From assembly GCA_037440385.1 (NCBI GenBank), contig JBBIUI010000003.1:4533-68532 (forward strand): a DNA stretch of 64,000 nucleotides. The letters are read 5' to 3'. Under the pieces are notes generated by a model that was given only the letters and a program-made list of their open reading frames with translations, did not search any database and was not told the DNA's origin. This document shows, piece after piece, positions 1 through 64,000 of the stretch. The position numbers were made by a program, and so were the translations under genes. Position 1 is the first letter of the stretch, and each line of letters opens with the position of its first letter. The DNA is from Rhodocyclales bacterium (GTDB lineage Bacteria > Pseudomonadota > Gammaproteobacteria > Burkholderiales > Rhodocyclaceae).

Positions 1-568
1 CGTCCAGTGCCGCGGTGGTCTTCGCCATCTGCATCAGCGAGAACAATCCCTCCTGCATGCGCGCGCCGCCGGTGGCGGTGATGCACACGAACGCAAGCCG
101 CTGTTCCAGCGCCGCGCGCACACCGCGCACCAGCCGCTCGCCGACCACCGAGCCCATCGATCCGCCCATGAAGTCGAACTCGAAGCAGGCCACGACCGCC
201 GGAATCGTCCTGATCGCTCCCTGCATGACGACCAGCGCGTCGGCCTCTCCGGTCTCCTCTCGGGCCGCTTCGAGGCGCTCCACGTAGCGCTTGCTGTCCC
301 GGAACTTCAACGGATCGACCGGCACGACCTCGGCCCCGATCTCGAATCGCCCTTCGCGGTCGAGCAGCAGATCGAGCCTCGCGCGGGCGCGCAGCCTGCC
401 ATGATGTCCGCATTTCGGGCACACATGCAGGTTGGCCTCGAGGTCGCTCGCATACAGGACGGCCTCGCAGGCCGGGCACTTGGACCACAGCCCTTCGGGC
501 ATGGACTTGCGGGTGCCGGGTTCGCTGCGCTTGATGCGCGGCGGCAACAGTTTGTGCAGCCAGTTCAT
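1..568 (-). CDS. accD: acetyl-CoA carboxylase carboxyltransferase beta subunit (N-terminal part; gene runs off the window start)
   Basis: Not in the ORF track (open at the window edge). Hand translation from ATG at 568: [59 protein letters not shown]...[25 protein letters not shown]. It has the CxxC..CxxC zinc ribbon and GGARMQEG motif typical of AccD. ATGA overlap with the trpA stop. Confidence 0.9.
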
Positions 569-1389
569 GTCGTGGGCTCCTGCTGCGTGGCGGGAGCGTC
601 GAGCGCCTCGCGCATGCGGGCGAGGAAAGCTCCCGCGCGCTCGATCGCCGCGCCCGACGGTGCGTTTTCGATCTCCTCGATCAGCCGGCTGCCGATGACG
701 ACGCCATCGGCCACGTCCCCCGCCCGCCGCGCGCTCGCCGCGTCGCGTATGCCGAACCCGATCGCGACGGGCATGCCGCAGGCCGCGCGGATGTGCGGCA
801 GCCGGCGCGCGACGGCATCGAGGTCCAGGCTCGCCGCACCGGTGACGCCGGTGAGCGAGACGTAGTAGATGTAGCCGGAACCGGTCGCGGCCGCGTTGCG
901 TATGCGCACCTCGGTGGATGTCGGCGCGAGCAGCAGGATCGGGTCGATGCCCGCTTCGCGCAGCGCCCGTGCGAACCCCGCGCACTCCTCCGGCGGATCG
1001 TCGACGACGAGCACGCCGTCGACGCCCGCGAGGGCCGCGGCGGCGATGAACGCACGTTCCCCCATCGCCTCGATCGGATTGGCATATCCCATCAGCACCA
1101 CCGGGGTGAGCGCATCGGCCTCGCGGAACCGGCGCACCATGTCGAGCACCGCGCGCAGCGTCACGCCGTTTTTCAGCGCGCGCTCGCTGGCGCGTTGTAT
1201 CGTCGGCCCGTCCGCCATCGGGTCGGAGAACGGCACACCCAGCTCGATGAGGTCGGCACCGGCCGCGGCGAGCGCGTGCATCAGCGGCACCGTCGCCGCT
1301 CGATCGGGATCGCCCGCGGTGACGAACGGGATCAGCGCCTTGCGCCGCTCGCGCGCGAGCCGATCGAAGGTGGCGGGGATGCGTGACAT
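565..1389 (-). CDS. trpA: tryptophan synthase alpha chain
   Basis: 274-aa ORF: [29 protein letters not shown]...[10 protein letters not shown], a typical TrpA. It sits next to trpB. Confidence 0.95.
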
Positions 1390-1430
1390 GGCTCGTTCGC
1401 CGGGGACCGTTCAGGCGCGTCGGTGCGCGA

Positions 1431-2633
1431 TCACAGTTCGATCCCGGAGCGCTGCGCGACCGTGTGCATGTCCTTGTCGCCCCGGCCCGACAGGTTGACG
1501 AGCAGCAGCGTGTCGCGCGGCAGCGTCGGCGCGAGCTTCGCCGCATACGCGAGCGCATGGGCGGACTCGAGCGCCGGAATGATGCCTTCCAGCCGGCACG
1601 CATCGTGAAACGCCGCGAGCGCCTCGTCGTCGCCGATCGCGACATACTGCGCCCGGCCGCTGTCCTTGAGCCATGCGTGTTCGGGGCCGACGCCGGGATA
1701 GTCGAGCCCGGCGGAGATCGAGTGGGTCTCGAGGATCTGTCCGTCGCCGTCCTGCAGCACATAGCTGCGGTTGCCGTGCAGCACACCGGGGCGCCCGGCG
1801 AGCAGCGAGGCCGCATGCCTGCCGGTCGCCAGCCCGAGGCCGGCCGCCTCGACGCCGATCAGCCGCACCGCGTCGTCACCGACATATTCGTGGAAGATCC
1901 CCATGGCATTCGACCCGCCGCCCACGCACGCGATGACGTAGTCCGGCTGCCGCCCGGCGACCGCCGGCATCTGGCGCCTGCATTCGGCGCCGATCACGGA
2001 CTGGAAGTCGCGCACCATCACCGGGTAGGGATGGGGACCCGCGACGGTGCCGATGATGTAGAAGGTGTCGGCCACACGCGTGACCCACTCGCGCATCGCC
2101 TCGTTGAGTGCATCCTTGAGCGTTCGCGAGCCGGACTCGACCGGCACCACCGTGGCGCCGAGCAGCTTCATGCGGTAGACGTTCGCGGCCTGGCGCGCGA
2201 CGTCGGTCGAGCCCATGTAGACGACGCACTGCATGCCGTAACGCGCGGCGACCGTCGCCGTGGCCACGCCGTGCTGGCCGGCCCCGGTCTCGGCGATCAC
2301 GCGCTTCTTGCCCATGCGCCGCGCGAGCAGCGCCTGGCCGAGACAATTGTTGATCTTGTGCGCGCCGGTGTGATTGAGATCCTCGCGCTTGAGGTAGATC
2401 TGCGCGCCGCCCAACTGCTGCGACCAGCGCCTGGCGTGGTAGATCGGGCTGGGGCGCCCGACGTAGTGCTCGAGATCGTGGTCGAGCTCGGCGCGAAACT
2501 GCGGATCGCGCCGAGCCGCCTCGTACGCTTCGCGCAACTCGTCGAGCGCGGGGATCAGCGTTTCCGACACGAACACCCCGCCGTACGGACCGAAGTGTCC
2601 GCGGCAATCGGGAAGATCAGCCGGCATCCCCAT
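1431..2633 (-). CDS. trpB: tryptophan synthase beta chain
   Basis: [22 protein letters not shown]...HTGAHKINN (PLP-lysine motif). The track ORF (to 2762) is over-extended into trpF, so I trimmed it to the internal ATG ([15 protein letters not shown]). Start is uncertain by about 6 nt. Confidence 0.93.
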
Positions 2634-3249
2634 CCCTGACTCCGGCAATGAATTCTGCCATCCTGCGCTCATCCTTGATGCCCTTCGCCACTTCGACGCC
2701 GCTGCTGACATCCACCGCCCACGGCCGAACCATGCGAACCGCCCGGGCCACGTTGCTCGCATCCAGACCGCCGGACAGGATGATCGGGACGGGGAGATCG
2801 CGCGGAATCAGCGACCAGTCGAACGCCCGACCGGCACCGCCGTAGCCCGGGACGTGGGAATCGAGCAACAGCCCCTGGGCCGACGCAAACGAGCGGGCGC
2901 ATTCTAGCAGATCGACCCCCCGCTTCATCCGCGCCGCCTTGACGTAGGGCCGCCCGTACCGGCGGCACTGCGCCTCGGTCTCCTCGCCGTGGAACTGGAG
3001 GCAATCGACCGGCACCGCGTCGAGCACCCGGCGGATCGTCTCGTCGCACTCGTTGACGAACAGCGCGACCCGGGTGACGAACGGCGGCACCGCGCGGGCG
3101 ATCTCGCGCGCACGATCGACATCGAGGCAGCGCGCACTGGGCGGGTAGAACACCAGTCCCAGCGCGTCGACGCCGAGCGAGACCGCGGCCCGCGCGTCCT
3201 CGACCCGGGTGATGCCGCAGATCTTGATCCGCGTGCGATGCCGCATCAT
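2617..3249 (-). CDS. trpF: N-(5'-phosphoribosyl)anthranilate isomerase
   Basis: [41 protein letters not shown]... is TrpF-like. The start was trimmed from the 315-aa track ORF. ATGA overlap with the truA stop. Confidence 0.9.
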
Positions 3250-4040
3250 CGGACGTTCCATTCCATCGGCATGACCGGGCGGGCCGCCCCGGGAAGGTCC
3301 CAGTTCGCTGCGTACTCGACGCGGCACAGGTACAGGCCGCACGCCGCGAAGGTCGGCGCGCCCAGGCTGCGGTCGCCGCTCGCCAGCAGATCCCCGACCC
3401 AGCGCACCGGCCGGCGGCCGCGGCCCACCTGCACCAGCGCCCCGACGATGTTGCGCACCATGTGGTGCAGGAACGCGTTGGCGCGCAGCGCGATCAGCAC
3501 GTGGCTGCCGTGCTCGCTCACGGCCACTTCGTGCAGTGTGCGCACCGGCGATCGGGCCTGGCACTGAGCGCTGCGGAAGGCGGAGAAGTCGTGTTCGCCG
3601 GCGAGGCAGGCGGCCGCTTCACGCATCGCGTCGGCGTCCAGCCTGTGATGCACCCATCCGACCCGGCGGGCATCGAGTGCCGGCCGTACCGGCGCGCAAT
3701 ACAGCACATAGCAATACCCGCGGCTGATCGCGGCGTAACGCGCGTGGAATTCCTCGGTCACGCGCCGTGCCCAGCGCACCGCGACGGACGCGGGCAGGTG
3801 CGCATTGACGCCCCGCACCCACGCCTCGAGCGGCCGCTCGGCCGCCGTGTCGAAATGCACGACCTGCGACAGCGCATGCACGCCGGCATCGGTGCGGCCC
3901 GCGCAATGCACACGCACCGGCGCGCGGCCGATGCGCCCGATCGCCTGCTCGAGCACGTCCTGGACGGTGTTGCCGCACGGCTGCGATTGCCAGCCGAAGA
4001 ACGCCGACCCGTCGTACTCCAGGCCGAGGGCGATCCTCAC
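3246..4040 (-). CDS. truA: tRNA pseudouridine(38-40) synthase
   Basis: (V)[19 protein letters not shown]...[12 protein letters not shown] (catalytic Asp motif). The GTG start at 4040 forms a GTGA overlap with the upstream ORF's stop. The 448-aa track ORF is over-extended. Confidence 0.9.
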
Positions 4041-4621
4041 AGCAGCCAGCAGGCCAGCGCGACGCCCGCCACCGCGGCCGCCGCCGCGAGGTCCGCGCGG
4101 CCCGGCCGCGCCGGTGCGCGCAGCCGGATCACCTGGGGTTCGCACGCGGCCGGCGCCAGCCATTCGCGCCAGCCAGTGTTCCCGTCCTCGACGTTGCGCA
4201 GCACCAGCGTCAGGCGCACCGCCAGCGTCTCGCGCACCCGTCCGAACGGCGCGAGCAGCGCATGCAGGCCGGCGACGATGTCCTCGGCCGGAGTACGGGC
4301 GACCAGCAGCGAGACCAGCGCGATGATCGCGACGAGCCGCATGACATGAACGGCCGCGAGCTGCACGCCTTCGCGGGTGGGCCCGAGTGCGCCGAGCTCG
4401 GGAAACAGGTAGAGGCCGGCGCTGCCCCACGCGAAGAACACCGCGAGCGCGGCGAGCAGCCAGACGGAACGCGACAGCAGGCGGACGAAACGGGCGGCGG
4501 AAAACAGGCCGGCGGCGATCACACAGGCCAGTGATGCCATCAGCATGAAGGCCGGTGCGGCGAGTTGCAACAGCACGATCACCGCCGTCCACAGCAGCAG
4601 CCGCAGCCCGGGGTGAAACAT
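4037..4621 (-). CDS. hypothetical polytopic inner-membrane protein (4-5 hydrophobic helices)
   Basis: 194-aa ORF with clear hydrophobic segments ([33 protein letters not shown]; [21 protein letters not shown]; [16 protein letters not shown]). It is wedged between fimV and truA with coupled stop/start. I recognise no family. Confidence 0.5.
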
Positions 4622-4630
4622 CGCCGCGCC

Positions 4631-7423
4631 TCAGCCGAGGCGGCTCAGCATCTCGCGCGCGCGCTGTTGCTCGGAGGCATTGCCTTCCTTGAGAACCTCG
4701 TCGAGCAGTTCCCGCGCGCCTTCCTTGTCGCCCATCTCCTCGTAGGCCTTCGCGAGCTCGATCTTGGTGGCGACCTCGGAAATCTCCTCCGCGCCCGCGT
4801 CCGCCGGCGGCGCCGACAGATCGAGGTTGATCCCCGACAGACCGAGCCGCGGCGCGGCCGGTGCTGCGGGCTCGCCTGCCGGCGCGGCATTGTTCGCCTC
4901 GTCGAGCTTGAAGTTGAAATCGAGCACACCGCCGCCGATGTCGGTCTTCTCGAGATCGACGACCGGCGCGGTAGGCGCCCCGGCACGCTCGCCTTCGACG
5001 AACTGCATGACGTCCGCACCGATGTCGGTCTTCTCGAGATCGACGACCTGCGCGGCAGGCGCGGATTTGACGGGCGCCTGATCGAGCTCGAAATCGATGA
5101 TGTTGCCGCCGATGTCGGTCGCTTCGAGATCGATCGAAGCATCCGGCGCCTGCGGCCTCGCGGCACCCGGTTCCAGATCGAGGTCGATCGCGGCGAGTTG
5201 CTGCGTCTTCGTCGCGGCATCGAGCGGAAGATCGATCGAAGGTTTGCCGCCCGCCCCCGCGCCCGGTTCCAGCACGACCGTCTTCTCGGCGGCGAGCGCC
5301 TCGGCCGGCCGCGGCGTGGTCAACGTCGCGGAGAAATCGAGCCCGAGATCGAAATCGACGTCAGCGACCGGCGCCGGCGTCGCCGTGGCGGCGGGCTGAG
5401 CGAGATCGAGGGGAGCCGCGCCGGCGTCGGCGAGCGGCGACCGGTCCAGGATGACCGTCTTGTCTTCTCTGTCCCCCGACACCGCGGCCGCGATCTGGCC
5501 GGCGTCACCCGGCATCGTCCAGGTGTCGCGCAGCTTGTCGGGCGAGGATACGACGATGGTCTTTTCGGTGAAGCGCGTCTCCTCGGCCGGGGCCGGCGCC
5601 GCGGCGCCGAACAGCGCGTTGGTCGGATCGAGTTTCCTGCCCATCGCCGCGGCCTTGTCCCACTCCGGCCCCTTGCCGCCGGTGGCCGCATACAGCTCGG
5701 TGGCGAGCGCGTCGAACCGCTTGACGTCCTTGCGCTGCGCGTAGATTTCGAGCAGCTTCACGTGGATCGCATGGCGCGTCGGTTCGCTCTTGAGCGCATC
5801 GAGCAGGATTTCTTCGGCCTGCGCATCGCGCCCGTAGGCCATGTAGACGTCCGCCTCCGCGACCGGATCGACCCCTTCGTCGGTATCGATCGAACTGAGT
5901 CCGGACTGGCTGAAGTCGGTCTGGACCGAACTGCTCGTCGTATCCACGCTCTGGCCGCCGGCTGCACCGAAACTCGCTTGCGCGACCGGTGCGGTCGTCG
6001 CACCCGCAGTCACCGCAGCGCCTGGTTCAGCCGAGCGCCTGCGCAGCCGGTAGCCGAGCAATCCGAGCAGGGCGAGGATCACGGCGCCCAGACCCCAGCC
6101 CGCCGGACCGCCGAACAACCCGGACAGGAAGCCGGGTTCTTCGCGCTGCGGCGCAGCCGGTTTCGCAGCCTCCGGTTTCGCAGCCTCCGGTTTCGCTGCG
6201 ACGGGAGGCGGGGCCGACACGGTCGGCTGCGGCGCCTGCGCCGCCGGTGCAGCCTCCGGCGCCTTCGCCGGTGCCGCTGCCTGCGGCGTGCCCGCCTGGC
6301 CTTGCAACCGTGCGAGATTCTGATTCTTCAGTTCGAGCAGCTGCTGGAGCTCGCGTACGCTCTTCTCCAGTTCGGCCAGCCGGCCGTTTGCGTCCTTCAG
6401 CGACTTTTCCTTCGCGACGAGGTCTTCCTCCAGCGCGGTGATCCGCGCCTGCGCCGCACGATCCGTCGTGGCGGCCGCTCCCCCCGCGGCCTTGCCGGCC
6501 GCTTCCGCCCTGGAGACCTTGAGCTGATCGACGGCCTCGGCGGCTGCCGCAGGCTTCTCCTCGACGCGCGGTGCCAGCTTGCCGGCTGCGGCCTGCGTGG
6601 CCGGAGCTTCCTTCGGGGCCGGTGCCGCGGCCACCGCCTGGGAGAGCTTCTGTCGATAGGCTCTGAACTCCGCGGCCTGTGCGAGCACGATCCGCCGGGC
6701 TTCCGGCGCCGCGACCGCGGCGGCCGTGTCCCGCTCCGGGATGTTCAGGATGCGACCGGCGCGCAGGCGGCTCATGTTGCCGTCGAAGGCCTGCGGATTG
6801 GCCCGGAAGATCGCAACCAGCATCTGGTCCAGCGTCACGCCTTGCGGCTTCGTTTCGCTCGCGATGCTGTGCAGCGTCTCGCCGCGCCTGACTTCGTGCG
6901 CCGTCTGCGCCGCCCTCGCCGCGGCGGGCGAAGGCGTTGCCGCAACGGGTCTGCCGGGGATGACCTGGCTCACCGCCGGTGCCGCGACCGGCGCGACGAC
7001 CGGCGCCGCCGGTTGCCGGGCGACGGGCAGGTTCGGCGGATCGAGCAGGAACGTGTATTCACGCACCAGCCGCCCCGAGGCCCAATTGAGCTCGACCAGG
7101 ATGGACAGGAAGGGATCATCGACCGGGCGATCGGTCGTGATGCGAATCACCGGCCTGCCGTCGCGCCGCTGCACGAGCGCCATCTTCACGGTGCCCAGCA
7201 CGGGGGAATATTCCATACCGGCCTGCCGGAACGCTTCCGGCGCCGCCATGCGGACGGCGGCCGAAGACAACTCGTCGCGCGCCGCCGATAGTTCGACCTC
7301 CGCATGCAGCGGCTGCCCCAGGCCGCTCAGAACTGTGAGTTTTCCCAGTCCGGCCGCCTGCGCGGACCCGGAAAAACCGGCAATCGCAAGCGTCACGGCC
7401 GCGGCCGCCAGCGTAGGTTTCAT
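4631..7423 (-). CDS. fimV: FimV-like peptidoglycan-binding pilus/motility scaffold protein
   Basis: Signal peptide ([23 protein letters not shown]), LysM-like segment ([15 protein letters not shown]...[11 protein letters not shown]), coiled coil, Pro/Ala-rich linker, TM helix, acidic repeats, and a C-terminal TPR-like FimV motif ([27 protein letters not shown]). Canonical asd-fimV-truA neighbourhood. ATG at 7423 is preferred over the GTG at 7438. Confidence 0.85.
4935..5138. repeat. three copies (two identical 30-mers, one degenerate) of ccgatgtcggtcttctcgagatcgacgacc at 84-90 bp period inside fimV
   Basis: Copies at 4935-4964, 5019-5048 and 5109-5138. They encode the [11 protein letters not shown] acidic repeat. 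Confidence 0.85.
6153..6194. repeat. in-frame 15-bp tandem repeat (gcagcctccggtttc, 2 full copies plus 1 degenerate) inside fimV
   Basis: Read directly from the sequence. It encodes [13 protein letters not shown] in the Pro/Ala linker. Confidence 0.85.
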
Positions 7424-7550
7424 GATCCTTTTGCCCACTGCAGCTCCCTGGGGGGTACGATGCCCGAAACCAAAAATAACATCATGCAGTTACGCATGCA
7501 AGCTGAACCCGCTTCGAGACTCGGGCAGCCATCCGCCAGCGTGGCCGCCG

Positions 7551-8666
7551 TCACGGCTCCACGAGGATGCGCAACATGCGGCGCAACGGTTCGGCCGCGC
7601 CCCACAGCAACTGGTCGCCGACCGTGAAGGCGGCGAGGAGCTCGCCGCCGCCCATCGACAGCTTGCGCACGCGCCCGACCGGCACCGACAGCGTACCGGT
7701 GACCGCCGCAGGAGTGAGCTCTCGCACGCTCGCCTCGCGCTCGTTGGCGATGAGCTTCACCCACGGGTTCGCGCCGGAAATCATTCGTTCTATTTCGGCC
7801 AACGGCACGTCCCTCTTGAGCTTGATCGTCAATGCCTGGCTGTGGCAGCGCATCGCGCCGATGCGCACGCACAGCCCATCGACCGGTATCGGATCGCGCT
7901 CGCGGCCGAGTATCTTGTTGCACTCCGCCTGCCCCTTCCATTCCTCGCGGCTTCGCCCGTTGCCGAGATCCTGATCGATCCACGGGATCACGCTGCCGGC
8001 GAGCGGCGCGCCGAAGCGTGCGGTCGGGAAGCCTTCTGCGCGCAGCGCGGCGGTGACCTCGCGGTCGATCGCGAGGATCGCCGAGGACGGGTCGGCGAGC
8101 AGCGCGGCCGCTGCGCCGTGCAGCGCGCCCATCTGTGCGAGCAGCTCGCGCACATGCTGCGCGCCGGCTCCCGAAGCGGCCTGGTAGGTCATCGCGCTGA
8201 CCCACTCGACGAGGCCGTGGCGGAACAACCCCGCGAGTCCCATCAGCATCAGCGACACGGTGCAGTTGCCGCCGATGTAGTTGCGCACGCCCCGGTCGAG
8301 CGCACGCCGGATCACGTCGTCATTGACCGGGTCCAGAATGATGACGGCATCCTCGCGCATGCGCAGCGCCGACGCCGCGTCGATCCAGTAGCCGTTCCAG
8401 CCGGCCGCCCGGAGCTTCGGGAAGACCTCGCGCGTGTACTCGCCGCCCTGGCACGAGACGATGATCTCCATCGCTTCCAGCGCTTCGATGCTCCTGGCAT
8501 CGAGCAGCGCGGGCAGCGCGCGGCCGATGTCCGGCGCTTGCCCGCCGGGTTGCGACGCGGAGTAGAACACCGGCTCGATCGCGTCGAAATCGTGCTCCGC
8601 GGCCATGCGCTGCATCAGCACCGAGCCCACCATCCCGCGCCAGCCCACGAATCCGACCCGCTTCAT
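7551..8666 (-). CDS. asd: aspartate-semialdehyde dehydrogenase
   Basis: [21 protein letters not shown]...[11 protein letters not shown] (active-site Cys). GGAGAG Shine-Dalgarno lies before the ATG at 8666. The track ORF is 21 codons too long. Confidence 0.95.
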
Positions 8667-8706
8667 TTCCGCTCTCCGTACCCGTCCATCCGCCTTGCGA
8701 CCCGCC

Positions 8707-9768
8707 TCACAGCGCCGCGAGGACCGCATCGCCCATCTGTGCGGTACCCACCGCAGCCATGCCGGGCTCGCACAGGTCGGCCGTGCGAACGCCGCTCGCG
8801 AGCACCTTCCTGACCGCAGCCTCGATGCGCGCGGCCGCCTCCTCGTGCCCGAACGAGTGGCGCAGCATCATCGCCGCCGACAGGATCGTCGCGAGCGGGT
8901 TGGCGACGCCCCGGCCCGCGATGTCGGGCGCCGAACCGTGTATCGGCTCGTACAGCCCCTTGCCACGGCTGTCGAGCGAGGCCGACGGCAGCATGCCGAT
9001 GGAACCGGTCAGCATCGACGCCTCGTCGGAGAGGATGTCGCCGAACAGATTGCCCGTCAGCAGCACGTCGAACTGCTTCGGGTTGCGCACGAGCTGCATC
9101 GCGGCATTGTCGACGAGCATGTGGGTCAGCGCCACATCCGGGTACTCGCGCGCGGTCTCGATGACGACGTCACGCCAGAGCTGGGTCGCCTCGAGCACGT
9201 TCATCTTGTCGATCGAGCACAGCCTGCTCGAGCGTCTGCGCGCGGCATCGAAGGCGACGCGGGCGATGCGGCGGATCTCGGACTCCGAATAGACCATCGT
9301 GTTGAATCCGACCCGCTCGCCGTGTTCGGTACGGATGCCGCGCGGCTCGCCGAAGTAGATGTCGCCGGTCAGCTCGCGCACGACCAGCAGGTCCAGTCCG
9401 GCGACCACCTCCGGCTTGAGCGTCGAGGCGTTCGCGAGCTCCGGGTAGAGCACGGCCGGGCGCAGGTTCGCGAACAGGCCGAGATCCTTGCGGATCGCGA
9501 GCAAGCCCCGCTCGGGTCGCTGCGCACGCGGCAACGCATCGTACTTCGGCGCGCCCACCGCTCCGAGCAGCACCGCGTCCGCGCTGCGCGCGAGATCCCG
9601 GGTCGACTCCGGATAGGGATCGCCCTGCGCATCCACCGCGCAGCCGCCGAGCAGCGCGTGTTCCGTTTCGATCGGAAGCCCGTCGGCGCGCAGCCGCTCG
9701 AGCACGCGCACGGCCTGCGCGACGATCTCCGGCCCGATGCCGTCACCCGGCAGGATGCAGATCTTCAT
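8707..9768 (-). CDS. leuB: 3-isopropylmalate dehydrogenase
   Basis: [23 protein letters not shown]...[26 protein letters not shown], a typical LeuB. Confidence 0.95.
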
Positions 9769-9787
9769 CGTTTCGCCGAACCGGCCT

Positions 9788-10429
9788 TCACCGGGAAAAG
9801 AGCCACGGCTGCTCGATCCGGCGGCGCGCCTCGAACCGGGCGATCTCGTCGCGATGGCGCAGCGTCAGGCCGATGTCATCGAGCCCGTCGAGCAGGCAAT
9901 CCTTGCGGTAGGAATCGATCTCGAATCCGGTGGCGCGCCCGTCGGGGCGGGTCACGGTCTGCGCCGCGAGGTCGATCGCGAGCCGGTAACCGGGCCGCGC
10001 GGCGACCGCCGCGAACAGCTCGTCGATCTCGGCGGCGGGCAGCCGGATCGGCAGCAGGCCGTTCTTGAGGCAGTTGTCGTAGAAGATGTCGGCGAAGCTC
10101 GTCGCGAGCAGCGCACGGAATCCGTAATCGAGCAGCGCCCACGGCGCGTGCTCGCGCGAGGAGCCGCAGCCGAAATTCTCGCGCGCGAGCAGGATCGACG
10201 CGCCGCGGTAGCGCGGCTGGTTGAGCACGAAATCCGGATTGAGCGGCCTGCCCGCGCAATCCTGCCCCGGCTCGCCGCGGTCCAGATAGCGCAGCTCGTC
10301 GAACAGGTACGGGCCGAACCCGGTGCGCCGGATCGACTTCAGGAACTGCTTAGGGATGATCGCATCGGTGTCGACGTTGCTGCGGTCGATCGGCGCGACG
10401 ATCCCTTCATGCCGTCTGAATGGTTCCAT
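9788..10429 (-). CDS. leuD: 3-isopropylmalate dehydratase small subunit
   Basis: [31 protein letters not shown]...[16 protein letters not shown]. Confidence 0.95.
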
Positions 10430-10441
10430 CCCTTCGTTCCA

Positions 10442-10570
10442 TCACTTCGCCGACTTCTCGATCACCTCGCCGCCCTTCCTGATGTCCTTGCCGAGCCCCT
10501 GCACGGTGTTGCAGCCCGCGATCAGCATCATCAACGCCACCACGGCAGTGAGCAGCCGTCCGTTACGCAT
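10442..10570 (-). CDS. entericidin EcnA/EcnB-family small lipoprotein (42 aa)
   Basis: Below the ORF-track size cutoff; hand translated: MRNGRLLTAVVALMMLIAGCNTVQGLGKDIRKGGEVIEKSAK. It has an L-I-A-G-C lipobox followed by the CNT-x-x-G-x-G-x-DI pattern of E. coli EcnA/EcnB. GAGGAGG Shine-Dalgarno 5 nt upstream of the ATG. Confidence 0.7.
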   Translation of the reverse strand: MRNGRLLTAVVALMMLIAGCNTVQGLGKDIRKGGEVIEKSAK

Positions 10571-10591
10571 GTCCGTCCTCCTCGCCCGCGA

Positions 10592-12004
10592 TCATGACTG
10601 AAGCATTTTCCGGACATCGACGAACCTGCCCGCGACCGCGGCGGCGGCCGCCATCCGCGGGCTGACCAGATGGGTTCGCCCTCCGGGACCCTGGCGGCCC
10701 TCGAAGTTGCGGTTCGACGTCGACGCGCAGCGCTCGCCCGGCCCGAGCCGGTCGTCGTTCATGCCCAGACACATCGAGCAGCCCGGTTCGCGCCATTCGA
10801 ATCCCGCCGCAACGAAGACCCGATCCAGCCCTTGCGCTTCCGCCTGCCGCTTCACGAGCCCGGATCCGGGCACCACGAGTGCCTGCCGGATGTTCGCCGC
10901 GACGTGGCGCCCGCGCAGCACTTCGGCGGCCGCGCGCAGATCCTCGATGCGCGAGTTCGTGCACGAGCCGATGAACACCTTGTCGAGCGCGATCGCGTCG
11001 ATCGGCGTGCCCGGCCTGAGGCCCATGTACTGGAGCGCGCGCGCCCAGCCTTCGCGCCGCGTCGCATCCTTCTCGCGATCCGGATCGGGAACCACGCCAT
11101 CGACCGGGACGACCATCTCGGGCGAGGTGCCCCAGGTGACCTGCGGCCGCAGCGACGCGGCATCGAGCTCGACGACGCGGTCGAACCGGGCGTTCCCGTC
11201 GCTGTGCAGCGTGCGCCAGAACTCACAGGCACGTTCCCACGACTCGCCGCGCGGGGCGAACGGGCGCTCGCGCAGATACGCCAGCGTCGTGTCATCCACG
11301 GCGACCAGGCCGGCGCGCGCGCCCGCCTCGATCGCCATGTTGCACACCGTCATGCGGCCTTCCATCGACAGCGCGCGCACTGCGCTGCCGGAGAACTCGA
11401 TCGCGCAGCCGGTTCCGCCTGCGGTCCCGATTCGTCCGATCACCGCCAGGACGAGGTCCTTCGCCGACACGCCCCGGGGCAGCGCACCCTCGACGCGCAC
11501 CAGCATGTTCTTCGCCTTCCTCGCGAGCAGGCACTGCGTCGCCAGCACGTGCTCGACCTCGGATGTGCCGATCCCGAACGCCAGGCAGCCGAAGGCGCCG
11601 TGGGTGCTGGTGTGCGAATCGCCGCATACCACGGTCATTCCCGGCAGCGTGGCGCCCTGTTCCGGCCCGATCACATGCACGATGCCCTCGCGGGCGTCGC
11701 GGAACGGGAAGTAGGCCAGCGCGCCGGTGCGCGCGATGTTGGCGTCCAGCGTCTCGACCTGGAGCCGCGAGACCGGATCGGCGATGCCCCGGTCCCAGTC
11801 GCGGGTCGGCGTGTTGTGATCGGCGGTGGCCACGATCGAATCGGGCCGCCAAACCGTGCGGTGCGCGAGCCGCAGCCCCTCGTATGCCTGAGGGCTGGTC
11901 ACTTCATGGACCAGGTGGCGGTCGATGTACAGCAGCGCCGTGCCGTCGTCTTCCTGGCGGACGATATGGGAGGTCCAGAGCTTGTCGTAGAGCGTTTGCG
12001 GCAT
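10592..12004 (-). CDS. leuC: 3-isopropylmalate dehydratase large subunit
   Basis: [40 protein letters not shown]...[12 protein letters not shown], aconitase-family LeuC. Confidence 0.95.
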
Positions 12005-12058
12005 CGGCGGGTCCGAAGCGTACCGGTTGGCCGCGATTATCTCACGGCGCTGCGGCGT

Positions 12059-12835
12059 TCAACGAGCCGAGTAGTAGCGGCGCGCCTCCGGCAGCCACTG
12101 CTCGATCGCGCGGATGCGAGCCTCGTCCGCCGGGTGGGTCGACAGGAACTGCGGCGGCCTCGCGCGGCCCCGGCTCGCCTGCGCCATGCGCACCCACAGG
12201 TCGCGCGCGGCGAGCGGATCGTAGCCGGCCTTCGCCATGTAGATCAGCCCCAGACGGTCGGCTTCGGACTCCTGCAGCCGCGAATAGGGCAGCAACACCC
12301 CGACCGTCGCGCCCAGTCCGAGCAGGCCGCCGTACAGGTTGGCCTTGGCCGGGTCCGACGTCGACATCGCCAGCCCGGCGCCTATGCCCTCGACGACCAG
12401 TTGCTGGCTGACGCGTTCTCCGCCGTGGCGCGCGATCGCGTGCGCGACCTCGTGCCCGACCACCGCCGCCAGTCCGGCATCGTCGCGCGCGACCGGAAAC
12501 ATGCCGGTATACACCGCGACCTTGCCGCCCGGCAGCGCGAACGCGTTGATCTCCTTGTCATTGTCGAGGACCTTGAATTCCCACCGGTAGTCGCTGCGCC
12601 CGGTCGCCGCGGCGATCCGCCGCCCGACCCGCTCCAGCATCTGGTTCATCCGGGGATCGGCCGAGATCTTCTCCTTCTTCAGCACGTCCTGGAACGCGGC
12701 GAACCCCATCGACACCTCCTGGCCCTCGGACAGGAGCTGGAGCTGGGAACGACCGGTGATCGGCACCGACTGGCAGGCCGTCAGCATCAGCGCGAGCGCG
12801 AGGCTCGCCGCGAGGGGGGCGCCCGGAATCTTCAT
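12059..12835 (-). CDS. M48-family zinc metallopeptidase lipoprotein
   Basis: Signal and lipobox LMLTAC. HEVAHAIARH (HExxH) plus a downstream E (QESEADRLG). Confidence 0.8.
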   Translation of the reverse strand: MKIPGAPLAASLALALMLTACQSVPITGRSQLQLLSEGQEVSMGFAAFQDVLKKEKISADPRMNQMLERVGRRIAAATGRSDYRWEFKVLDNDKEINAFALPGGKVAVYTGMFPVARDDAGLAAVVGHEVAHAIARHGGERVSQQLVVEGIGAGLAMSTSDPAKANLYGGLLGLGATVGVLLPYSRLQESEADRLGLIYMAKAGYDPLAARDLWVRMAQASRGRARPPQFLSTHPADEARIRAIEQWLPEARRYYSAR

Positions 12836-12865
12836 GTTCGTCTCATGGTCAAGCGGATATCGGCA

Positions 12866-14023
12866 TCAACGCGCCGACACGCCCTCCGATGACGCGTCGG
12901 GCCAGCGGCGCAGCATCAGCCCGAGACCGGCGGCCGCGAACAGCGCGGACACGCTGAAAGTCGGCCCGGCACCGAGCGTCTCCCAGGTGAGTCCGCTGAG
13001 CAGCCCGCCGGCCATCGATCCGGCGCCGAACGACACGCTCGAATACAGGGCCTGGCCGCGCGCTCGATGGGGCGGTGGAAACCAGCGGTTGATCGCCGCG
13101 ACCGCGGCGGCATGATAGGCGCCGAAGGTTGCCCCATGCAACAGTTGCGCGGCGACGATCAGCACGGGCTGGCGCGTCCCCCAGCCGATCAGCAGGAAGC
13201 GAATCACCGCGCACGCGAAGCTCGCCACCAGGATGCCGCGCAGCGAATGGCGCGCGAGCAGCCGCGGCATGCGCGCGAACACCGCGATCTCGGCGAGCAC
13301 GCCCAGCGTCCACAACCAGCCGACCGCAGCCTTGCTGTAGCCGCTGTCGACGAGATGGATCGACAGGAATACGTACAGCGCGCCATGGGCCGCGGACATC
13401 GCGAAACACGCGGCGAGCAGCGCCGCCACTTCCCGCCTGCGGACGATCTCGCCCAGACGGGGCCCGTCGCGCCCGTGGCGCTGCGCACCATCGTCCGGCA
13501 GCAACATCGAGCACACGGCGATCGCCGCGAGCAGGCCCGTCGAGACCCACAGCACTGCGCCGATCGATGTCCGATCGAGCAAGGGGCCGAGCGCGAGCGC
13601 GACGAGGATGAACCCGATCGAGCCCCACAGCCGGATGCTGCCGTATCGCTCGCCGCGGCTGCCGAGTCGCTCCAGTGTCAGCGCCTCGACCAGCGGCAGC
13701 GCGGCGCCCCAGAACAGCGCCATGACCGCCATCGCGACGAAGATGCCGGTAAAGGACTGCGTGAACCACAGCGCCGAAAACCCGACGGCGCTGGCGACCG
13801 AGCTGGCGCGCACGATGGGCGTGCGCCGCCCCGCGCGATCGGCGAGCCAGCCCCACAGGTTCGGCGCAACGACGCGCATCGCCTGCATCAGCGACATCAG
13901 CACGCCGATCTGCAAGGCGGAAAACGACAGCGAAGCGAGGTACAGGCTGAAATACGGCGCGAACGCGCCGACGAAGGCGAAATAGCAGAAGTAATACGTC
14001 GACAGGCGCCAGTACGGCAGCAT
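12866..14023 (-). CDS. MFS transporter (HcaT/PPP-like family)
   Basis: 385 aa, about 12 hydrophobic helices. MLPYWRLSTYYFCYFAFVGAFAPYFSLYL is an N-terminus typical of this MFS subfamily. Confidence 0.8.
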   Translation of the reverse strand: MLPYWRLSTYYFCYFAFVGAFAPYFSLYLASLSFSALQIGVLMSLMQAMRVVAPNLWGWLADRAGRRTPIVRASSVASAVGFSALWFTQSFTGIFVAMAVMALFWGAALPLVEALTLERLGSRGERYGSIRLWGSIGFILVALALGPLLDRTSIGAVLWVSTGLLAAIAVCSMLLPDDGAQRHGRDGPRLGEIVRRREVAALLAACFAMSAAHGALYVFLSIHLVDSGYSKAAVGWLWTLGVLAEIAVFARMPRLLARHSLRGILVASFACAVIRFLLIGWGTRQPVLIVAAQLLHGATFGAYHAAAVAAINRWFPPPHRARGQALYSSVSFGAGSMAGGLLSGLTWETLGAGPTFSVSALFAAAGLGLMLRRWPDASSEGVSAR

Positions 14024-14066
14024 CGCTTCGACCGGTCGCTGCCGCGCGGCACACGCCGGCAGGCGC

Positions 14067-14312
14067 TCAGGTGCGCTGGGCGCGCAGCAGCGCGTACAGG
14101 CTGTCCTTGATCTTCAGCCGCTTCTTCTTCAGCTTCTCGATCTCGACGTCCGGCACCGGTTCGTTGTTCTCCTCGACGCGCGAGACGTCGGCATCGACCC
14201 GCTTGTACTCGTCGCACAGGCGGGCGAACTGCGTGTCGGAGCTGCGAAGCCGATGAATCACGTGCTTGAGCTCGGGGAATTCCTGCTCGAGTTCGTGGGA
14301 CAGCAGCGGCAT
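14067..14312 (-). CDS. DUF465 (YdcH-like) small protein
   Basis: 81 aa: HELEQEFPELKHVIHRLRSSDTQFARLCDEYKRVDADV...KLKKKRLKIKD, a DUF465-like coiled-coil pattern. Confidence 0.7.
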   Translation of the reverse strand: MPLLSHELEQEFPELKHVIHRLRSSDTQFARLCDEYKRVDADVSRVEENNEPVPDVEIEKLKKKRLKIKDSLYALLRAQRT

Positions 14313-14373
14313 TTCGTTCCTCGCTCGGTAAGTGGATCGGTGGTTCGATGAAAAGACTCCGCGGGCCGCCGGC

Positions 14374-15531
14374 TCAGGGCTCCTCCGGCTCGGGATCGTT
14401 CACCCGCGCCCCCGCTTCGGACGGTGCCGGGTGCCCGGCGGCTCCCGCGATCGCGGCAACACCAGGCCTGACGTCGGCGCACTGGGCACGCTGGCGCAGC
14501 GCATGGTCGATCAGCACCAGGGCCAGCATCGCCTCCGCGATCGGTGTCGCGCGGATGCCCACGCACGGATCATGGCGGCCCTCGGTATGGATCCGCACCG
14601 GTGCGCCGGACTTGTCTATCGTGCGACGCTCCAGGCGGATGCTGGACGTGGGCTTCACCGCGAGCCGCACGACGATGTCCTGCCCGGTCGAGATGCCCCC
14701 CAGGATGCCCCCGGCATGATTGGACAGGAAACCCTCCGGCGTCATCTCGTCGGCATGCTCGCTGCCGTGCTGGGTGACACAGCCGAATCCGGCGCCGATC
14801 TCGACCCCCTTGACCGCGTTGATGCCCATCATCGCCGAGGCGATGTCGGCGTCGAGCCGACCATAGACGGGCTCGCCCCATCCGGCGGGCACACCACTGG
14901 CCATCACCGTGATCTCGGCGCCGATCGAGTCGCCCGACTTGCGCAATGCATCCATGTAGGCTTCCAGTTGCGGCACGGCATCCGGATCGGCGGCGAAGAA
15001 CGGGTTGCGATCCACCGCGTCCCACGCCTTGAAGGCGATCCCGATCGGGCCGAGCCGCGACATCCGCCCGCGTACCGTGACGCCGTATCGGCTGCCCAGC
15101 CATTTCTTGGCGATCGCGCCCGCCGCGACGCGCACGGCGGTCTCGCGGGCCGAGGCGCGCCCGCCGCCGCGATAGTCGCGGATGCCGTACTTGCGCCAGT
15201 AGGTGTAGTCGGCATGGCCGGGGCGGAAGGCTTCCATGATGGCGCCATAATCCCGGCTGCGCTGATCGACGTTGCGGATCAGCAGGCCGATCGGCGTTCC
15301 GGTCGTGCGGCCCTCGAACACTCCGGACAGGATCTCGACCGTATCGGGCTCGCGCCGCTGAGTGACGTGGCGCGACGTGCCCGGCTTGCGCCGGTCGAGC
15401 TCCCGCTGGATGTCCGCCTCCGCGAGTTCCATGCCGGGAGGACAGCCATCGACGACGCAGCCGATCGCCGGCCCGTGCGACTCGCCGAACGACGTGACGC
15501 AGAACAGCCTGCCCAGCGTGTTGCCCGACAT
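14374..15531 (-). CDS. aroC: chorismate synthase
   Basis: [33 protein letters not shown]...GRHDPCVG. Confidence 0.95.
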
Positions 15532-15793
15532 GTCTCAGGCCGGCCTCGTCGAACGATACGGTTTCATGATCCGCGGTGCCGCGACGGCGCTTCGGTCGGT
15601 TCGTTGGGGCTATTATGCCCCCATGTCCGCCAGACGAAACAGGCCCGTCCCGCGACGCCCGGCCTCGCCGCCGCGCAGCCCGCCCCGGGAGGCGCCCGCA
15701 GACAACGCCCTGATGCGGCCCGACGCGCGCTGGCAGCGCACGCGCCGCTACGCCTGGGACAAGCGGCGCTAGCCCGCGGCACGCGCCGGCGCA

Positions 15794-17752
15794 TCACGCG
15801 CGCAGTTCCTCGCGGTCACGAAAATAGTCCAGTGCCTGCGGGTTGGCCAGCGCCTCGAGATTGCGTACCGGCTCGCCATGCACGACGTTGCGCACGGCGA
15901 GCTCGACGATCTTGCCGCTCTTCGTGCGCGGAATGTCGGCGACCTGCAGGATCTTCGCCGGAACGTGGCGCGGCGTGGTGTTCTCGCGAATCGCCTGGCG
16001 GATGCGAGCGGCGAGCGCATCGTCGAGCACCAGCCCGTCGCGCAGCTTGACGAACAGCACGACCCGCACGTCGCGCTCCCAGTTCTGCCCGATGACGAGC
16101 GACTCCAGGACCTCGTCCAGCTTCTCGACCTGGCGGTAGATCTCCGCGGTGCCGATGCGCACGCCGCCCGGATTGAGCGTCGCGTCCGAACGCCCATGAA
16201 TGATGACGCCGTCGTGGCGCGTGATCTCGATGTAGTCGCCGTGACACCACACGCCGGGAAATCTCTCGAAGTAGGCGGCGCGGTACTTGCGGCCGTCCGG
16301 ATCGTTCCAGAAGCCGACCGGCATCACCGGAAACGGCCGGACGCAGACCAGCTCCCCCGTGCGGCCGCGCACCGGCCGGCCGCGCTCGTCGAACACCTCG
16401 ACCGCCATGCCCAGCCCCCTGCACTGGATCTCGCCGCGCCACACCGGGCGGATGGGACAGCCCAGCACGAAGCACGAGATCAGATCGGTGCCTCCCGAGA
16501 TCGACGCGAGCTGGAGATCGGCCTTGACGTTCTCGTATACATAATCGAAGCCTTCCGGCGCGAGCGGGCTGCCGGTCGAGAACATCACGCGCAGCGCGCT
16601 CAGTTCGTGGCTGCGCGCCGGCGCGAGTCCGGCCTTCGCGATCGCATCGATGAACTTCGCCGACGTGCCGAAATGCGTCATGCCTTCCGCCTGCGCGTAG
16701 TCGAACAGGATCGAACCGCGCCCGACGAACGGCGAGCCGTCGTACAGAAGCAGCGTGGCTCCCGAGGCGAGGCCCGAGGCGAGCCAGTTCCACATCATCC
16801 AGCCGCAGGTCGTGAAGTAGAACAGCCGGTCGCCGGGCCGCAGGTCACCGTGCAGCCGGTGCTCCTTCAGGTGCTGCAGCAGCACGCCGCCTGCGCCATG
16901 CACGATGCATTTCGGCACGCCGGTCGTGCCGGACGAATACAGGATGTAGAGCGGATGGTCGAAGGGCAGCCGCTCGAACGCGATCTCGCGCGCGCCGGCA
17001 TGGGGCGCGAGGAAATCCGCGAGCCAGGTTGCGCCGCGGATCGCCGCCAGGTCCGCGCTCGCGCCGCTCACGTACGGCACGATCACGGTACGGCGCAGCG
17101 ACGGCATGCGCTCGCAGATCTGCCCGATCCTGCCGAGGTTGTCGATCGTCTTGCCGTTGTAGTAGTAACCGTCGGCCGCGAACAGCACGGCCGGTTCGAT
17201 CTGCCCGAAGCGGTCGACGACGCCCTGGACGCCGAAATCGGGCGAGGCCGACGAGAACACCGCGCCGATCGAGGCGGCCGCGAGCATGATGACGATCGTC
17301 GCCGGCAGGTTCGGCAGATAGGCCGCGACCCGCTCTCCGCGCCCGACGCCGAGCGCTCGCAACGCCGCCGCGCACTGCGCGACGGCCCGATGCAGTTGCG
17401 CATGGCTGACGCGGGCGCGCACCCTGTCCTCGCCCCAGAACACCAGCGCCGTCGCGCCGTCGCGCCGCACGAGCAGGTTCTCGGCGTAGTTCAGGCGCGC
17501 CTGCGGAAACCAGCGCGCGCCGGGCATGCGATCGGCATCGACGAGCACATCGCTGCCCGGCTCACCGATGACTTCGCAGAATTCCCATAGCGAGCGCCAG
17601 AACCGCTCGGGCGCCTCGACCGACCAGCGCCACAGGCCATCGTAGTCGCCGTTCGAGAGCTGCCAGCGCGCGTTGGTCTGGCGAAGGAAGGCGGTCATCG
17701 CGGCGCGCTCGACACGCTCCGGTCCGGGTTCCCACAACGGTGTTTCGCGCAT
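15794..17752 (-). CDS. acetoacetyl-CoA synthetase (acetoacetate-CoA ligase)
   Basis: 652-aa AMP-forming ligase ([14 protein letters not shown]; [10 protein letters not shown]) with an N-terminus typical of acetoacetate-CoA ligases (PLWEPG...FWRSLWEF). Strong GAGGAGG Shine-Dalgarno. Confidence 0.85.
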
Positions 17753-17941
17753 CGTTCCTCCTCACCACCCGCACCGGTCTCGCATCGCCTTCGTCGCGCG
17801 ATCGGGATGCGCGCCGGATGGACCAGGCTGCATTGCGTCGCCATTCGCGACTCGGATGGCCTGCTCGATTGCAATTATAATCGCCCGCTCCGTCCCGCTC
17901 GCGGGACGACACTGGACACTTCGCTGCGGCACGAGGCCGGC

Positions 17942-19585
17942 ATGGAACGTGAATCGATGCAGTTCGATGTCGTGATCGTCGGCGGCGGCCCCGCCGGACT
18001 CGCCGGCGCGATACGGCTCAAGCAGCTCGCGCTGGAGCACGGCCACGAGGTCTCCGTCTGCCTGATCGACAAGGGCTCCGAGATCGGCGCCCACATCCTG
18101 TCGGGCGCCGTATTCGACCCGCGCGCACTCGACGAACTGCTGCCGGACTGGAAGGAACGCGGCGCACCGCTCGGCACCGAGGTCAGCGAGGACCGCTTCC
18201 TGTTTCTCGGGCCGCGCAGCGGATGGAAGTTTCCTGGCGCCGCACTGCCGGCATGCTTCCTGAATCACGGCAACTACGTCATCAGCCTCGGCAACCTGTG
18301 CCGCTGGCTGGCCGGTCAGGCGGAGGCACTCGGCGTCGAACTGTACCCGGGCTTCACCGGGGCGGAGGTGCTGTATTCGGACGCCGGCGCCGTGGCGGGT
18401 GTGATCACCGGCGACATGGGCGTGGGGCGCGACGGCGAGCCCACGAGCGCCTATCAGCCGGGAATCGAACTGCGGGCCCGGTACACCCTGTTCGCCGAGG
18501 GATGCCGCGGGCATCTCGGCAAGCGGCTCGAAGCGCGCTTCGATCTGCGCAACGGATGCGACCCGCAGGTCTATGCCATCGGCCTGAAGGAGTTGTGGGA
18601 ATTCGCGCCGGGCAGCCATCGGCCGGGGCTGGTCATGCACACCGCGGGCTGGCCGCTCGATGCCCATACCTATGGCGGATCGTTCCAGTATCACTTCGAG
18701 AACAACCAGGTCTCGGCCGGCTTCGTCGTCGGCCTGAACTATGCCAATCCCTACCTGTCGCCGTTCGAGGAGTTCCAGCGCTTCAAGACCCACCCGCTGA
18801 TGCGCGGCGCGTTCGAGGGGGGGCGGCGAATCGCCTACGGGGCGCGGGCGATCGCCGCCGGTGGCCTGCAGGCGCTGCCGAAACTCGTCTTTCCCGGAGG
18901 CTGCCTGCTGGGCGACGACGCCGGCTTCCTCAATGCCAGCCGCATCAAGGGCTCGCACACCGCGATCAAGTCCGGCATGCTGGCTGCGGAAGCGTGCTTC
19001 GCCGCGCTGACGGCGGGGCGCTCGCACGACGAGCCGACCGACTATGCGCGCCGTTTCCGCGAAAGCTGGCTGTACGACGAACTGTACCGCGCGCGCAACT
19101 TCAAGCCGTGGATGAGCAAGGGCCTGTACGCGGGCTCCGTGCTGTTCGGCATCGACCAGAAGCTGTTCGGCGGCAGGGCACCGTGGACACTGCGGCTCAG
19201 CGCGGACCACGAGAAACTCCTGCCCGCCGCCCGCTGCAAGCCGATCGACTATCCGAAGCCCGACGGCGTGCTGACCTTCGACCGGCTCTCGTCGGTTTTC
19301 CTGTCGGGCACGCACCACGAGGAGAACCAGCCCTGCCACCTGAAATTGAAGGATCCCGGGGTTGCGATCCGGATCAATCTGGCGCTGTACGACGCGCCGG
19401 AACAGCGCTACTGTCCGGCCGGGGTCTACGAGATCCTGCGCGATGCCGACGGATCGAATCCGCGCCTGCAGATCAATGCGCAGAACTGCGTGCATTGCAA
19501 GACCTGCGACATCAAGGATCCGACCCAGAACATCGATTGGGTCGCGCCGCAGGGCGGCGAGGGGCCGGTCTATCCGAACATGTAG
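17942..19585 (+). CDS. electron-transfer flavoprotein:ubiquinone oxidoreductase
   Basis: MERESMQFDVVIVGGGPAGLAGAIRLKQL (FAD fold) ... C-terminal CVHCKTCDIKDP 4Fe-4S motif. Start trimmed from the track ORF (17807). Confidence 0.9.
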   Translation: MERESMQFDVVIVGGGPAGLAGAIRLKQLALEHGHEVSVCLIDKGSEIGAHILSGAVFDPRALDELLPDWKERGAPLGTEVSEDRFLFLGPRSGWKFPGAALPACFLNHGNYVISLGNLCRWLAGQAEALGVELYPGFTGAEVLYSDAGAVAGVITGDMGVGRDGEPTSAYQPGIELRARYTLFAEGCRGHLGKRLEARFDLRNGCDPQVYAIGLKELWEFAPGSHRPGLVMHTAGWPLDAHTYGGSFQYHFENNQVSAGFVVGLNYANPYLSPFEEFQRFKTHPLMRGAFEGGRRIAYGARAIAAGGLQALPKLVFPGGCLLGDDAGFLNASRIKGSHTAIKSGMLAAEACFAALTAGRSHDEPTDYARRFRESWLYDELYRARNFKPWMSKGLYAGSVLFGIDQKLFGGRAPWTLRLSADHEKLLPAARCKPIDYPKPDGVLTFDRLSSVFLSGTHHEENQPCHLKLKDPGVAIRINLALYDAPEQRYCPAGVYEILRDADGSNPRLQINAQNCVHCKTCDIKDPTQNIDWVAPQGGEGPVYPNM

Positions 19586-19787
19586 CGCCCGGATGAGCGA
19601 CGCGCCCGGACGTCCGGGTCAGGAAAGCGCGGGGATGGGCGAAAGGGTCCGGGCGAGGACGCGATCTTCCCCTTGCTTCGCGTTTCGGCAATAATCGCGC
19701 AAACCGGCCGCTTCGAACGACCCGTCCGGACGGCGCAGCAGACCGGCGCACGACAACTTCCCGAAACCATCCACTTCACGACGGCCC

Positions 19788-20960
19788 ATGCAACGCCTGT
19801 GGCTCGTATTCTCCCAGACCGTGACGGTCGCGCTCGCCCTGCTGTTCGTGGTGCAGACGCTGCGACCCGACTGGCTCGCCGCACTGCCGGGAGCGAACGG
19901 GCGCGGGTCCGGCTCACCGGCGCCCGCGGTAGCCGTGAGCGTGGCGCCGGCGGGCGAGCCGCGCAAGGTGGTCAGTTACGGCGATGCCGCCGCGCGGGCG
20001 GCGCCGAGCGTCGTCAACATCTTCACCAGCAAGGAGATCCCCGCCCAGCGCAATCCCTTGGCCGACGACCCGCTGTTGCGCCGCTTCTTCGGTGACGGAG
20101 ATGCCGGACCGCAGCGCGCCCAGAGCCTGGGCAGCGGCGTGATCGTCAGTGCCGACGGCTACATCCTGACCAACAATCACGTCGCGGATGCGGACGAGAT
20201 CGAGGTGGCCCTGTCGGACGGGCGCAAGTTCAAGGCCAAGGTGGTCGGCACGGACCCGGAATCCGACCTGGCGGTGCTGCGCATCGCCACCGGCACGAAG
20301 CTTCCGGCGATGGCTTTCGCGCCCAGCGACTCGCTGCGCGTGGGTGACGTCGTGCTCGCCATCGGCAACCCGTTCGGCGTCGGCCAGACGGTCACGATGG
20401 GCATCGTCAGCGCACTCGGCCGCAGCCGCTTGGGCATCAACACGTTCGAGAATTTCATCCAGACCGACGCGCCGATCAACCCGGGCAACTCCGGCGGCGC
20501 GCTCGTCGACAGCGGCGGGGCGCTGGTGGGCATCAATACCGCGATCTTTTCCAGGAACCCGGAGGGCGCCTCGGTCGGCATCGGCTTCGCGATCCCCGTG
20601 TCGCTCGCCCGCAGCGTGATGGAACAGATCATTCGCAGCGGTTCGGTGACGCGCGGTTTCCTCGGCGTCGAGGCGCAAGCGATCACGCCGGAGCTCGCGG
20701 AAGCGTTCAATCTGTCCGGAACGGAGGGCGCACTGATCGCCCGCGTCGTGCCCGGCAGCCCTGCGGCCAAGGCGGACGTGAAGCCGGGTGACGTGCTCGT
20801 CGAGGTGGCCGGAAAACCGGTGCGCGATCCGTCGGGCATGCTCGACCTGATCGCCGCGATCAAGCCTGGAGCAACGGTCCGCCTGAAACTGCGTCGCGCC
20901 GGTCGCACATTCGAGGTCGGCGCGACGGTGGTGCGGCGCCCGCAGCTCGAGCGCGAATAG
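19788..20960 (+). CDS. membrane-anchored HtrA-family serine protease (DegS/AlgW-like, single PDZ)
   Basis: N-terminal TM helix. Catalytic triad context TNNHV / D / GNSGGALV. C-terminal PDZ (GALIARVVPGSPAAKADVKPGDVLVEVAG). Confidence 0.85.
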   Translation: MQRLWLVFSQTVTVALALLFVVQTLRPDWLAALPGANGRGSGSPAPAVAVSVAPAGEPRKVVSYGDAAARAAPSVVNIFTSKEIPAQRNPLADDPLLRRFFGDGDAGPQRAQSLGSGVIVSADGYILTNNHVADADEIEVALSDGRKFKAKVVGTDPESDLAVLRIATGTKLPAMAFAPSDSLRVGDVVLAIGNPFGVGQTVTMGIVSALGRSRLGINTFENFIQTDAPINPGNSGGALVDSGGALVGINTAIFSRNPEGASVGIGFAIPVSLARSVMEQIIRSGSVTRGFLGVEAQAITPELAEAFNLSGTEGALIARVVPGSPAAKADVKPGDVLVEVAGKPVRDPSGMLDLIAAIKPGATVRLKLRRAGRTFEVGATVVRRPQLERE

Positions 20961-20976
20961 CGCCACGGAAACCCGG

Positions 20977-21741
20977 TCAGCGGGACGTTCCGCCTTTCGC
21001 GCCGGCGTCCAGTGCGGCCGCGTCCGGCCTGCCGACGAAGCGTCCGAGCACCAGGCCAAGCTCATAGAGCAGCCACAGCGGAACCGCCAGCAGGATCTGC
21101 GAGATCACATCGGGCGGCGTGAAGATCGCGCCGACGACGAACGCGCCGACGATCACATAGGGGCGCGCCTCCTTCATCTTCTGCAGGCTGACGATTCCGA
21201 ACCGGGCGAGCACGATCACCACCACCGGCACCTGGAACGCCAGGCCGAACGCGAGGAAAAGCGTCAGCACGAAGTTCAGGTACTGCTCGATGTCCGGCGC
21301 CGGCGTGATGCTTCTGGGCGCGAAATTCGCGATGAAGCCGAATACGGTCCGGAACACGAAGAAATAGCAGAACGCCATGCCCAGGACGAACAATGCGGTG
21401 CTGGCGACCACCAGCGGCAGGCCGAAGCGTTTCTCGTGCGCATAGAGCCCCGGCGCGACGAACGCCCAGCCCTGGTAGAGCACATAGGGAAGCGCCACCA
21501 GGAAAGCGACCAGCAGCGTGACCTTGACCGGGACCAGGAACGGCGTGATGACTCCGGTGGCGATCATCGTCGCGCCCTGCGGGAGCGTGCGGATCATCGG
21601 GAAGGCCAGGATGTCGTAGATGTCCGCCGCCCATGGCATCAGGACGACGAACACCACGCCCACCGCGATCAGCGCGCGGACCAGCCGGTCGCGCAGTTCG
21701 ATCAGATGGGACAGGAAGCTCTCTTCCGCGGGCTCCGTCAT
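20977..21741 (-). CDS. tatC: twin-arginine translocase subunit TatC
   Basis: MTEPAEESFLSHLIELRDRLVRALIAVGVVFV..., 6 TM. Start trimmed from the 308-aa track ORF. Confidence 0.9.
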   Translation of the reverse strand: MTEPAEESFLSHLIELRDRLVRALIAVGVVFVVLMPWAADIYDILAFPMIRTLPQGATMIATGVITPFLVPVKVTLLVAFLVALPYVLYQGWAFVAPGLYAHEKRFGLPLVVASTALFVLGMAFCYFFVFRTVFGFIANFAPRSITPAPDIEQYLNFVLTLFLAFGLAFQVPVVVIVLARFGIVSLQKMKEARPYVIVGAFVVGAIFTPPDVISQILLAVPLWLLYELGLVLGRFVGRPDAAALDAGAKGGTSR

Positions 21742-21748
21742 GGGCAAG

Positions 21749-22180
21749 CTAGGCGCCCTTCTTGTCGCCCGCCGCCGTCGTGAGTTCGAGCTCCAGCTGT
21801 GAGACGGCGGCCGGCGGTCCGACCGTCCCCGGCTCGGCGGGCGGCGGTTCGGTTGCGTCAGATCCGCTCGCCTGCGCGCCACCGGGCGCCGATGCGCCGC
21901 CACCGATCGCGGCGTTGAGCGACCGCTCGACGGAGTTGGTTTCGTCGTGGATGCTCAGTTCGACCTCCCGCGCGGAAGCCTCGACCTGGCTCTGCATCTT
22001 GCGCAGTTCCTCGAGCTGCAACTCGCGGTTGATGTCGCTCTTGACGTCGGAGACGTAGCGCTGCAGGCGCCCGAGCAGCGCCCCGACCGTGCGCGCCACC
22101 TTCGGCAGGCGCTCCGGGCCGATGACGATCAGGCCCACCAGGGCGATGACCACCAGTTCACTGAAGCCGATGTCGAACAT
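21749..22180 (-). CDS. tatB: twin-arginine translocase subunit TatB
   Basis: MFDIGFSELVVIALVGLIVIGPERLPKVARTVG... Confidence 0.9.
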   Translation of the reverse strand: MFDIGFSELVVIALVGLIVIGPERLPKVARTVGALLGRLQRYVSDVKSDINRELQLEELRKMQSQVEASAREVELSIHDETNSVERSLNAAIGGGASAPGGAQASGSDATEPPPAEPGTVGPPAAVSQLELELTTAAGDKKGA

Positions 22181-22268
22181 GTCTCGGCGTCAGGCACGAG
22201 ATCGGGGGCGGTATTCACAGCCCCCCGGAACCGGCTCCGGTCACGGGCAACCGTCTACCGCGCGCCGC

Positions 22269-22499
22269 TCACGACCTGGTCTTCTCCTTGGCCTCGACGT
22301 CGATGGTCTGTCCGGTGATCTGCTGGTTCGGGGAGGCGGGTTCCGCGGGCTTGTCGCTCGCGCCCTGCTTCATGCCTTCCTTGAATCCGCGCACCGCACC
22401 ACCCAGATCGCTGCCGATATTGCGCAGCTTCTTGGTTCCGAACACCAACAGGATGATCACCAGCACGATCAGCCAGTGCCATATGCTCAAGCTGCCCAT
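22269..22499 (-). CDS. tatA: twin-arginine translocase subunit TatA
   Basis: [42 protein letters not shown]. Confidence 0.9.
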
Positions 22500-22508
22500 C
22501 GTCTCACC

Positions 22509-22856
22509 TCACCGTTTGAGCATCGGCGGCAACCGGTCCGGTCCGCCGACGACATGCACGTGAAGATGATACACCTCCTGCAATCCGACCCGACCGGTAT
22601 TGACGATCAGCCGGAAGCCGTCGGTGCAGCCCACCTGCGCCGCGAGCGGACCGCTCATCGCGATCATCTTGCCGAGCAGCGCCTGGTGGCCCAGGTCGCA
22701 TTCCGCCAGCGAGGCGATGTGCAGTTTCGGCACGATCAGGAAGTGCACCGGCGCGACCGGGCGGATGTCGTGGAAGGCGAAGATGTCGTCGTCCTCGTAC
22801 AGCTTGCGGCTGGGAATCTCGCCTCGCGCGATCTTGCAGAAAATGCAATCCGTCAT
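22509..22856 (-). CDS. HIT-family (histidine triad) nucleotide-binding protein
   Basis: CIFCKIARGEIP...VYHLHVHVVGG histidine triad. Confidence 0.85.
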   Translation of the reverse strand: MTDCIFCKIARGEIPSRKLYEDDDIFAFHDIRPVAPVHFLIVPKLHIASLAECDLGHQALLGKMIAMSGPLAAQVGCTDGFRLIVNTGRVGLQEVYHLHVHVVGGPDRLPPMLKR

Positions 22857-22893
22857 CGATACGCTCCGGTTTGGTGAATGTGACGGCGGCGCG

Positions 22894-23211
22894 CTAGCTC
22901 GCGCGGCCCGCCTTCTCGTCGATGCCCGAAATGCCTTCGCGCCTGCGGAATTCGGTCAGCACGTCCTCGACTCCGAGCCCGTAATGGGCGAGCAGCACCA
23001 GGCTGTGGAACCACAGATCGGTGACTTCCCAGACCAGATGCAGCCGGTCGGCATCCTTCGCGGCCAGGATCGTCTCGGCCGCTTCCTCCGCCACCTTCTT
23101 GCAGATGGCATCGAGCCCCTTCGCGTACAGCGATGCGGCGTAGGAGGAAGCCGGATCGGCGTCACGGCGCTCGGCCAGCGTCGCGGAAACGCGGTGCAGG
23201 ACGTCACTCAT
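22894..23211 (-). CDS. hisE: phosphoribosyl-ATP pyrophosphatase
   Basis: [31 protein letters not shown]...[17 protein letters not shown]. Confidence 0.9.
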
Positions 23212-23605
23212 TTGCGTAGATCTCCGCGGGGTCCTTGAGCACCGGCTCGACGGCCTGCCACTGGCCGTTTTCGAGCCGGTTGAAAAAACAGCTGTGGCGC
23301 CCGGTATGGCAGGCGATGCCGCCCGCCTGCTCGACGACGAGCAGCACGACGTCCTGGTCGCAGTCGCTGCGGATCTCGCGAACCGTCTGCACGTGGCCCG
23401 AGTCCTCGCCCTTGCGCCAGAGCCGGTTGCGCGAACGTGACCAGAACACCGAGCGCGCCTCGGCGGCCGTGCGCGCGAGTGCCTCGCGGTTCATCCAGGC
23501 GAACATCAGCACGTCGCGGCTCCCGGCCTCCTGCACGATCACGGGCAGGAGCCCGTCCTCGTTCCAGCGTAACGCTTCGAGCCAGCTCGGATCGTTCGGG
23601 TTCAT
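23204..23605 (-). CDS. hisI: phosphoribosyl-AMP cyclohydrolase
   Basis: [25 protein letters not shown]...[27 protein letters not shown]. Confidence 0.9.
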
Positions 23606-23612
23606 CGTCCGG

Positions 23613-24380
23613 TCACAGCCTGACTTCGATGCCGCACCGTTGCAGGTATTCCTTGGCCTGCCTCACCGTGAATTCACCATAGTGAAAGATGCTCGCCGCC
23701 AGAACCGCGTCGGCCCGCCCCTGCACGATCCCCTGCGCAAGATGCTCGAGGCGGCCGACCCCGCCGCTGGCGATGACCGGGATGGCGACCGCGTCGGCCA
23801 CCGCACGCGTGAGCTCGAGATCGAAGCCGTTGCGCGTACCGTCGCGGTCCATGCTGGTCAGCAGGATCTCTCCGGCGCCGAGCGCCTCGACCCGCCTCGC
23901 CCAGGCGAGCGCGTCGAGGCCGGTCGCCTCGCGCCCGCCGTGCGTGAACACCTCCCAGCGCAGAGGGTGTGCGCCAGCGGCGCGTTTGGCGTCGATCGCC
24001 ACGACGATGCATTGCGAGCCGACCCGCCCGGCCGCCTCGGCGACGAGCTGCGGATTGCGCACCGCCGCCGTATTGATGCTGACCTTGTCCGCACCCGCGT
24101 TCAGCAGCTTGCGCACATCGGCCACCGAACGCACGCCGCCGCCGACGGTCAGCGGAATGAAGACCTGCTCGGCCACCTTCTCGACGACCTGCACGATGAT
24201 ATCGCGCCCGTCGGAGCTTGCGGTGATGTCGAGAAACGTCAGCTCGTCCGCGCCCTGCTCGTCATAGCGGCGCGCGATCTCGACCGGGTCGCCGGCATCG
24301 CGCAGGCCGACGAAGTTCACGCCCTTGACGACGCGTCCCGCATCGACGTCGAGGCACGGAATGATGCGTTTGGCGAGCAT
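23613..24380 (-). CDS. hisF: imidazole glycerol phosphate synthase cyclase subunit
   Basis: [23 protein letters not shown]...; start trimmed from the track ORF. Confidence 0.95.
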
Positions 24381-24456
24381 GCAGCGGAGGGGCTCGGCCG
24401 GCACCGGCGAACGCAGCGTCGCGCTCAGCGCAGGCACGCGCGGCAACGGCGCGCCG

Positions 24457-25221
24457 TCACGCCGCGCCCTTCGCGTCGTTTCGCGCGGACAGGCGATCGA
24501 GTTCGGCCTGGGCCTTCCTGAAACTGAGCCTGCCCTCGTAGATCGCTCGGCCGGTGATCGCGCCGGTGATGCCCTCCGCCTCGACCTCGGCCAGCGCGCG
24601 GATATCCTCCATGCTTGCGATGCCGCCGCTGGCGATCACCGGCACGCGCAACGCGCGCGCGAGCCTGACCGTCGCCTCGATGTTGACTCCCGTCATCATG
24701 CCGTCGCGCCGGATGTCGGTATAGATCACCGCCTCGACCCCGTAGTCCTCGAACTTGCGCGCGAGATCGATCGCATCGTGTCCGGTCATCTTGGACCAGC
24801 CTTCCACCGCGACGCGCCCGTCGCGCGCGTCGATGCCCACGATGATGTGCCCGGGGAAGGCGCCGCACGCATCGTGCAGGAAGCCCGGATTCTTGACTGC
24901 GGCCGTGCCGATGATGACGTAGGAAATGCCGTCGTCCAGATAGCGCTCGATCGTGTCCAGGTCGCGGATGCCGCCACCGAGCTGGACCGGGATCTCGTCG
25001 CCGACTTCCGCCGTGATCGCCTTGATCGCCGCTTCGTTCTTCGGCTTGCCCGCCACCGCACCGTTCAGATCGACCAGGTGCAGCCGGCGCGCGCCATGAT
25101 CGAGCCAGTGGCGTGCGACCTTGTCCGGGTCTTCCGAGAAGATCGTCGCATCCTCCATGTCCCCCTGTTTCAGGCGGACACAGTCACCGTCCTTCAGGTC
25201 GATCGCGGGAATCAGCAGCAT
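24457..25221 (-). CDS. hisA: 1-(5-phosphoribosyl)-5-[(5-phosphoribosylamino)methylideneamino]imidazole-4-carboxamide isomerase
   Basis: [22 protein letters not shown]...; start trimmed from the 326-aa track ORF. Confidence 0.95.
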
Positions 25222-25261
25222 GGGGCGGGGAGCGGGGCGGCGCGCACGCGTCGGGCGGAAA

Positions 25262-25903
25262 TCACGGTTCCCAGTGGAGGAAGTTGTCGAGCAACCTGAG
25301 GCCGGCTTGCGCGCTCTTTTCCGGATGGAACTGGACGGCGAAGATATTAGCGTGTGCCACCGCGCTGGTAAAGCGCAATCCGTAATCGGTCGAGCCGGCG
25401 GCCGTGCACGGATCGTCCGGCTCGACGAAATAGCCATGGACGAAGTAGAAGCGGCAGCCGTCCTCGAGGCCTTCCCACAGCGCGTGGCGCGGCCGGGCCT
25501 GATGCACCCGGTTCCAGCCCATGTGCGGAACCTTCAGCCGGACGCCATCGGCCGCGAACATGCGTTCGGGCGGGAAGCGGCGCACCCGCCCCGGCAGGAT
25601 GCCGAGACCCGCGACGCCTCCCTCCTCGCTCGTGTCGAACAACATCTGCAAGCCGATGCAGATGCCCAGGAAGGGTTTCGACGCCGCGCTTTGCACCACC
25701 GCATCGACGAGCCCGAGCCGATCGAGTTCGCGCATGCAGTCGGGCATCGCGCCTTGCCCCGGAACGACGACACGCTGCGCGGCCGCGACTCGTGCCGGGT
25801 CCGAGGTGACGAGCACCTGCGTGCGCGGGGCGACGTGCTCGATCGCCTTGGCGACGGAGCGCAGGTTGCCCATGCCGTAATCGACGATCGCGACGGTGCT
25901 CAT
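25262..25903 (-). CDS. hisH: imidazole glycerol phosphate synthase glutaminase subunit
   Basis: [20 protein letters not shown]...GICIGLQML...VQFHPEKS. Confidence 0.95.
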
Positions 25904-25930
25904 GCACGCAGCGCTGACTCGGCTCGTAGC

Positions 25931-26518
25931 CTACAGCACGCCCTTCGTCGACGGCACGGCGTCCCCGGCGCGCGGATCGGCTTCGGCCGCCATGCGCAGC
26001 GCGCGTCCGAACGCCTTGAACAGCGTCTCGCACTGATGATGCGCGTTGCTGCCGCGCAGGTTGTCGATGTGCAGCGTGAGCCGCGCATGATTGACCAGCC
26101 CCTGGAAGAATTCGCGTACGAGATCGACGTCGAAGCCGCCGATCAGCGCACGGGTGAACTCGACGTCGAAGGTCAGCCCCGGCCGCCCCGAAAAATCGAT
26201 CACGACGCGCGACAGCGCCTCGTCGAGCGGAACATAGGCGTGGCCGTAGCGCCGTATCCCCGTGCGCTCACCGACGGCCGCCGCGAGTGCCTGCCCGAAC
26301 GCGATGCCGATGTCCTCGACGCTGTGGTGGGCATCGACCTGCAGATCACCCTTTGCCTCGACCTCGAGGTCGATCATGCCGTGACGCGCCACCTGATCGA
26401 GCATGTGATCGAGAAAGGGCACGCCGGTGGCCAGTCGCGCGCTGCCGCGACCGTCGAGATCGAGGCGCACGCGAATCTGCGTCTCGAGGGTGTCCCTGCT
26501 GATTTCGGCCTGGCGCAT
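25931..26518 (-). CDS. hisB: imidazoleglycerol-phosphate dehydratase
   Basis: [25 protein letters not shown]...[14 protein letters not shown]...[17 protein letters not shown]. Confidence 0.95.
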
Positions 26519-26553
26519 CGTCGCATGCGGACTGCAAGAAAGCGTGCGCGGCC

Positions 26554-26562
26554 ATGATAGCA
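26554..26562 (-). promoter_or_regulatory. candidate extended -10 element (TGcTATCAT) for hisB-hisE transcription
   Basis: Reverse complement of atgatagca, about 36 nt upstream of the hisB ATG, in the 77-nt hisB/hisC divergent gap. No good -35 seen. Confidence 0.3.
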
Positions 26563-26595
26563 TTTTGGTTTTCCGCCGTGCCCTTCCCGCAGCCG

Positions 26596-27654
26596 ATGAG
26601 CCGATACTGGAGCGCCGTCGTGCGCAGCCTGACCCCGTATGTGCCGGGCGAACAGCCGGGGCTGCCCGGTCTGGTCAAGCTGAATACCAACGAGAACCCC
26701 TACGGCCCGTCGCCGCGCGTGCTCGAGGCGCTCGCCGCCGAGACGGGCGCTTCGTTGCGGTTGTATCCGGACCCGAACGCCGAACGGCTGAAGGAGGCGA
26801 TCTCCCGCCACCATGGACTCACGCCGCGGCAGGTGTTCGCGGGCAACGGTTCCGACGAGGTGCTGGCGCACGCCTTCCTGGCGCTGCTGCGGCACGAGCG
26901 GCCGATCCTGCTGCCCGACGTCAGCTATAGCTTCTACCCCGTGTATTGCCGGCTGTACGGCATCGAATTCGAATCCGTGCCGCTCACCGAAACCTTCGAG
27001 ATCCGCATCGACGACTACCTGCGCCCGAATGGCGGCATCGTCTTCGCGAACCCGAACGCGCCCACCGGAAGGGCGATCGGGCTGGACGAAATCGAGCGGC
27101 TGCTCGCGGCGAACCGTGAATCGGTGGTGCTGGTCGATGAGGCCTATGTCGATTTCGGCGCCCGGTCCGCGGTCGGCCTGATCGGGCGATTCCCGAATCT
27201 GCTGGTCGTGCAGACGCTGTCGAAGGCGCGCTCGCTCGCCGGACTTCGGGTCGGCTACGCGCTGGGCGACGAGCAGTTGATCGAGGCGCTCGAACGGGTG
27301 AAGAACAGCTTCAACTCCTACCCGCTCGGCCGGCTCGCGATCGCCGGCGCGGTGGCCGCCATCGAGGATCGCGAGCATTTCGAGCGCACCCGCCAGGCGG
27401 TGATCGCGAGCCGCGAGCGGCTCGTGCGCGATCTCGCTGCGCTGGGGTTCGACGTGCTGCCCTCGGCCGCCAACTTCGTGTTCGCACGCCATCGCGAACG
27501 AGACGCCGGCGAGCTCGCCGCGGCGCTGCGCGAGCGCTCCATCCTCGTGCGCCACTTCCGCCAGCCTCGCATCGAGCAGCACCTGCGCATCACGATCGGC
27601 GACCCCGCGCAGTGCGCAGCGCTGGTGCGGGCGCTCGCGCAGATCCTCGGCTGA
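26596..27654 (+). CDS. hisC: histidinol-phosphate aminotransferase (opposite orientation to the rest of the his operon)
   Basis: [21 protein letters not shown]...[13 protein letters not shown]...[15 protein letters not shown] (PLP-Lys motif). It is on the + strand while hisG, D, B, H, A, F, I and E are all on the - strand. ATG at 26596 chosen over the track start at 26554. Confidence 0.9.
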
Positions 27655-27670
27655 GCGGGCGTGCGCCCGA

Positions 27671-28966
27671 TCACTTGCGCAACCGGAGCTGCGCGGCCCG
27701 GGCGTGCGCCTCGAGGCCTTCGCCGCGCGCGAGCGTCGAGGCGATCCGGCCGAGCCGGTCCGCACCGTCCGCCGAGACCTCGATGATCGACGTCCGCTTC
27801 TGGAAGTCGTAGACGCCCAGCGGCGAGGAGAAGCGGGCGCTGCGCGCAGTGGGCAGCACGTGGTTCGGACCGGCGCAGTAGTCTCCGATCGACTCGGACG
27901 TGTAGCGGCCGAGGAAGATCGCCCCGGCATTGCGCAGGCTGCCGAGCAATGCGCGCGGGTCGGCGACCGACAGTTCGAGGTGCTCGGGAGCAACACGGTT
28001 GGCGATCGCACAGGCCTCCTCGAGGTCGCGCACGGCGATCAGCGCTCCGCGCCGCTGCAGCGACCTGGCGATCACGTCGCGGCGCGCCCTCTCCGGCAGC
28101 GCCCGCGCGAGCGCCGCCGCGACGGCATCGAGAAAGCGGCGATCCGGACACAGCAGCAGGCACTGCGCCATCTCGTCGTGCTCGGCCTGCGCGAACAGGT
28201 CCATCGCGACCCATTCCGGCGGCGAGCTGCCGTCGGCGATGATCAGCACTTCCGAGGGTCCGGCCACCATGTCGATGCCGACCACGCCGAACACCCTGCG
28301 CTTGGCCGCCGCGACATAGGCGTTGCCCGGCCCGACGATCTTGTCGACCCGGGCGACGGTGGCGGTGCCCCAGGCGAGCGCTCCGACGGCCTGTGCACCG
28401 CCGATCGCGAACACACGATCCACGCCCGCGATCGCGGCGGCGGCCAGCACCAGCGGATTGCGTTCGCCGCGAGGCGTCGGCACGACCATCGTGAGTTCGG
28501 ACACCCCGGCCACCTTCGCCGGAAGCGCGTTCATCAGCACGGAGCTCGGGTAGGCCGCCTTGCCTCCCGGCACATACAGGCCGACGCGCTCGATCGCCGT
28601 GACCTGCTGGCCGAGGCGGGTGCCGTCGGCTTCGGCGTACTCCCAGGACGCCGCGAGCTGGCGCGCGTGATAGGCGCGGATGCGCTGCGCGGCCGCCTCC
28701 AGCGCGTCGCGTTCGTCCGGGGCAATCCGGTCGAGCGCGCGCCGCAGATCGGCCTGCGCGATCTCGAGCTCGGCCACCGCTGCCGCGGCGAGGCCATCGA
28801 AGCGCTCCGTGTACTCGAGCACCGCCGCATCGCCGCGCGCGCGCACATCGGCCAGGATCGCCGCCACGCTCTCCTCGATCGCGCGCTCCTCGCCCGGCTC
28901 GCGCGCAAGCAGCGCCGAGAGCGCCTGTTCGAATCCCGGCTGCGTGCTCGCCAGCTTGCGGATCAT
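27671..28966 (-). CDS. hisD: histidinol dehydrogenase
   Basis: [20 protein letters not shown]...; typical HisD body ([20 protein letters not shown]). ATGA overlap with the hisG stop. The 648-aa track ORF is over-extended. Confidence 0.95.
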
Positions 28967-29604
28967 GCGATCGCTCCCGCGAAGCCATCGATCACCGGTT
29001 GCAGGACGTCGCGCCGGGTCTTCAGCGCCGCCTGATTGACGATGAGCCTCGCGCTGATCGGCAGGATCTCCTCGACCGCGACGAGCCGGTTCGCCCGCAG
29101 CGTGTTGCCCGAGGACACCAGATCGACGATCGCATCGGCGAGCCCCGCGAGCGGTGCGAGTTCCATCGAGCCGTACAGCTTGATCAGATCGACATGCACG
29201 CCTTTGGCCGAGAAATGCTCGCGCGCCGTCCGCACGTACTTGGTCGCCACGCGCAGCCGCGCGCCGCGGCGCACCGCCGCCGGGTAATCGAAGCCCTCCG
29301 GCACCGCGACCATCATGCGGCAACGGGCGATGCCCAGATCGAGCGGCTGATACAGCCCGTCGCTGCCCGCCTCGAGCAGCACATCCTTGCCGGCGATGCC
29401 CAGATCGGCCGCGCCGTAGCGAACGTAGGTCGGCGTGTCGGTGGCGCGCACGATGACCAGCCGCACGTCGTCCCGGTTGGTTGCGAGGATGAGGCTGCGC
29501 GAGTGCTCCGGATCGCCTCTCGGCACGATGCCCGCCGCCGCGAGCAGCGGCAGCGTCTCGTCGAAGATGCGGCCCTTGGACAGGGCGAGCGTGAGACCGG
29601 ACAT
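28963..29604 (-). CDS. hisG: ATP phosphoribosyltransferase (short form)
   Basis: [26 protein letters not shown]...[12 protein letters not shown]; 213 aa, which fits the HisZ-dependent short form. Confidence 0.9.
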
Positions 29605-29679
29605 GGGATGGGCGCAAGGCAAGGGCGCAGTGTATCTCACTCGCTCACGGGCGAGGACGCTTCGCGGCGGCCAGATCGC

Positions 29680-30930
29680 TCAGCGCACCCGCCTGATGCG
29701 TGCGCCCAGATGCGCGAGCTTTTCCTCGAGCCGTTCGTAACCGCGGTCGAGGTGATAGATCCTCTCGACCAGGGTCTCGCCGCGCGCCGCCAGCCCGGCG
29801 AGCACCAGGCAGGCGGAAGCGCGCAGGTCGGTCGCCATCACGCTCGCGCCTTCGAGACGGGGCACGCCGGTGACCACCGCCGTGTTGCCGTCGATGCGGA
29901 TGTCGGCGCCCAGGCGCTGGAGCTCCAGCACATGCATGTAGCGGTTCTCGAAGATCGTCTCGCGGATGATGCCGGTGCCTTCGGCCACCGCATCGAGCGC
30001 CATGAACTGCGCCTGCATGTCGGTGGGGAAACCGGGATAGGGGGCGGTGCGCACGCTCACCGCGGCGAGCCGGGCGGGGGCGCGCAGGCGGATCGCGGCG
30101 GGCTCGAAGCCGAGCTCGCAGCCGGCTTCCCTCAGCTTGTCGGTCACCGCATCGAGTTCGCCCGCCGAGGTGCCGGTCAGGCGCACTTCGCCGCCGGTGA
30201 TCGCCGCCGCGCACAGCAGGGTGCCGGTCTCGATGCGGTCGGCCATGATGCGATGCCCGGCCGCGCGCAGCCGATCGACGCCGCGAATGCGGATGACATC
30301 GCTACCGGCCCCCGCGACCTGTGCGCCCATCGCGACGAGACACGCGGCGAGATCCGCGATCTCCGGCTCGCGCGCCGCGTTCTCGATGGTGGTCTCGCCG
30401 TGCGCGAGCGCGGCCGCCATCATCAGGTTTTCGGTCCCGGTGACGGTGACCACATCGGTGACGATGCGCGCCCCGTGCAGCCGCCGCGCCTGCGCGTGGA
30501 TGTAGCCGTGCTCGACCCGGATCTCGGCACCCATCGCCAGCAGTCCCTTCAGGTGCTGATCGACCGGTCGCGCGCCGATCGCGCAGCCGCCGGGAAGCGA
30601 CACCCGTGCCTCGCCGCAGCGCGCGAGCAGCGGACCGAGCGTCAGGATCGATGCGCGCATCGTCTTCACGCGTTCGTAGGGCGCTTCGGCGCGCGCGATG
30701 TGCGCCGCCCGCAGCGTCATCGAATCGCCGTCGCGCTCGATCTCCACCCCCATCTCGCGCAACAGCCGCGCCATCGTCGCGACGTCCTGGAGCCGGGGGA
30801 CATTGGCGAGCGCCAGCGGCTCTTCGGTGAGCAGCGACGCGCACATCAGCGGCAGCGCCGCGTTCTTCGCCCCCGACACGGCGAGCTCGCCGGCGAGCCT
30901 GACGCCGCCCTCGATGGCGAGCCTATCCAT
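29680..30930 (-). CDS. murA: UDP-N-acetylglucosamine 1-carboxyvinyltransferase
   Basis: [34 protein letters not shown]...[14 protein letters not shown]. Confidence 0.95.
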
Positions 30931-31165
30931 GCCCGCCCTGCCACTGCTCCGGCGTCAGCGTGCGCATCGACAGCGCATGGATCTCCTCGCGCATGCGCTC
31001 GCCGAGCGCCGAATAGACGAGCTGGTGCTGTTCGATGCGGCTCCTGCCGCGGAATCGTTCGCTGACGATGACCGCCTCGAAGTGATGGCCATCGCCCTCG
31101 ACGGCGACGTGCTCGCAGGGCAGCGCCTGCGCGATGTACTGCCGAACCTGTTCCGGGGTCACCAT
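30923..31165 (-). CDS. ibaG: BolA-family protein (IbaG/YrbA-like)
   Basis: 80 aa: [33 protein letters not shown]...[14 protein letters not shown]. Canonical position next to murA. Confidence 0.8.
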
Positions 31166-31187
31166 GTCCGTTCGCTCCCGTTCGTGG

Positions 31188-31952
31188 TCAGGCGCGCAGT
31201 TTATAGCCGGAGCGCAGCATCCGCAGGCTCGCCGCCGCCAGCACGGCGAAGCAGGCCGACACGACCGCGAGGCTCATGGCCGGCGGCACGTCCGACACGC
31301 CCAGGAAGCCGTAGCGGAAGCCGTCGATCATGTAGAACACCGGGTTGTAGCGCGAGAACTCGCGCCAGAACGGCGGCAGCGAGTGGATCGAGTAGAACAC
31401 CCCCGACAGGAAGGTCAGCGGCAGGATCAGGAAATTCTGGAACGCCGCCAGCTCGTCGAATTTCTCGGCCCACACGCCTGCGATGATGCCGAGCGTGCCC
31501 AGGATCGCCGCGCCCAGCACGGCGAACGCGAAAGCCCACAGCGGCGCGGCCCAGCTCAGCTCGACCCAGAATGCCGCGATCGCGAGCAGCGCACCGCCCA
31601 CCATCAGGCCGCGTGCGATCGAGGCGAGCACATAGGCCGCGTAGATCTCGGCGTGCGACAGCGGCGCGAGCAGCACGAACACGATGTTGCCGGTGACCTT
31701 CGACTGGATCAGCGAGGACGAGCTGTTGGCGAAGGCGTTCTGCAACACCGACATCATCGCCAGGCCCGGCACCAGGAAGGCGCCGTAGGAGACGGTCTCG
31801 TAGACGCGCACGTGCGCCTCCAGCACGTGGGAGAAGATCAGCAGATACAGCGCCGCCGTCACGACGGGTGCCGCAACGGTCTGGAATCCCACCTTCCAGA
31901 AGCGCGCGAGCTCCTTGTAGAGCAGCGTCCGGAATCCGGCGGCGGATTTCAT
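31188..31952 (-). CDS. ABC-2 type transporter permease (YadH-like)
   Basis: 254 aa, 6 TM. ATGA overlap with the upstream ATPase. Confidence 0.8.
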   Translation of the reverse strand: MKSAAGFRTLLYKELARFWKVGFQTVAAPVVTAALYLLIFSHVLEAHVRVYETVSYGAFLVPGLAMMSVLQNAFANSSSSLIQSKVTGNIVFVLLAPLSHAEIYAAYVLASIARGLMVGGALLAIAAFWVELSWAAPLWAFAFAVLGAAILGTLGIIAGVWAEKFDELAAFQNFLILPLTFLSGVFYSIHSLPPFWREFSRYNPVFYMIDGFRYGFLGVSDVPPAMSLAVVSACFAVLAAASLRMLRSGYKLRA

Positions 31953-32851
31953 GCCGTGTGCATGACCTCGACGAACACTCGTTCGAGATCCGGCGGCCCG
32001 ATCTCGATATCCTCGATCGCGATGCCGGCTTCGCGCAGCGCTGCGAGGATGGACTCGATCTCGTCGCAGGTTTTCAGCTCCAGCCCGATGAAGCCGTCGG
32101 GCTCGGTTTCATACGGCTGCGCGATGCGCCGCGGCAACCGCGCACCTCCGGCAAGCCGCAGCCGCAGCCGGTGCCCCGCGAGCCGCTTCAGCAGGTTGGC
32201 GGTGGTGTCCAGCGCGACGATGCGCCCGGCCTTGAGCATCGCGATGCGCCCACACAGGTTCTGCGCCTCCTCCAGATAGTGCGTGGTCAGCACGATCGTG
32301 TGGCCTTCGCGGTTCAGGGAGCGAATGAACTCCCACAGCCCGTGGCGCAGCTCGACATCGACCCCCGCGGTCGGCTCGTCGAGCACCACCACGGCGGGCC
32401 GATGCACCAACGCCTGCGCGACCAGCACGCGCCGTTTCATGCCGCCCGACAGGCTGCGCATGTTGGCATCCGCCTTGTCGGTGAGATCGAGATGATGCAG
32501 CAGTGCGTCGATCCAGTCGTCATTGCGCCGCAGGCCGAAATAACCGGACTGGATGCGCAGCGTCTCGCGTACCGAGAAAAAGGGGTCGAACACGAGTTCC
32601 TGCGGAACCACGCCGAGCACGCTGCGCGAGCCGCGATAGTCGCACACGACATCGTGGCCGAGGATGGCTGCGCGCCCGGCGTCGGGCCGCACCAGGCCGG
32701 CGAGCGCCGAGATCAGCGTCGTCTTGCCCGCGCCGTTCGGACCGAGCAGCCCGAAGAATTCGCCGCGTGCGACCGACAGGTCGATTCCGGCGAGCGCGTG
32801 TACCTCGCCAAAGGACTTGGCGAGCCCGCATACTTCGATGGCCGCTGGCAT
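31949..32851 (-). CDS. ABC transporter ATP-binding protein (YadG-like)
   Basis: Walker A GPNGAGKTT, signature LSGGMKRR, Walker B VVVLDEP. Confidence 0.85.
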   Translation of the reverse strand: MPAAIEVCGLAKSFGEVHALAGIDLSVARGEFFGLLGPNGAGKTTLISALAGLVRPDAGRAAILGHDVVCDYRGSRSVLGVVPQELVFDPFFSVRETLRIQSGYFGLRRNDDWIDALLHHLDLTDKADANMRSLSGGMKRRVLVAQALVHRPAVVVLDEPTAGVDVELRHGLWEFIRSLNREGHTIVLTTHYLEEAQNLCGRIAMLKAGRIVALDTTANLLKRLAGHRLRLRLAGGARLPRRIAQPYETEPDGFIGLELKTCDEIESILAALREAGIAIEDIEIGPPDLERVFVEVMHTA

Positions 32852-32868
32852 TCGCGCGCGGCGACCCG

Positions 32869-33147
32869 CTACAGGGGAAGCAGTTCGGCGACTCCGTACA
32901 TCTGGGCGAGACTGAGCAGGTCTTGCGGAGGATTGACGATGCGGATCGCGCGCCGCGCGCCGGCCGCTTCGCGTTGCCAGCCGAACACGACCGCCAGCGC
33001 GGACGAGTCGACGCTGTCCACGCGCGCGAGATCGAAGACGGTTTCCTCGCGCCCGAGCAACTTCTTTCCCTCGTCGAGCAGCGCCGCGGCATTTGCCAGC
33101 GTCATCGCCGCCTCGACCTCGAGGCGATCGCCCGACGGGCGGATCAT
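32869..33147 (-). CDS. mlaB: STAS-domain protein (MlaB-like)
   Basis: 92 aa: DLARVDSVDSSALAVVFGWQREA. Position at the end of the mla cluster; ATGA overlap with the mlaC stop. Confidence 0.7.
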   Translation of the reverse strand: MIRPSGDRLEVEAAMTLANAAALLDEGKKLLGREETVFDLARVDSVDSSALAVVFGWQREAAGARRAIRIVNPPQDLLSLAQMYGVAELLPL

Positions 33148-33782
33148 TTCGCGATCGCGCCCGCCAGCATCGCGGTTTCCAGGCTGCGATTCTTCGCCTG
33201 CAGCGTCCGGATCAGCCCGTCGATGCCGCCGCTGCGCACTTCCTGGGCGAAGTTGCTGCGGTAGTTGGTCACCAGGCTCACCCCGCCCACGGTGACGTCA
33301 TAGACCTTCCAGCCTTCCGCCTTCTTCTCCAGGCTGTAGTCGATCGTGACCGGTTTGGCGCCCGGCTGCACGACCTGACTGCGTACGACGACATCGGTAT
33401 CGCCCGGATGCATGCGGAACGGCTTGAATTCCACGCTCTGGTTCTTGTAGGCGGTCAGCGCATTCGAATAGGTGCGAACGAGCAGCGTGCGGAACTCCAC
33501 GGTGAGCTGTTTCTGCTGGGCCGGCGTCGCCTTGCGCCAGTCGCGACCGAGCGCGAGGGCGGTCATCGCGGCGAAATCGAAATGAGGCAGCACCTTCGCC
33601 TCGACCAGCTCGACCGCACGCTTCTGGCTGCCCGCCTGGAGGTCGCGATCCTGGCGGACGATGGTCAGCACCTCGTTGGTGACGTTGCGCACCAGCACGT
33701 CGGGTGGGCTTTCCGCGGCGAGCGCCGCGCTCCAGGCGAGCGACTGAGCCAGTACGGAGAACAGCAGGATCAAGGCTCTCAT
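33144..33782 (-). CDS. mlaC: phospholipid-binding periplasmic protein MlaC (Ttg2D-like)
   Basis: MRALILLFSVLAQSLAWSAALA signal peptide, then the LPHFDF...ALGRDWRKATPAQQ pattern. Trimmed from the 268-aa track ORF. Confidence 0.8.
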   Translation of the reverse strand: MRALILLFSVLAQSLAWSAALAAESPPDVLVRNVTNEVLTIVRQDRDLQAGSQKRAVELVEAKVLPHFDFAAMTALALGRDWRKATPAQQKQLTVEFRTLLVRTYSNALTAYKNQSVEFKPFRMHPGDTDVVVRSQVVQPGAKPVTIDYSLEKKAEGWKVYDVTVGGVSLVTNYRSNFAQEVRSGGIDGLIRTLQAKNRSLETAMLAGAIAK

Positions 33783-33819
33783 GACACGAGTTTCCTTTGC
33801 GTGGGGTTCGGGTGCGGTT

Positions 33820-34716
33820 TCAACGGATCGGCGCCGCCGCGACACGCGCGCCGGACGATCCGGACGACGATCCAGACGCACCACCGGCTTCGACCGTTCG
33901 CGCCTGTCCCGGTTCGGAGTCACCGAGCAGCAGCAGGGACGCACCCGCATGCGCGGGATCGACCCGGGCCGACCATTCGGCGCCGGCGTCCTGCGCCGGA
34001 GCGGCGCCGAGGCGCTCGCGCGGCGGGTTGCCGTCGTGAATCAGGCTGCGGCGCCGCTGCAGATACGCATCGCGGACATAGTCATACTTGTCGAGCGCCG
34101 CTTCGCGCACCACCTTGTCTGCCGGCAGGAAGGATGCGCGGTCGGACACGACCCGCACCGCGCTGAGCGTATTGCGGCTCGGCACGTGATCGACGTTGAG
34201 CACCGGGTCCACGTACAGGTCGGCACCCAGCCCGAACGTGTCGCGCACGGTCCGCGGCCCGAAGAACGGCAGCACGACATAGGCGCCATCGCCCACGCCC
34301 CAGCGCCCGAGCGTCTGACCGAAGTCCTCGTCGTGCTTCTCCAGCCCCATCTCGGTGGCGACGTCGAACAGCCCGAGGATGCCCACCGTCGAGTTGATCA
34401 GCACCCTGCCGAGATCGGATGCCGCCTGGCCCGGCTTGCCCTGGAACAGGTTGTTGAGGCTGATCCACAGGTCGCCGACGTTCGAGAACGCGTTGGACAC
34501 GCCGGTGCGCACCGGCAGCGGGGCGACCGTGTCGTAAGCCTGCGCGGCCGGCTTGATCAGCGCCTTGTCGAGCCCTTCGTTGAAGCCGAACATGGCGCGG
34601 TTGAAACCCTCGATGGGGTCGCGCGGATCGCCGCCGGTGCTGGCGCAGCCGGAAACGAGCCACGCCGAGCCGATCGCCGCCGCGGCGAGGAATTTCCTGG
34701 AGGTCGACGTCATCAT
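33820..34716 (-). CDS. mlaA: outer-membrane lipoprotein MlaA (VacJ)
   Basis: Lipobox LVSGC; DPIEGFNRAMFGFNEGLDKALIKPAAQAYD is the VacJ signature region. Confidence 0.85.
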   Translation of the reverse strand: MMTSTSRKFLAAAAIGSAWLVSGCASTGGDPRDPIEGFNRAMFGFNEGLDKALIKPAAQAYDTVAPLPVRTGVSNAFSNVGDLWISLNNLFQGKPGQAASDLGRVLINSTVGILGLFDVATEMGLEKHDEDFGQTLGRWGVGDGAYVVLPFFGPRTVRDTFGLGADLYVDPVLNVDHVPSRNTLSAVRVVSDRASFLPADKVVREAALDKYDYVRDAYLQRRRSLIHDGNPPRERLGAAPAQDAGAEWSARVDPAHAGASLLLLGDSEPGQARTVEAGGASGSSSGSSGARVAAAPIR

Positions 34717-35198
34717 CGCGATCCTTTCGCTTGTTGTTCGGGCGCTTCGGCCGCCTTGTTGAACAGGAACTGGCCGATGAGCTTCTCCAGCACGACGGCC
34801 GACTGCGTCTTCTTGATCGTGTCTCCCGCCTTCAGCATCTGCGGATCACCGCCGACCTCCAGCGAAACATACTGCTCGCCGAGCAGGCCGGAGGTGTTGA
34901 TCGTCGCGAAGGTGTCACGCGGAAACTTCAGCCGATTGTCCAGTGCGATCGACACTTCGGCCTGGTATTCGCCCCCATCGAACCGGATCGACTCCACCCG
35001 CCCGACGACCACTCCGGCGCTCTTGACCGGCGCGCGCACCTTGAGCCCGCCGATGTTGTCGAACCTGGCCTTCACCAAATACGTGTCCGACATATTAACG
35101 GCGCTGAGGTTCCCGACCTTGAGCGCGAGGAACAGCAGCGCCCCCAGGCCGGCGGCAACGAAAAATCCCACCCACAGATCCAGCGCGGTACGGCTCAT
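34713..35198 (-). CDS. mlaD: MCE-domain protein MlaD
   Basis: MSRTALDLWVGFFVAAGLGALLFLALKVGN..., a single TM plus MCE fold. Confidence 0.85.
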   Translation of the reverse strand: MSRTALDLWVGFFVAAGLGALLFLALKVGNLSAVNMSDTYLVKARFDNIGGLKVRAPVKSAGVVVGRVESIRFDGGEYQAEVSIALDNRLKFPRDTFATINTSGLLGEQYVSLEVGGDPQMLKAGDTIKKTQSAVVLEKLIGQFLFNKAAEAPEQQAKGSR

Positions 35199-35980
35199 CA
35201 GGCACCTCGGAACATGAATGCGGTCAGTATGAAATCGATCGCCAGGATCGCCAGCGAGGACGTCACCACCGTGCGCGTGGTGGCGCCGGAGACCCCTTCG
35301 GCGGTCGGCGGCGCATCGTATCCCTCGAACACCGCGATCACGGATACCGCGACGCCGAACACGGCGCTCTTGATGACGCCGTTCAGGATGTCCTCGCGGA
35401 AATCGACCGCGGACTGCATCTGCGACCAGAACTGGCCCTCGTCGACGCCGATCAGCACGACGCCGACCAGATAGCCGCCGAACACCCCCATCGCCGAGAA
35501 CATCGCGGCGAGCAGCGGCATCGAGATCACACCGCCCCAGAAACGCGGTGCGACCACGCGCGCGATCGGGTTCACCGCCATCATCTCCATCGCCGAGAGC
35601 TGTTCGGTCGCCTTCATCAGCCCGATCTCGGCGGTGATGGCCGAGCCCGCCCGGCTCGCGAACAGCAGCCCGGCCACCACCGGGCCGAGCTCTCGCACCA
35701 GCGACAGCGCCACCAGCACGCCGAGCGCCTCCGCCGATCCATAACGTTGCAGGGTATCGTAGCCCTGCAGTCCCAGCACCATGCCGACGAACAGGCCGGA
35801 CACCAGGATGATGATCAGCGAGAGCACGCCGGTGAAGTAGATCTCGCGCACGACCAGCGGGAAACGCCGTAGCGCGCCGCCCGACAGCGCCAGCGTCACG
35901 GCGAAGAAGCGGGCCGCGAAACCGAGCCGCCAGATCCCGTCGTCGACCCGGCGCCCCAGCCCTCGGATCAGCTCAAGCAA
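35198..35980 (-). CDS. mlaE: ABC permease MlaE
   Basis: 260 aa, polytopic. The REIYFTGVLSLIIILVSGLFVGMVLGLQGY pattern is typical of MlaE. TTG start as given by the track. Confidence 0.88.
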   Translation of the reverse strand: MLELIRGLGRRVDDGIWRLGFAARFFAVTLALSGGALRRFPLVVREIYFTGVLSLIIILVSGLFVGMVLGLQGYDTLQRYGSAEALGVLVALSLVRELGPVVAGLLFASRAGSAITAEIGLMKATEQLSAMEMMAVNPIARVVAPRFWGGVISMPLLAAMFSAMGVFGGYLVGVVLIGVDEGQFWSQMQSAVDFREDILNGVIKSAVFGVAVSVIAVFEGYDAPPTAEGVSGATTRTVVTSSLAILAIDFILTAFMFRGA

Positions 35981-36782
35981 CGCGCGCCCCCATCAGCTGT
36001 TCGCGGTAGCCCGCGGCCGGATAGTGGAACGGTACCGGCCCGTCCGGCTCCGCCCAGACGAACTGGTGCACCCACGGGTCCTTCGATTCGCGGATCTCCG
36101 CCGGCGTGCCCTGCGCCACGATCCTGCCCTCGGAAACGAAATAGATATCGTCGACGATGTGCAGCGATTCTTGCACGTCGTGCGTGACCACGATCGAGCA
36201 CGCGCCGAGCGCATCGTTGAGCCTGCGGATCAGTTGCCCGACCACCCCGAGCGAAATCGGGTCGAGCCCGGCGAACGGCTCGTCATAAAGTATCAGCATC
36301 GGATCGAGCGCGATCGCTCGCGCGAGCGCCACCCGCCGTGCCATGCCGCCCGAGAGCTCCGCCGGCATCAGCTTCGCCGCGCCGCGCAGTCCCACCGCGT
36401 GCAGCTTCATCGTGACCAGATCCGCGATCAGCTCTTCGGGCAGGTCCGTGTGCTCGCGCATCTGGAAGGCGACGTTCTCGTACACCGACATGTCGGTAAA
36501 CAGCGCGCCGAACTGGAACAGCATTCCCATGCGCCGGCGCAGTGCGTACAGGCCCGCGCGGTCGAGTTCATGGACGACCTTCCCGGCCACCCGCACTTCC
36601 CCATGGGCGGGCTTGAGCTGGCCGCCGATCAGCCGCAGCAGGGTCGTCTTGCCGCAGCCGCTCCCGCCCATGATCGCGACGACCCGCCCGCGCGGGATCT
36701 CCAGGTTGATCCCGCTCAGCACCGGCCGTTCGTCATACGAGAAACCGAGATCCGAAATCCTTACCAGCGATTCGCCTGACAC
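35973..36782 (-). CDS. mlaF: ABC ATPase MlaF
   Basis: Walker A GGSGCGKTT, LSGGMARRVALARA, ILYDEP. GTG at 36782 (VSGESLVRISDLGFSY) gives about 269 aa. The 347-aa track ORF is over-extended. Confidence 0.85.
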   Translation of the reverse strand: MSGESLVRISDLGFSYDERPVLSGINLEIPRGRVVAIMGGSGCGKTTLLRLIGGQLKPAHGEVRVAGKVVHELDRAGLYALRRRMGMLFQFGALFTDMSVYENVAFQMREHTDLPEELIADLVTMKLHAVGLRGAAKLMPAELSGGMARRVALARAIALDPMLILYDEPFAGLDPISLGVVGQLIRRLNDALGACSIVVTHDVQESLHIVDDIYFVSEGRIVAQGTPAEIRESKDPWVHQFVWAEPDGPVPFHYPAAGYREQLMGARVA

Positions 36783-36810
36783 GCCCTGGCCCCCTGACGA
36801 CAAGCGGCAA

Positions 36811-36819
36811 ATTTTAACA
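36811..36819 (-). promoter_or_regulatory. candidate extended -10 (TGtTAAAAT) for the mla operon
   Basis: Reverse complement of attttaaca, about 29 nt upstream of the mlaF GTG, in a locally AT-richer patch. Confidence 0.3.
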
Positions 36820-36919
36820 TGGAAGCATTGGAGGACCTGAGCAGTCTGCCCGCCCGCAGACGAGCGGATTTCGATTCGGCTGCATCGAGGCCGCTGCGAT
36901 TGCGGCGTGCGCGAACGTA

Positions 36920-36953
36920 GCGGATCGATCCGCGCGCACCCTTGCGCTATCAT
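36920..36953 (+). promoter_or_regulatory. perfect 14-bp palindrome GCGGATCGATCCGC followed by a TATCAT -10-like hexamer, upstream of the sigma-54 activator gene
   Basis: Palindrome at 36920-36933, TATCAT at 36948-36953. The TTG start at 36995 is preceded by a GAGGAA Shine-Dalgarno. Confidence 0.3.
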
Positions 36954-36994
36954 GGACCGCGTCATTCGCCCCACGGCCGCAGCGAGGAAACGCC

Positions 36995-38458
36995 TTGTCC
37001 GAACCCCGGAACGCACCCGCCCCGCAGCCCGGGCCGACGCTCGTCATCGTCGACGACGATCCGCTCATCACGGAAACGCTGCGTTACCTGCTCCATGACG
37101 AATTCACGGTCCTGACCGCAGCGACGCGCCGCGAGTGCATCGAGCGCATCCGGCAAGCGGCAACGCCGCCTCGACTCGCGCTGGTCGATCTCGGCCTGCC
37201 GCCGCGGCCGCATCGCCCGGACGAGGGGCTTGCGCTGATCCCCGAGCTGCTCGCGCATGCCCCGCAGGTGCGCATCGTCGTGCTGTCGGGCCAGAACGAC
37301 GAAGCCAGCGCCCGCCACGCACGCGCGCTGGGCGCGGCCGAATTCGTCGCGAAGCCGGCCGACCCTGCGCAGCTCACCCGGATCCTGCACCGGCTGCTCG
37401 ACTTCTCGCCGGCGCCGGCCGAACCGCCGCCCGGCTGCGCGGCGCTGATCGGGGACAGCCTCCCGATCCGGCGGTTGCGCACGCAGGCGCAGCAGGTCGC
37501 CGACTCGGCGTTCCCCGTGCTGATCGAAGGCGAATCGGGTACCGGCAAGGAGATCGTCGCCCACGGCTGCCTGCACCTGGACAGCGCGCGGCGCGACCGG
37601 CCCTACTTCGCGCTGAACTGCGCCGCGATCTCGCCCGCGCTGCTCGAGCCGACGCTGTTCGGCCACGCCCGGGGCGCGTTCACCGGCGCCGCGACGGCCC
37701 GCTCCGGCTACTTCGAGGACGCAGCCGACGGCAGCCTGTTTCTCGACGAGATCGGCGAACTGCCGCTCGATCTCCAGCCCAAGCTGCTGCGCGTGCTGGA
37801 AAACGGCGAATACCAGCGCGTGGGCGAGACCCAGGTGCGCACGGCCCGGGCCCGGGTCATCGCCGCCACCAACCGTGACCTGCGCAGTGAAGTGCGGGCG
37901 GGGCGTTTCCGCGCCGATCTCTATCATCGCCTGAGCGTATTCACGTTGACGATGCCCGCGCTGCGCGACATGGGCGAGGATCGCTTCGTGCTGCTCGATC
38001 ACTACCGGCGGACGTTCTCGCACGGCACCGGCCAGCGCGAATTCGAGTTCACCGGCGAAGCGAAGCGGGTGTGGGCCGGCTACGCGTTCCCCGGCAACGT
38101 GCGCGAGCTGCGCAACATCGTGATCCGGCTGCTGGCAAGCCATGCCGGCGAGACGGTGGACGCCGACACGCTGCGCGCCGAACTCGATTTCGAGGACGAA
38201 CCGCCCGTGCGCGGTGCCCCGCCGCGCAGTGCGGGCGAGCTGGCCGAGCTCGCGCTCGGGCACCTCCAGCGGCGCGAGCCGTTCGACCTCGACCAGACGC
38301 TGGGCCTGTGGGAACGGGCCTACATCGATGCGGCCTTGCGCCTGACCCGCGGCAACGTCAGCCAGGCCGCCAAGCTGCTCGGCATCAACCGGACGACGCT
38401 CTACAACCGCCTGGAAATCCACGCGCGCGAGGATCCCGCGCCGGCCGCCGGGGCGTAG
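36995..38458 (+). CDS. sigma-54-dependent response regulator (REC + AAA+ EBP + Fis-type HTH; PrsR/PilR-like)
   Basis: LVIVDDDP...[10 protein letters not shown] (receiver Asp), GESGTGKE Walker A, intact GAFTGA, C-terminal HTH ([21 protein letters not shown]). Confidence 0.9.
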
Positions 38459-38464
38459 CGGGCC

Positions 38465-39928
38465 ATGTATCTGCAGCAGTTCGGGCTTGCGCAGCCGCCC
38501 TTCCGCATCACGCCGAACACCGGCGCGTTTTTCGAGGGCGCGAACCGCGGCGCGACGCTGGAAGCCCTGCTGTACGCCATCGTCCATGACGAAGGCATCG
38601 TGCAGGTCACCGGCGAAGTCGGTAGCGGCAAGACGATGCTGTTGCGGATGGTGATCGAGCGCCTGCCGGGGCACGTCGACACGGCGTGCCTGGCCGATCC
38701 CAACCTCTCGCGCGACGAACTGCTCCACGCGCTGGCAGACGAACTGCACGCCGGGCCGCCCTCGGGACGGCCCGGCTCCGCGCTGCGCGCGCTGCAGGAG
38801 CGGCTGCTCGAGCTTCACGCGGCCGGCCGCAAGGCGGTCGCGCTGATCGACGAAGCGCACGCGATGCCTGCCGCGACGCTCGAGCAGGTCCGGCTGCTGT
38901 CCAATCTGGAAACGCGCGACGCGAAGCTGCTGCAGATCGTGCTGTTCGGCCAGCCGGAGCTCGAAGGGACGCTGGAGCGGCCCGGCATGCGGCAGTTGAA
39001 GGACCGCATCACCCAGCGTTTCGCGCTCGAACCGCTGCGCGGGCCCGACGTCCCGGCTTACATCGACTTCCGGTTGCGCGCTGCGGGTTACCGCGGAACG
39101 CCGCTGTTCACGCCGGCCGCGGTCCGTCGCATCGGCGTGGCCTCCGCAGGGCTCACCCGGCGCATCAACGTGCTGGCCGACAAGTCGATGCTGGCCGCCT
39201 TCGCGGCCGGCAGGCAGCGCATCGGCACGGCCGAGGTCGCACGCGCGATCCGGGACGCCGCCGGACCGCGCCACGCAGCCAGCGGAAGATACGGGCTGCC
39301 GGCGGCGCTGGCCGCCATCGCGCTGGCTGCGGCGATCGGCTACGTGGCGATCCGGCCCGGGCCCGAGGCGACGCAGGCGATCGCGACGGCCGTCGCGCCG
39401 GCGCAAAGCGCTGCCCGCCCGATCGGCCCGTCGCCCGCGCGGCCGCTCGTGCAGCCGGTCTTGCAGCCGGAAGCGCCCGCAGCGCCGCCGCCCGCCGGGC
39501 CGCCTGCCGCGACGGTGACGGACGGCGGGCCCGGGCCGGCGATCGAGCACGAACCCGCGGCGTCGACGATGCCCGCCGCAAGCGCACCGGTACGGCCGCC
39601 GCAGCGCACCGGCACGCGGATCGAGGCGGCGCTCGAACGTACTGCGAGCCGGCTGGCGGAGAAGCCGGGGGATCGCTGGTTCATCCAGTTGTTGTCCGCG
39701 CGCGAGCAGCGCGCGCCGGAAGTCGAACGCTTTCTCGACGGCGCAGCGCGGCTCGTCGATGAAAACGAGCTCGGCGCCTACCGGGCGCGCATCGACGGCG
39801 AACGGCACCTCGCGGTCCTCTACGGAGATTTTCCCGACCTCGCCTCGGCCAGTGGCGCGCTCCCCCGCCTGCCGGCCGAGTTGCGCGTGTATGGTGCGTT
39901 CCCGCGCCGGCTGCGCGCCGGCGAGTGA
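38465..39928 (+). CDS. ExeA/GspA/MshM-like AAA ATPase with Pro/Ala linker and SPOR-like C-terminal domain
   Basis: MYLQQFGLAQPPFRITPNTGAFF..., GEVGSGKT Walker A, IDEAH Walker B-like. TM-like AALAAIALAAAIGYV. The C-terminus (WFIQLLSAR...LGAYRARIDGERHLAVLYGDFPD) resembles a SPOR fold. Confidence 0.8.
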   Translation: MYLQQFGLAQPPFRITPNTGAFFEGANRGATLEALLYAIVHDEGIVQVTGEVGSGKTMLLRMVIERLPGHVDTACLADPNLSRDELLHALADELHAGPPSGRPGSALRALQERLLELHAAGRKAVALIDEAHAMPAATLEQVRLLSNLETRDAKLLQIVLFGQPELEGTLERPGMRQLKDRITQRFALEPLRGPDVPAYIDFRLRAAGYRGTPLFTPAAVRRIGVASAGLTRRINVLADKSMLAAFAAGRQRIGTAEVARAIRDAAGPRHAASGRYGLPAALAAIALAAAIGYVAIRPGPEATQAIATAVAPAQSAARPIGPSPARPLVQPVLQPEAPAAPPPAGPPAATVTDGGPGPAIEHEPAASTMPAASAPVRPPQRTGTRIEAALERTASRLAEKPGDRWFIQLLSAREQRAPEVERFLDGAARLVDENELGAYRARIDGERHLAVLYGDFPDLASASGALPRLPAELRVYGAFPRRLRAGE

Positions 39929-40011
39929 TCCGCGCCCCCGCGCACGCGCCGATACGCGGAATTGCGAGGGGTTGACCGCCCAGATCATCGTTCTGGCAGC
40001 GGATGTCGCCG

Positions 40012-40020
40012 TGCTATCAT
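40012..40020 (+). promoter_or_regulatory. candidate extended -10 (TGcTATCAT) upstream of the secretin gene
   Basis: gTGcTATCAT at 40011-20, with cTGGCA 16 nt upstream as a weak -35. It lies 40-57 nt before the candidate secretin starts. Confidence 0.3.
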
Positions 40021-40058
40021 CGATTCGCGCCACGTAGCGTGATGGCTCTCCCGCGCCG

Positions 40059-41921
40059 ATGGACCGAAAGGCAACCATGACAGGCCGAACCGCTCTGCTC
40101 CCCGTCGCCCTGTTCGCTGCGCTGGCGGGCGGCTGTTCCAGCCTGCCCCCGCAGCAACCGGCGGCCGGACACCTTCGCGCCGAAAACCTGCCCGCACCCG
40201 CGGCGGGCATCCCGAAACCGGTGCGCCAGTCCGCCGCACTGCCCAGACCGCGACCGGCACCGAAGGCGGAAACCTACAGCGTCGTCGTGAACGAGGTCCG
40301 GGTGCAGGATCTGCTGTTCGCGCTGGCACGCGATGCGAAGGTAAATGTCGATATCCATCCCGGCATCACCGGCACGGTGACGCTGAACGCGATCGACCAG
40401 ACGCTGCCGCAACTGCTGCAGCGCATCGCGAAACAGGTCGACATGCGCTTCGAGCTCGACGGACCGAACCTCGTCGTGATGCCCGACACGCCGTTCCTGC
40501 GCACCTACAAGGTGGATTACGTGAACCTCGCGCGCGACATGAGCGGCACCGTGTCCGTCAACACCCAGATCGGCTCGGCGGGCGGCACCGCCGCCGGCGC
40601 AACGGCACCGTCGGCAGGCGCGAACAGCTCGACGACCGAGGTCAAGAACACCGCCCGCAACCGGTTCTGGGAATCGCTGGAAAGGAACATCAAGGATCTG
40701 CTGCGCGAAACCGACAAGATCCTGCCGGAGGGCTCGAGCGAGACGACGGTCGAGCGCTCGGACGTCCAAAGCACGACCGGAACCGGCACCGCGCCGCCGG
40801 CCCCCGGCGCGAAGCGCACCGCCACCGCGACCGCGACGATCGCCGCGAGCCCGAATCCCGCCACGCTGGCCTCGGGCGCGACCACGGTGGTGCGCCGGAG
40901 CACGTTTCGCGAGGCCGCCTCGGTCATCGCGAACCCGGAGACCGGCATCGTCACGGTGCGCGCCACGTCGCGCCAGCACGAGAAGGTGCAGGAGTTCCTC
41001 GACCACGTGCTCGCGGCTGCGCGCCGCCAGGTGCTGATCGAAGCGACCATCGCGGAGGTGCAGCTCTCTCAGAACTACCAGCAGGGCATCGACTGGCAAT
41101 ACCTTCGCGATCGCGGCAGCCAGGTCGCGATCGGCCAGGGCGGCTCGACCCAGAGCATCACGTCCTCCGGTGCGTTCCAGACGATCACCTCCGCGCTCGG
41201 GGCGAGCGTCGCGAACACCGTCTTCACGCTCGCCTTCCGCAACGGCGGCTTCAGCGCTGCGATCAAGCTGCTCGAATCCTTCGGCACGGTCAAGGTGCTC
41301 TCCAGCCCCAAGCTGTCGGTTCTGAACAACCAGACCGCGATCCTCAAGGTCACCAACAGCGTCGTGTATTTCAGCGTCAAGGCCGACACGACGACGACCC
41401 AGGGCGCGCAGACGACGGCCTTCACGACCACGCCGCAGTCGGTATCGGTCGGACTGGTGCTGACCGTCACCCCGCAGATCAGCGAGGCCGATGCCGTGCT
41501 GCTCAACGTGCGCCCGTCGATCTCGCGGGTGATCGCCTTCAAGAAGGACCCGAATCCGGATCTGACGAAAAACAACGCGCCGGAGAATCTCGTGCCCGAG
41601 ATCGAGACGCGCGAGATGGAATCCGTCATGCGCGTTTCCGACGGTGAGATCGCCGTGCTCGGCGGTCTGATGCAGGACGAGATCGACTATCGCAAGGACG
41701 CGGTGCCGGGCCTGTCCGGCCTGCCGGTCGTCGGCAATCTGTTCAGCCACCGCAACGACACCAATACGAAGACGGAGCTGGTGGTGTTCCTGCGGCCGGT
41801 CATCGTGCGTGACGCCAGCATCCGGGGCGATTACCGCTCGCTGCGCGGCAGCCTGCCGGACGCCGCCTTCTTCCGCAGCGACACCGCCGAAGCGCCGGCG
41901 CAGGGGAGCACCGGGCGGTGA
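40059..41921 (+). CDS. secretin (GspD/PilQ superfamily, MshL-like), lipoprotein
   Basis: LPVALFAALAGGCSS lipobox. N-domains (VRVQDLLFALARDAKVNVDIHPGITGTVTL). Secretin core (VLIEATIAEVQLS...VKVLSSPKLSVLNNQTA...VFLRPVIVRD). An alternative ATG lies at 40077. Confidence 0.85.
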   Translation: MDRKATMTGRTALLPVALFAALAGGCSSLPPQQPAAGHLRAENLPAPAAGIPKPVRQSAALPRPRPAPKAETYSVVVNEVRVQDLLFALARDAKVNVDIHPGITGTVTLNAIDQTLPQLLQRIAKQVDMRFELDGPNLVVMPDTPFLRTYKVDYVNLARDMSGTVSVNTQIGSAGGTAAGATAPSAGANSSTTEVKNTARNRFWESLERNIKDLLRETDKILPEGSSETTVERSDVQSTTGTGTAPPAPGAKRTATATATIAASPNPATLASGATTVVRRSTFREAASVIANPETGIVTVRATSRQHEKVQEFLDHVLAAARRQVLIEATIAEVQLSQNYQQGIDWQYLRDRGSQVAIGQGGSTQSITSSGAFQTITSALGASVANTVFTLAFRNGGFSAAIKLLESFGTVKVLSSPKLSVLNNQTAILKVTNSVVYFSVKADTTTTQGAQTTAFTTTPQSVSVGLVLTVTPQISEADAVLLNVRPSISRVIAFKKDPNPDLTKNNAPENLVPEIETREMESVMRVSDGEIAVLGGLMQDEIDYRKDAVPGLSGLPVVGNLFSHRNDTNTKTELVVFLRPVIVRDASIRGDYRSLRGSLPDAAFFRSDTAEAPAQGSTGR

Positions 41922-43198
41922 GCCTGCTGATGGACGCGCTCAAGCGCGCAGAACGCGCAAGGCGCGAGACGGCGCACGGTGCGACGGCTGCGTCCGATCC
42001 CGCTCCCGCCGCCGAGCCGACACAGGAGCCGAGTTCCGGCGCGCCGGTCGAGGCGCGACCGCCGTCGGACATGGCCACGCGCCTGGAACTGCTCGAGGAG
42101 CGCCTCGAGCCCGGCGGCACGGCCGCGCATGTGCCGGACGACGGTGAGCTCGTGCGCGAGCGCGAAGCCGCGAGGAACCTGTTCGAGGCCAAACCGGCTC
42201 CCGCACGGCATGGCCTGTACTTCGGCATGGCGCTGCTCGCGCTCGCGGCGGCGGCAGCGCTCGCCGGCTACGTCTGGATCGAGACACGGCCGAATTCCGG
42301 CATCGGCTTGCCTGCGGCATTGCGAGCGCCGAAGCCGGAACCCATCGTCACGGCACCCCCGCGCGCGCCTGCGCCCGCCGCGACCCCGGCGGCACCGCCT
42401 GCGGCAGCGCTGCCACCGACTGCGGCGTCGGCCGATGCGACCGCACCGCCGAGCCCGGCGCCTGCGGCAACGGCGGCAGCGCGCGCTCAGGGGTTGCTCG
42501 CGGCGCGCCGGGCACCGCCCGACGGCGCGCAGGCGTCCGCCGACGAAGCCCCGCCGCAGGCGCGCGCCGCGCCCGCCGTACCCCGGCCCGCATCGCCGCG
42601 CATCGCGGTTCGCGTGACCACGGCGCATCCGCGCGTCAACCCCGATCTCGCGGCCGCGTACGCGCTGTACCAGTCGGGAGAGCTGGAGCGCGCCGGTGCG
42701 GCCTACCGGCAGGTGCTGCAATCGGAGCCGAACAACCGCGACGCGCTGCACGGGCTGGCGGCCATCGCGCTGCAAAACGGCGATGCGCAGACCGCGCAGG
42801 AATATCGCCTGCGCGCCCTCGAGGCCGACCCCACGGACGCCGCCGCGATGGCCGCGCTGATCGAGCTTCACAGCGCGGCCGACCCGGTCCGGACCGAGAG
42901 CCGGCTGAAGACACTGATCGCGACCGCGCCGCATGCGGCCGCCGCGCATTTCGCGCTCGGCAACCTGCATGCCGCGAACGGCCGCTGGGCGCAGGCACAG
43001 CAATCCTACTTCGCCGCCTACACGGCCGAGCCTGCGAATGCCGATTATCGGTACAACCTCGCGGTCAGCCTGGACCAGTTGCGCCAGAGCGCGCTCGCAC
43101 TGCGCTTCTATCGCGGTGCCCTCGAGGCTGCAGCGAACGGGCCGGCCGCCTTCGACCGTTCGCAGGTCGAGGCTCGCGTGCGCGAACTCCGGCAGTGA
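41918..43198 (+). CDS. bitopic TPR-repeat protein (MshN/GspB-like)
   Basis: (V)SLLMDALKRAE N-terminus, TM LYFGMALLALAAAAALAGYVWI, Pro/Ala linker, then TPR repeats (AYRQVLQSEPNNRDALHGLAAIAL...). GTGA overlap with the secretin stop. Confidence 0.65.
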   Translation: MSLLMDALKRAERARRETAHGATAASDPAPAAEPTQEPSSGAPVEARPPSDMATRLELLEERLEPGGTAAHVPDDGELVREREAARNLFEAKPAPARHGLYFGMALLALAAAAALAGYVWIETRPNSGIGLPAALRAPKPEPIVTAPPRAPAPAATPAAPPAAALPPTAASADATAPPSPAPAATAAARAQGLLAARRAPPDGAQASADEAPPQARAAPAVPRPASPRIAVRVTTAHPRVNPDLAAAYALYQSGELERAGAAYRQVLQSEPNNRDALHGLAAIALQNGDAQTAQEYRLRALEADPTDAAAMAALIELHSAADPVRTESRLKTLIATAPHAAAAHFALGNLHAANGRWAQAQQSYFAAYTAEPANADYRYNLAVSLDQLRQSALALRFYRGALEAAANGPAAFDRSQVEARVRELRQ

Positions 43199-44934
43199 TG
43201 CGCACGGTGTCTTCCGGCCTGCCGAAGAAACCGCTGACGGAAAAGCGCCGTCCGCTCGGCCAGATCCTGCTCGCCCAGGGCGTGATCTCCGAGGACCAGT
43301 TGCGCATCGCGCTGCTCGAGCAGATGAAGTCGAACCAGCCGGTGGGCAAGCTGCTCGTCGCGCTGGGCTTCGTCTCGGAAGCGACGCTGCGCGACGCGCT
43401 CGGCAAGAGCCTGGGCAAGCGCAGCGTCGACCTGTCGAACGCGATGGTCGATGCCGGTGCGCTGCGCCTGGTGCCGCGCGAGGTGGCCAAGCGCCACCGC
43501 GTGCTCGCGCTCGACTTCGACCGGGAGCGGCACCGGCTGACGCTGGCGACCGCGGATGTCAATGACATCGTCGTCGTCGACAAGGTCCGCGCGCTGCTGC
43601 CCGAGGGCGTCGACGTCGAGACGGTCATCGCCGCCGAGTCCGAGATCCTGCGCGCGATCGACCAGTATTACGGCCACGAGCTGTCCATCGACGGCATCCT
43701 CAACGAGATCGAGACGGGCGAGGTCGACTACCGCTCGCTCGCGGCGTCGACGGACGAATACAGCCAGCCGGTCGTGCGCCTGATCAATGCGCTGATCACC
43801 GACGCGGTCAAGCGGGACGCCTCCGACCTGCATTTCGAGCCGGAGCAGAATTTCCTGCGCATCCGCTACCGCATCGACGGCATCCTTCGCCAGATCCGCG
43901 CGCTCCACAAGTCGTACTGGCCCGCGATGGCGGTGCGCATCAAGGTCGTCAGCGGCATGAACATCGCCGAGACCCGCGCGCCGCAGGACGGGCGGATCTC
44001 GCTGAACATCAGCGGACGGCCGGTCGACTTTCGGGTATCCGCGCAGCCCACCCTCCACGGCGAGAACATCGTGCTGCGCATCCTCGACCGGCAGAAGGGG
44101 CTGGTGCCGCTCGACCGGCTCGGGCTCGAGGAATCCCAGCTCGACCTGCTGAACCTGATGATCGCGCGCCCGGAAGGGTTGATCCTGGTGACCGGCCCGA
44201 CCGGCAGCGGCAAGACCACGACGCTGTACTCGATCCTCAACCAGATCAACTCCGAGGCGATCAACGTGATGACCCTCGAGGATCCGGTGGAGTATCCGCT
44301 CGGCATGATCCGCCAGACCTCGATCGCCGATGCGCTGAAGCTCGACTTCGCCAACGGCGTGCGCTCGATGATGCGGCAGGATCCCGACGTCATCCTGGTC
44401 GGCGAGATCCGCGACGCCGACACCGCGCAGATGGCGTTTCGCGCCGCGATGACCGGCCACCAGGTCTATTCGACGCTGCATACGAATTCGGCGCTCGGCG
44501 CGCTGCCGCGGCTGGCCGACATCGGCATCCTCGCCGACATCATGGCCGGCAACATCATCGGCGTGATCGCGCAGCGGCTGGTGCGCAAGCTGTGCGTGCA
44601 TTGCCGGCGTGCGTATGCGGCCGAGCCGCACGAGGCGAGGCTGCTCGGCGTCGCGCCCGGCGAGCCGGCCCCGCGCATCTATCGTGCGGTCGGCTGCGAG
44701 GCATGCGAATACCAGGGCTATCGCGGGCGCCAGGCGCTGATCGAAATCCTGCGAATGGACGCCGATCTGGACGAGCTCGTCGCACGCCGGGCGACGCTGC
44801 GCGAGCTGCGCGCCGCCGCGAGCGCGAAGGGATTCCGGCCGCTCGCCGAAGACGGCCTGCGGCGCGTGCTCGACGGAACGACCTCGCTCGACGAGGTCGC
44901 ACGCGTCGTCGATCTGACCGGACGCATGGCCTAG
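43195..44934 (+). CDS. GspE/PilB/MshE-family secretion ATPase with MshEN-like N-terminal domain
   Basis: GPTGSGKTTT Walker A, ILVGEIRD Walker B, tetracysteine CVHC...CEAC. N-terminal LGQILLAQGVISEDQLRIALLEQ repeat pair. Start is either GTG 43195 or ATG 43198. Confidence 0.9.
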   Translation: MMRTVSSGLPKKPLTEKRRPLGQILLAQGVISEDQLRIALLEQMKSNQPVGKLLVALGFVSEATLRDALGKSLGKRSVDLSNAMVDAGALRLVPREVAKRHRVLALDFDRERHRLTLATADVNDIVVVDKVRALLPEGVDVETVIAAESEILRAIDQYYGHELSIDGILNEIETGEVDYRSLAASTDEYSQPVVRLINALITDAVKRDASDLHFEPEQNFLRIRYRIDGILRQIRALHKSYWPAMAVRIKVVSGMNIAETRAPQDGRISLNISGRPVDFRVSAQPTLHGENIVLRILDRQKGLVPLDRLGLEESQLDLLNLMIARPEGLILVTGPTGSGKTTTLYSILNQINSEAINVMTLEDPVEYPLGMIRQTSIADALKLDFANGVRSMMRQDPDVILVGEIRDADTAQMAFRAAMTGHQVYSTLHTNSALGALPRLADIGILADIMAGNIIGVIAQRLVRKLCVHCRRAYAAEPHEARLLGVAPGEPAPRIYRAVGCEACEYQGYRGRQALIEILRMDADLDELVARRATLRELRAAASAKGFRPLAEDGLRRVLDGTTSLDEVARVVDLTGRMA

Positions 44935-44960
44935 CGCGCCGCGCGGGGCTGCCGACGACC

Positions 44961-46163
44961 GTGGCCGTGTACAGCTACAAGGCGATGGATCCGCGCGGCC
45001 GGATCGTGTCCGGCCAGATCGAGGCCGTCAACGCGGTCGACCTCGAGATGCGCCTCAAGCGCATGAGTCTCGATTTCATCGACGGCGCACCGCGTTCGGG
45101 GCAAGCGTGGCATGCCGGCCGCGGCGTGCCGCGGCGCGAGCTGATCAACTTCTGCTTCCATCTCGAGCAACTGGTGCATGCGGGCGTGCCCATCCTCGAA
45201 GGGCTCGCCGACCTGCGCGACTCGATCGCGCAACCGCGCCTGCGCGCGGTGGTCGCCGGCATCATCGAGAGCATCGGGGGCGGACGCACGCTGTCGCAGG
45301 CATTGGTCGAGGCGCCCGACGTGTTCGACCGGGTCTTCGTCAGTCTGGTGCGCGCCGGCGAGCAGACCGGCAGGCTGCCGGAGGTGCTGCGCAACCTGTC
45401 CGAATCGCTCAAGTGGGAGGACGAGCTCGCTTCCCACACGAAGAAGCTGGTCATCTACCCCGTGATCGTCGGCACCATCGTGCTCGCCGTCACCGCCTTC
45501 ATGATGATCTACCTGGTGCCCCAGATGGCGAGCTTCTTCCGGATGACCGGGCACGAGCTGCCGCCGCAGACGGTGCTGTTGATCGCGGTATCGAAGCTGT
45601 TCGTCGATCACTGGGCGGCGCTCGCCGGGGTGCCGATCCTGGCCGTGCTCGCGCTGCGCATGCTGATCCGCAACAACCCGCTCGCGCGCTACCGGTTCGA
45701 TGCGTTCAAGCTGGCGCTGCCGGTCGCCGGCCCGATCCTGCGCAAGATCATCCTGTCGCGCTTCGCCGGGGTGCTCGCGATGATGTATTCCGCCGGCATT
45801 CCGCTGATCGACGCCGTGCGCACGACCGAGGAGGTCGCAGGCAATGCCGTCATTCGCGCAGGGCTGCACCGCGCCGGCGAGCTGATGTCCGAGGGACACA
45901 ACGTCACCGCGGCGTTCGATGCCACCGGGCTGTTCCCGCCGCTGGTGCTGCGCATGCTGCGGGTGGGCCAGAACACCGCCGCGCTCGATGCCGCGCTCGC
46001 CAACGTCGGCTATTTCTACAACCGCGACGTGCGCGAGGCGATCGAGAAGCTCCAGGCGGTGATCGAGCCCGGCCTGACGCTGGTGCTCGGCATGCTGCTG
46101 CTGTGGGTGATGCTCTCGGTGCTCGGGCCGGTCTACGACATCATCGCCCGCCTGAAATTCTGA
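44961..46163 (+). CDS. GspF/PilC/MshG-family inner-membrane platform protein
   Basis: (V)AVYSYKAMDPRGRIVSGQIEA... Two T2SSF-type repeats (LEQLVHAGVPILEGL / LAMMYSAGIPLIDAV), 3 TM. GTG at 44961 is in frame with the over-extended track ORF. Confidence 0.85.
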   Translation: MAVYSYKAMDPRGRIVSGQIEAVNAVDLEMRLKRMSLDFIDGAPRSGQAWHAGRGVPRRELINFCFHLEQLVHAGVPILEGLADLRDSIAQPRLRAVVAGIIESIGGGRTLSQALVEAPDVFDRVFVSLVRAGEQTGRLPEVLRNLSESLKWEDELASHTKKLVIYPVIVGTIVLAVTAFMMIYLVPQMASFFRMTGHELPPQTVLLIAVSKLFVDHWAALAGVPILAVLALRMLIRNNPLARYRFDAFKLALPVAGPILRKIILSRFAGVLAMMYSAGIPLIDAVRTTEEVAGNAVIRAGLHRAGELMSEGHNVTAAFDATGLFPPLVLRMLRVGQNTAALDAALANVGYFYNRDVREAIEKLQAVIEPGLTLVLGMLLLWVMLSVLGPVYDIIARLKF

Positions 46164-46168
46164 CCGCC

Positions 46169-47719
46169 ATGGCCGCCGTGCGCCTGCTCCACCTCGATGC
46201 CGCGCGCCTGACCGCGTACCGGTGGGCCGGTTCGCATCCGGTGGAGGAAGGCCGCTACGCGAACGACCCGGGCGGATGGAAAGCCTTCCACGGCTATTCT
46301 CTGAGCCACCCGCGCAGCGTCTATCGGCTGCTCGCCGACATCCAGGACGAAGGCTTCGGTTTCGAGTCGATTCCGTATGTCATGGGCGCCGACCGCAAGG
46401 CGCTGATCCGTCGCAAGCTCGGCCAGCATTTCCTCGGCACGCCGTTTACCTGCGCGATCTCGCACGGGCGCGATCCGGCCGGGCGGCGCGACGAGCGCAT
46501 GCTGTTTCTCGCGCTGACCCGCGCGCAACTGTTGGAGCCCTGGCTCGCCGCGCTGCGCGCCGCGCAGGCCCAGCTCGCCGGCATCTACTCGGCCCCGCTG
46601 GTGTGCCAGGCACTGGCCGGCGCGCTCAAGCTCGAACGCGCCGGCGAAGCGGTGCTGCTGGTCACCAGTGGAGCGTCGGGCGTGCGCCAGAGCTGTTTCG
46701 TCGAGGGCAGGCTGCGCTTCTCCCGCCTTTCGGCGCTCACCGGGGACGGCGTTGCCGAACGGGCCCGCATCTGCGCCGAGGAACCCGCGAAGCTCTACCA
46801 GTATCTCGTCGGCCAGCGCATCCTCGCGCGCGGCACGCGCCTGCCGACGATCGTGCTGTGCGATCCGTCCGAGCGCGCGATGCTCGCCGCGGCCTGCCCG
46901 AGCGCAGGCGAACTGGAGTTCGATTTCGCCAGCCTGCGCGCGGCCGAGTCGGCCTGCGGCCTGCGCGGCACGCACACGGGCGGATCGGCCGATTCGCTGT
47001 TGCTGCACCTGCTCGCAACCCGGCCGCCGAAAGTCCAGTTCGCACCCGAACCGGATCGCCACCTGTACCGCATCGGGCAGGTGCGATTCGCGATGCTCTC
47101 GGGCGCGGCGATCGTGCTCGCCGGCTGTGTGCTCGCCTCGGCCAAGCACCTGTACGAGGCCCGGGCGGTGCGCGAGCAGGCACGCGCGGTGGTCCTGGAG
47201 GCCGGCGAGTATGCGGCCCGCCATCGCGCGATCCTGGACCGGCTGCCTCCCGTGCCGGCGGCGCTCGAGGATGTGCGCGCCGTGGTCGATCGCTACGAGG
47301 AAATCGAGCGGCGCTCGGCGCCGATCGAACCGATGCTGCGACACATCAGCCAAGCGCTGGAAGCGGTTCCGGAGATCGAGCTCGAACGCGTGGAATGGCA
47401 GCTGACGACCCGCCCGGAGGAGGCCGGCGCGAGCATCCCGGGGGCGGCGAATCGCGCGGCTGCGCGCGCCCAGGACCGCATGCTCGCCGTGGCCGTCGTG
47501 TCGGCCGCGATCGAGGCTGCGGCGCAGGGCGATCGCCGGCGCATCTTCGAAACGATCGAGGAATTCGCGGCGGCGTTCAGGCGTGACCCGGACGTGCAGG
47601 TGGGCATCGTGCAACGGCCCTTCGACATCGATCCGGGGCGCGCGCTCAAGAGCGCCGGTGGCGACGGCACGGGCGTCGCGCGCTTCGTGCTGCGCGTGAG
47701 CTACCCTGTGCGGCCATGA
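46169..47719 (+). CDS. 516-aa bitopic assembly protein (GspL- or MshI/PilM-PilN-fusion-like topology)
   Basis: About 320-aa cytoplasmic part, one TM (FAMLSGAAIVLAGCVLASA), and a coiled-coil periplasmic part. Position after the platform gene; ATG at 46169 is in frame with the 870-aa track ORF. The assignment rests on topology and context only. Confidence 0.55.
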   Translation: MAAVRLLHLDAARLTAYRWAGSHPVEEGRYANDPGGWKAFHGYSLSHPRSVYRLLADIQDEGFGFESIPYVMGADRKALIRRKLGQHFLGTPFTCAISHGRDPAGRRDERMLFLALTRAQLLEPWLAALRAAQAQLAGIYSAPLVCQALAGALKLERAGEAVLLVTSGASGVRQSCFVEGRLRFSRLSALTGDGVAERARICAEEPAKLYQYLVGQRILARGTRLPTIVLCDPSERAMLAAACPSAGELEFDFASLRAAESACGLRGTHTGGSADSLLLHLLATRPPKVQFAPEPDRHLYRIGQVRFAMLSGAAIVLAGCVLASAKHLYEARAVREQARAVVLEAGEYAARHRAILDRLPPVPAALEDVRAVVDRYEEIERRSAPIEPMLRHISQALEAVPEIELERVEWQLTTRPEEAGASIPGAANRAAARAQDRMLAVAVVSAAIEAAAQGDRRRIFETIEEFAAAFRRDPDVQVGIVQRPFDIDPGRALKSAGGDGTGVARFVLRVSYPVRP

Positions 47720-48321
47720 ACGTCACGCACGAGGACGTGCTGCGACTGCGCACCGGTGCGGTGCTGGCGATCGCGATCGTGCTGGCCGGCGTGTCGCTGG
47801 TGCTGCTCACCAGCCGCTGGCACCGCGCCGAAGACGACGCCGCGCGCCGGGCGGTAGCCGCGCGAGATGCGATGCGCGCGAGCCTGGTCCGTGCACACCG
47901 CGAACAGGACGAACTCACCCGCAAGATCGAGCGCTTCAACCGCCTCGCGGCCGCGGGGCGGATCGGAGAGGAGCGCCGGCTGGACTGGGCGGAACGGATC
48001 AGGGCGATCGAGACCGCGCGCAGGCTCGATCCGGTGCGCTACGAGATCGCGCCGCGCCGGCCGCTCGATCCGGCGCTGTCGGCGGCGACGGGCGGGCATT
48101 TCGAATTCCTCGCCAGCAGCATGCGCATCGAGATGCGGCTGCTGCACGAGGGGGATCTGATCGCGCTGCTCGACGACCTGCAGGGCTCGGTGACCGCACT
48201 GGTACGCCCGCGCGCCTGCACGATCGAGCGGCTCGCATGGCAAGGCGAACCGGCCGGCCGCGCCACGCTGAAGGCGCAATGCACGATGGACTGGATCACG
48301 ATCCGCGAGGGGGCACGCTGA
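47716..48321 (+). CDS. 201-aa bitopic protein (GspM/PilO/MshJ-like)
   Basis: N-terminal TM (GAVLAIAIVLAGVSLVLLTS) plus coiled coil. ATGA overlap with the upstream gene. Assignment by context and topology. Confidence 0.5.
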   Translation: MNVTHEDVLRLRTGAVLAIAIVLAGVSLVLLTSRWHRAEDDAARRAVAARDAMRASLVRAHREQDELTRKIERFNRLAAAGRIGEERRLDWAERIRAIETARRLDPVRYEIAPRRPLDPALSAATGGHFEFLASSMRIEMRLLHEGDLIALLDDLQGSVTALVRPRACTIERLAWQGEPAGRATLKAQCTMDWITIREGAR

Positions 48322-48782
48322 TGCGGCCGGACCTGCGCAGCACAGCCGGGCGGCGCCGCGCGGCGCTGCGGCTCGTCGCGCTCGTGGCGGGTGTGCCGAT
48401 CGCCGCGTCGGCGGCAGGCGAGCCGCTCGGCAGGCTGTTCTTCACGCCGCAGGAACGCGCCCGGCTCGAACGGCAGAGAGGGGCGGACTCGCCCGGCGAT
48501 GCGGCCGCGCGACCCTCCTCGGTTCGCGTCGGCGGCGTGGTCGCGCGCTCCGGCGGGCGCAATACCGTATGGCTGAACGGCACCGCGCTCGACGCCGCGG
48601 GTCACGACCGCCCGGTCGAGCTGCGACCGAACTCGCCCGCGACGGTGGTGGTACGCGTCGAGCCGGGCAGGACGGCCCGACTGAAGGTCGGCGAGTCGAT
48701 CGACCTGCCGGGCGGCGACAAGCACGACGCGCTCGGCGGGGGGCGGGTCGTCGTCTCCGCACCGGCCAGGACGTCGAAATGA
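48321..48782 (+). CDS. 153-aa secreted protein (PilP/GspC-HR/MshK-like)
   Basis: Signal peptide RRRAALRLVALVAGVPIAASAAG. VRVGGVVARSGGRNTVWLNGTAL resembles the x-INGxxV beta-domain of MshK/PilP. TGATG coupling. Confidence 0.45.
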   Translation: MRPDLRSTAGRRRAALRLVALVAGVPIAASAAGEPLGRLFFTPQERARLERQRGADSPGDAAARPSSVRVGGVVARSGGRNTVWLNGTALDAAGHDRPVELRPNSPATVVVRVEPGRTARLKVGESIDLPGGDKHDALGGGRVVVSAPARTSK

Positions 48783-49948
48783 ATTCCCCGGCCGTCCCGT
48801 GCCGGGGCCCTCGCACGCAGCGCGGAGCCGTGTTGATGGTGCTGCTCGTGCTGTTCGTGGCGGTCGGCGCCTATCTGCTGGTGTCGCGGCTCGGCGCCGC
48901 ACAGCTGCGCAGCGCGCGCGGCAGCACCGCCGCGCTCGCGATGGCACGCGACGCGCTGATCGGGCGCGCGCTCGCGGACGACAACCGGCCCGGCAGCCTG
49001 CCGTGCCCGGACACCGATGACGATGGCGCGGTCAACGGGGTCGCCGGCAATTGCACCTCTTCCTACCTCGGCAGGCTGCCCTGGAAGACGATGGGGCTTG
49101 CCGATCTGCGCGACGCGGCCGGCGAACGGCTGTGGTATGTGCTGTCGCCCGCGTTGCGCGACAACGAGGCCGCCTGGCCGATCAACGGCGACACGCATGC
49201 CACGCTCACCGTAGACGGTGCGGACGAAATCGCGGCGGTCGTGTTCGCCCCCGGCGCGGCGCTCGCAGGCCAGAACGGCCGTCCGGGAAACGCCGTCGCC
49301 GACTATCTCGAAGGCGCCAACGCGGACGGTGACGACGCATACCGCACCGGTGCGCCCGGCGAAGCCTTCAATGACAGGCTTCTGGTCGTGCGGCGAAGCG
49401 AGCTGATGCACGCGGTCGCCTCGCGCATCGCCGGCGAAGCGCTGAAGTGCCTGCATGACTTCGCGGCCGCGAATTCGGGGCGTTATCCCTGGGCCGCGGA
49501 CGTGACCGCATCGGCCTCCGGAAATTACAGCGACACCGACAGAACGCACTTCGGCCGGTTGCCCCATGGCTTGGACGCGACTTCGGCATCGCTGGGGATC
49601 ACCGCATCCTGGCCCGCGGGTTGCGGCCTCGCGTCGCCGTGGTGGGCAGACAACGGCTGGGGGCAGTTCGTGTTCTATTCGCTGGCTCCGGAATTCGCGC
49701 CGGACGCGGCTCCCTCGCCGGTCTGTGCGGGAAGTTGCCTCGCGGTCGCCAATGCCGCCGGCGGTACCGATGTCAGGGTGGTCGTGATCGTCGCAGGCGA
49801 GCCCCTGTCCGGGCAGCACCGCGTGACGGCCGCGGACAGGAGCGGTGTCGCGAACTACCTGGAAGGGGAGAACGCGACGCCTGCCGACGGCAGGTTCGAG
49901 CGACGCGCCCCCGGTACGGCATTCAATGACGTCGTCGTTTTCGAATAA
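48779..49948 (+). CDS. 389-aa pseudopilin-like protein with GspK-type N-terminus (no Glu5)
   Basis: RTQRGAVLMVLLVLFVAVGAYLLV resembles the GspK QRG-hydrophobic N-terminus. ATGA overlap with the upstream gene. Shares an ALIGxA..LPCP motif with the next ORF. Confidence 0.5.
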   Translation: MNSPAVPCRGPRTQRGAVLMVLLVLFVAVGAYLLVSRLGAAQLRSARGSTAALAMARDALIGRALADDNRPGSLPCPDTDDDGAVNGVAGNCTSSYLGRLPWKTMGLADLRDAAGERLWYVLSPALRDNEAAWPINGDTHATLTVDGADEIAAVVFAPGAALAGQNGRPGNAVADYLEGANADGDDAYRTGAPGEAFNDRLLVVRRSELMHAVASRIAGEALKCLHDFAAANSGRYPWAADVTASASGNYSDTDRTHFGRLPHGLDATSASLGITASWPAGCGLASPWWADNGWGQFVFYSLAPEFAPDAAPSPVCAGSCLAVANAAGGTDVRVVVIVAGEPLSGQHRVTAADRSGVANYLEGENATPADGRFERRAPGTAFNDVVVFE

Positions 49949-50792
49949 GCTCGCGGCGCGGCGCGGCTGCCGGGGCTTCACGCTCGCCGAACTGGCCATC
50001 GTGCTGCTGGTGGTCGCGGTGCTGCTGGGCGGCCTGCTGATGCCCCTGTCCGCCCAGATCGAGCAGCGCAATCTGGAGGAGACCCGGCGCCGGCTCGATG
50101 AGGTGCGCGAGGCGCTGATCGGATTCGCCGAAGCGAACGGACGCCTGCCGTGCCCGGCTTCGGCGACGAGCGACGGCAGGGAGGCGTTTTGCACCGGTGC
50201 GAGCGGCGCCTGCGGACCCGAGCTGTACGCCCCGCCCGACCCGAATCACGGTCGTTGCGCCGCGTTCTACGACGGCTTCGTACCCGCGGTCACGCTCGGC
50301 CTCGCGCCGGTCGATTCTCAGGGATACCTGCCAGACGCCTGGGGGACGAGCGCGCGCAATCGCATCCGCTACGCGGTCGCCCCGAACACGGTCGCGGGAG
50401 TCGATTACGCGTGGACCGGCTCGGGCCCCGGCAGGGGACCCCGGGCGGCGGGCCTGACCAACCTGGGCGAGGTCTCGAAACAATATCTGTGGGTCTGCTC
50501 GGGCCTGCCCAATACGGAGACGGGCGGCTCGTGCGATCCCGCCGTCAAGCTGACCGACAACGCACCGGCCCTCGTGTATTCGGTCGGAAAGAACGCGACC
50601 GATCCCGCCAGCGGCACGACCGGCGACGAAGCCGCGAACCCGAACCCGAACGGCGGCACCGCGGACCAGACTTTCGTCAGCCGCACCTCGTCCCCGGCAG
50701 GTGCCGCAGGGGGGCAGTTCGACGACATCGTCACCTGGGTGCCGCTGCCCGTGCTGCTCAACCGCATGGTCGCCGCCGGCCAGCTTCCATGA
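49926..50792 (+). CDS. 288-aa prepilin-type (N-methylation site) pseudopilin
   Basis: Leader MTSSFSNKLAARRGCRG / FTLAELAIVLLVVAVLLGGLL: Gly-1, Phe+1, Glu+5. Start trimmed from the track ORF; overlaps the upstream gene by 23 nt. Confidence 0.7.
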   Translation: MTSSFSNKLAARRGCRGFTLAELAIVLLVVAVLLGGLLMPLSAQIEQRNLEETRRRLDEVREALIGFAEANGRLPCPASATSDGREAFCTGASGACGPELYAPPDPNHGRCAAFYDGFVPAVTLGLAPVDSQGYLPDAWGTSARNRIRYAVAPNTVAGVDYAWTGSGPGRGPRAAGLTNLGEVSKQYLWVCSGLPNTETGGSCDPAVKLTDNAPALVYSVGKNATDPASGTTGDEAANPNPNGGTADQTFVSRTSSPAGAAGGQFDDIVTWVPLPVLLNRMVAAGQLP

Positions 50793-50952
50793 CCCCGGAG
50801 CCCTCGGTTGACCGCTGAAGCGTAATGTCAACATCATGTTTCGGAACCGCGACCTCGTGAACGTGAATCCGCCCTCGACCGGCGCGGCGAGACCGCGAAA
50901 GGCCGGATTGCACGGGCTCGCGGGCACACGGCTGCGTCGTCACTCGTTGGAA

Positions 50953-50968
50953 TGGAACGACCCCTGCG
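50953..50968 (+). promoter_or_regulatory. weak candidate sigma-54 -24/-12 element (TGGAACG-N4-CTGCG) upstream of the cyclase
   Basis: GG and GC have the correct 12-nt register, about 175 nt before the GTG at 51142. Chance matches are frequent in GC-rich DNA. Confidence 0.2.
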
Positions 50969-51141
50969 CGCCGTTTCGCCTTGCCCAGCACCCGCAATCC
51001 CCCACGCCGAGGTCCGTCCAGCCGAGGTATCCGGGATGATCGGCGTTACGCCGCGGTCATGTTGACCGGCGCAGGCGGTGCTGACACACTCGGCCCGGAC
51101 GCTGCCTCGAGGCGAGGCCGCCCCGACCACGAGAGCGCCCG

Positions 51142-52434
51142 GTGACGGATCGCGAATCGAGCTTCTTCCACCGCCTGCGAACCGCGGGAATCACCTCGCG
51201 CGACAGCGAGGAGCAGCGTTTGAACAAGACGCTGCTGGTGTTCGCGACCGGGCTCGTCACGCTCACCTCCACGCTGTGGCTCGCGATCTACTGGAGCCTG
51301 GGCCTGCGCCTTTCCGCGACGCTTCCGCTCGCCTTCGAAGCGCTGCTCACCGCCAACCTGCTCGCCTACGTGCGGACGGGAAACTTTTCGTTCTTCCGCA
51401 GCTCCCAGCTCGCGCTGTTCCTGTTCTTTCCGTTCGTCGTGCAGTGGAGCCTGGGCGACGCGCTGGCCGCGAGCGGTGTCGTCCTGTGGGGCCTGCTCGC
51501 GCCGGTGGGCGCCATCCTGTTCCTGGGCGCGCGCGAGTCGGCACCGTGGTTTGCCGCCTATGTCTTCCTGATCGTGCTGAGCGGCGCGTTCGACTATTTG
51601 CTCGCGGACTCCGCGCTGCGCGCACGCGTCGCCGTTCCGCTGCGCACCAGCATGGTGTTCTTCGCGCTGAACTTCGTTGCGGTGTCGAGCATCGTCTATG
51701 CGCTGCTGCGCCTGGCCGCCGTCGAGAAGGACAAGGCCAGGGCGAGGCTCGTCGAGGCGCACGTGCGGCTGCGCGCCGAGCAGGAACGGGCCGAACACCT
51801 GCTGCTCAACATCCTGCCCGGCCCGGTGGCGGAACGGCTCAAGCGCAACGAACAGGCGATCGCGGACGGTTTCGCGGACGTGACCGTGATGTTCGTCGAT
51901 ATCGTCGACTTCACGCATGTCGCCGAAGGGATGTCGCCGAACGAGGTGTTCTCGATGCTCAACCGCATCTTCTCGTCGTTCGACGATCTCGCCGAGCGCT
52001 TCGGCCTGGAGAAGATCAAGACGATAGGCGACGCCTACATGGTCGCCGGCGGACTGGACCGCCGCAACCCGGATTACTGCGCCTCGATCGCGGAGATGGC
52101 GCTCGCGATGCGCGAGCTGCTGCGGCGCGATCGCGCGGTGAATTCCGCGTCTGTGGAAATCCGCATCGGCATCGGCACCGGACCGGTGGTCGCAGGCGTC
52201 GTCGGCAAGAAGAAGTTCATCTACGACCTGTGGGGCGACACGGTCAACATCGCCAGCCGCATCACCTCCGAAGGCGTGCCGGGCATGATCCAGGTCGATA
52301 CCACGACGTACCGGCGGCTGCGCGAGCGCTTCCAGTTCCATGAGCCGCAGACGATCTACCTGAAGGGCAAGGGCGACACGACCGTATATCGGATGATGGG
52401 AAAGAAGCCGATCGCCGGCCGCGCGGCACCCTGA
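51142..52434 (+). CDS. membrane-anchored class III adenylate cyclase
   Basis: About 6 N-terminal TM helices. Catalytic domain VMFVDIVDFT (metal Asp pair), KIKTIGDAYMV, IYDLWGDTVNIASR. The Lys/Asp specificity pair suggests ATP as substrate. GTG start. Confidence 0.85.
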   Translation: MTDRESSFFHRLRTAGITSRDSEEQRLNKTLLVFATGLVTLTSTLWLAIYWSLGLRLSATLPLAFEALLTANLLAYVRTGNFSFFRSSQLALFLFFPFVVQWSLGDALAASGVVLWGLLAPVGAILFLGARESAPWFAAYVFLIVLSGAFDYLLADSALRARVAVPLRTSMVFFALNFVAVSSIVYALLRLAAVEKDKARARLVEAHVRLRAEQERAEHLLLNILPGPVAERLKRNEQAIADGFADVTVMFVDIVDFTHVAEGMSPNEVFSMLNRIFSSFDDLAERFGLEKIKTIGDAYMVAGGLDRRNPDYCASIAEMALAMRELLRRDRAVNSASVEIRIGIGTGPVVAGVVGKKKFIYDLWGDTVNIASRITSEGVPGMIQVDTTTYRRLRERFQFHEPQTIYLKGKGDTTVYRMMGKKPIAGRAAP

Positions 52435-52450
52435 GCCGCGCGCGCAGGCT

Positions 52451-54184
52451 TCAGCCCGGAGCGAGCCGGAAACACACCCGGCCGGGAAGGTTTTCGGCGA
52501 GCGTCAGCCGATAGCCCAGCGAGCGGGCGCGCCGCGCCGACTGGTACAGACCGATGCCCAGTCCGGACTCCGAGGCAACGGCGCCCCGGAACAGACTGCG
52601 TGCGAGCGCATCGGGCAGCGGGTCGCCGGTATCGGCGACCGAGAGCGAGATGCCCGCGGCCTGTTCGAGCGTGACGCGGATCGCCATCGCCGCACCGCCG
52701 TGGCGCTTGGCCAGCGCATTGCGGATCAGGTTGTCGGCCACGCCCGAGAAAAGATCGCCCGGAATGCGCGCGCGAGGAAGCGGTCGCACCGCGGCGAACT
52801 CGATCCCCTCCCCGGCCCAGCGGCTCTCGAGCCCCGCCCACCATTCGGCGAGATCCTGCGGCTCGGTCTCATCCGGTTCGGGGCGCCGGAGCTTCGCGAG
52901 CGTGTCCGCGAGACGCCGCGTGATCACCGGCAACTGGCGAGCGAGCAGCTCGCGAAACGCCGGTGACGCCGCTTCACCTTCGCGCGCGGCGGCGAAGCAC
53001 AGCGCATGCAGCGATTGCAACAGGTTCTTGACGTCGTGGGTGAGCCGCGCTCCGGTCTCGTGCACGGCACGCAGGTAGCCCATCTGTTCCAGCTCGCGGC
53101 TGCGCAGCTTGGCGGCGTGGAACTCGGCGAGGATCTGGACCATCAGGTCGACATGCCAGGAGAATGCGGGGCCGAGCGCGCGCCGGCTCGCGAGCTCGAT
53201 GGCGATTGCCCCGTGGCGGAACTCCTGGCGGATGCCCGACGGCGTGCCGAACTCGCCGCTGCCCTCCGAGGCCGACCAGCGTCCTCCCGATACTCCCGGC
53301 AGCGATGCGAACTGCGCCAGCGCCGCGGCGACGAAAGCCTGCGGATCGGATTGCGCGCGCGCCAGCGCGGTCAGGCGTGCGAGCCAGTCCTCGAACGGAA
53401 CGCCCGCGCTCAATACGTGGCGCGAGAACAGCAGTCCCAGCCCGGTGAAGTTCAGGCGCGGATTCCATGCCCAGCCCAGCACGAGCAGCCCCGCCGAAAC
53501 CGCCGCGAGCGTCAGTACCAGCGACTCGAAGTAGCCGCGCTGCGCGAGCAGCATCAGTGCGATCGAGCCGAGCACCAGCACCGCGAGCAGCAGCACGACG
53601 AAGGAGGAATAGATCAGGTCGATGACTTCGGTGCGCTGCGCCGGTTCGTCTCGCCGCGGCAGCAGCAGCATCGCCGCGAGCAGTGCGGGCAGCGCGACTC
53701 GCGCGACCGGCCGCAGCACATCGGGCAGCGCGACCGGCTGCGGCAGGATCTCCGGGGTCACCAGCACCAGCAGAACGGTGACGAGATCGCCGAGCGCGAG
53801 CAGGTAGAACAGCCTCGTCGTGCCCGCCTCGGAGAAGAACACCCTGCCGCCGAGGATGCCGGCGAGCAGCATGATCCAGCCCATCAGCAGCGGCGGGTTC
53901 GCCCACACCGCCAGCGCAGCCGCGCCGCACAGGACCGCCACCAGCTCCAGCGCACCCAGCCGCGTGTCGACGCGGATCAGCGGCTGCCACAGCAGGAACA
54001 GCCCGACGTGGCCCAGCAGCAGCATGCGCCCGACGGCGCTGCCCGTTCCCTGCACGACGGCGGCATGCAGCATCGCCAGCATCGCCAGCAGCAGCGCGCG
54101 TCGCACCGCCGGCGCCGTGATGCGCAGCCGATGGCCCGCCTGCGCGATTCGCGCTTCCGGCAACTTCGCGGACGAGCCGTTCAT
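52451..54184 (-). CDS. polytopic sensor histidine kinase (PrsK/PilS-like)
   Basis: About 250-aa multi-TM N-terminus. H-box RLTHDVKNLLQSL, N-box DNLIRNALAKR, G-boxes DTGDPLP / GLGIGLY. Start uncertain (ATG 54184 or TTG 54220). Confidence 0.8.
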   Translation of the reverse strand: MNGSSAKLPEARIAQAGHRLRITAPAVRRALLLAMLAMLHAAVVQGTGSAVGRMLLLGHVGLFLLWQPLIRVDTRLGALELVAVLCGAAALAVWANPPLLMGWIMLLAGILGGRVFFSEAGTTRLFYLLALGDLVTVLLVLVTPEILPQPVALPDVLRPVARVALPALLAAMLLLPRRDEPAQRTEVIDLIYSSFVVLLLAVLVLGSIALMLLAQRGYFESLVLTLAAVSAGLLVLGWAWNPRLNFTGLGLLFSRHVLSAGVPFEDWLARLTALARAQSDPQAFVAAALAQFASLPGVSGGRWSASEGSGEFGTPSGIRQEFRHGAIAIELASRRALGPAFSWHVDLMVQILAEFHAAKLRSRELEQMGYLRAVHETGARLTHDVKNLLQSLHALCFAAAREGEAASPAFRELLARQLPVITRRLADTLAKLRRPEPDETEPQDLAEWWAGLESRWAGEGIEFAAVRPLPRARIPGDLFSGVADNLIRNALAKRHGGAAMAIRVTLEQAAGISLSVADTGDPLPDALARSLFRGAVASESGLGIGLYQSARRARSLGYRLTLAENLPGRVCFRLAPG

Positions 54185-54406
54185 CGGCAGCCAAGCGCTC
54201 GATGCGCGAAGCGACGCCAAGCCTCGTGCTCGACGCGGGGTTTCGCCTCAGACCGATCTTGCATTCCTGTGCGCCCTTCGCGTTGCCCGCGGGGGATGTT
54301 CCGGAATCCGGGCGATTGTAGCCGCGGGTCGCCCCGCATGCGACCGTGTCGACGTTCTTGACGGCTCGCGCAAGCCGAACGGATCGAACGAAAGCGAATC
54401 AACATC

Positions 54407-54424
54407 TTGGGTTTGCTGTATGCT
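54407..54424 (+). promoter_or_regulatory. candidate sigma-54 -24/-12 element (tTGGGTTTGCTGTATGCT) upstream of the PEP-CTERM gene
   Basis: GG-N10-GC register is correct and the -12 reads ATGCT. About 75 nt upstream of the ATG at 54497. Only a moderate match. Confidence 0.3.
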
Positions 54425-54496
54425 TTTTGCTTCGAATCGTTGTCGGACTGCGACCGGACCGCGGCGAACTCCGGCGACCGGTCAGGAGGAAACGAC

Positions 54497-55156
54497 ATGA
54501 AGGGTCTGATCCGAGCAGCGGCACTGGCCGTCGGGCTGGTGGCCCATCCCGCGCTGGCCGTTCCGCCAGCCACGTCCGGCTACACCGACGAGACCGCGTG
54601 GCGAAACGACAACGCCGGATTCGTGCTGGAGACGTTCGAGTCGCTTTCCGCGGGTCAGACGCTCTCGGCGCTGGCAGGCCTGCACATCGAATTCGGCGCG
54701 CCGCTGCCGGTGGTACGCGATAAAACGGCGTTCGGGGGACTGAGCCAATCGGGGTCGAACACGCTCGGAAACGCGAGCCCCTCGTCGATCACCCTTTTCG
54801 CCGAAGCAGGCAGGCTGATCACCGGACTGGGTTACTGGAACACCGGCTTCGACGATCGTACGACGCTGAAATTTTTCTTCGACGGCAGCTTCGAGAGCCT
54901 CGATTCGCCGGCGGTGGGCGCGGGCACGGCAGGCCAGAACCTGTCCTTCGTCGGCCTGAAGGTGGGCCAGGGCGGCGTGCAGCAGGTGGAGATCGCATGG
55001 TTCACGGGTGTCGGAAACGGCGACTTCACGATCGACGACCTGCAGGTCGCCACGACGCCGATACCGGAACCGGGCACCTGGGCGATGCTGCTCGCGGGGC
55101 TCGCGATCTTCGGTCTTTCCGGCCGCAGCCGCGGGCCGGGCCACGCGAAATCCTGA
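54497..55156 (+). CDS. PEP-CTERM sorting-signal protein (secreted, function unknown)
   Basis: AGGAGG Shine-Dalgarno. Signal peptide MKGLIRAAALAVGLVAHPALA. C-terminus PIPEPGTWAMLLAGLAIFGLSGRSR is PEP motif + TM + basic tail. Confidence 0.8.
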   Translation: MKGLIRAAALAVGLVAHPALAVPPATSGYTDETAWRNDNAGFVLETFESLSAGQTLSALAGLHIEFGAPLPVVRDKTAFGGLSQSGSNTLGNASPSSITLFAEAGRLITGLGYWNTGFDDRTTLKFFFDGSFESLDSPAVGAGTAGQNLSFVGLKVGQGGVQQVEIAWFTGVGNGDFTIDDLQVATTPIPEPGTWAMLLAGLAIFGLSGRSRGPGHAKS

Positions 55157-55241
55157 GGACATTTGCCAACTATTGCACACAAACGTCCGAATACCGACAG
55201 TTTTTCATCCGCGAACCGTTGCGTGCGCTCGCGGCCGCGCA

Positions 55242-55257
55242 CGGCATCGTTCTTGCT
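55242..55257 (+). promoter_or_regulatory. sigma-54 (-24/-12) promoter candidate cGGCATcgttcTTGCt for the pilin gene
   Basis: Aligns to TGGCACG-N4-TTGCW in exact register (GG at 55243-44, GC at 55255-56). GGAGG Shine-Dalgarno at 55280-84 and ATG at 55292. Confidence 0.6.
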
Positions 55258-55291
55258 CGCACCGTTGCCATCGTCATTCGGAGGCCGAATC

Positions 55292-55930
55292 ATGATCCGC
55301 CGCCAGTCCGGCTTCACCCTGGTCGAGATCGCCATCGTGCTGGTCATCATCGGCTTGCTGCTCGGGGGCATCCTGAAGGGCCAGGAGCTGATCACACAGG
55401 CGCGCATCAAGAACATCGCCAACGACATCAACGGGGTGTCGACGGCGATCTATGCCTACCAGGACCGTTACCGCGCGATCCCCGGTGACGACAAGACGGC
55501 CTGCTCGCGCTGGGGAGCCGGCACCACGATCGGCGACGGCAACGGACAGGTCAGTCAGGACACGAGCGCGACGGGCGGCGGGAGCTGCGCAAGCCCCTCT
55601 CCGCTTCCCAAGGAAAACACGCTGTTCTGGCAGCACCTGCGGCTGGCGGGATTGATCGCGGGAGACGCGTCCAATGCGGACGAGCCGCTCAACGCATCGG
55701 GAGGCAAGCTGCGGGTGTTCAACGGGCCGTTCGGGCTGAGCGGGCTGTACGTCTGTGCGACCGGCCTGCCGGCGAAAGTCGCATCGGCGCTGGACAGCCA
55801 GTTCGACGACGGGCTGCCCGACAAGGGATCGGTGCGTGGCGACGACAAGGATCCGGCGGTGGCCGCCAGCACGCTGACCGCCTACGCCGACGACCCGACG
55901 AAGACCTACAGCGTGTGCAAGGCGCTGTGA
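55292..55930 (+). CDS. type IV pilin / major pseudopilin-like protein (212 aa)
   Basis: Short leader MIRRQSG / FTLVEIAIVLVIIGLLLGGIL (Gly-1, Phe+1, Glu+5). C-terminal Cys pair (LYVCATG ... YSVCKAL), as in pilin D-regions. Confidence 0.8.
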   Translation: MIRRQSGFTLVEIAIVLVIIGLLLGGILKGQELITQARIKNIANDINGVSTAIYAYQDRYRAIPGDDKTACSRWGAGTTIGDGNGQVSQDTSATGGGSCASPSPLPKENTLFWQHLRLAGLIAGDASNADEPLNASGGKLRVFNGPFGLSGLYVCATGLPAKVASALDSQFDDGLPDKGSVRGDDKDPAVAASTLTAYADDPTKTYSVCKAL

Positions 55931-55948
55931 GCGGTTGCGCGCGCGGCG

Positions 55949-57922
55949 TCATCCGCCGCGCTTGAGCAGTTGCGCCTCGGCGAGCGCGAGGCTTTCCGGC
56001 GCGCCGAGCAGCACGACGACGTCGCCTGCCTGGAAGCGCGTCTCCGGTGCCGGACTCATCGCCCGGATGTTGCGCCGGCGCACGGCGGAAACGCGGGCGC
56101 CGGTGGATTCGAGATCGAGCTCCTCGATGCTGCGCCCGACCGCGTACGCGCCGGCGGTCAGCACCACCGAATGCAATCGCGGCTGCTGCGCTTCCTCGAG
56201 CAGGTCGGCGCTGTCGGTCACGCCCTGGAAGTAGCCTCGCATCAGCTCGTAGCGCTGGCCCCGGATCTCGCGGATGCGCCGGAACACGCGTGCGAACGGC
56301 ACGCCGAGCAGCACCAGCGCATGCGAGGCCAGCATGACGCTGGTCTCGAAGGTCTCGGGCACCACCTCGACCGCGCCACCGCGCGTGAGCCGCTCCATGT
56401 CCTTCTCGTCGGAAGCCCGCACCACCGCGGGCAGGCCGGGTCGCAGTTCCGCCAGCCGGTTCATCACACGCAGCGCCGAGTCGGTGTTCGCGTACGAGAT
56501 CACGACGACCGCGGCGCGCAGCACGCCCGCGGCGATCAGCGTCTCGCGCCGCGCGGCATCTCCGTAGACCACCGTGTCGCCGGCCGCGGCCGCTTCGCGC
56601 ACGCGCTCCGGATCGAGATCGAGTGCCACGTAGGGCACCGACTCCTGTTCGAGGAAGCGGGCCAGATACTGGCCGCTGCGGCCGTAGCCGCAGATCAGCA
56701 CATGGCGATCGATGGCCATCGACTGCGCCGCGACGCGGGTCAGCTCCATCGAGCGCAGCAGCCACTCGGAAGGCGCGAGCCGCAACGCGATCCGGTCGCT
56801 GTAGGTCACGATCAGCGGTGCGGCGAGCAACGACAGCACGAGAGCGGCCACGACGACCTGCAGGGCCGCGCCCGGAAGCACGCCGTCGCGCGCCTGCGCG
56901 AGCAGCACGAAGCCGAACTCGCCTCCCGCCGACAGCCACAAGCCGGTGCGCAGCGCCGTGCCGGGGCTCGCGCCGAACGCGCGCGACAGTCCCGCCGCGA
57001 TCGCGAACTTGCCGGCGAGCAGCAGTGCGAGCACCGTGAGCACGACGGCCCAGTGACGGATCACCACCGCGACATCGAGCAGCGTTCCCACGGTGATGAA
57101 GAACAATCCCATCAACACGTCGCGGAACGGCTTGATGTCCTCCTCCACCTGGTAGCGGTACTCGGTCTCGGAGATCAGCATCCCGGCGAGGAAGGCGCCC
57201 AGCGCCAGCGACAGCCCCGCCCGCTCGGTGATCCAGGCCAGCGCGAGCGTGATCAGCAGCACGTTGAGCATGAACAGCTCGGCGGAACGGCGCCGCGCGA
57301 CCATCGAGAACCAGCTGTGCATCAGCCGCTGGCCGAAGAACAGCACGACCGCGAGCACGACCGCCGCCTTCAGTGCCGCGCTCGCGAGCTTGATCGCCAG
57401 ATCGCCGGCCTCCCCCGCCAGCGCCGGGATCACGATCAGCAGCGGCACCACGACGATGTCCTGCGCGAGCAGCACGCCGATGATCTCCCGCCCGTGCCTG
57501 GATTCGAGCTCGAGCCGCTCGCTCAGCAGCTTGGACAGCAGCGCGGTCGATGACATCGCGATCGCGCCGCCCAGCGACAATCCCGCGGGCCAGGACAGGC
57601 CGAAGAGCATCGCGACCGGCACGACGGCGATCGCCGTCACGAGCACCTGCGCCAGCCCGAGCCCGAGCACGATGCGCTTCATGCTGAACAGCCGCGGCAG
57701 CGAGAACTCGAGTCCGATCGAGAACATCAGGAACACCACACCGAACTCGGCGAGATGGCGCGCGCTGCCGGTCTCGCGAACCAGCCGCAGCGCATTCGGA
57801 CCGATCAGCGCGCCGACCAGCAGATACCCGAGCACCGGCGGCAGGTTGAGCGAGCGGAACGCGACCACCACCATCACGGCAGCCGCGAGCAGCATCAGGA
57901 CCAGCTCGAGGGTGTCGATCAT
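55949..57922 (-). CDS. CPA2-family monovalent cation:proton antiporter with TrkA-N/TrkA-C domains (KefB/YbaL-like)
   Basis: MIDTLELVLMLLAAAVMVVVAFRSLNLPPVLGYLLVGALIGP..., about 12 TM, then a Rossmann-like region (HVLICGYGRSG). Start trimmed from the 767-aa track ORF. Confidence 0.85.
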   Translation of the reverse strand: MIDTLELVLMLLAAAVMVVVAFRSLNLPPVLGYLLVGALIGPNALRLVRETGSARHLAEFGVVFLMFSIGLEFSLPRLFSMKRIVLGLGLAQVLVTAIAVVPVAMLFGLSWPAGLSLGGAIAMSSTALLSKLLSERLELESRHGREIIGVLLAQDIVVVPLLIVIPALAGEAGDLAIKLASAALKAAVVLAVVLFFGQRLMHSWFSMVARRRSAELFMLNVLLITLALAWITERAGLSLALGAFLAGMLISETEYRYQVEEDIKPFRDVLMGLFFITVGTLLDVAVVIRHWAVVLTVLALLLAGKFAIAAGLSRAFGASPGTALRTGLWLSAGGEFGFVLLAQARDGVLPGAALQVVVAALVLSLLAAPLIVTYSDRIALRLAPSEWLLRSMELTRVAAQSMAIDRHVLICGYGRSGQYLARFLEQESVPYVALDLDPERVREAAAAGDTVVYGDAARRETLIAAGVLRAAVVVISYANTDSALRVMNRLAELRPGLPAVVRASDEKDMERLTRGGAVEVVPETFETSVMLASHALVLLGVPFARVFRRIREIRGQRYELMRGYFQGVTDSADLLEEAQQPRLHSVVLTAGAYAVGRSIEELDLESTGARVSAVRRRNIRAMSPAPETRFQAGDVVVLLGAPESLALAEAQLLKRGG

Positions 57923-57999
57923 TTGTCGCGGTCGGCGGTCGGGGACGGGGACGGGGCGGGTGATATACTCCCGCGCCGAATATAAACCCGTTGTCTGGA

Positions 58000-58983
58000 A
58001 TGGACCAAGTGCGCGCCACCGGCAAGGCGCTCGAACTGGCGCGGCGTGTGCTTCGCATCGAGGCGGCGGCGGTCGCTGCGCTGATCGAGCGGCTCGACGG
58101 CGGCTTCCTCGCCGCGGTCGAGCTGATCCTGAACTGCCGCGGGCGCGTGATCGTGAGCGGCATCGGCAAGTCGGGGCATATCGCGCGCAAGATCGCCGCC
58201 ACGCTGGCCAGCACCGGCACCCCGGCCTATTTCGTGCATGCCGCCGAGGCAAGCCATGGCGATCTGGGCATGATCCAGCGCGAGGACGTGCTGATCGTGC
58301 TGTCGAACTCCGGCGAGACGACCGAGCTGCTGACCATCGTGCCGATGGTCAAGCGGCGAGGGGGCAAGCTCGTCGCGCTGACCGGCAATGCCGAATCGAC
58401 GCTCGCGCGGCTGGCGGACATCCATCTCGACGCGCAGGTCGCGGAGGAGGCCTGCCCGCTGAATCTCGCCCCCACGGCGAGCACCACCGCGGCGCTCGCG
58501 CTCGGCGACGCACTCGCCGTCGCGCTGCTCGATGCGCGCGGATTCGGCGCGGAGGATTTCGCACGGTCGCATCCGGGCGGTGCGCTCGGGCGAAGGCTGC
58601 TCACCCGCGTGCGCGACGTCATGCGCCAGGGTGCGGCGGTTCCGGCGGTGCCCGAGTCCGCCACGCTCGCGCAAGCGCTGATCGAGATGACGCGCGCAGG
58701 GCTGGGCATGACCGCGGTGCTCACGCCCGAAGGCCGGCTCGCGGGCATCTACACCGACGGGGATCTGCGCCGAACGCTGGCGACGAGCGGCGACGTGCGC
58801 CGGATCCGCATTGCCGACGTCATGACGCGCCAGCCGCATACGATCGGCCCGCAGCGGCTCGCCGCCGAGGCCGTCGAGAGGATGGACAGCCTGAAGATCA
58901 ATCAGCTGCTGGTCGTCGACGAAGGCGGCGCGCTGGTGGGCGCGCTCAACACCCACGACCTGCTGCAGGCCAAGGTGATCTGA
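58000..58983 (+). CDS. kdsD: arabinose-5-phosphate isomerase (SIS + tandem CBS)
   Basis: GRVIVSGIGKSGHIARKIAATLASTGTPAYFVHAAEASHGDLGM...; CBS pair at the C-terminus. ATG at 58000 (the track uses TTG at 57991). Confidence 0.9.
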   Translation: MDQVRATGKALELARRVLRIEAAAVAALIERLDGGFLAAVELILNCRGRVIVSGIGKSGHIARKIAATLASTGTPAYFVHAAEASHGDLGMIQREDVLIVLSNSGETTELLTIVPMVKRRGGKLVALTGNAESTLARLADIHLDAQVAEEACPLNLAPTASTTAALALGDALAVALLDARGFGAEDFARSHPGGALGRRLLTRVRDVMRQGAAVPAVPESATLAQALIEMTRAGLGMTAVLTPEGRLAGIYTDGDLRRTLATSGDVRRIRIADVMTRQPHTIGPQRLAAEAVERMDSLKINQLLVVDEGGALVGALNTHDLLQAKVI

Positions 58984-59017
58984 TGACATCCGGATCGCCG
59001 GCGCGAGGTGCCCGCAC

Positions 59018-59590
59018 ATGACGTTGCGCACCGACAGCGTGTTTCCGATCGCGGTGCTGGCGCTGCTGGCCGCGCTGACCTTCTGGCTGGAGCGCATCAC
59101 GCGCCCGGACGCGCCGCGCATCGACGGCAGGATGCGGCACGATCCGGATTTCATCGTCGAGCGCTTCGACGCGCGCCAGTTCGGCGAGGACGGCGCACTG
59201 CGCTATGCGCTGGCGGCGCAGAGGATGGTACATTACCCGGACGACGGCACCACGATCGCGACCCGGCCCGAGCTGTCGTATTTCGGCGATCCGGGCGCAC
59301 CGCGGTTGAACGCCGATCGCGCGCGCATCAGTGCGGACGCCAGCGTGATCGTGCTGATCGACAACGTCGAGGCGCGCCGCGAGGCCACCGGGCGAACCCC
59401 CGCGCTGCGCCTGTCGACGAGCGAGCTGACGGTGATGCCCGACGAGGGACTCGCCACGACCGCCGCGCCGGTACGCATCATGCATGGCCTGAGCGTGATC
59501 ACCGGAACGGGCCTCGAACTGCACAACCAGGATGCGACCGCAATGCTGAAATCCGACGTGCGCGCCACGATCCGGCGTCCGGGCAAATGA
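59018..59590 (+). CDS. lptC: LPS export protein LptC
   Basis: 190 aa with an N-terminal TM anchor (VFPIAVLALLAALTFWL). Position directly upstream of lptA with an ATGA overlap. Confidence 0.8.
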   Translation: MTLRTDSVFPIAVLALLAALTFWLERITRPDAPRIDGRMRHDPDFIVERFDARQFGEDGALRYALAAQRMVHYPDDGTTIATRPELSYFGDPGAPRLNADRARISADASVIVLIDNVEARREATGRTPALRLSTSELTVMPDEGLATTAAPVRIMHGLSVITGTGLELHNQDATAMLKSDVRATIRRPGK

Positions 59591-60162
59591 CGGTCCTCGC
59601 CCGCACCCCCGCGACGGCTCTGGCCATCGCCGCGATCTGCCTCGTTTCGGCTTTCCCGGCACGCGCCGAGCGCGCCGACCGCGACAAGCCGATCAGCCTG
59701 GAGGCAGACCGGGTCACCGTGGATGACAAGAAAAAGGTACAGGTATTCGACGGGCATGTCCGGCTCAGTCAGGGCAGCCTGGCGATTCAGGCCGAGCGCA
59801 TCGTCGTCACGCAGGACGCGGCGGGCTACCAGAAGGGAGTGGCCACCGGCGCCCCGGCCCGCTTCCGCGCCAAGCGCGAGGGCAGGGACGAGTTCATCGA
59901 GGGCGAGGCACTGCGCATCGAGCACGACACGCGCACCGGACGCACGGAGTTCTTCGATCGCGCCGTGGTGAAAAGCGGCGGCGACGAGGTACGCGGGCAG
60001 TTCATCCGCTACGATGCGACGAGCGAGACCTATCTGGTGAATGGCGCCCGCGAGGGCGCCGCCGCGAGTTCCGCGGGAAACCGCGTGCACGCCATCCTCC
60101 AGCCGCGGCGCAACGAGGGCCGGCCGGCGGCACCGGCGGATTCGAAGACGACCAAGGAGTAA
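59587..60162 (+). CDS. lptA: LPS transport periplasmic protein LptA
   Basis: Signal peptide, then DRDKPISLEADRVTVDDKKKVQVFDGHVRLSQGSLAIQAERIVV, the OstA-like N-terminal pattern. Confidence 0.85.
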   Translation: MTVLARTPATALAIAAICLVSAFPARAERADRDKPISLEADRVTVDDKKKVQVFDGHVRLSQGSLAIQAERIVVTQDAAGYQKGVATGAPARFRAKREGRDEFIEGEALRIEHDTRTGRTEFFDRAVVKSGGDEVRGQFIRYDATSETYLVNGAREGAAASSAGNRVHAILQPRRNEGRPAAPADSKTTKE

Positions 60163-60168
60163 CCAGGC

Positions 60169-60945
60169 ATGTCCTATGAAAACATCATCGTCGCGACGCA
60201 TGGGCGCGTCGGCCTCGTGACGCTCCACCGGCCCAAGCAGCTCAATGCACTCAACGACGCGCTGATCGACGAACTGGGCGATGCGCTCGCGCGATTCGAA
60301 GCGGACGCCGGAATCGGCGCGATGGTCATCACCGGTTCGCAAAAGGCATTCGCCGCAGGCGCCGACATCGGCGCGATGAAGGACCGGGATTTCATGGACG
60401 TCTACCAGTCCGACTTCATCACGCGCAACTGGGAACGCGTGAAGGCGTGCCGCAAGCCGGTCATCGCCGCGGTGTCCGGCTACGCGCTCGGCGGAGGATG
60501 CGAGCTGGCGATGATGTGCGACCTGATCCTCGCCGCGGAGAGCGCGCAGTTCGGCCAGCCCGAAATCCGGCTCGGCGTGCTTCCGGGTGCGGGCGGCACG
60601 CAGCGCCTGCCGCGTTTCGTCGGCAAGTCCAAGGCGATGGAGATGTGCCTGACCGGCCGCACGATGGATGCCCACGAGGCGGAGCGCGCCGGACTGGTCG
60701 CGCGCGTGATCCCCGACGACAAGCTGCTCGACGAGGCGCTGGCGACGGCCGCCCGGATCGCGGCATTCTCGGCGCCGGTCACGATGATGATCAAGGAATG
60801 CGTGAACCGCGCCTATGAAGGCTCGCTCGCGGAGGGTCTGCTGTTCGAGCGGCGCACCTTCCACGCCGCCTTCGCGCTCGCCGACCAGAAGGAAGGCATG
60901 GCCGCCTTCGTCGAGAAGCGCAAGCCGGAATTCAGGAACCGCTGA
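60169..60945 (+). CDS. enoyl-CoA hydratase (crotonase family, short-chain)
   Basis: [16 protein letters not shown]...[15 protein letters not shown]...[15 protein letters not shown]...FVEKRKPEF. Confidence 0.9.
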
Positions 60946-61194
60946 ACACCGGGATCCGACGGCGCTTCCCGGACCATCCGCGATCGCCTATCGCCTGCTC
61001 CGGACGCCGCGGCTTCGCGCCCGACGCGGGGCTCCATCCTCGATTGCGCTACCGGCGTCACGCGCCGGCGGGCGCGTCCGTCCGATTGCGGTGCGCAATC
61101 CGCGCGTGCGCGGCGGGACGGCCTCCGAGGCGAATTCCCAAGTCGTTGTTCGGCAACCTCTTTACAAAAATTTGTGCATCGCATCAAAAATCTG

Positions 61195-61222
61195 TTGACA
61201 TCGATCCGCATACCCATATAAT
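61195..61222 (+). promoter_or_regulatory. consensus sigma-70 promoter (TTGACA-16 nt-TATAAT) for the phasin gene
   Basis: TTGACA at 61195-61200, TATAAT at 61217-61222. A/T-rich UP-like tract (ctttacaaaaatttgtgcatcgcatcaaaaatc) immediately upstream. Confidence 0.75.
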
Positions 61223-61310
61223 GCTGCTCGTGGTGCGGTGCACCATACCCGTTTCGATGTTTCACCGCATGTTGCGCCCGATCGATCGACCGACCAGAAA
61301 GGAAACCGTC

Positions 61311-61871
61311 ATGTTTGCAACCCCTGAACAATTCGCCAATGCCAACAAGGCCAATGCCGAAGCTGCGCTGACCGTGGCGAACGCCGCGTTCGCCGGTGCG
61401 GAGCGGCTCGCCGCGCTGAACCTGAACACCGCCCGTTCGCTGCTCGAAGACGGTGTCGCCAACGCGAAGGTGCTGCTCGCCGCCAAGGACGTGCAGGAGG
61501 CCATCGCGCTGCAAAGCTCGTTCGCCCAGCCGGTGATGGAACGCGCCGTCGCGTACTCGCGCAGCATCTACGAGATCTCGGTGCAGACGCAGGAGCAGAT
61601 CGCCAAGGTCTTCGAATCGCAGGTGTCCGAGCTGAACCGCAACGTCGCGGTTGCGCTCGACCAGGCCGCGAAGTCCGCACCGGCGGGCTCCGATGTCGCG
61701 GTCGCCGCCGTCAAGTCTGCGATCGCCGCGGCCAACTCGGCCTATGACAGCATGAGCAAGGCTGCCAAGCAGGTCGCCGAGATCACCGAGGCGAACGTCG
61801 CGGCCGCGACCACCGCCACCGTCAAGGCGGTCGGAGCCGCGACGCCGAAGGCGGCGAAGAAGGCCGCCTGA
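61311..61871 (+). CDS. phaP: phasin (PHA granule-associated protein, PhaP family)
   Basis: MFATPEQFANANKANAEAALTVANAAFAGAERLAALNLNTARSLLEDG..., Ala-rich helical, KAAKKAA tail. Start trimmed from the 275-aa track ORF; AAAGGAAA Shine-Dalgarno. Confidence 0.85.
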   Translation: MFATPEQFANANKANAEAALTVANAAFAGAERLAALNLNTARSLLEDGVANAKVLLAAKDVQEAIALQSSFAQPVMERAVAYSRSIYEISVQTQEQIAKVFESQVSELNRNVAVALDQAAKSAPAGSDVAVAAVKSAIAAANSAYDSMSKAAKQVAEITEANVAAATTATVKAVGAATPKAAKKAA

Positions 61872-61891
61872 TCCGGTCCGCGTCCTCGAAA

Positions 61892-61917
61892 CCCCGGCCT
61901 CGCGCCGGGGTTTTTTT
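61892..61917 (+). terminator. Rho-independent terminator after phaP
   Basis: CCCCGGC-ctcgc-GCCGGGG stem-loop followed by TTTTTTT. Confidence 0.85.
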
Positions 61918-61961
61918 CGCCTCGAGCGTGGCCCGCGGGCGGCACGCCGTTCGCCCGCAGC

Positions 61962-62714
61962 TCAGCCGCCCGCCGGCTGCCATTCCCATCCGCCGCGCGT
62001 CAGCTCGGTGCGGATCCTTTCCATCGCGGACTCCACCTGATCCGGATCGCCGCGCACGCCGAGTTCGACGTGCCGGCGCACGGTGGCGCTGCCGAACGAG
62101 GGCAGGCTGAACACCCGCAAACCGGAGTATTCCCGCTCGACCGCCTGCATCAGGTCCATCAGCGCGCTCTCGTAGGCTTCGAAGACGACGACCGCCGCCT
62201 CGGCGCTGCGTCTGCCGCGTGCCAGCGTGGCGTAGTGGGTATCGAGCACCCACTCGACCATCGGCCACGCCATCTCCGGAAACCCCGGAACGAAATGGTG
62301 ATGCTCGACCGAAAATCCCGGAATCCGGTTGTACGGGTTCGGAATGATGCGCGCACCTCGCGGGAACTCGCCCATCTTCAGCCGCAGCGCGGTGATCTCG
62401 GCGCCGAAGCGCGCCTCGATCTCGCGCTTTGCCTGCGGATGCAGTTCGAGGGGCACGGCGAGCGCCGCCGCGGCCGCCTGCCGTGTGTGATCGTCCGGGG
62501 TGGTGCCGATGCCGCCGAAGCTGAACACGAGATCGCCGGTCGCGAAGCTCGCGCGAAAGAAATCGGTGAGCCGCGAACGATCGTCTCCGAGATGCACGCA
62601 CCACGCCAGCGCCAACGAGCGCACGCGCAGGATCTCGATCAGTTTCGGGAAATGCCTGTCCTGCCTCCTGCCCGACAGGATCTCGTCACCGATGATGACC
62701 GCCCCGATGTTCAT
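61962..62714 (-). CDS. CinA-like / MoCF-biosynthesis (molybdopterin-binding) domain protein
   Basis: MNIGAVIIGDEILSGRRQDRHF...FSFGGIGTTPDDHTRQAAA. Confidence 0.75.
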   Translation of the reverse strand: MNIGAVIIGDEILSGRRQDRHFPKLIEILRVRSLALAWCVHLGDDRSRLTDFFRASFATGDLVFSFGGIGTTPDDHTRQAAAAALAVPLELHPQAKREIEARFGAEITALRLKMGEFPRGARIIPNPYNRIPGFSVEHHHFVPGFPEMAWPMVEWVLDTHYATLARGRRSAEAAVVVFEAYESALMDLMQAVEREYSGLRVFSLPSFGSATVRRHVELGVRGDPDQVESAMERIRTELTRGGWEWQPAGG

Positions 62715-63448
62715 GCGCGAATCGCCTGCGCCGCGCCTCGCATCCGGCGCAGCGCGGTGAGGCCGAAATGGATGAACACCAGCCCGGCATAGGCCGGTGC
62801 CAGCAGATGGATGACCGGCAAATAGGCCAGTGCGCCGCCGCCCAGTCCGGCCAGAAGCAGGCGGCCGCGTTCGCGCTCGAAGAACGCATGCATCTCGTGC
62901 GCGTCGGCGTGCTGCATCAGCGCGTCATAACGATAGGTGCGTGCATTGAGCCACGCGGACAGCGCGAGTGACAGCAACAGACCCATGCCCGGAACCAGCC
63001 ACAGCGGAGCGGTGACGATCGAACCGGCCGACCACACGGCGAGCGCGAACGACGCATTGCGCAGGCTGCCGGCCAGGCTGCCGCCGCGGCGCCGCTCCAG
63101 ATCCGCGTACTCGCGCGCGGCGACCCGTTCCAGCATCAACGGAACCGCGATGGCCGATGCGAGGAACACCGCCGTCGCATACACCACGGGAACCAGCACC
63201 AGCACCATCAGCACATGCACGGCGCCGAGCATCGCGAACGATACGCCGTGTGCCCACTCGATTTCCTGCAACCAGGGCAGCGACCCGAGCAGCCCGGCCA
63301 GAGATGCCGCCGCGCTGCCCCAGAAGATCGCGCCGAGTACGCCCCACGCGAGCGCCGCCGCGAGCGTCGGCCACGCCAGATGCCAGAACATCACCGGATG
63401 CGTCAGGCTGCCCAGCGCACGCGCGAATGCCGCAAGAATATCCGCCAA
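62711..63448 (-). CDS. EI24/CysZ-like (DUF540-type) polytopic membrane protein
   Basis: 245 aa, 4-5 TM. Family call is from memory of the overall pattern only. ATGA-type overlap with the downstream gene. Confidence 0.55.
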   Translation of the reverse strand: MADILAAFARALGSLTHPVMFWHLAWPTLAAALAWGVLGAIFWGSAAASLAGLLGSLPWLQEIEWAHGVSFAMLGAVHVLMVLVLVPVVYATAVFLASAIAVPLMLERVAAREYADLERRRGGSLAGSLRNASFALAVWSAGSIVTAPLWLVPGMGLLLSLALSAWLNARTYRYDALMQHADAHEMHAFFERERGRLLLAGLGGGALAYLPVIHLLAPAYAGLVFIHFGLTALRRMRGAAQAIRA

Positions 63449-63550
63449 GCGTACCCCTCCCGAATGCGGCGCCCGCGGACCGAAACCCGCGTACGAGGAT
63501 CCGGCACGATTCTAGCAGCCGGCGCGACGCCTCGCGGCCTGAACATCCCC

Positions 63551-63698
63551 GTCCTCGCGGGGAGCGCAGCGACACTCCCGGTCATTGCGAGGAACGTTTC
63601 TTTTTTCGGTCATCGCGGGGAGCGTTTCCTCGTCCCGTCCTCGCGAGGAGCGTTTCCTCGTCCCGTCATTGCGAGGAGCGCAGCGACGAAGCAATCCC
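63551..63698 (+). repeat. five tandem 28-34-bp units GTC(A/C)T(T/C)GCG(A/G)GGA(G/A)CG...CCC
   Basis: Units at 63551-79, 63581-608, 63609-36, 63637-64 and 63665-98. The reverse strand of unit 5 reads GLLRRCAPRNDG, the hallmark of a widespread intergenic repeat family. Confidence 0.8.
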
Positions 63699-63732
63699 GT
63701 CACGCGCCGGGCGGCCGCAACGCGCTTCGCGC

Positions 63733-63816
63733 GGGAATGCTTCGTCGGCCTTCGCCCTCCCCGCAAGGACAGGGTATCCGGGCTTCGTCGGCCTTCGGCG
63801 CGCTCGCGACGACAGG
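63733..63816 (-). repeat. two degenerate copies of the same unit in inverted orientation
   Basis: gggaatgcttcgtc (63733-46) is a 13/14 reverse complement of gacgaagcaatccc (63685-98). A 16-mer gcttcgtcggccttcg recurs at 63739-54 and 63782-97. Confidence 0.65.
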
Positions 63817-64000
63817 TCGTCGGGCCGCCGTCGGGGTTTGCCACTGCGGCGAAGACCGGCCATCGGCGTCACGCCGGCGTCGCTTCGGCAGGGATGTCAG
63901 GCGGGTATCCGGATGGCGGACGCAGCGATTCGCGTCGCAGTGGTGCGACTGGGGTGAGTACGGTCGATCGCGGGGTACGGGCTGCAACGACAAGGCGCGA

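Follow-up and report, generated by a model that had tools for sequence, protein, structure and literature searches.

Gene content and layout of the locus

In the 64-kb window, by which we mean the whole stretch of 64,000 nucleotides that was analysed, eleven plus-strand open reading frames (g1-g11) occupy positions 36995-50792:

36995-38458, + strand: g1, NtrC-type response regulator/sigma-54 enhancer-binding protein (Response_reg; Sigma54_activat, 207.6 bits; HTH_8)
38465-39928, + strand: g2, MshM-type AAA ATPase (AAA_22; one TM helix at 278-296 and a periplasmic C-terminus weakly resembling SPOR)
40059-41921, + strand: g3, MshL-family secretin (Secretin; probable lipoprotein, LAGGC)
41918-43198, + strand: g4, bitopic protein with TPR repeats (residues 244-400) and TM helix 103-121, at the place of MshN
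43195-44934, + strand: g5, MshE-type extension ATPase (T2SSE, 416 bits; MshEN, 55.9 versus 23.1)
44961-46163, + strand: g6, GspF/PilC/MshG platform protein (T2SSF, twice)
46169-47719, + strand: g7, 516 aa, PilM-like part, TM helix and alpha/beta domain according to the predicted structure
47716-48321, + strand: g8, bitopic 201-aa protein (TM helix 13-31)
48321-48782, + strand: g9, secreted 153-aa protein (signal peptide)
48779-49948, + strand: g10, 389-aa pilin-like protein without Glu5 (N-terminus QRG|AVLMVLLVLFV; large globular domain)
49926-50792, + strand: g11, 288-aa type IV pilin-like protein (RG|FTLAELAIV; N_methyl, 25 bits versus 21.2; TIGR02532)

An earlier note on this DNA had described eleven co-directional ORFs, most of them joined by overlaps, and all of them were recovered with the junctions it had listed: the sequence reads GTGA at 41918 and 43195, ATGA at 47716 and 48779, and TGATG at 48321, and g11 starts with an ATG at 49926, overlapping g10 by 23 nt. 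Independent gene calls gave identical starts for g2, g6, g7, g8, g9, g11 and the downstream pilin gene, and topology prediction placed the single TM helices and signal peptides of the bitopic and secreted proteins as the note had done. The profile searches it had proposed assigned domains to g1-g6 and an N_methyl motif to g11, but found no Pfam or NCBIfam family match for g7-g10. Standard type IV filament parts make up six of the eleven ORFs (g1-g6).

Motor, secretin and platform resemble MSHA proteins

In a pairwise comparison with one Aeromonas MSHA cluster and one E. coli Gsp set, g2, g3, g5 and g6 all scored nearer to the canonical MSHA proteins than to the T2SS proteins. The ATPase g2 shared 43.8% identity with Aeromonas MshM over 272 aa (E 8e-66, 206 bits), whereas BLAST against E. 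coli GspA gave nothing significant; its SPOR match was sub-threshold (E 0.017; E 0.009 in the L005 orthologue). The secretin g3 passed the MshL model TIGR02519 (273.3 bits, cutoff 250.2) and remained below the equivalog cutoffs for GspD (194 vs 351) and PilQ (127 vs 284), and its pairwise scores were 139-141 bits for Aeromonas and Legionella MshL versus 102 for GspD. For the platform protein g6, MshG gave 181 bits versus 154 for GspF, and the GspF equivalog cutoff was not reached (278 vs 424). The extension ATPase g5 aligned full-length with Aeromonas MshE (38% identity, 364 bits) and over the core only with GspE (330 bits). Among PDB sequences it scored 404 bits with PilB, 373 with GspE and 65 with the MshEN entry 5htl, and it fell short of both the GspE (513 vs 630) and PilB (512.6 vs 675.65) equivalog cutoffs. 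The c-di-GMP motif model NF053729 was passed by g5 (59.1, cutoff 38), and tandem MshEN motifs are kept in ten g5 orthologues, each motif of this clade starting with Pro rather than Arg. The MshL cutoff and the pairwise scores of g2, g3, g5 and g6 support the view of the earlier note that this is a variant MSHA-class type IV filament or secretion system. Comparison of the TPR protein g4 with Aeromonas MshN gave a non-significant E of 0.2, and the position of g4 suggests an MshN-like role.

A fused putative scaffold protein and two large pilin-like proteins

The AF2 model of g7 (pLDDT 88.6) had as its top Foldseek matches, at probability 1.00, PilM (5eou, 2ych and 3jc8, at 1.5e-9) and the cytoplasmic domains of EpsL/GspL (1yf5, 1w97, 4pht and 5tkw). 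On this predicted structure we confidently read g7 as a GspL/MshI-like fusion in which a single TM helix connects a PilM-type actin-like domain with an alpha/beta domain in the periplasm; its family comprises 2973 representatives at 50% clustering. No Pfam match was found for the g8 family (494 members), and sequence and profile searches of g8 against the PDB gave no match. Two of 60 family members matched T2SSM weakly (best E 7.8e-4), and hhalign gave a weak collinear alignment of g8 with the membrane-spanning and periplasmic stretch of g7, at E 0.007-0.02 and a probability under 6%. In g9 the conserved core is LGRLFFTP...G-V-RS-GK-TVWING...KVGE; profile searches yielded neither a family nor a PDB match, and a short non-significant alignment (E 0.1) covered a region of E. 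coli GspC that we take to be the start of the HR domain. Size, topology, position and these weak hints suggest that g8 may be GspM/PilO/MshJ-like and g9 PilP/MshK/GspC-HR-like. No significant sequence or structural link joined g8 or g9 to PilO/GspM and PilP, with hhalign probabilities below 6%. The alignment-complex likeness that the earlier note had required of the ORFs at 46169-49948 stands for g7, with its PilM/GspL fold, and is left without a significant link for g8 and g9 and without a PDB match for g10.

The g10 family (more than 1036 members) also lacks a Pfam match, and the LPCPDTDxDG motif is conserved in it. The AF2 model of g10 (pLDDT 93.1, pTM 0.86) has an N-terminal helix at residues 16-66, about 50 residues long and typical of pilins, and Foldseek against the PDB detected no solved relative (best E 3.9). 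Alignment of the g11 family with the g10 family by hhalign (probability 99.7%, E 1.2e-26) spanned g10 residues 8-211; judged from these profiles, g10 and g11 are paralogous, with g11 corresponding to the N-terminal half of g10. Both N-termini that had been called pilin-like were confirmed by the N-terminus search or the N_methyl model. Only three such N-termini were found in the window, those of g10, g11 and the ORF at 55292, in agreement with the claim that small MshB/C/D-type minor pilins are missing. Past the N-terminus, g10, g11 and the downstream pilin showed no similarity to MshB/C/D/O/P/Q, no MshF match was obtained, and no BLAST-level similarity linked g4 and g7-g11 to Aeromonas MshI/J/K/N/O/P/Q.

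A conserved downstream module with a predicted sigma-54 promoter

Downstream of g11, and ahead of g3, we located the following features:

39993-40020, + strand: sigma-70-like promoter upstream of g3, its extended -10 reading TG-TATCAT (consensus match only, weak)
51142-52434, + strand: membrane class III adenylate/guanylate cyclase with about 6 TM helices (Guanylate_cyc, 189 bits; predicted TM helices)
52451-54220, - strand: sensor histidine kinase with about 7 TM helices (HATPase_c; seven hydrophobic segments)
55185-55198, + strand: GTC-N8-GAC dyad some 45 bp ahead of the -24 element, a possible binding site for the enhancer-binding protein
55243-55257, + strand: predicted canonical sigma-54 -24/-12 promoter of the pilin gene, GGCAT-N5-TTGCT (motif match)
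55292-55930, + strand: major pilin candidate, 212 aa (QSG|FTLVEIAIV; N_methyl, 30.5 versus 21.2)

The gene-neighbourhood comparison proposed earlier was carried out on 14 fetched loci (labelled L001, L004 and so on), with pilin orthologues compared in six. Across Rhodocyclales-type bacteria the locus has one chromosomal site; the cluster is syntenic in many betaproteobacterial genomes, including metagenome-assembled ones, between mlaF and kef/kdsD, and g1 is the first cluster gene in every complete locus compared. It shares this conservation with three genes further downstream, those for the cyclase, the multi-TM kinase and the 212-aa pilin. The cyclase follows g11 in L001, L004, L005 and L010 (57-86% identity) and is missing in L006, L007, L008 and L013; L004, L005, L010 and L013 likewise carry the kinase gene on the minus strand. 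The earlier note had rightly placed the best major-pilin candidate 4.5 kb downstream, but had described it as lying behind three unrelated genes. Since the cyclase and kinase are kept with the cluster in other genomes, they are not unrelated, and the only clade-specific one of the three is a PEP-CTERM gene between kinase and pilin, which has a 34%-identical counterpart in the same place in L010 and is missing from L004, L005 and L013.

Pilin residues 7-34 (G7 to I34) are near-invariant over the six loci (26 of 28 columns), and a C-terminal VC...VC cysteine pair is conserved in four of the six. Such a C-terminal cysteine pair is a feature of pilins rather than of pseudopilins. The closest PDB sequences are T4P pilins, via the N-terminal helix alone; the resemblance to MshA and MshB is likewise confined to that helix, and the best family matches of the pilin and g11, GspG and GspH, cover the N-terminus only.

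The motif GGCAY-N5-TTGCW has a single match on both strands of the 64-kb window, 35 bp before the start codon of the pilin gene. Among the 14 fetched loci, TGGCAY-N5-TTGCW occurred only upstream of pilin orthologues (L004, L005, L010 and L011), so that four of the six pilin loci carry the motif and two do not. The dyad lies within a conserved block in an alignment of four pilin upstream regions, is exact in three of them and may serve as the enhancer-binding-protein site. Dedicated sigma-54 control, as proposed before, is thus supported and narrowed to a promoter directly upstream of the pilin gene, a position that points to PilS/PilR-like control: g1 would take a PilR-like role, and the histidine kinase is its presumed PilS-like partner. 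At the position equivalent to the sigma-70-like element, L004, L005 and L006 carry TATCAT, TATCAC or TAGCAT-like -10 elements.

Comparison with known systems

For class assignment we used the MacSyFinder TFF-SF definition of the MSH filament (Denise et al. 2019, PMC6668835), in which MshL, MshE, MshG, MshM and MshA are mandatory (MshA may be a loner) and MshI/J/K, MshB/C/D/O/P/Q, MshF and MshN are accessory. The locus supplies MshL (g3), MshE with MshEN (g5), MshG (g6) and MshM (g2), and forms one locus whose scanned ORFs include no prepilin peptidase, as in the definition; none of its proteins was recognised as accessory MshB/C/D/O/P/Q, MshF or MshN. About 32 window ORFs were scanned (the small ORFs at 59018-59590, 60169-60945 and 61044-61871 are among those outside the scan), and none matched Peptidase_A24 or the PilT family, in line with the earlier note. 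MSH loci as a class are single loci without a prepilin peptidase (PMC6668835), and in V. cholerae the PilT that serves MSHA is an orphan (PMC9815625); because absence is the rule for MSH loci, the missing peptidase and PilT are not peculiar to this one.

With the MSHA system of Vibrio cholerae and Aeromonas (mshIJKLMNEGF-BACDOPQ) the locus shares the lipoprotein MshL secretin, the MshM-type ATPase, the MshE-type ATPase with MshEN, the MshG-like platform, the TPR protein after the secretin and an I/J/K-sized trio (516, 201 and 153 aa, versus about 290+197, 215 and 107 aa in Aeromonas). Unlike MSHA, its I-like protein is one fused gene, its MshM homologue spans the membrane once and has a periplasmic tail, and a sigma-54 activator, kinase and cyclase are built in; instead of MshF and small MshB/C/D pilins it has two large paralogous LPCP-motif pilin-like proteins. 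The gene order previously given, M-L-N-E-G-I-J-K as against I-J-K-L-M-N-E-G-F in MSHA, held for M, L, E, G and an I-like protein; J and K are assigned inferentially, and N was not detectable. As a type IVa pilus the locus fits poorly, with PilQ and PilB equivalog scores too low, PilM and PilN fused, and no PilT among the scanned ORFs. Its regulation resembles the PilS/PilR-sigma-54 control of pilA in Pseudomonas and Myxococcus in having a multi-TM kinase, an NtrC-type activator and a -24/-12 promoter at the pilin gene. It differs in that the nearest models of the two regulators are PrsK and PrsR (the PilS/PilR-like roles are ones we infer), that kinase and activator lie 14 kb apart on opposite strands, and that a class III cyclase belongs to the module.

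The whole locus is complete and, though so far uncharacterised, related to the adhesive MSHA pilus of Vibrio; an adhesive pilus is its most likely product. We consider it probable that it encodes an MSH-class-related type IV pilus whose scaffold, regulation, c-di-GMP control, in-trans peptidase and PilT, and adhesive function are as proposed below. Its motor and pore are ordinary; the inner scaffold and the two giant pilin-like proteins represent unannotated families, and the pilin gene has its own predicted sigma-54 switch. More tentatively, g7-g11 could mark a distinct, hitherto unclassified betaproteobacterial type IV filament sub-type beside the rpoN neighbourhood, a possibility to which we give somewhat less than even weight. 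Such a sub-type would combine an MSH motor and secretin with a GspL-like fused scaffold, two large LPCP-DxDxDG pilin-like proteins (a fold without a solved relative) replacing the near-universal four small minor pilins, and its own PilS/PilR-like sigma-54 switch and membrane cyclase.

Alternative interpretations

A T2SS-like machine, in which a short periplasmic pseudopilus of the 212-aa protein with a g10/g11 cap pushes folded cargo through the secretin, is the rival with most in its favour, and we regard it as unlikely. The order secretin-ATPase-platform followed by a single fused GspL-like bitopic protein, matching EpsL/GspL cytoplasmic domains, and a GspM-sized protein resembles gspD-E-F...L-M of the E. 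coli locus; the weak g8-family matches are to T2SSM, the pilin and g11 N-termini match GspG and GspH best, and the GspE score of g5 (513) equals its PilB score. An ATPase followed by a TM helix and a peptidoglycan-type domain, as in ExeA/GspA, is a further T2SS-like trait, seen in g2. Against this, the secretin lies above the MshL and below the GspD cutoff, the GspE and GspF cutoffs are also missed, and g2, g3, g5 and g6 each find a better-scoring counterpart in the MSHA cluster than in the Gsp set, g2 being unrelated to E. coli GspA by BLAST. No GspC with HR and PDZ domains, no GspG-K or GspH-I-J-K set and, among the compared loci, no conserved candidate cargo gene were found. The ATPase carries MshEN c-di-GMP motifs, and the pilin, at about 205 aa, has a conserved C-terminal Cys pair.

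It is still less likely that the kinase and g1 mainly control PEP-CTERM proteins and exopolysaccharide in an exosortase-type flocculation circuit, with the filament genes as co-regulated passengers. The PEP-CTERM gene between kinase and pilin, here and in L010, fits that reading, as do the best NCBIfam matches of g1 (PrsR, 330 bits vs cutoff 502.6), g2 (XrtA-associated ATPase, TIGR03015, 190.5 vs 324.5), g4 (PrsT, 54 vs 312.2) and the weakly PrsK-like C-terminus of the kinase (47.8 vs 300), but all four are far below their cutoffs. Moreover, g2 and MshM share 44% identity, the scanned ORFs of the window include no exosortase or EPS genes, three loci lack the PEP-CTERM gene, and the sigma-54 promoter stands at the pilin gene, with none convincing at the PEP-CTERM gene. 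It is very improbable that the locus makes a T4aP/MSH-lineage pilus for DNA uptake (competence): secretin-bearing type IV filament machines can mediate uptake in general (PMC6668835), yet nothing at the locus is specific to it, no ComEA, ComEC or DprA-type genes occur in the locus or the scanned parts of the window, and c-di-GMP-gated MshE-type ATPases are linked to attachment (PMC4624765).

Proposed mechanism of a probable MSH-related pilus

In the proposed pilus, g7, g8 and g9 would form the inner-membrane alignment complex (equivalents of GspL/MshI, GspM/PilO/MshJ and PilP/MshK) that links the ATPase to the secretin, and two further proteins, g4 with its TPR repeats and g2 with its weakly SPOR-like C-terminus, would help the secretin through peptidoglycan into the outer membrane. 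The proteins g10 and g11 may prime assembly and cap the fibre, replacing the usual four small minor pilins; the tip or priming role of g10 is a guess, because its globular domain matches nothing solved. The machine operon would be driven by the sigma-70-type promoter, and the kinase would phosphorylate g1, which would switch on the sigma-54 promoter of the pilin gene in the way that PilS/PilR act on pilA. Binding of c-di-GMP to g5 would license extension. A type IVa pilus system encoded at another place in the genome presumably provides the prepilin peptidase and, should the pilus be retractile, PilT as well. The output would be a surface-adhesion or aggregation pilus.

The window also contains a FimV gene, at 4631-7438.

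Organization of the locus

Eleven open reading frames (ORFs), g1 to g11, lie on the + strand between 36995 and 50792 of the window (GC ~69%) and belong to a genuine type IV filament locus, both complete and conserved, which is a variant of the MSH kind (the class of the Vibrio-type adhesion pilus, MSHA). They encode an activator (g1), an MshM-like ATPase (g2), a secretin (g3), a TPR protein (g4), an MshE-type ATPase (g5), a platform protein (g6), two bitopic proteins (g7, 516 aa; g8, 201 aa), a secreted protein (g9, 153 aa) and two pilin-like proteins (g10, 389 aa; g11, 288 aa), in the following setting:

35198-37016, - strand: mlaE-mlaF flank
36995-50792, + strand: g1 to g11
51142-52434, + strand: cyclase
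52451-54220, - strand: histidine kinase
54497-55156, + strand: PEP-CTERM (exosortase-sorted) gene, between kinase and pilin
55292-55930, + strand: pilin
57991-60162, + strand: kef/kdsD-side flank

Reading of the sequence bore out the junctions described in the earlier note, namely GTGA at 41918 and 43195, ATGA at 47716 and 48779, and TGATG at 48321. The junction at 49926 is a 23-nt overlap, short gaps separate g1/g2, g5/g6 and g6/g7, and the secretin gene starts after a gap of 130 bp. The starts chosen for g2, g6, g7, g8, g9, g11 and the downstream pilin are the same as those of independent gene calls in a public protein collection. By hydropathy, single transmembrane (TM) helices were found in g2 (278-296), g4, g7 (307-325) and g8 (13-31), a signal peptide in g9, and pilin-type N-terminal hydrophobic segments in g10, g11 and the ORF at 55292. 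No other pilin-type N-terminus occurs in the window. Elsewhere in it are housekeeping genes (trp, leu, his, aro, mla, tatC) and a FimV gene. Three ORFs picked by GC3 bias (23235-24521, 27404-29035 and 2989-3567, all +) had no Pfam match at 1e-5 and may be in the wrong frame.

The motor, pore and MshM-like protein are of the MSH type

Pfam and NCBIfam searches identified g1 as a receiver, sigma-54-interaction and Fis-HTH protein, in agreement with the built-in sigma-54 activator proposed earlier, and found an AAA_22 ATPase domain in g2, TPR repeats in g4, a T2SSE ATPase with an MshEN domain in g5 and a T2SSF platform protein in g6. The secretin g3 scored above the NCBIfam MshL equivalog cutoff (273.3 vs 250.2) and below those of GspD (194 vs 351) and PilQ (127 vs 284), and g5 exceeded the cutoff of the MshE-related c-di-GMP motif model (59.1 vs 38).

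The proteins were then compared by BLASTP with an Aeromonas caviae MSHA cluster, a Legionella MSH-like locus and the E. coli gsp locus. The Aeromonas genes were assigned by ORF order (I1-I2-J-K-L-M-N-E-G-F-B-A-C-D-O-P-Q). This full chromosomal cluster comes from a PLSDB 'plasmid' record, NZ_AP026896.1 (L015; pKAM479_3, 4.94 Mb, 18 annotated features), evidently a misfiled chromosome. MshM matched g2 with 43.8% identity over 272 aa (E 8e-66), and E. coli GspA gave no significant match. For g3, MshL scored 139-141 bits against 102 for GspD; for g6, MshG scored 181 bits against 154 for GspF; and g5 matched MshE end to end (364 bits) but GspE only through the catalytic core (330 bits). Hence the motor, the pore and the MshM part are MSH-type. 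Against MshN, MshI1/I2, MshJ, MshK and MshO/P/Q, nothing significant was found for g4 and g7-g11 apart from pilin N-termini, and the scaffold and minor-pilin part has thus either diverged past recognition by sequence or been replaced.

Gating of extension by c-di-GMP has been shown for V. cholerae MshE (PMC4624765). By analogy, the retention of both MshEN motifs of g5 in all ten orthologues examined supports the view that c-di-GMP may gate pilus extension here. Both motifs (43195-43400) start P-L/V-G in the window's clade, with the Arg one position earlier; the canonical R-L-G start is kept in the more distant loci L013 and L014.

The absence of a prepilin peptidase and PilT, listed earlier as a peculiarity, stands as an observation on the window ORFs scanned but not as a distinctive trait, since MSH loci are universally without a peptidase (PMC6668835) and the PilT on which V. 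cholerae MSHA relies is an orphan (PMC9815625). At 4631-7438 (-), the FimV N-terminal domain was recognised (131.6 bits) in a protein of 935 aa. Since FimV is associated with type IVa pili, the genome probably has a separate T4aP system as well, and this could supply PilD and PilT in trans.

Scaffold proteins outside known families

No Pfam or NCBIfam family was found for g7, g8, g9 or g10, even at E = 5. A word-index search gave 41 relatives of g7, all labelled 'hypothetical', from Rhodocyclaceae, Sterolibacteriaceae and Viridibacterium, and when 1.84 billion representatives were searched by profile, 2973 reached E <= 1e-3 and 1430 of them E <= 1e-30. The AlphaFold model of g7 is confident (pLDDT 88.6, 40 sequences) and consists of an alpha/beta domain (1-290), a long helix including the TM segment (294-358) and a C-terminal alpha/beta domain. 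Foldseek against the PDB placed PilM on top (5eou, 2ych, 3jc8; E 1.5e-9, probability 1.00), and cytoplasmic domains of EpsL/GspL matched as well (1yf5, 1w97, 4pht, 5tkw). Accordingly, g7 is a PilM-PilN-type fusion, as in GspL and MshI, and the suggested kinship of the scaffold ORFs to the T4P/T2SS alignment complex is borne out for this protein.

Members of the g8 family (494, without a Pfam match) combine a TM helix with a charged stretch of helix and a C-terminal domain that is conserved. Two of 60 members matched Pfam T2SSM weakly (best E 7.8e-4), and the alignment of g8 with the TM and periplasmic C-terminal half of g7 was collinear without significance (hhalign). The conserved core of g9 reads LGRLFFTP...G-V-RS-GK-TVWING...KVGE; a short, non-significant alignment joins it to E. 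coli GspC, in a region that we take to be the start of the HR domain. Profiles of g8 and g9 retrieved nothing relevant among PDB sequences, and hhalign against E. coli GspM, GspL and GspC and the Legionella MshJ/K-position proteins gave probabilities <1%. These negatives are weak, since hhalign also found no match between g7 and GspL, where the fold match is clear. From position, size and topology, g8 may be GspM/PilO/MshJ-like and g9 PilP/MshK-like. No match to g7 or g10 was found on plasmids by tblastn.

Two paralogous pilin-like proteins

More than 1036 relatives of g10 were found, labelled 'hypothetical' or (by JGI) 'PulG', Gallionellaceae and Accumulibacter among them. Its N-terminus, QRG|AVLMVLLVLFV, is without Glu5 and presumably recalls GspK or PilX-type minor pilins. 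The g10 model is very confident (pLDDT 93.1, pTM 0.86, 84 sequences), with a helix at 16-66 followed by a large globular domain, and Foldseek found no match to this fold in the PDB (best E 3.9). The signal of g11, RG|FTLAELAIV, is canonical, with an N-methylation motif (Pfam/NCBIfam). By hhalign, g11 and the first half of g10 are clearly paralogous (probability 99.7%, E 1.2e-26); both proteins have REALIG-A...LPCP, and a DxDxDG-like acidic loop occurs in the g10 family and some g11 orthologues. Two giant pilin-like paralogues whose fold is confidently modelled yet unmatched would bear on the priming and tipping of type IV filaments. In L007 (12641-15955) and L008 (12476-15550), the g10 orthologues reach about 1100 and 1024 aa. 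In L008, one uninterrupted, uncalled reading frame takes in both the g10 and the g11 match, a candidate fusion or the product of runs of N.

Conservation and neighbourhood

A contig scan with a single protein gave two loci, and further loci were obtained through exact-protein look-ups. The gene-neighbourhood comparison proposed in the earlier note revealed the same gene order in Viridibacterium curvum, and it recurs in Sterolibacteriaceae, Rhodocyclaceae and Propionivibrio MAGs and other metagenome contigs. Compared with the window proteins, the g5 orthologues are 72-88% identical, those of g7-g11 only about 30-65%. The cluster always adjoins mlaF/mlaE and, where the contig extends, precedes kef, kdsD, kdsC, lptC, lptA and lptB (loci L004-L014). 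Such a neighbourhood usually precedes rpoN; rpoN was not seen in the window or beside the cluster in L004-L014.

On the 3' side of g11, L004, L005 and L010 carry a ~6-TM class III cyclase, a ~7-TM opposite-strand histidine kinase and a 205-226-aa pilin. The kinase and pilin are present in L013, and the tail is missing from L006, L007 and L008. The PEP-CTERM gene occurs only in the close relatives L003 and L010 (in the latter at 17970-18674, same spot, 34% identical) and is absent from L004, L005 and L013. An exosortase-related reading was rejected, as all PEP-CTERM-system matches were sub-threshold and this gene is not conserved. In L006 (1131-3872), the activator and MshM-like ATPase are called as a single 913-aa product, in L005 the MshM-like protein has its SPOR-like tail encoded apart, in an ORF of 110 aa (3436-3768), and L013 has no MshM-like gene.

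A sigma-54 promoter precedes the pilin gene

A loose sigma-54 scan was uninformative at 69% GC, and the strict pattern GGCAY-N5-TTGCW was applied. Over the two strands of the 64-kb window it matched a single time, at 55243-55257, 35 bp 5' of the pilin ATG. About 0.5 matches would arise by chance across the 64 kb, which puts the probability of a match within the 135-bp pilin spacer on the right strand at ~5e-4. Across 14 fetched loci, TGGCAY-N5-TTGCW matched only four times, each 47-55 bp 5' of a pilin orthologue (L004, L005, L010, L011), and it is missing from the more distant pilin loci L013 and L014. A GTC-N8-GAC dyad ~45 bp 5' of the -24 element is kept in three of four aligned regions. The sigma-54 control proposed earlier is thus upheld at the pilin gene. 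Neither g1 nor the secretin operon nor the cyclase has a conserved sigma-54 site upstream, and no convincing one was seen 5' of the PEP-CTERM gene; the secretin operon has a sigma-70-like TG-TATCAT element upstream. Most simply, the kinase and g1 would form a PilS/PilR-like circuit that turns on the pilin gene.

Output and significance of the locus

An adhesive MSH-type pilus is the probable output. It is favoured by the MshL, MshM, MshE and MshG affinities, which also sustain the MSHA-class variant of the earlier note, by the ~205-residue pilin with its conserved C-terminal Cys pair and by the PilS/PilR-like control of the pilin gene. The secretin-E-F...L-M-like gene order and the fused, GspL-like scaffold protein would also suit a T2SS-like function, which we consider unlikely, there being no GspC, no GspG-K and no conserved cargo gene. 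The MacSyFinder MSH definition comprises mandatory mshA, E, G, L and M in a single locus without a peptidase (PMC6668835), and E, G, L and M were all found, with the pilin as a candidate mshA.

Compared with the Aeromonas order read from ORFs, the rearranged gene order proved distinctive, as claimed. Unlike MSHA, the locus has its I-like gene fused into one, a pair of large pilin-like paralogues where MSHA has MshB/C/D/O/P/Q, a TM-anchored MshM-like g2 with a weakly SPOR-like tail, and its own activator, kinase and cyclase. Five of its protein families, absent from Pfam and NCBIfam, are distinctive too, and annotation pipelines will therefore report an incomplete machine.

To our knowledge, nearly all that is known of MSH-class pili comes from Vibrio, Aeromonas, Shewanella and Pseudoalteromonas. 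With the present locus, a betaproteobacterial version emerges that is both conserved and widespread; g7 alone belongs to a family of ~3000 clusters at 50% identity. Its main value lies in the unmatched g10/g11 fold and the sigma-54 circuit, whose promoter makes a regulatory link from kinase and activator to pilin amenable to direct test; the sigma-54 switch with c-di-GMP gating could matter for attachment, floc or biofilm formation. We found no characterisation of the system and no Rhodocyclales study of the locus in the literature. Its carriers include Rhodocyclaceae, Accumulibacter, Azonexus and Gallionellaceae, groups that matter in wastewater and groundwater, and 'MSHA pilin clusters' have been noted in Gallionellaceae genomes from annotation only (PMC10734482).
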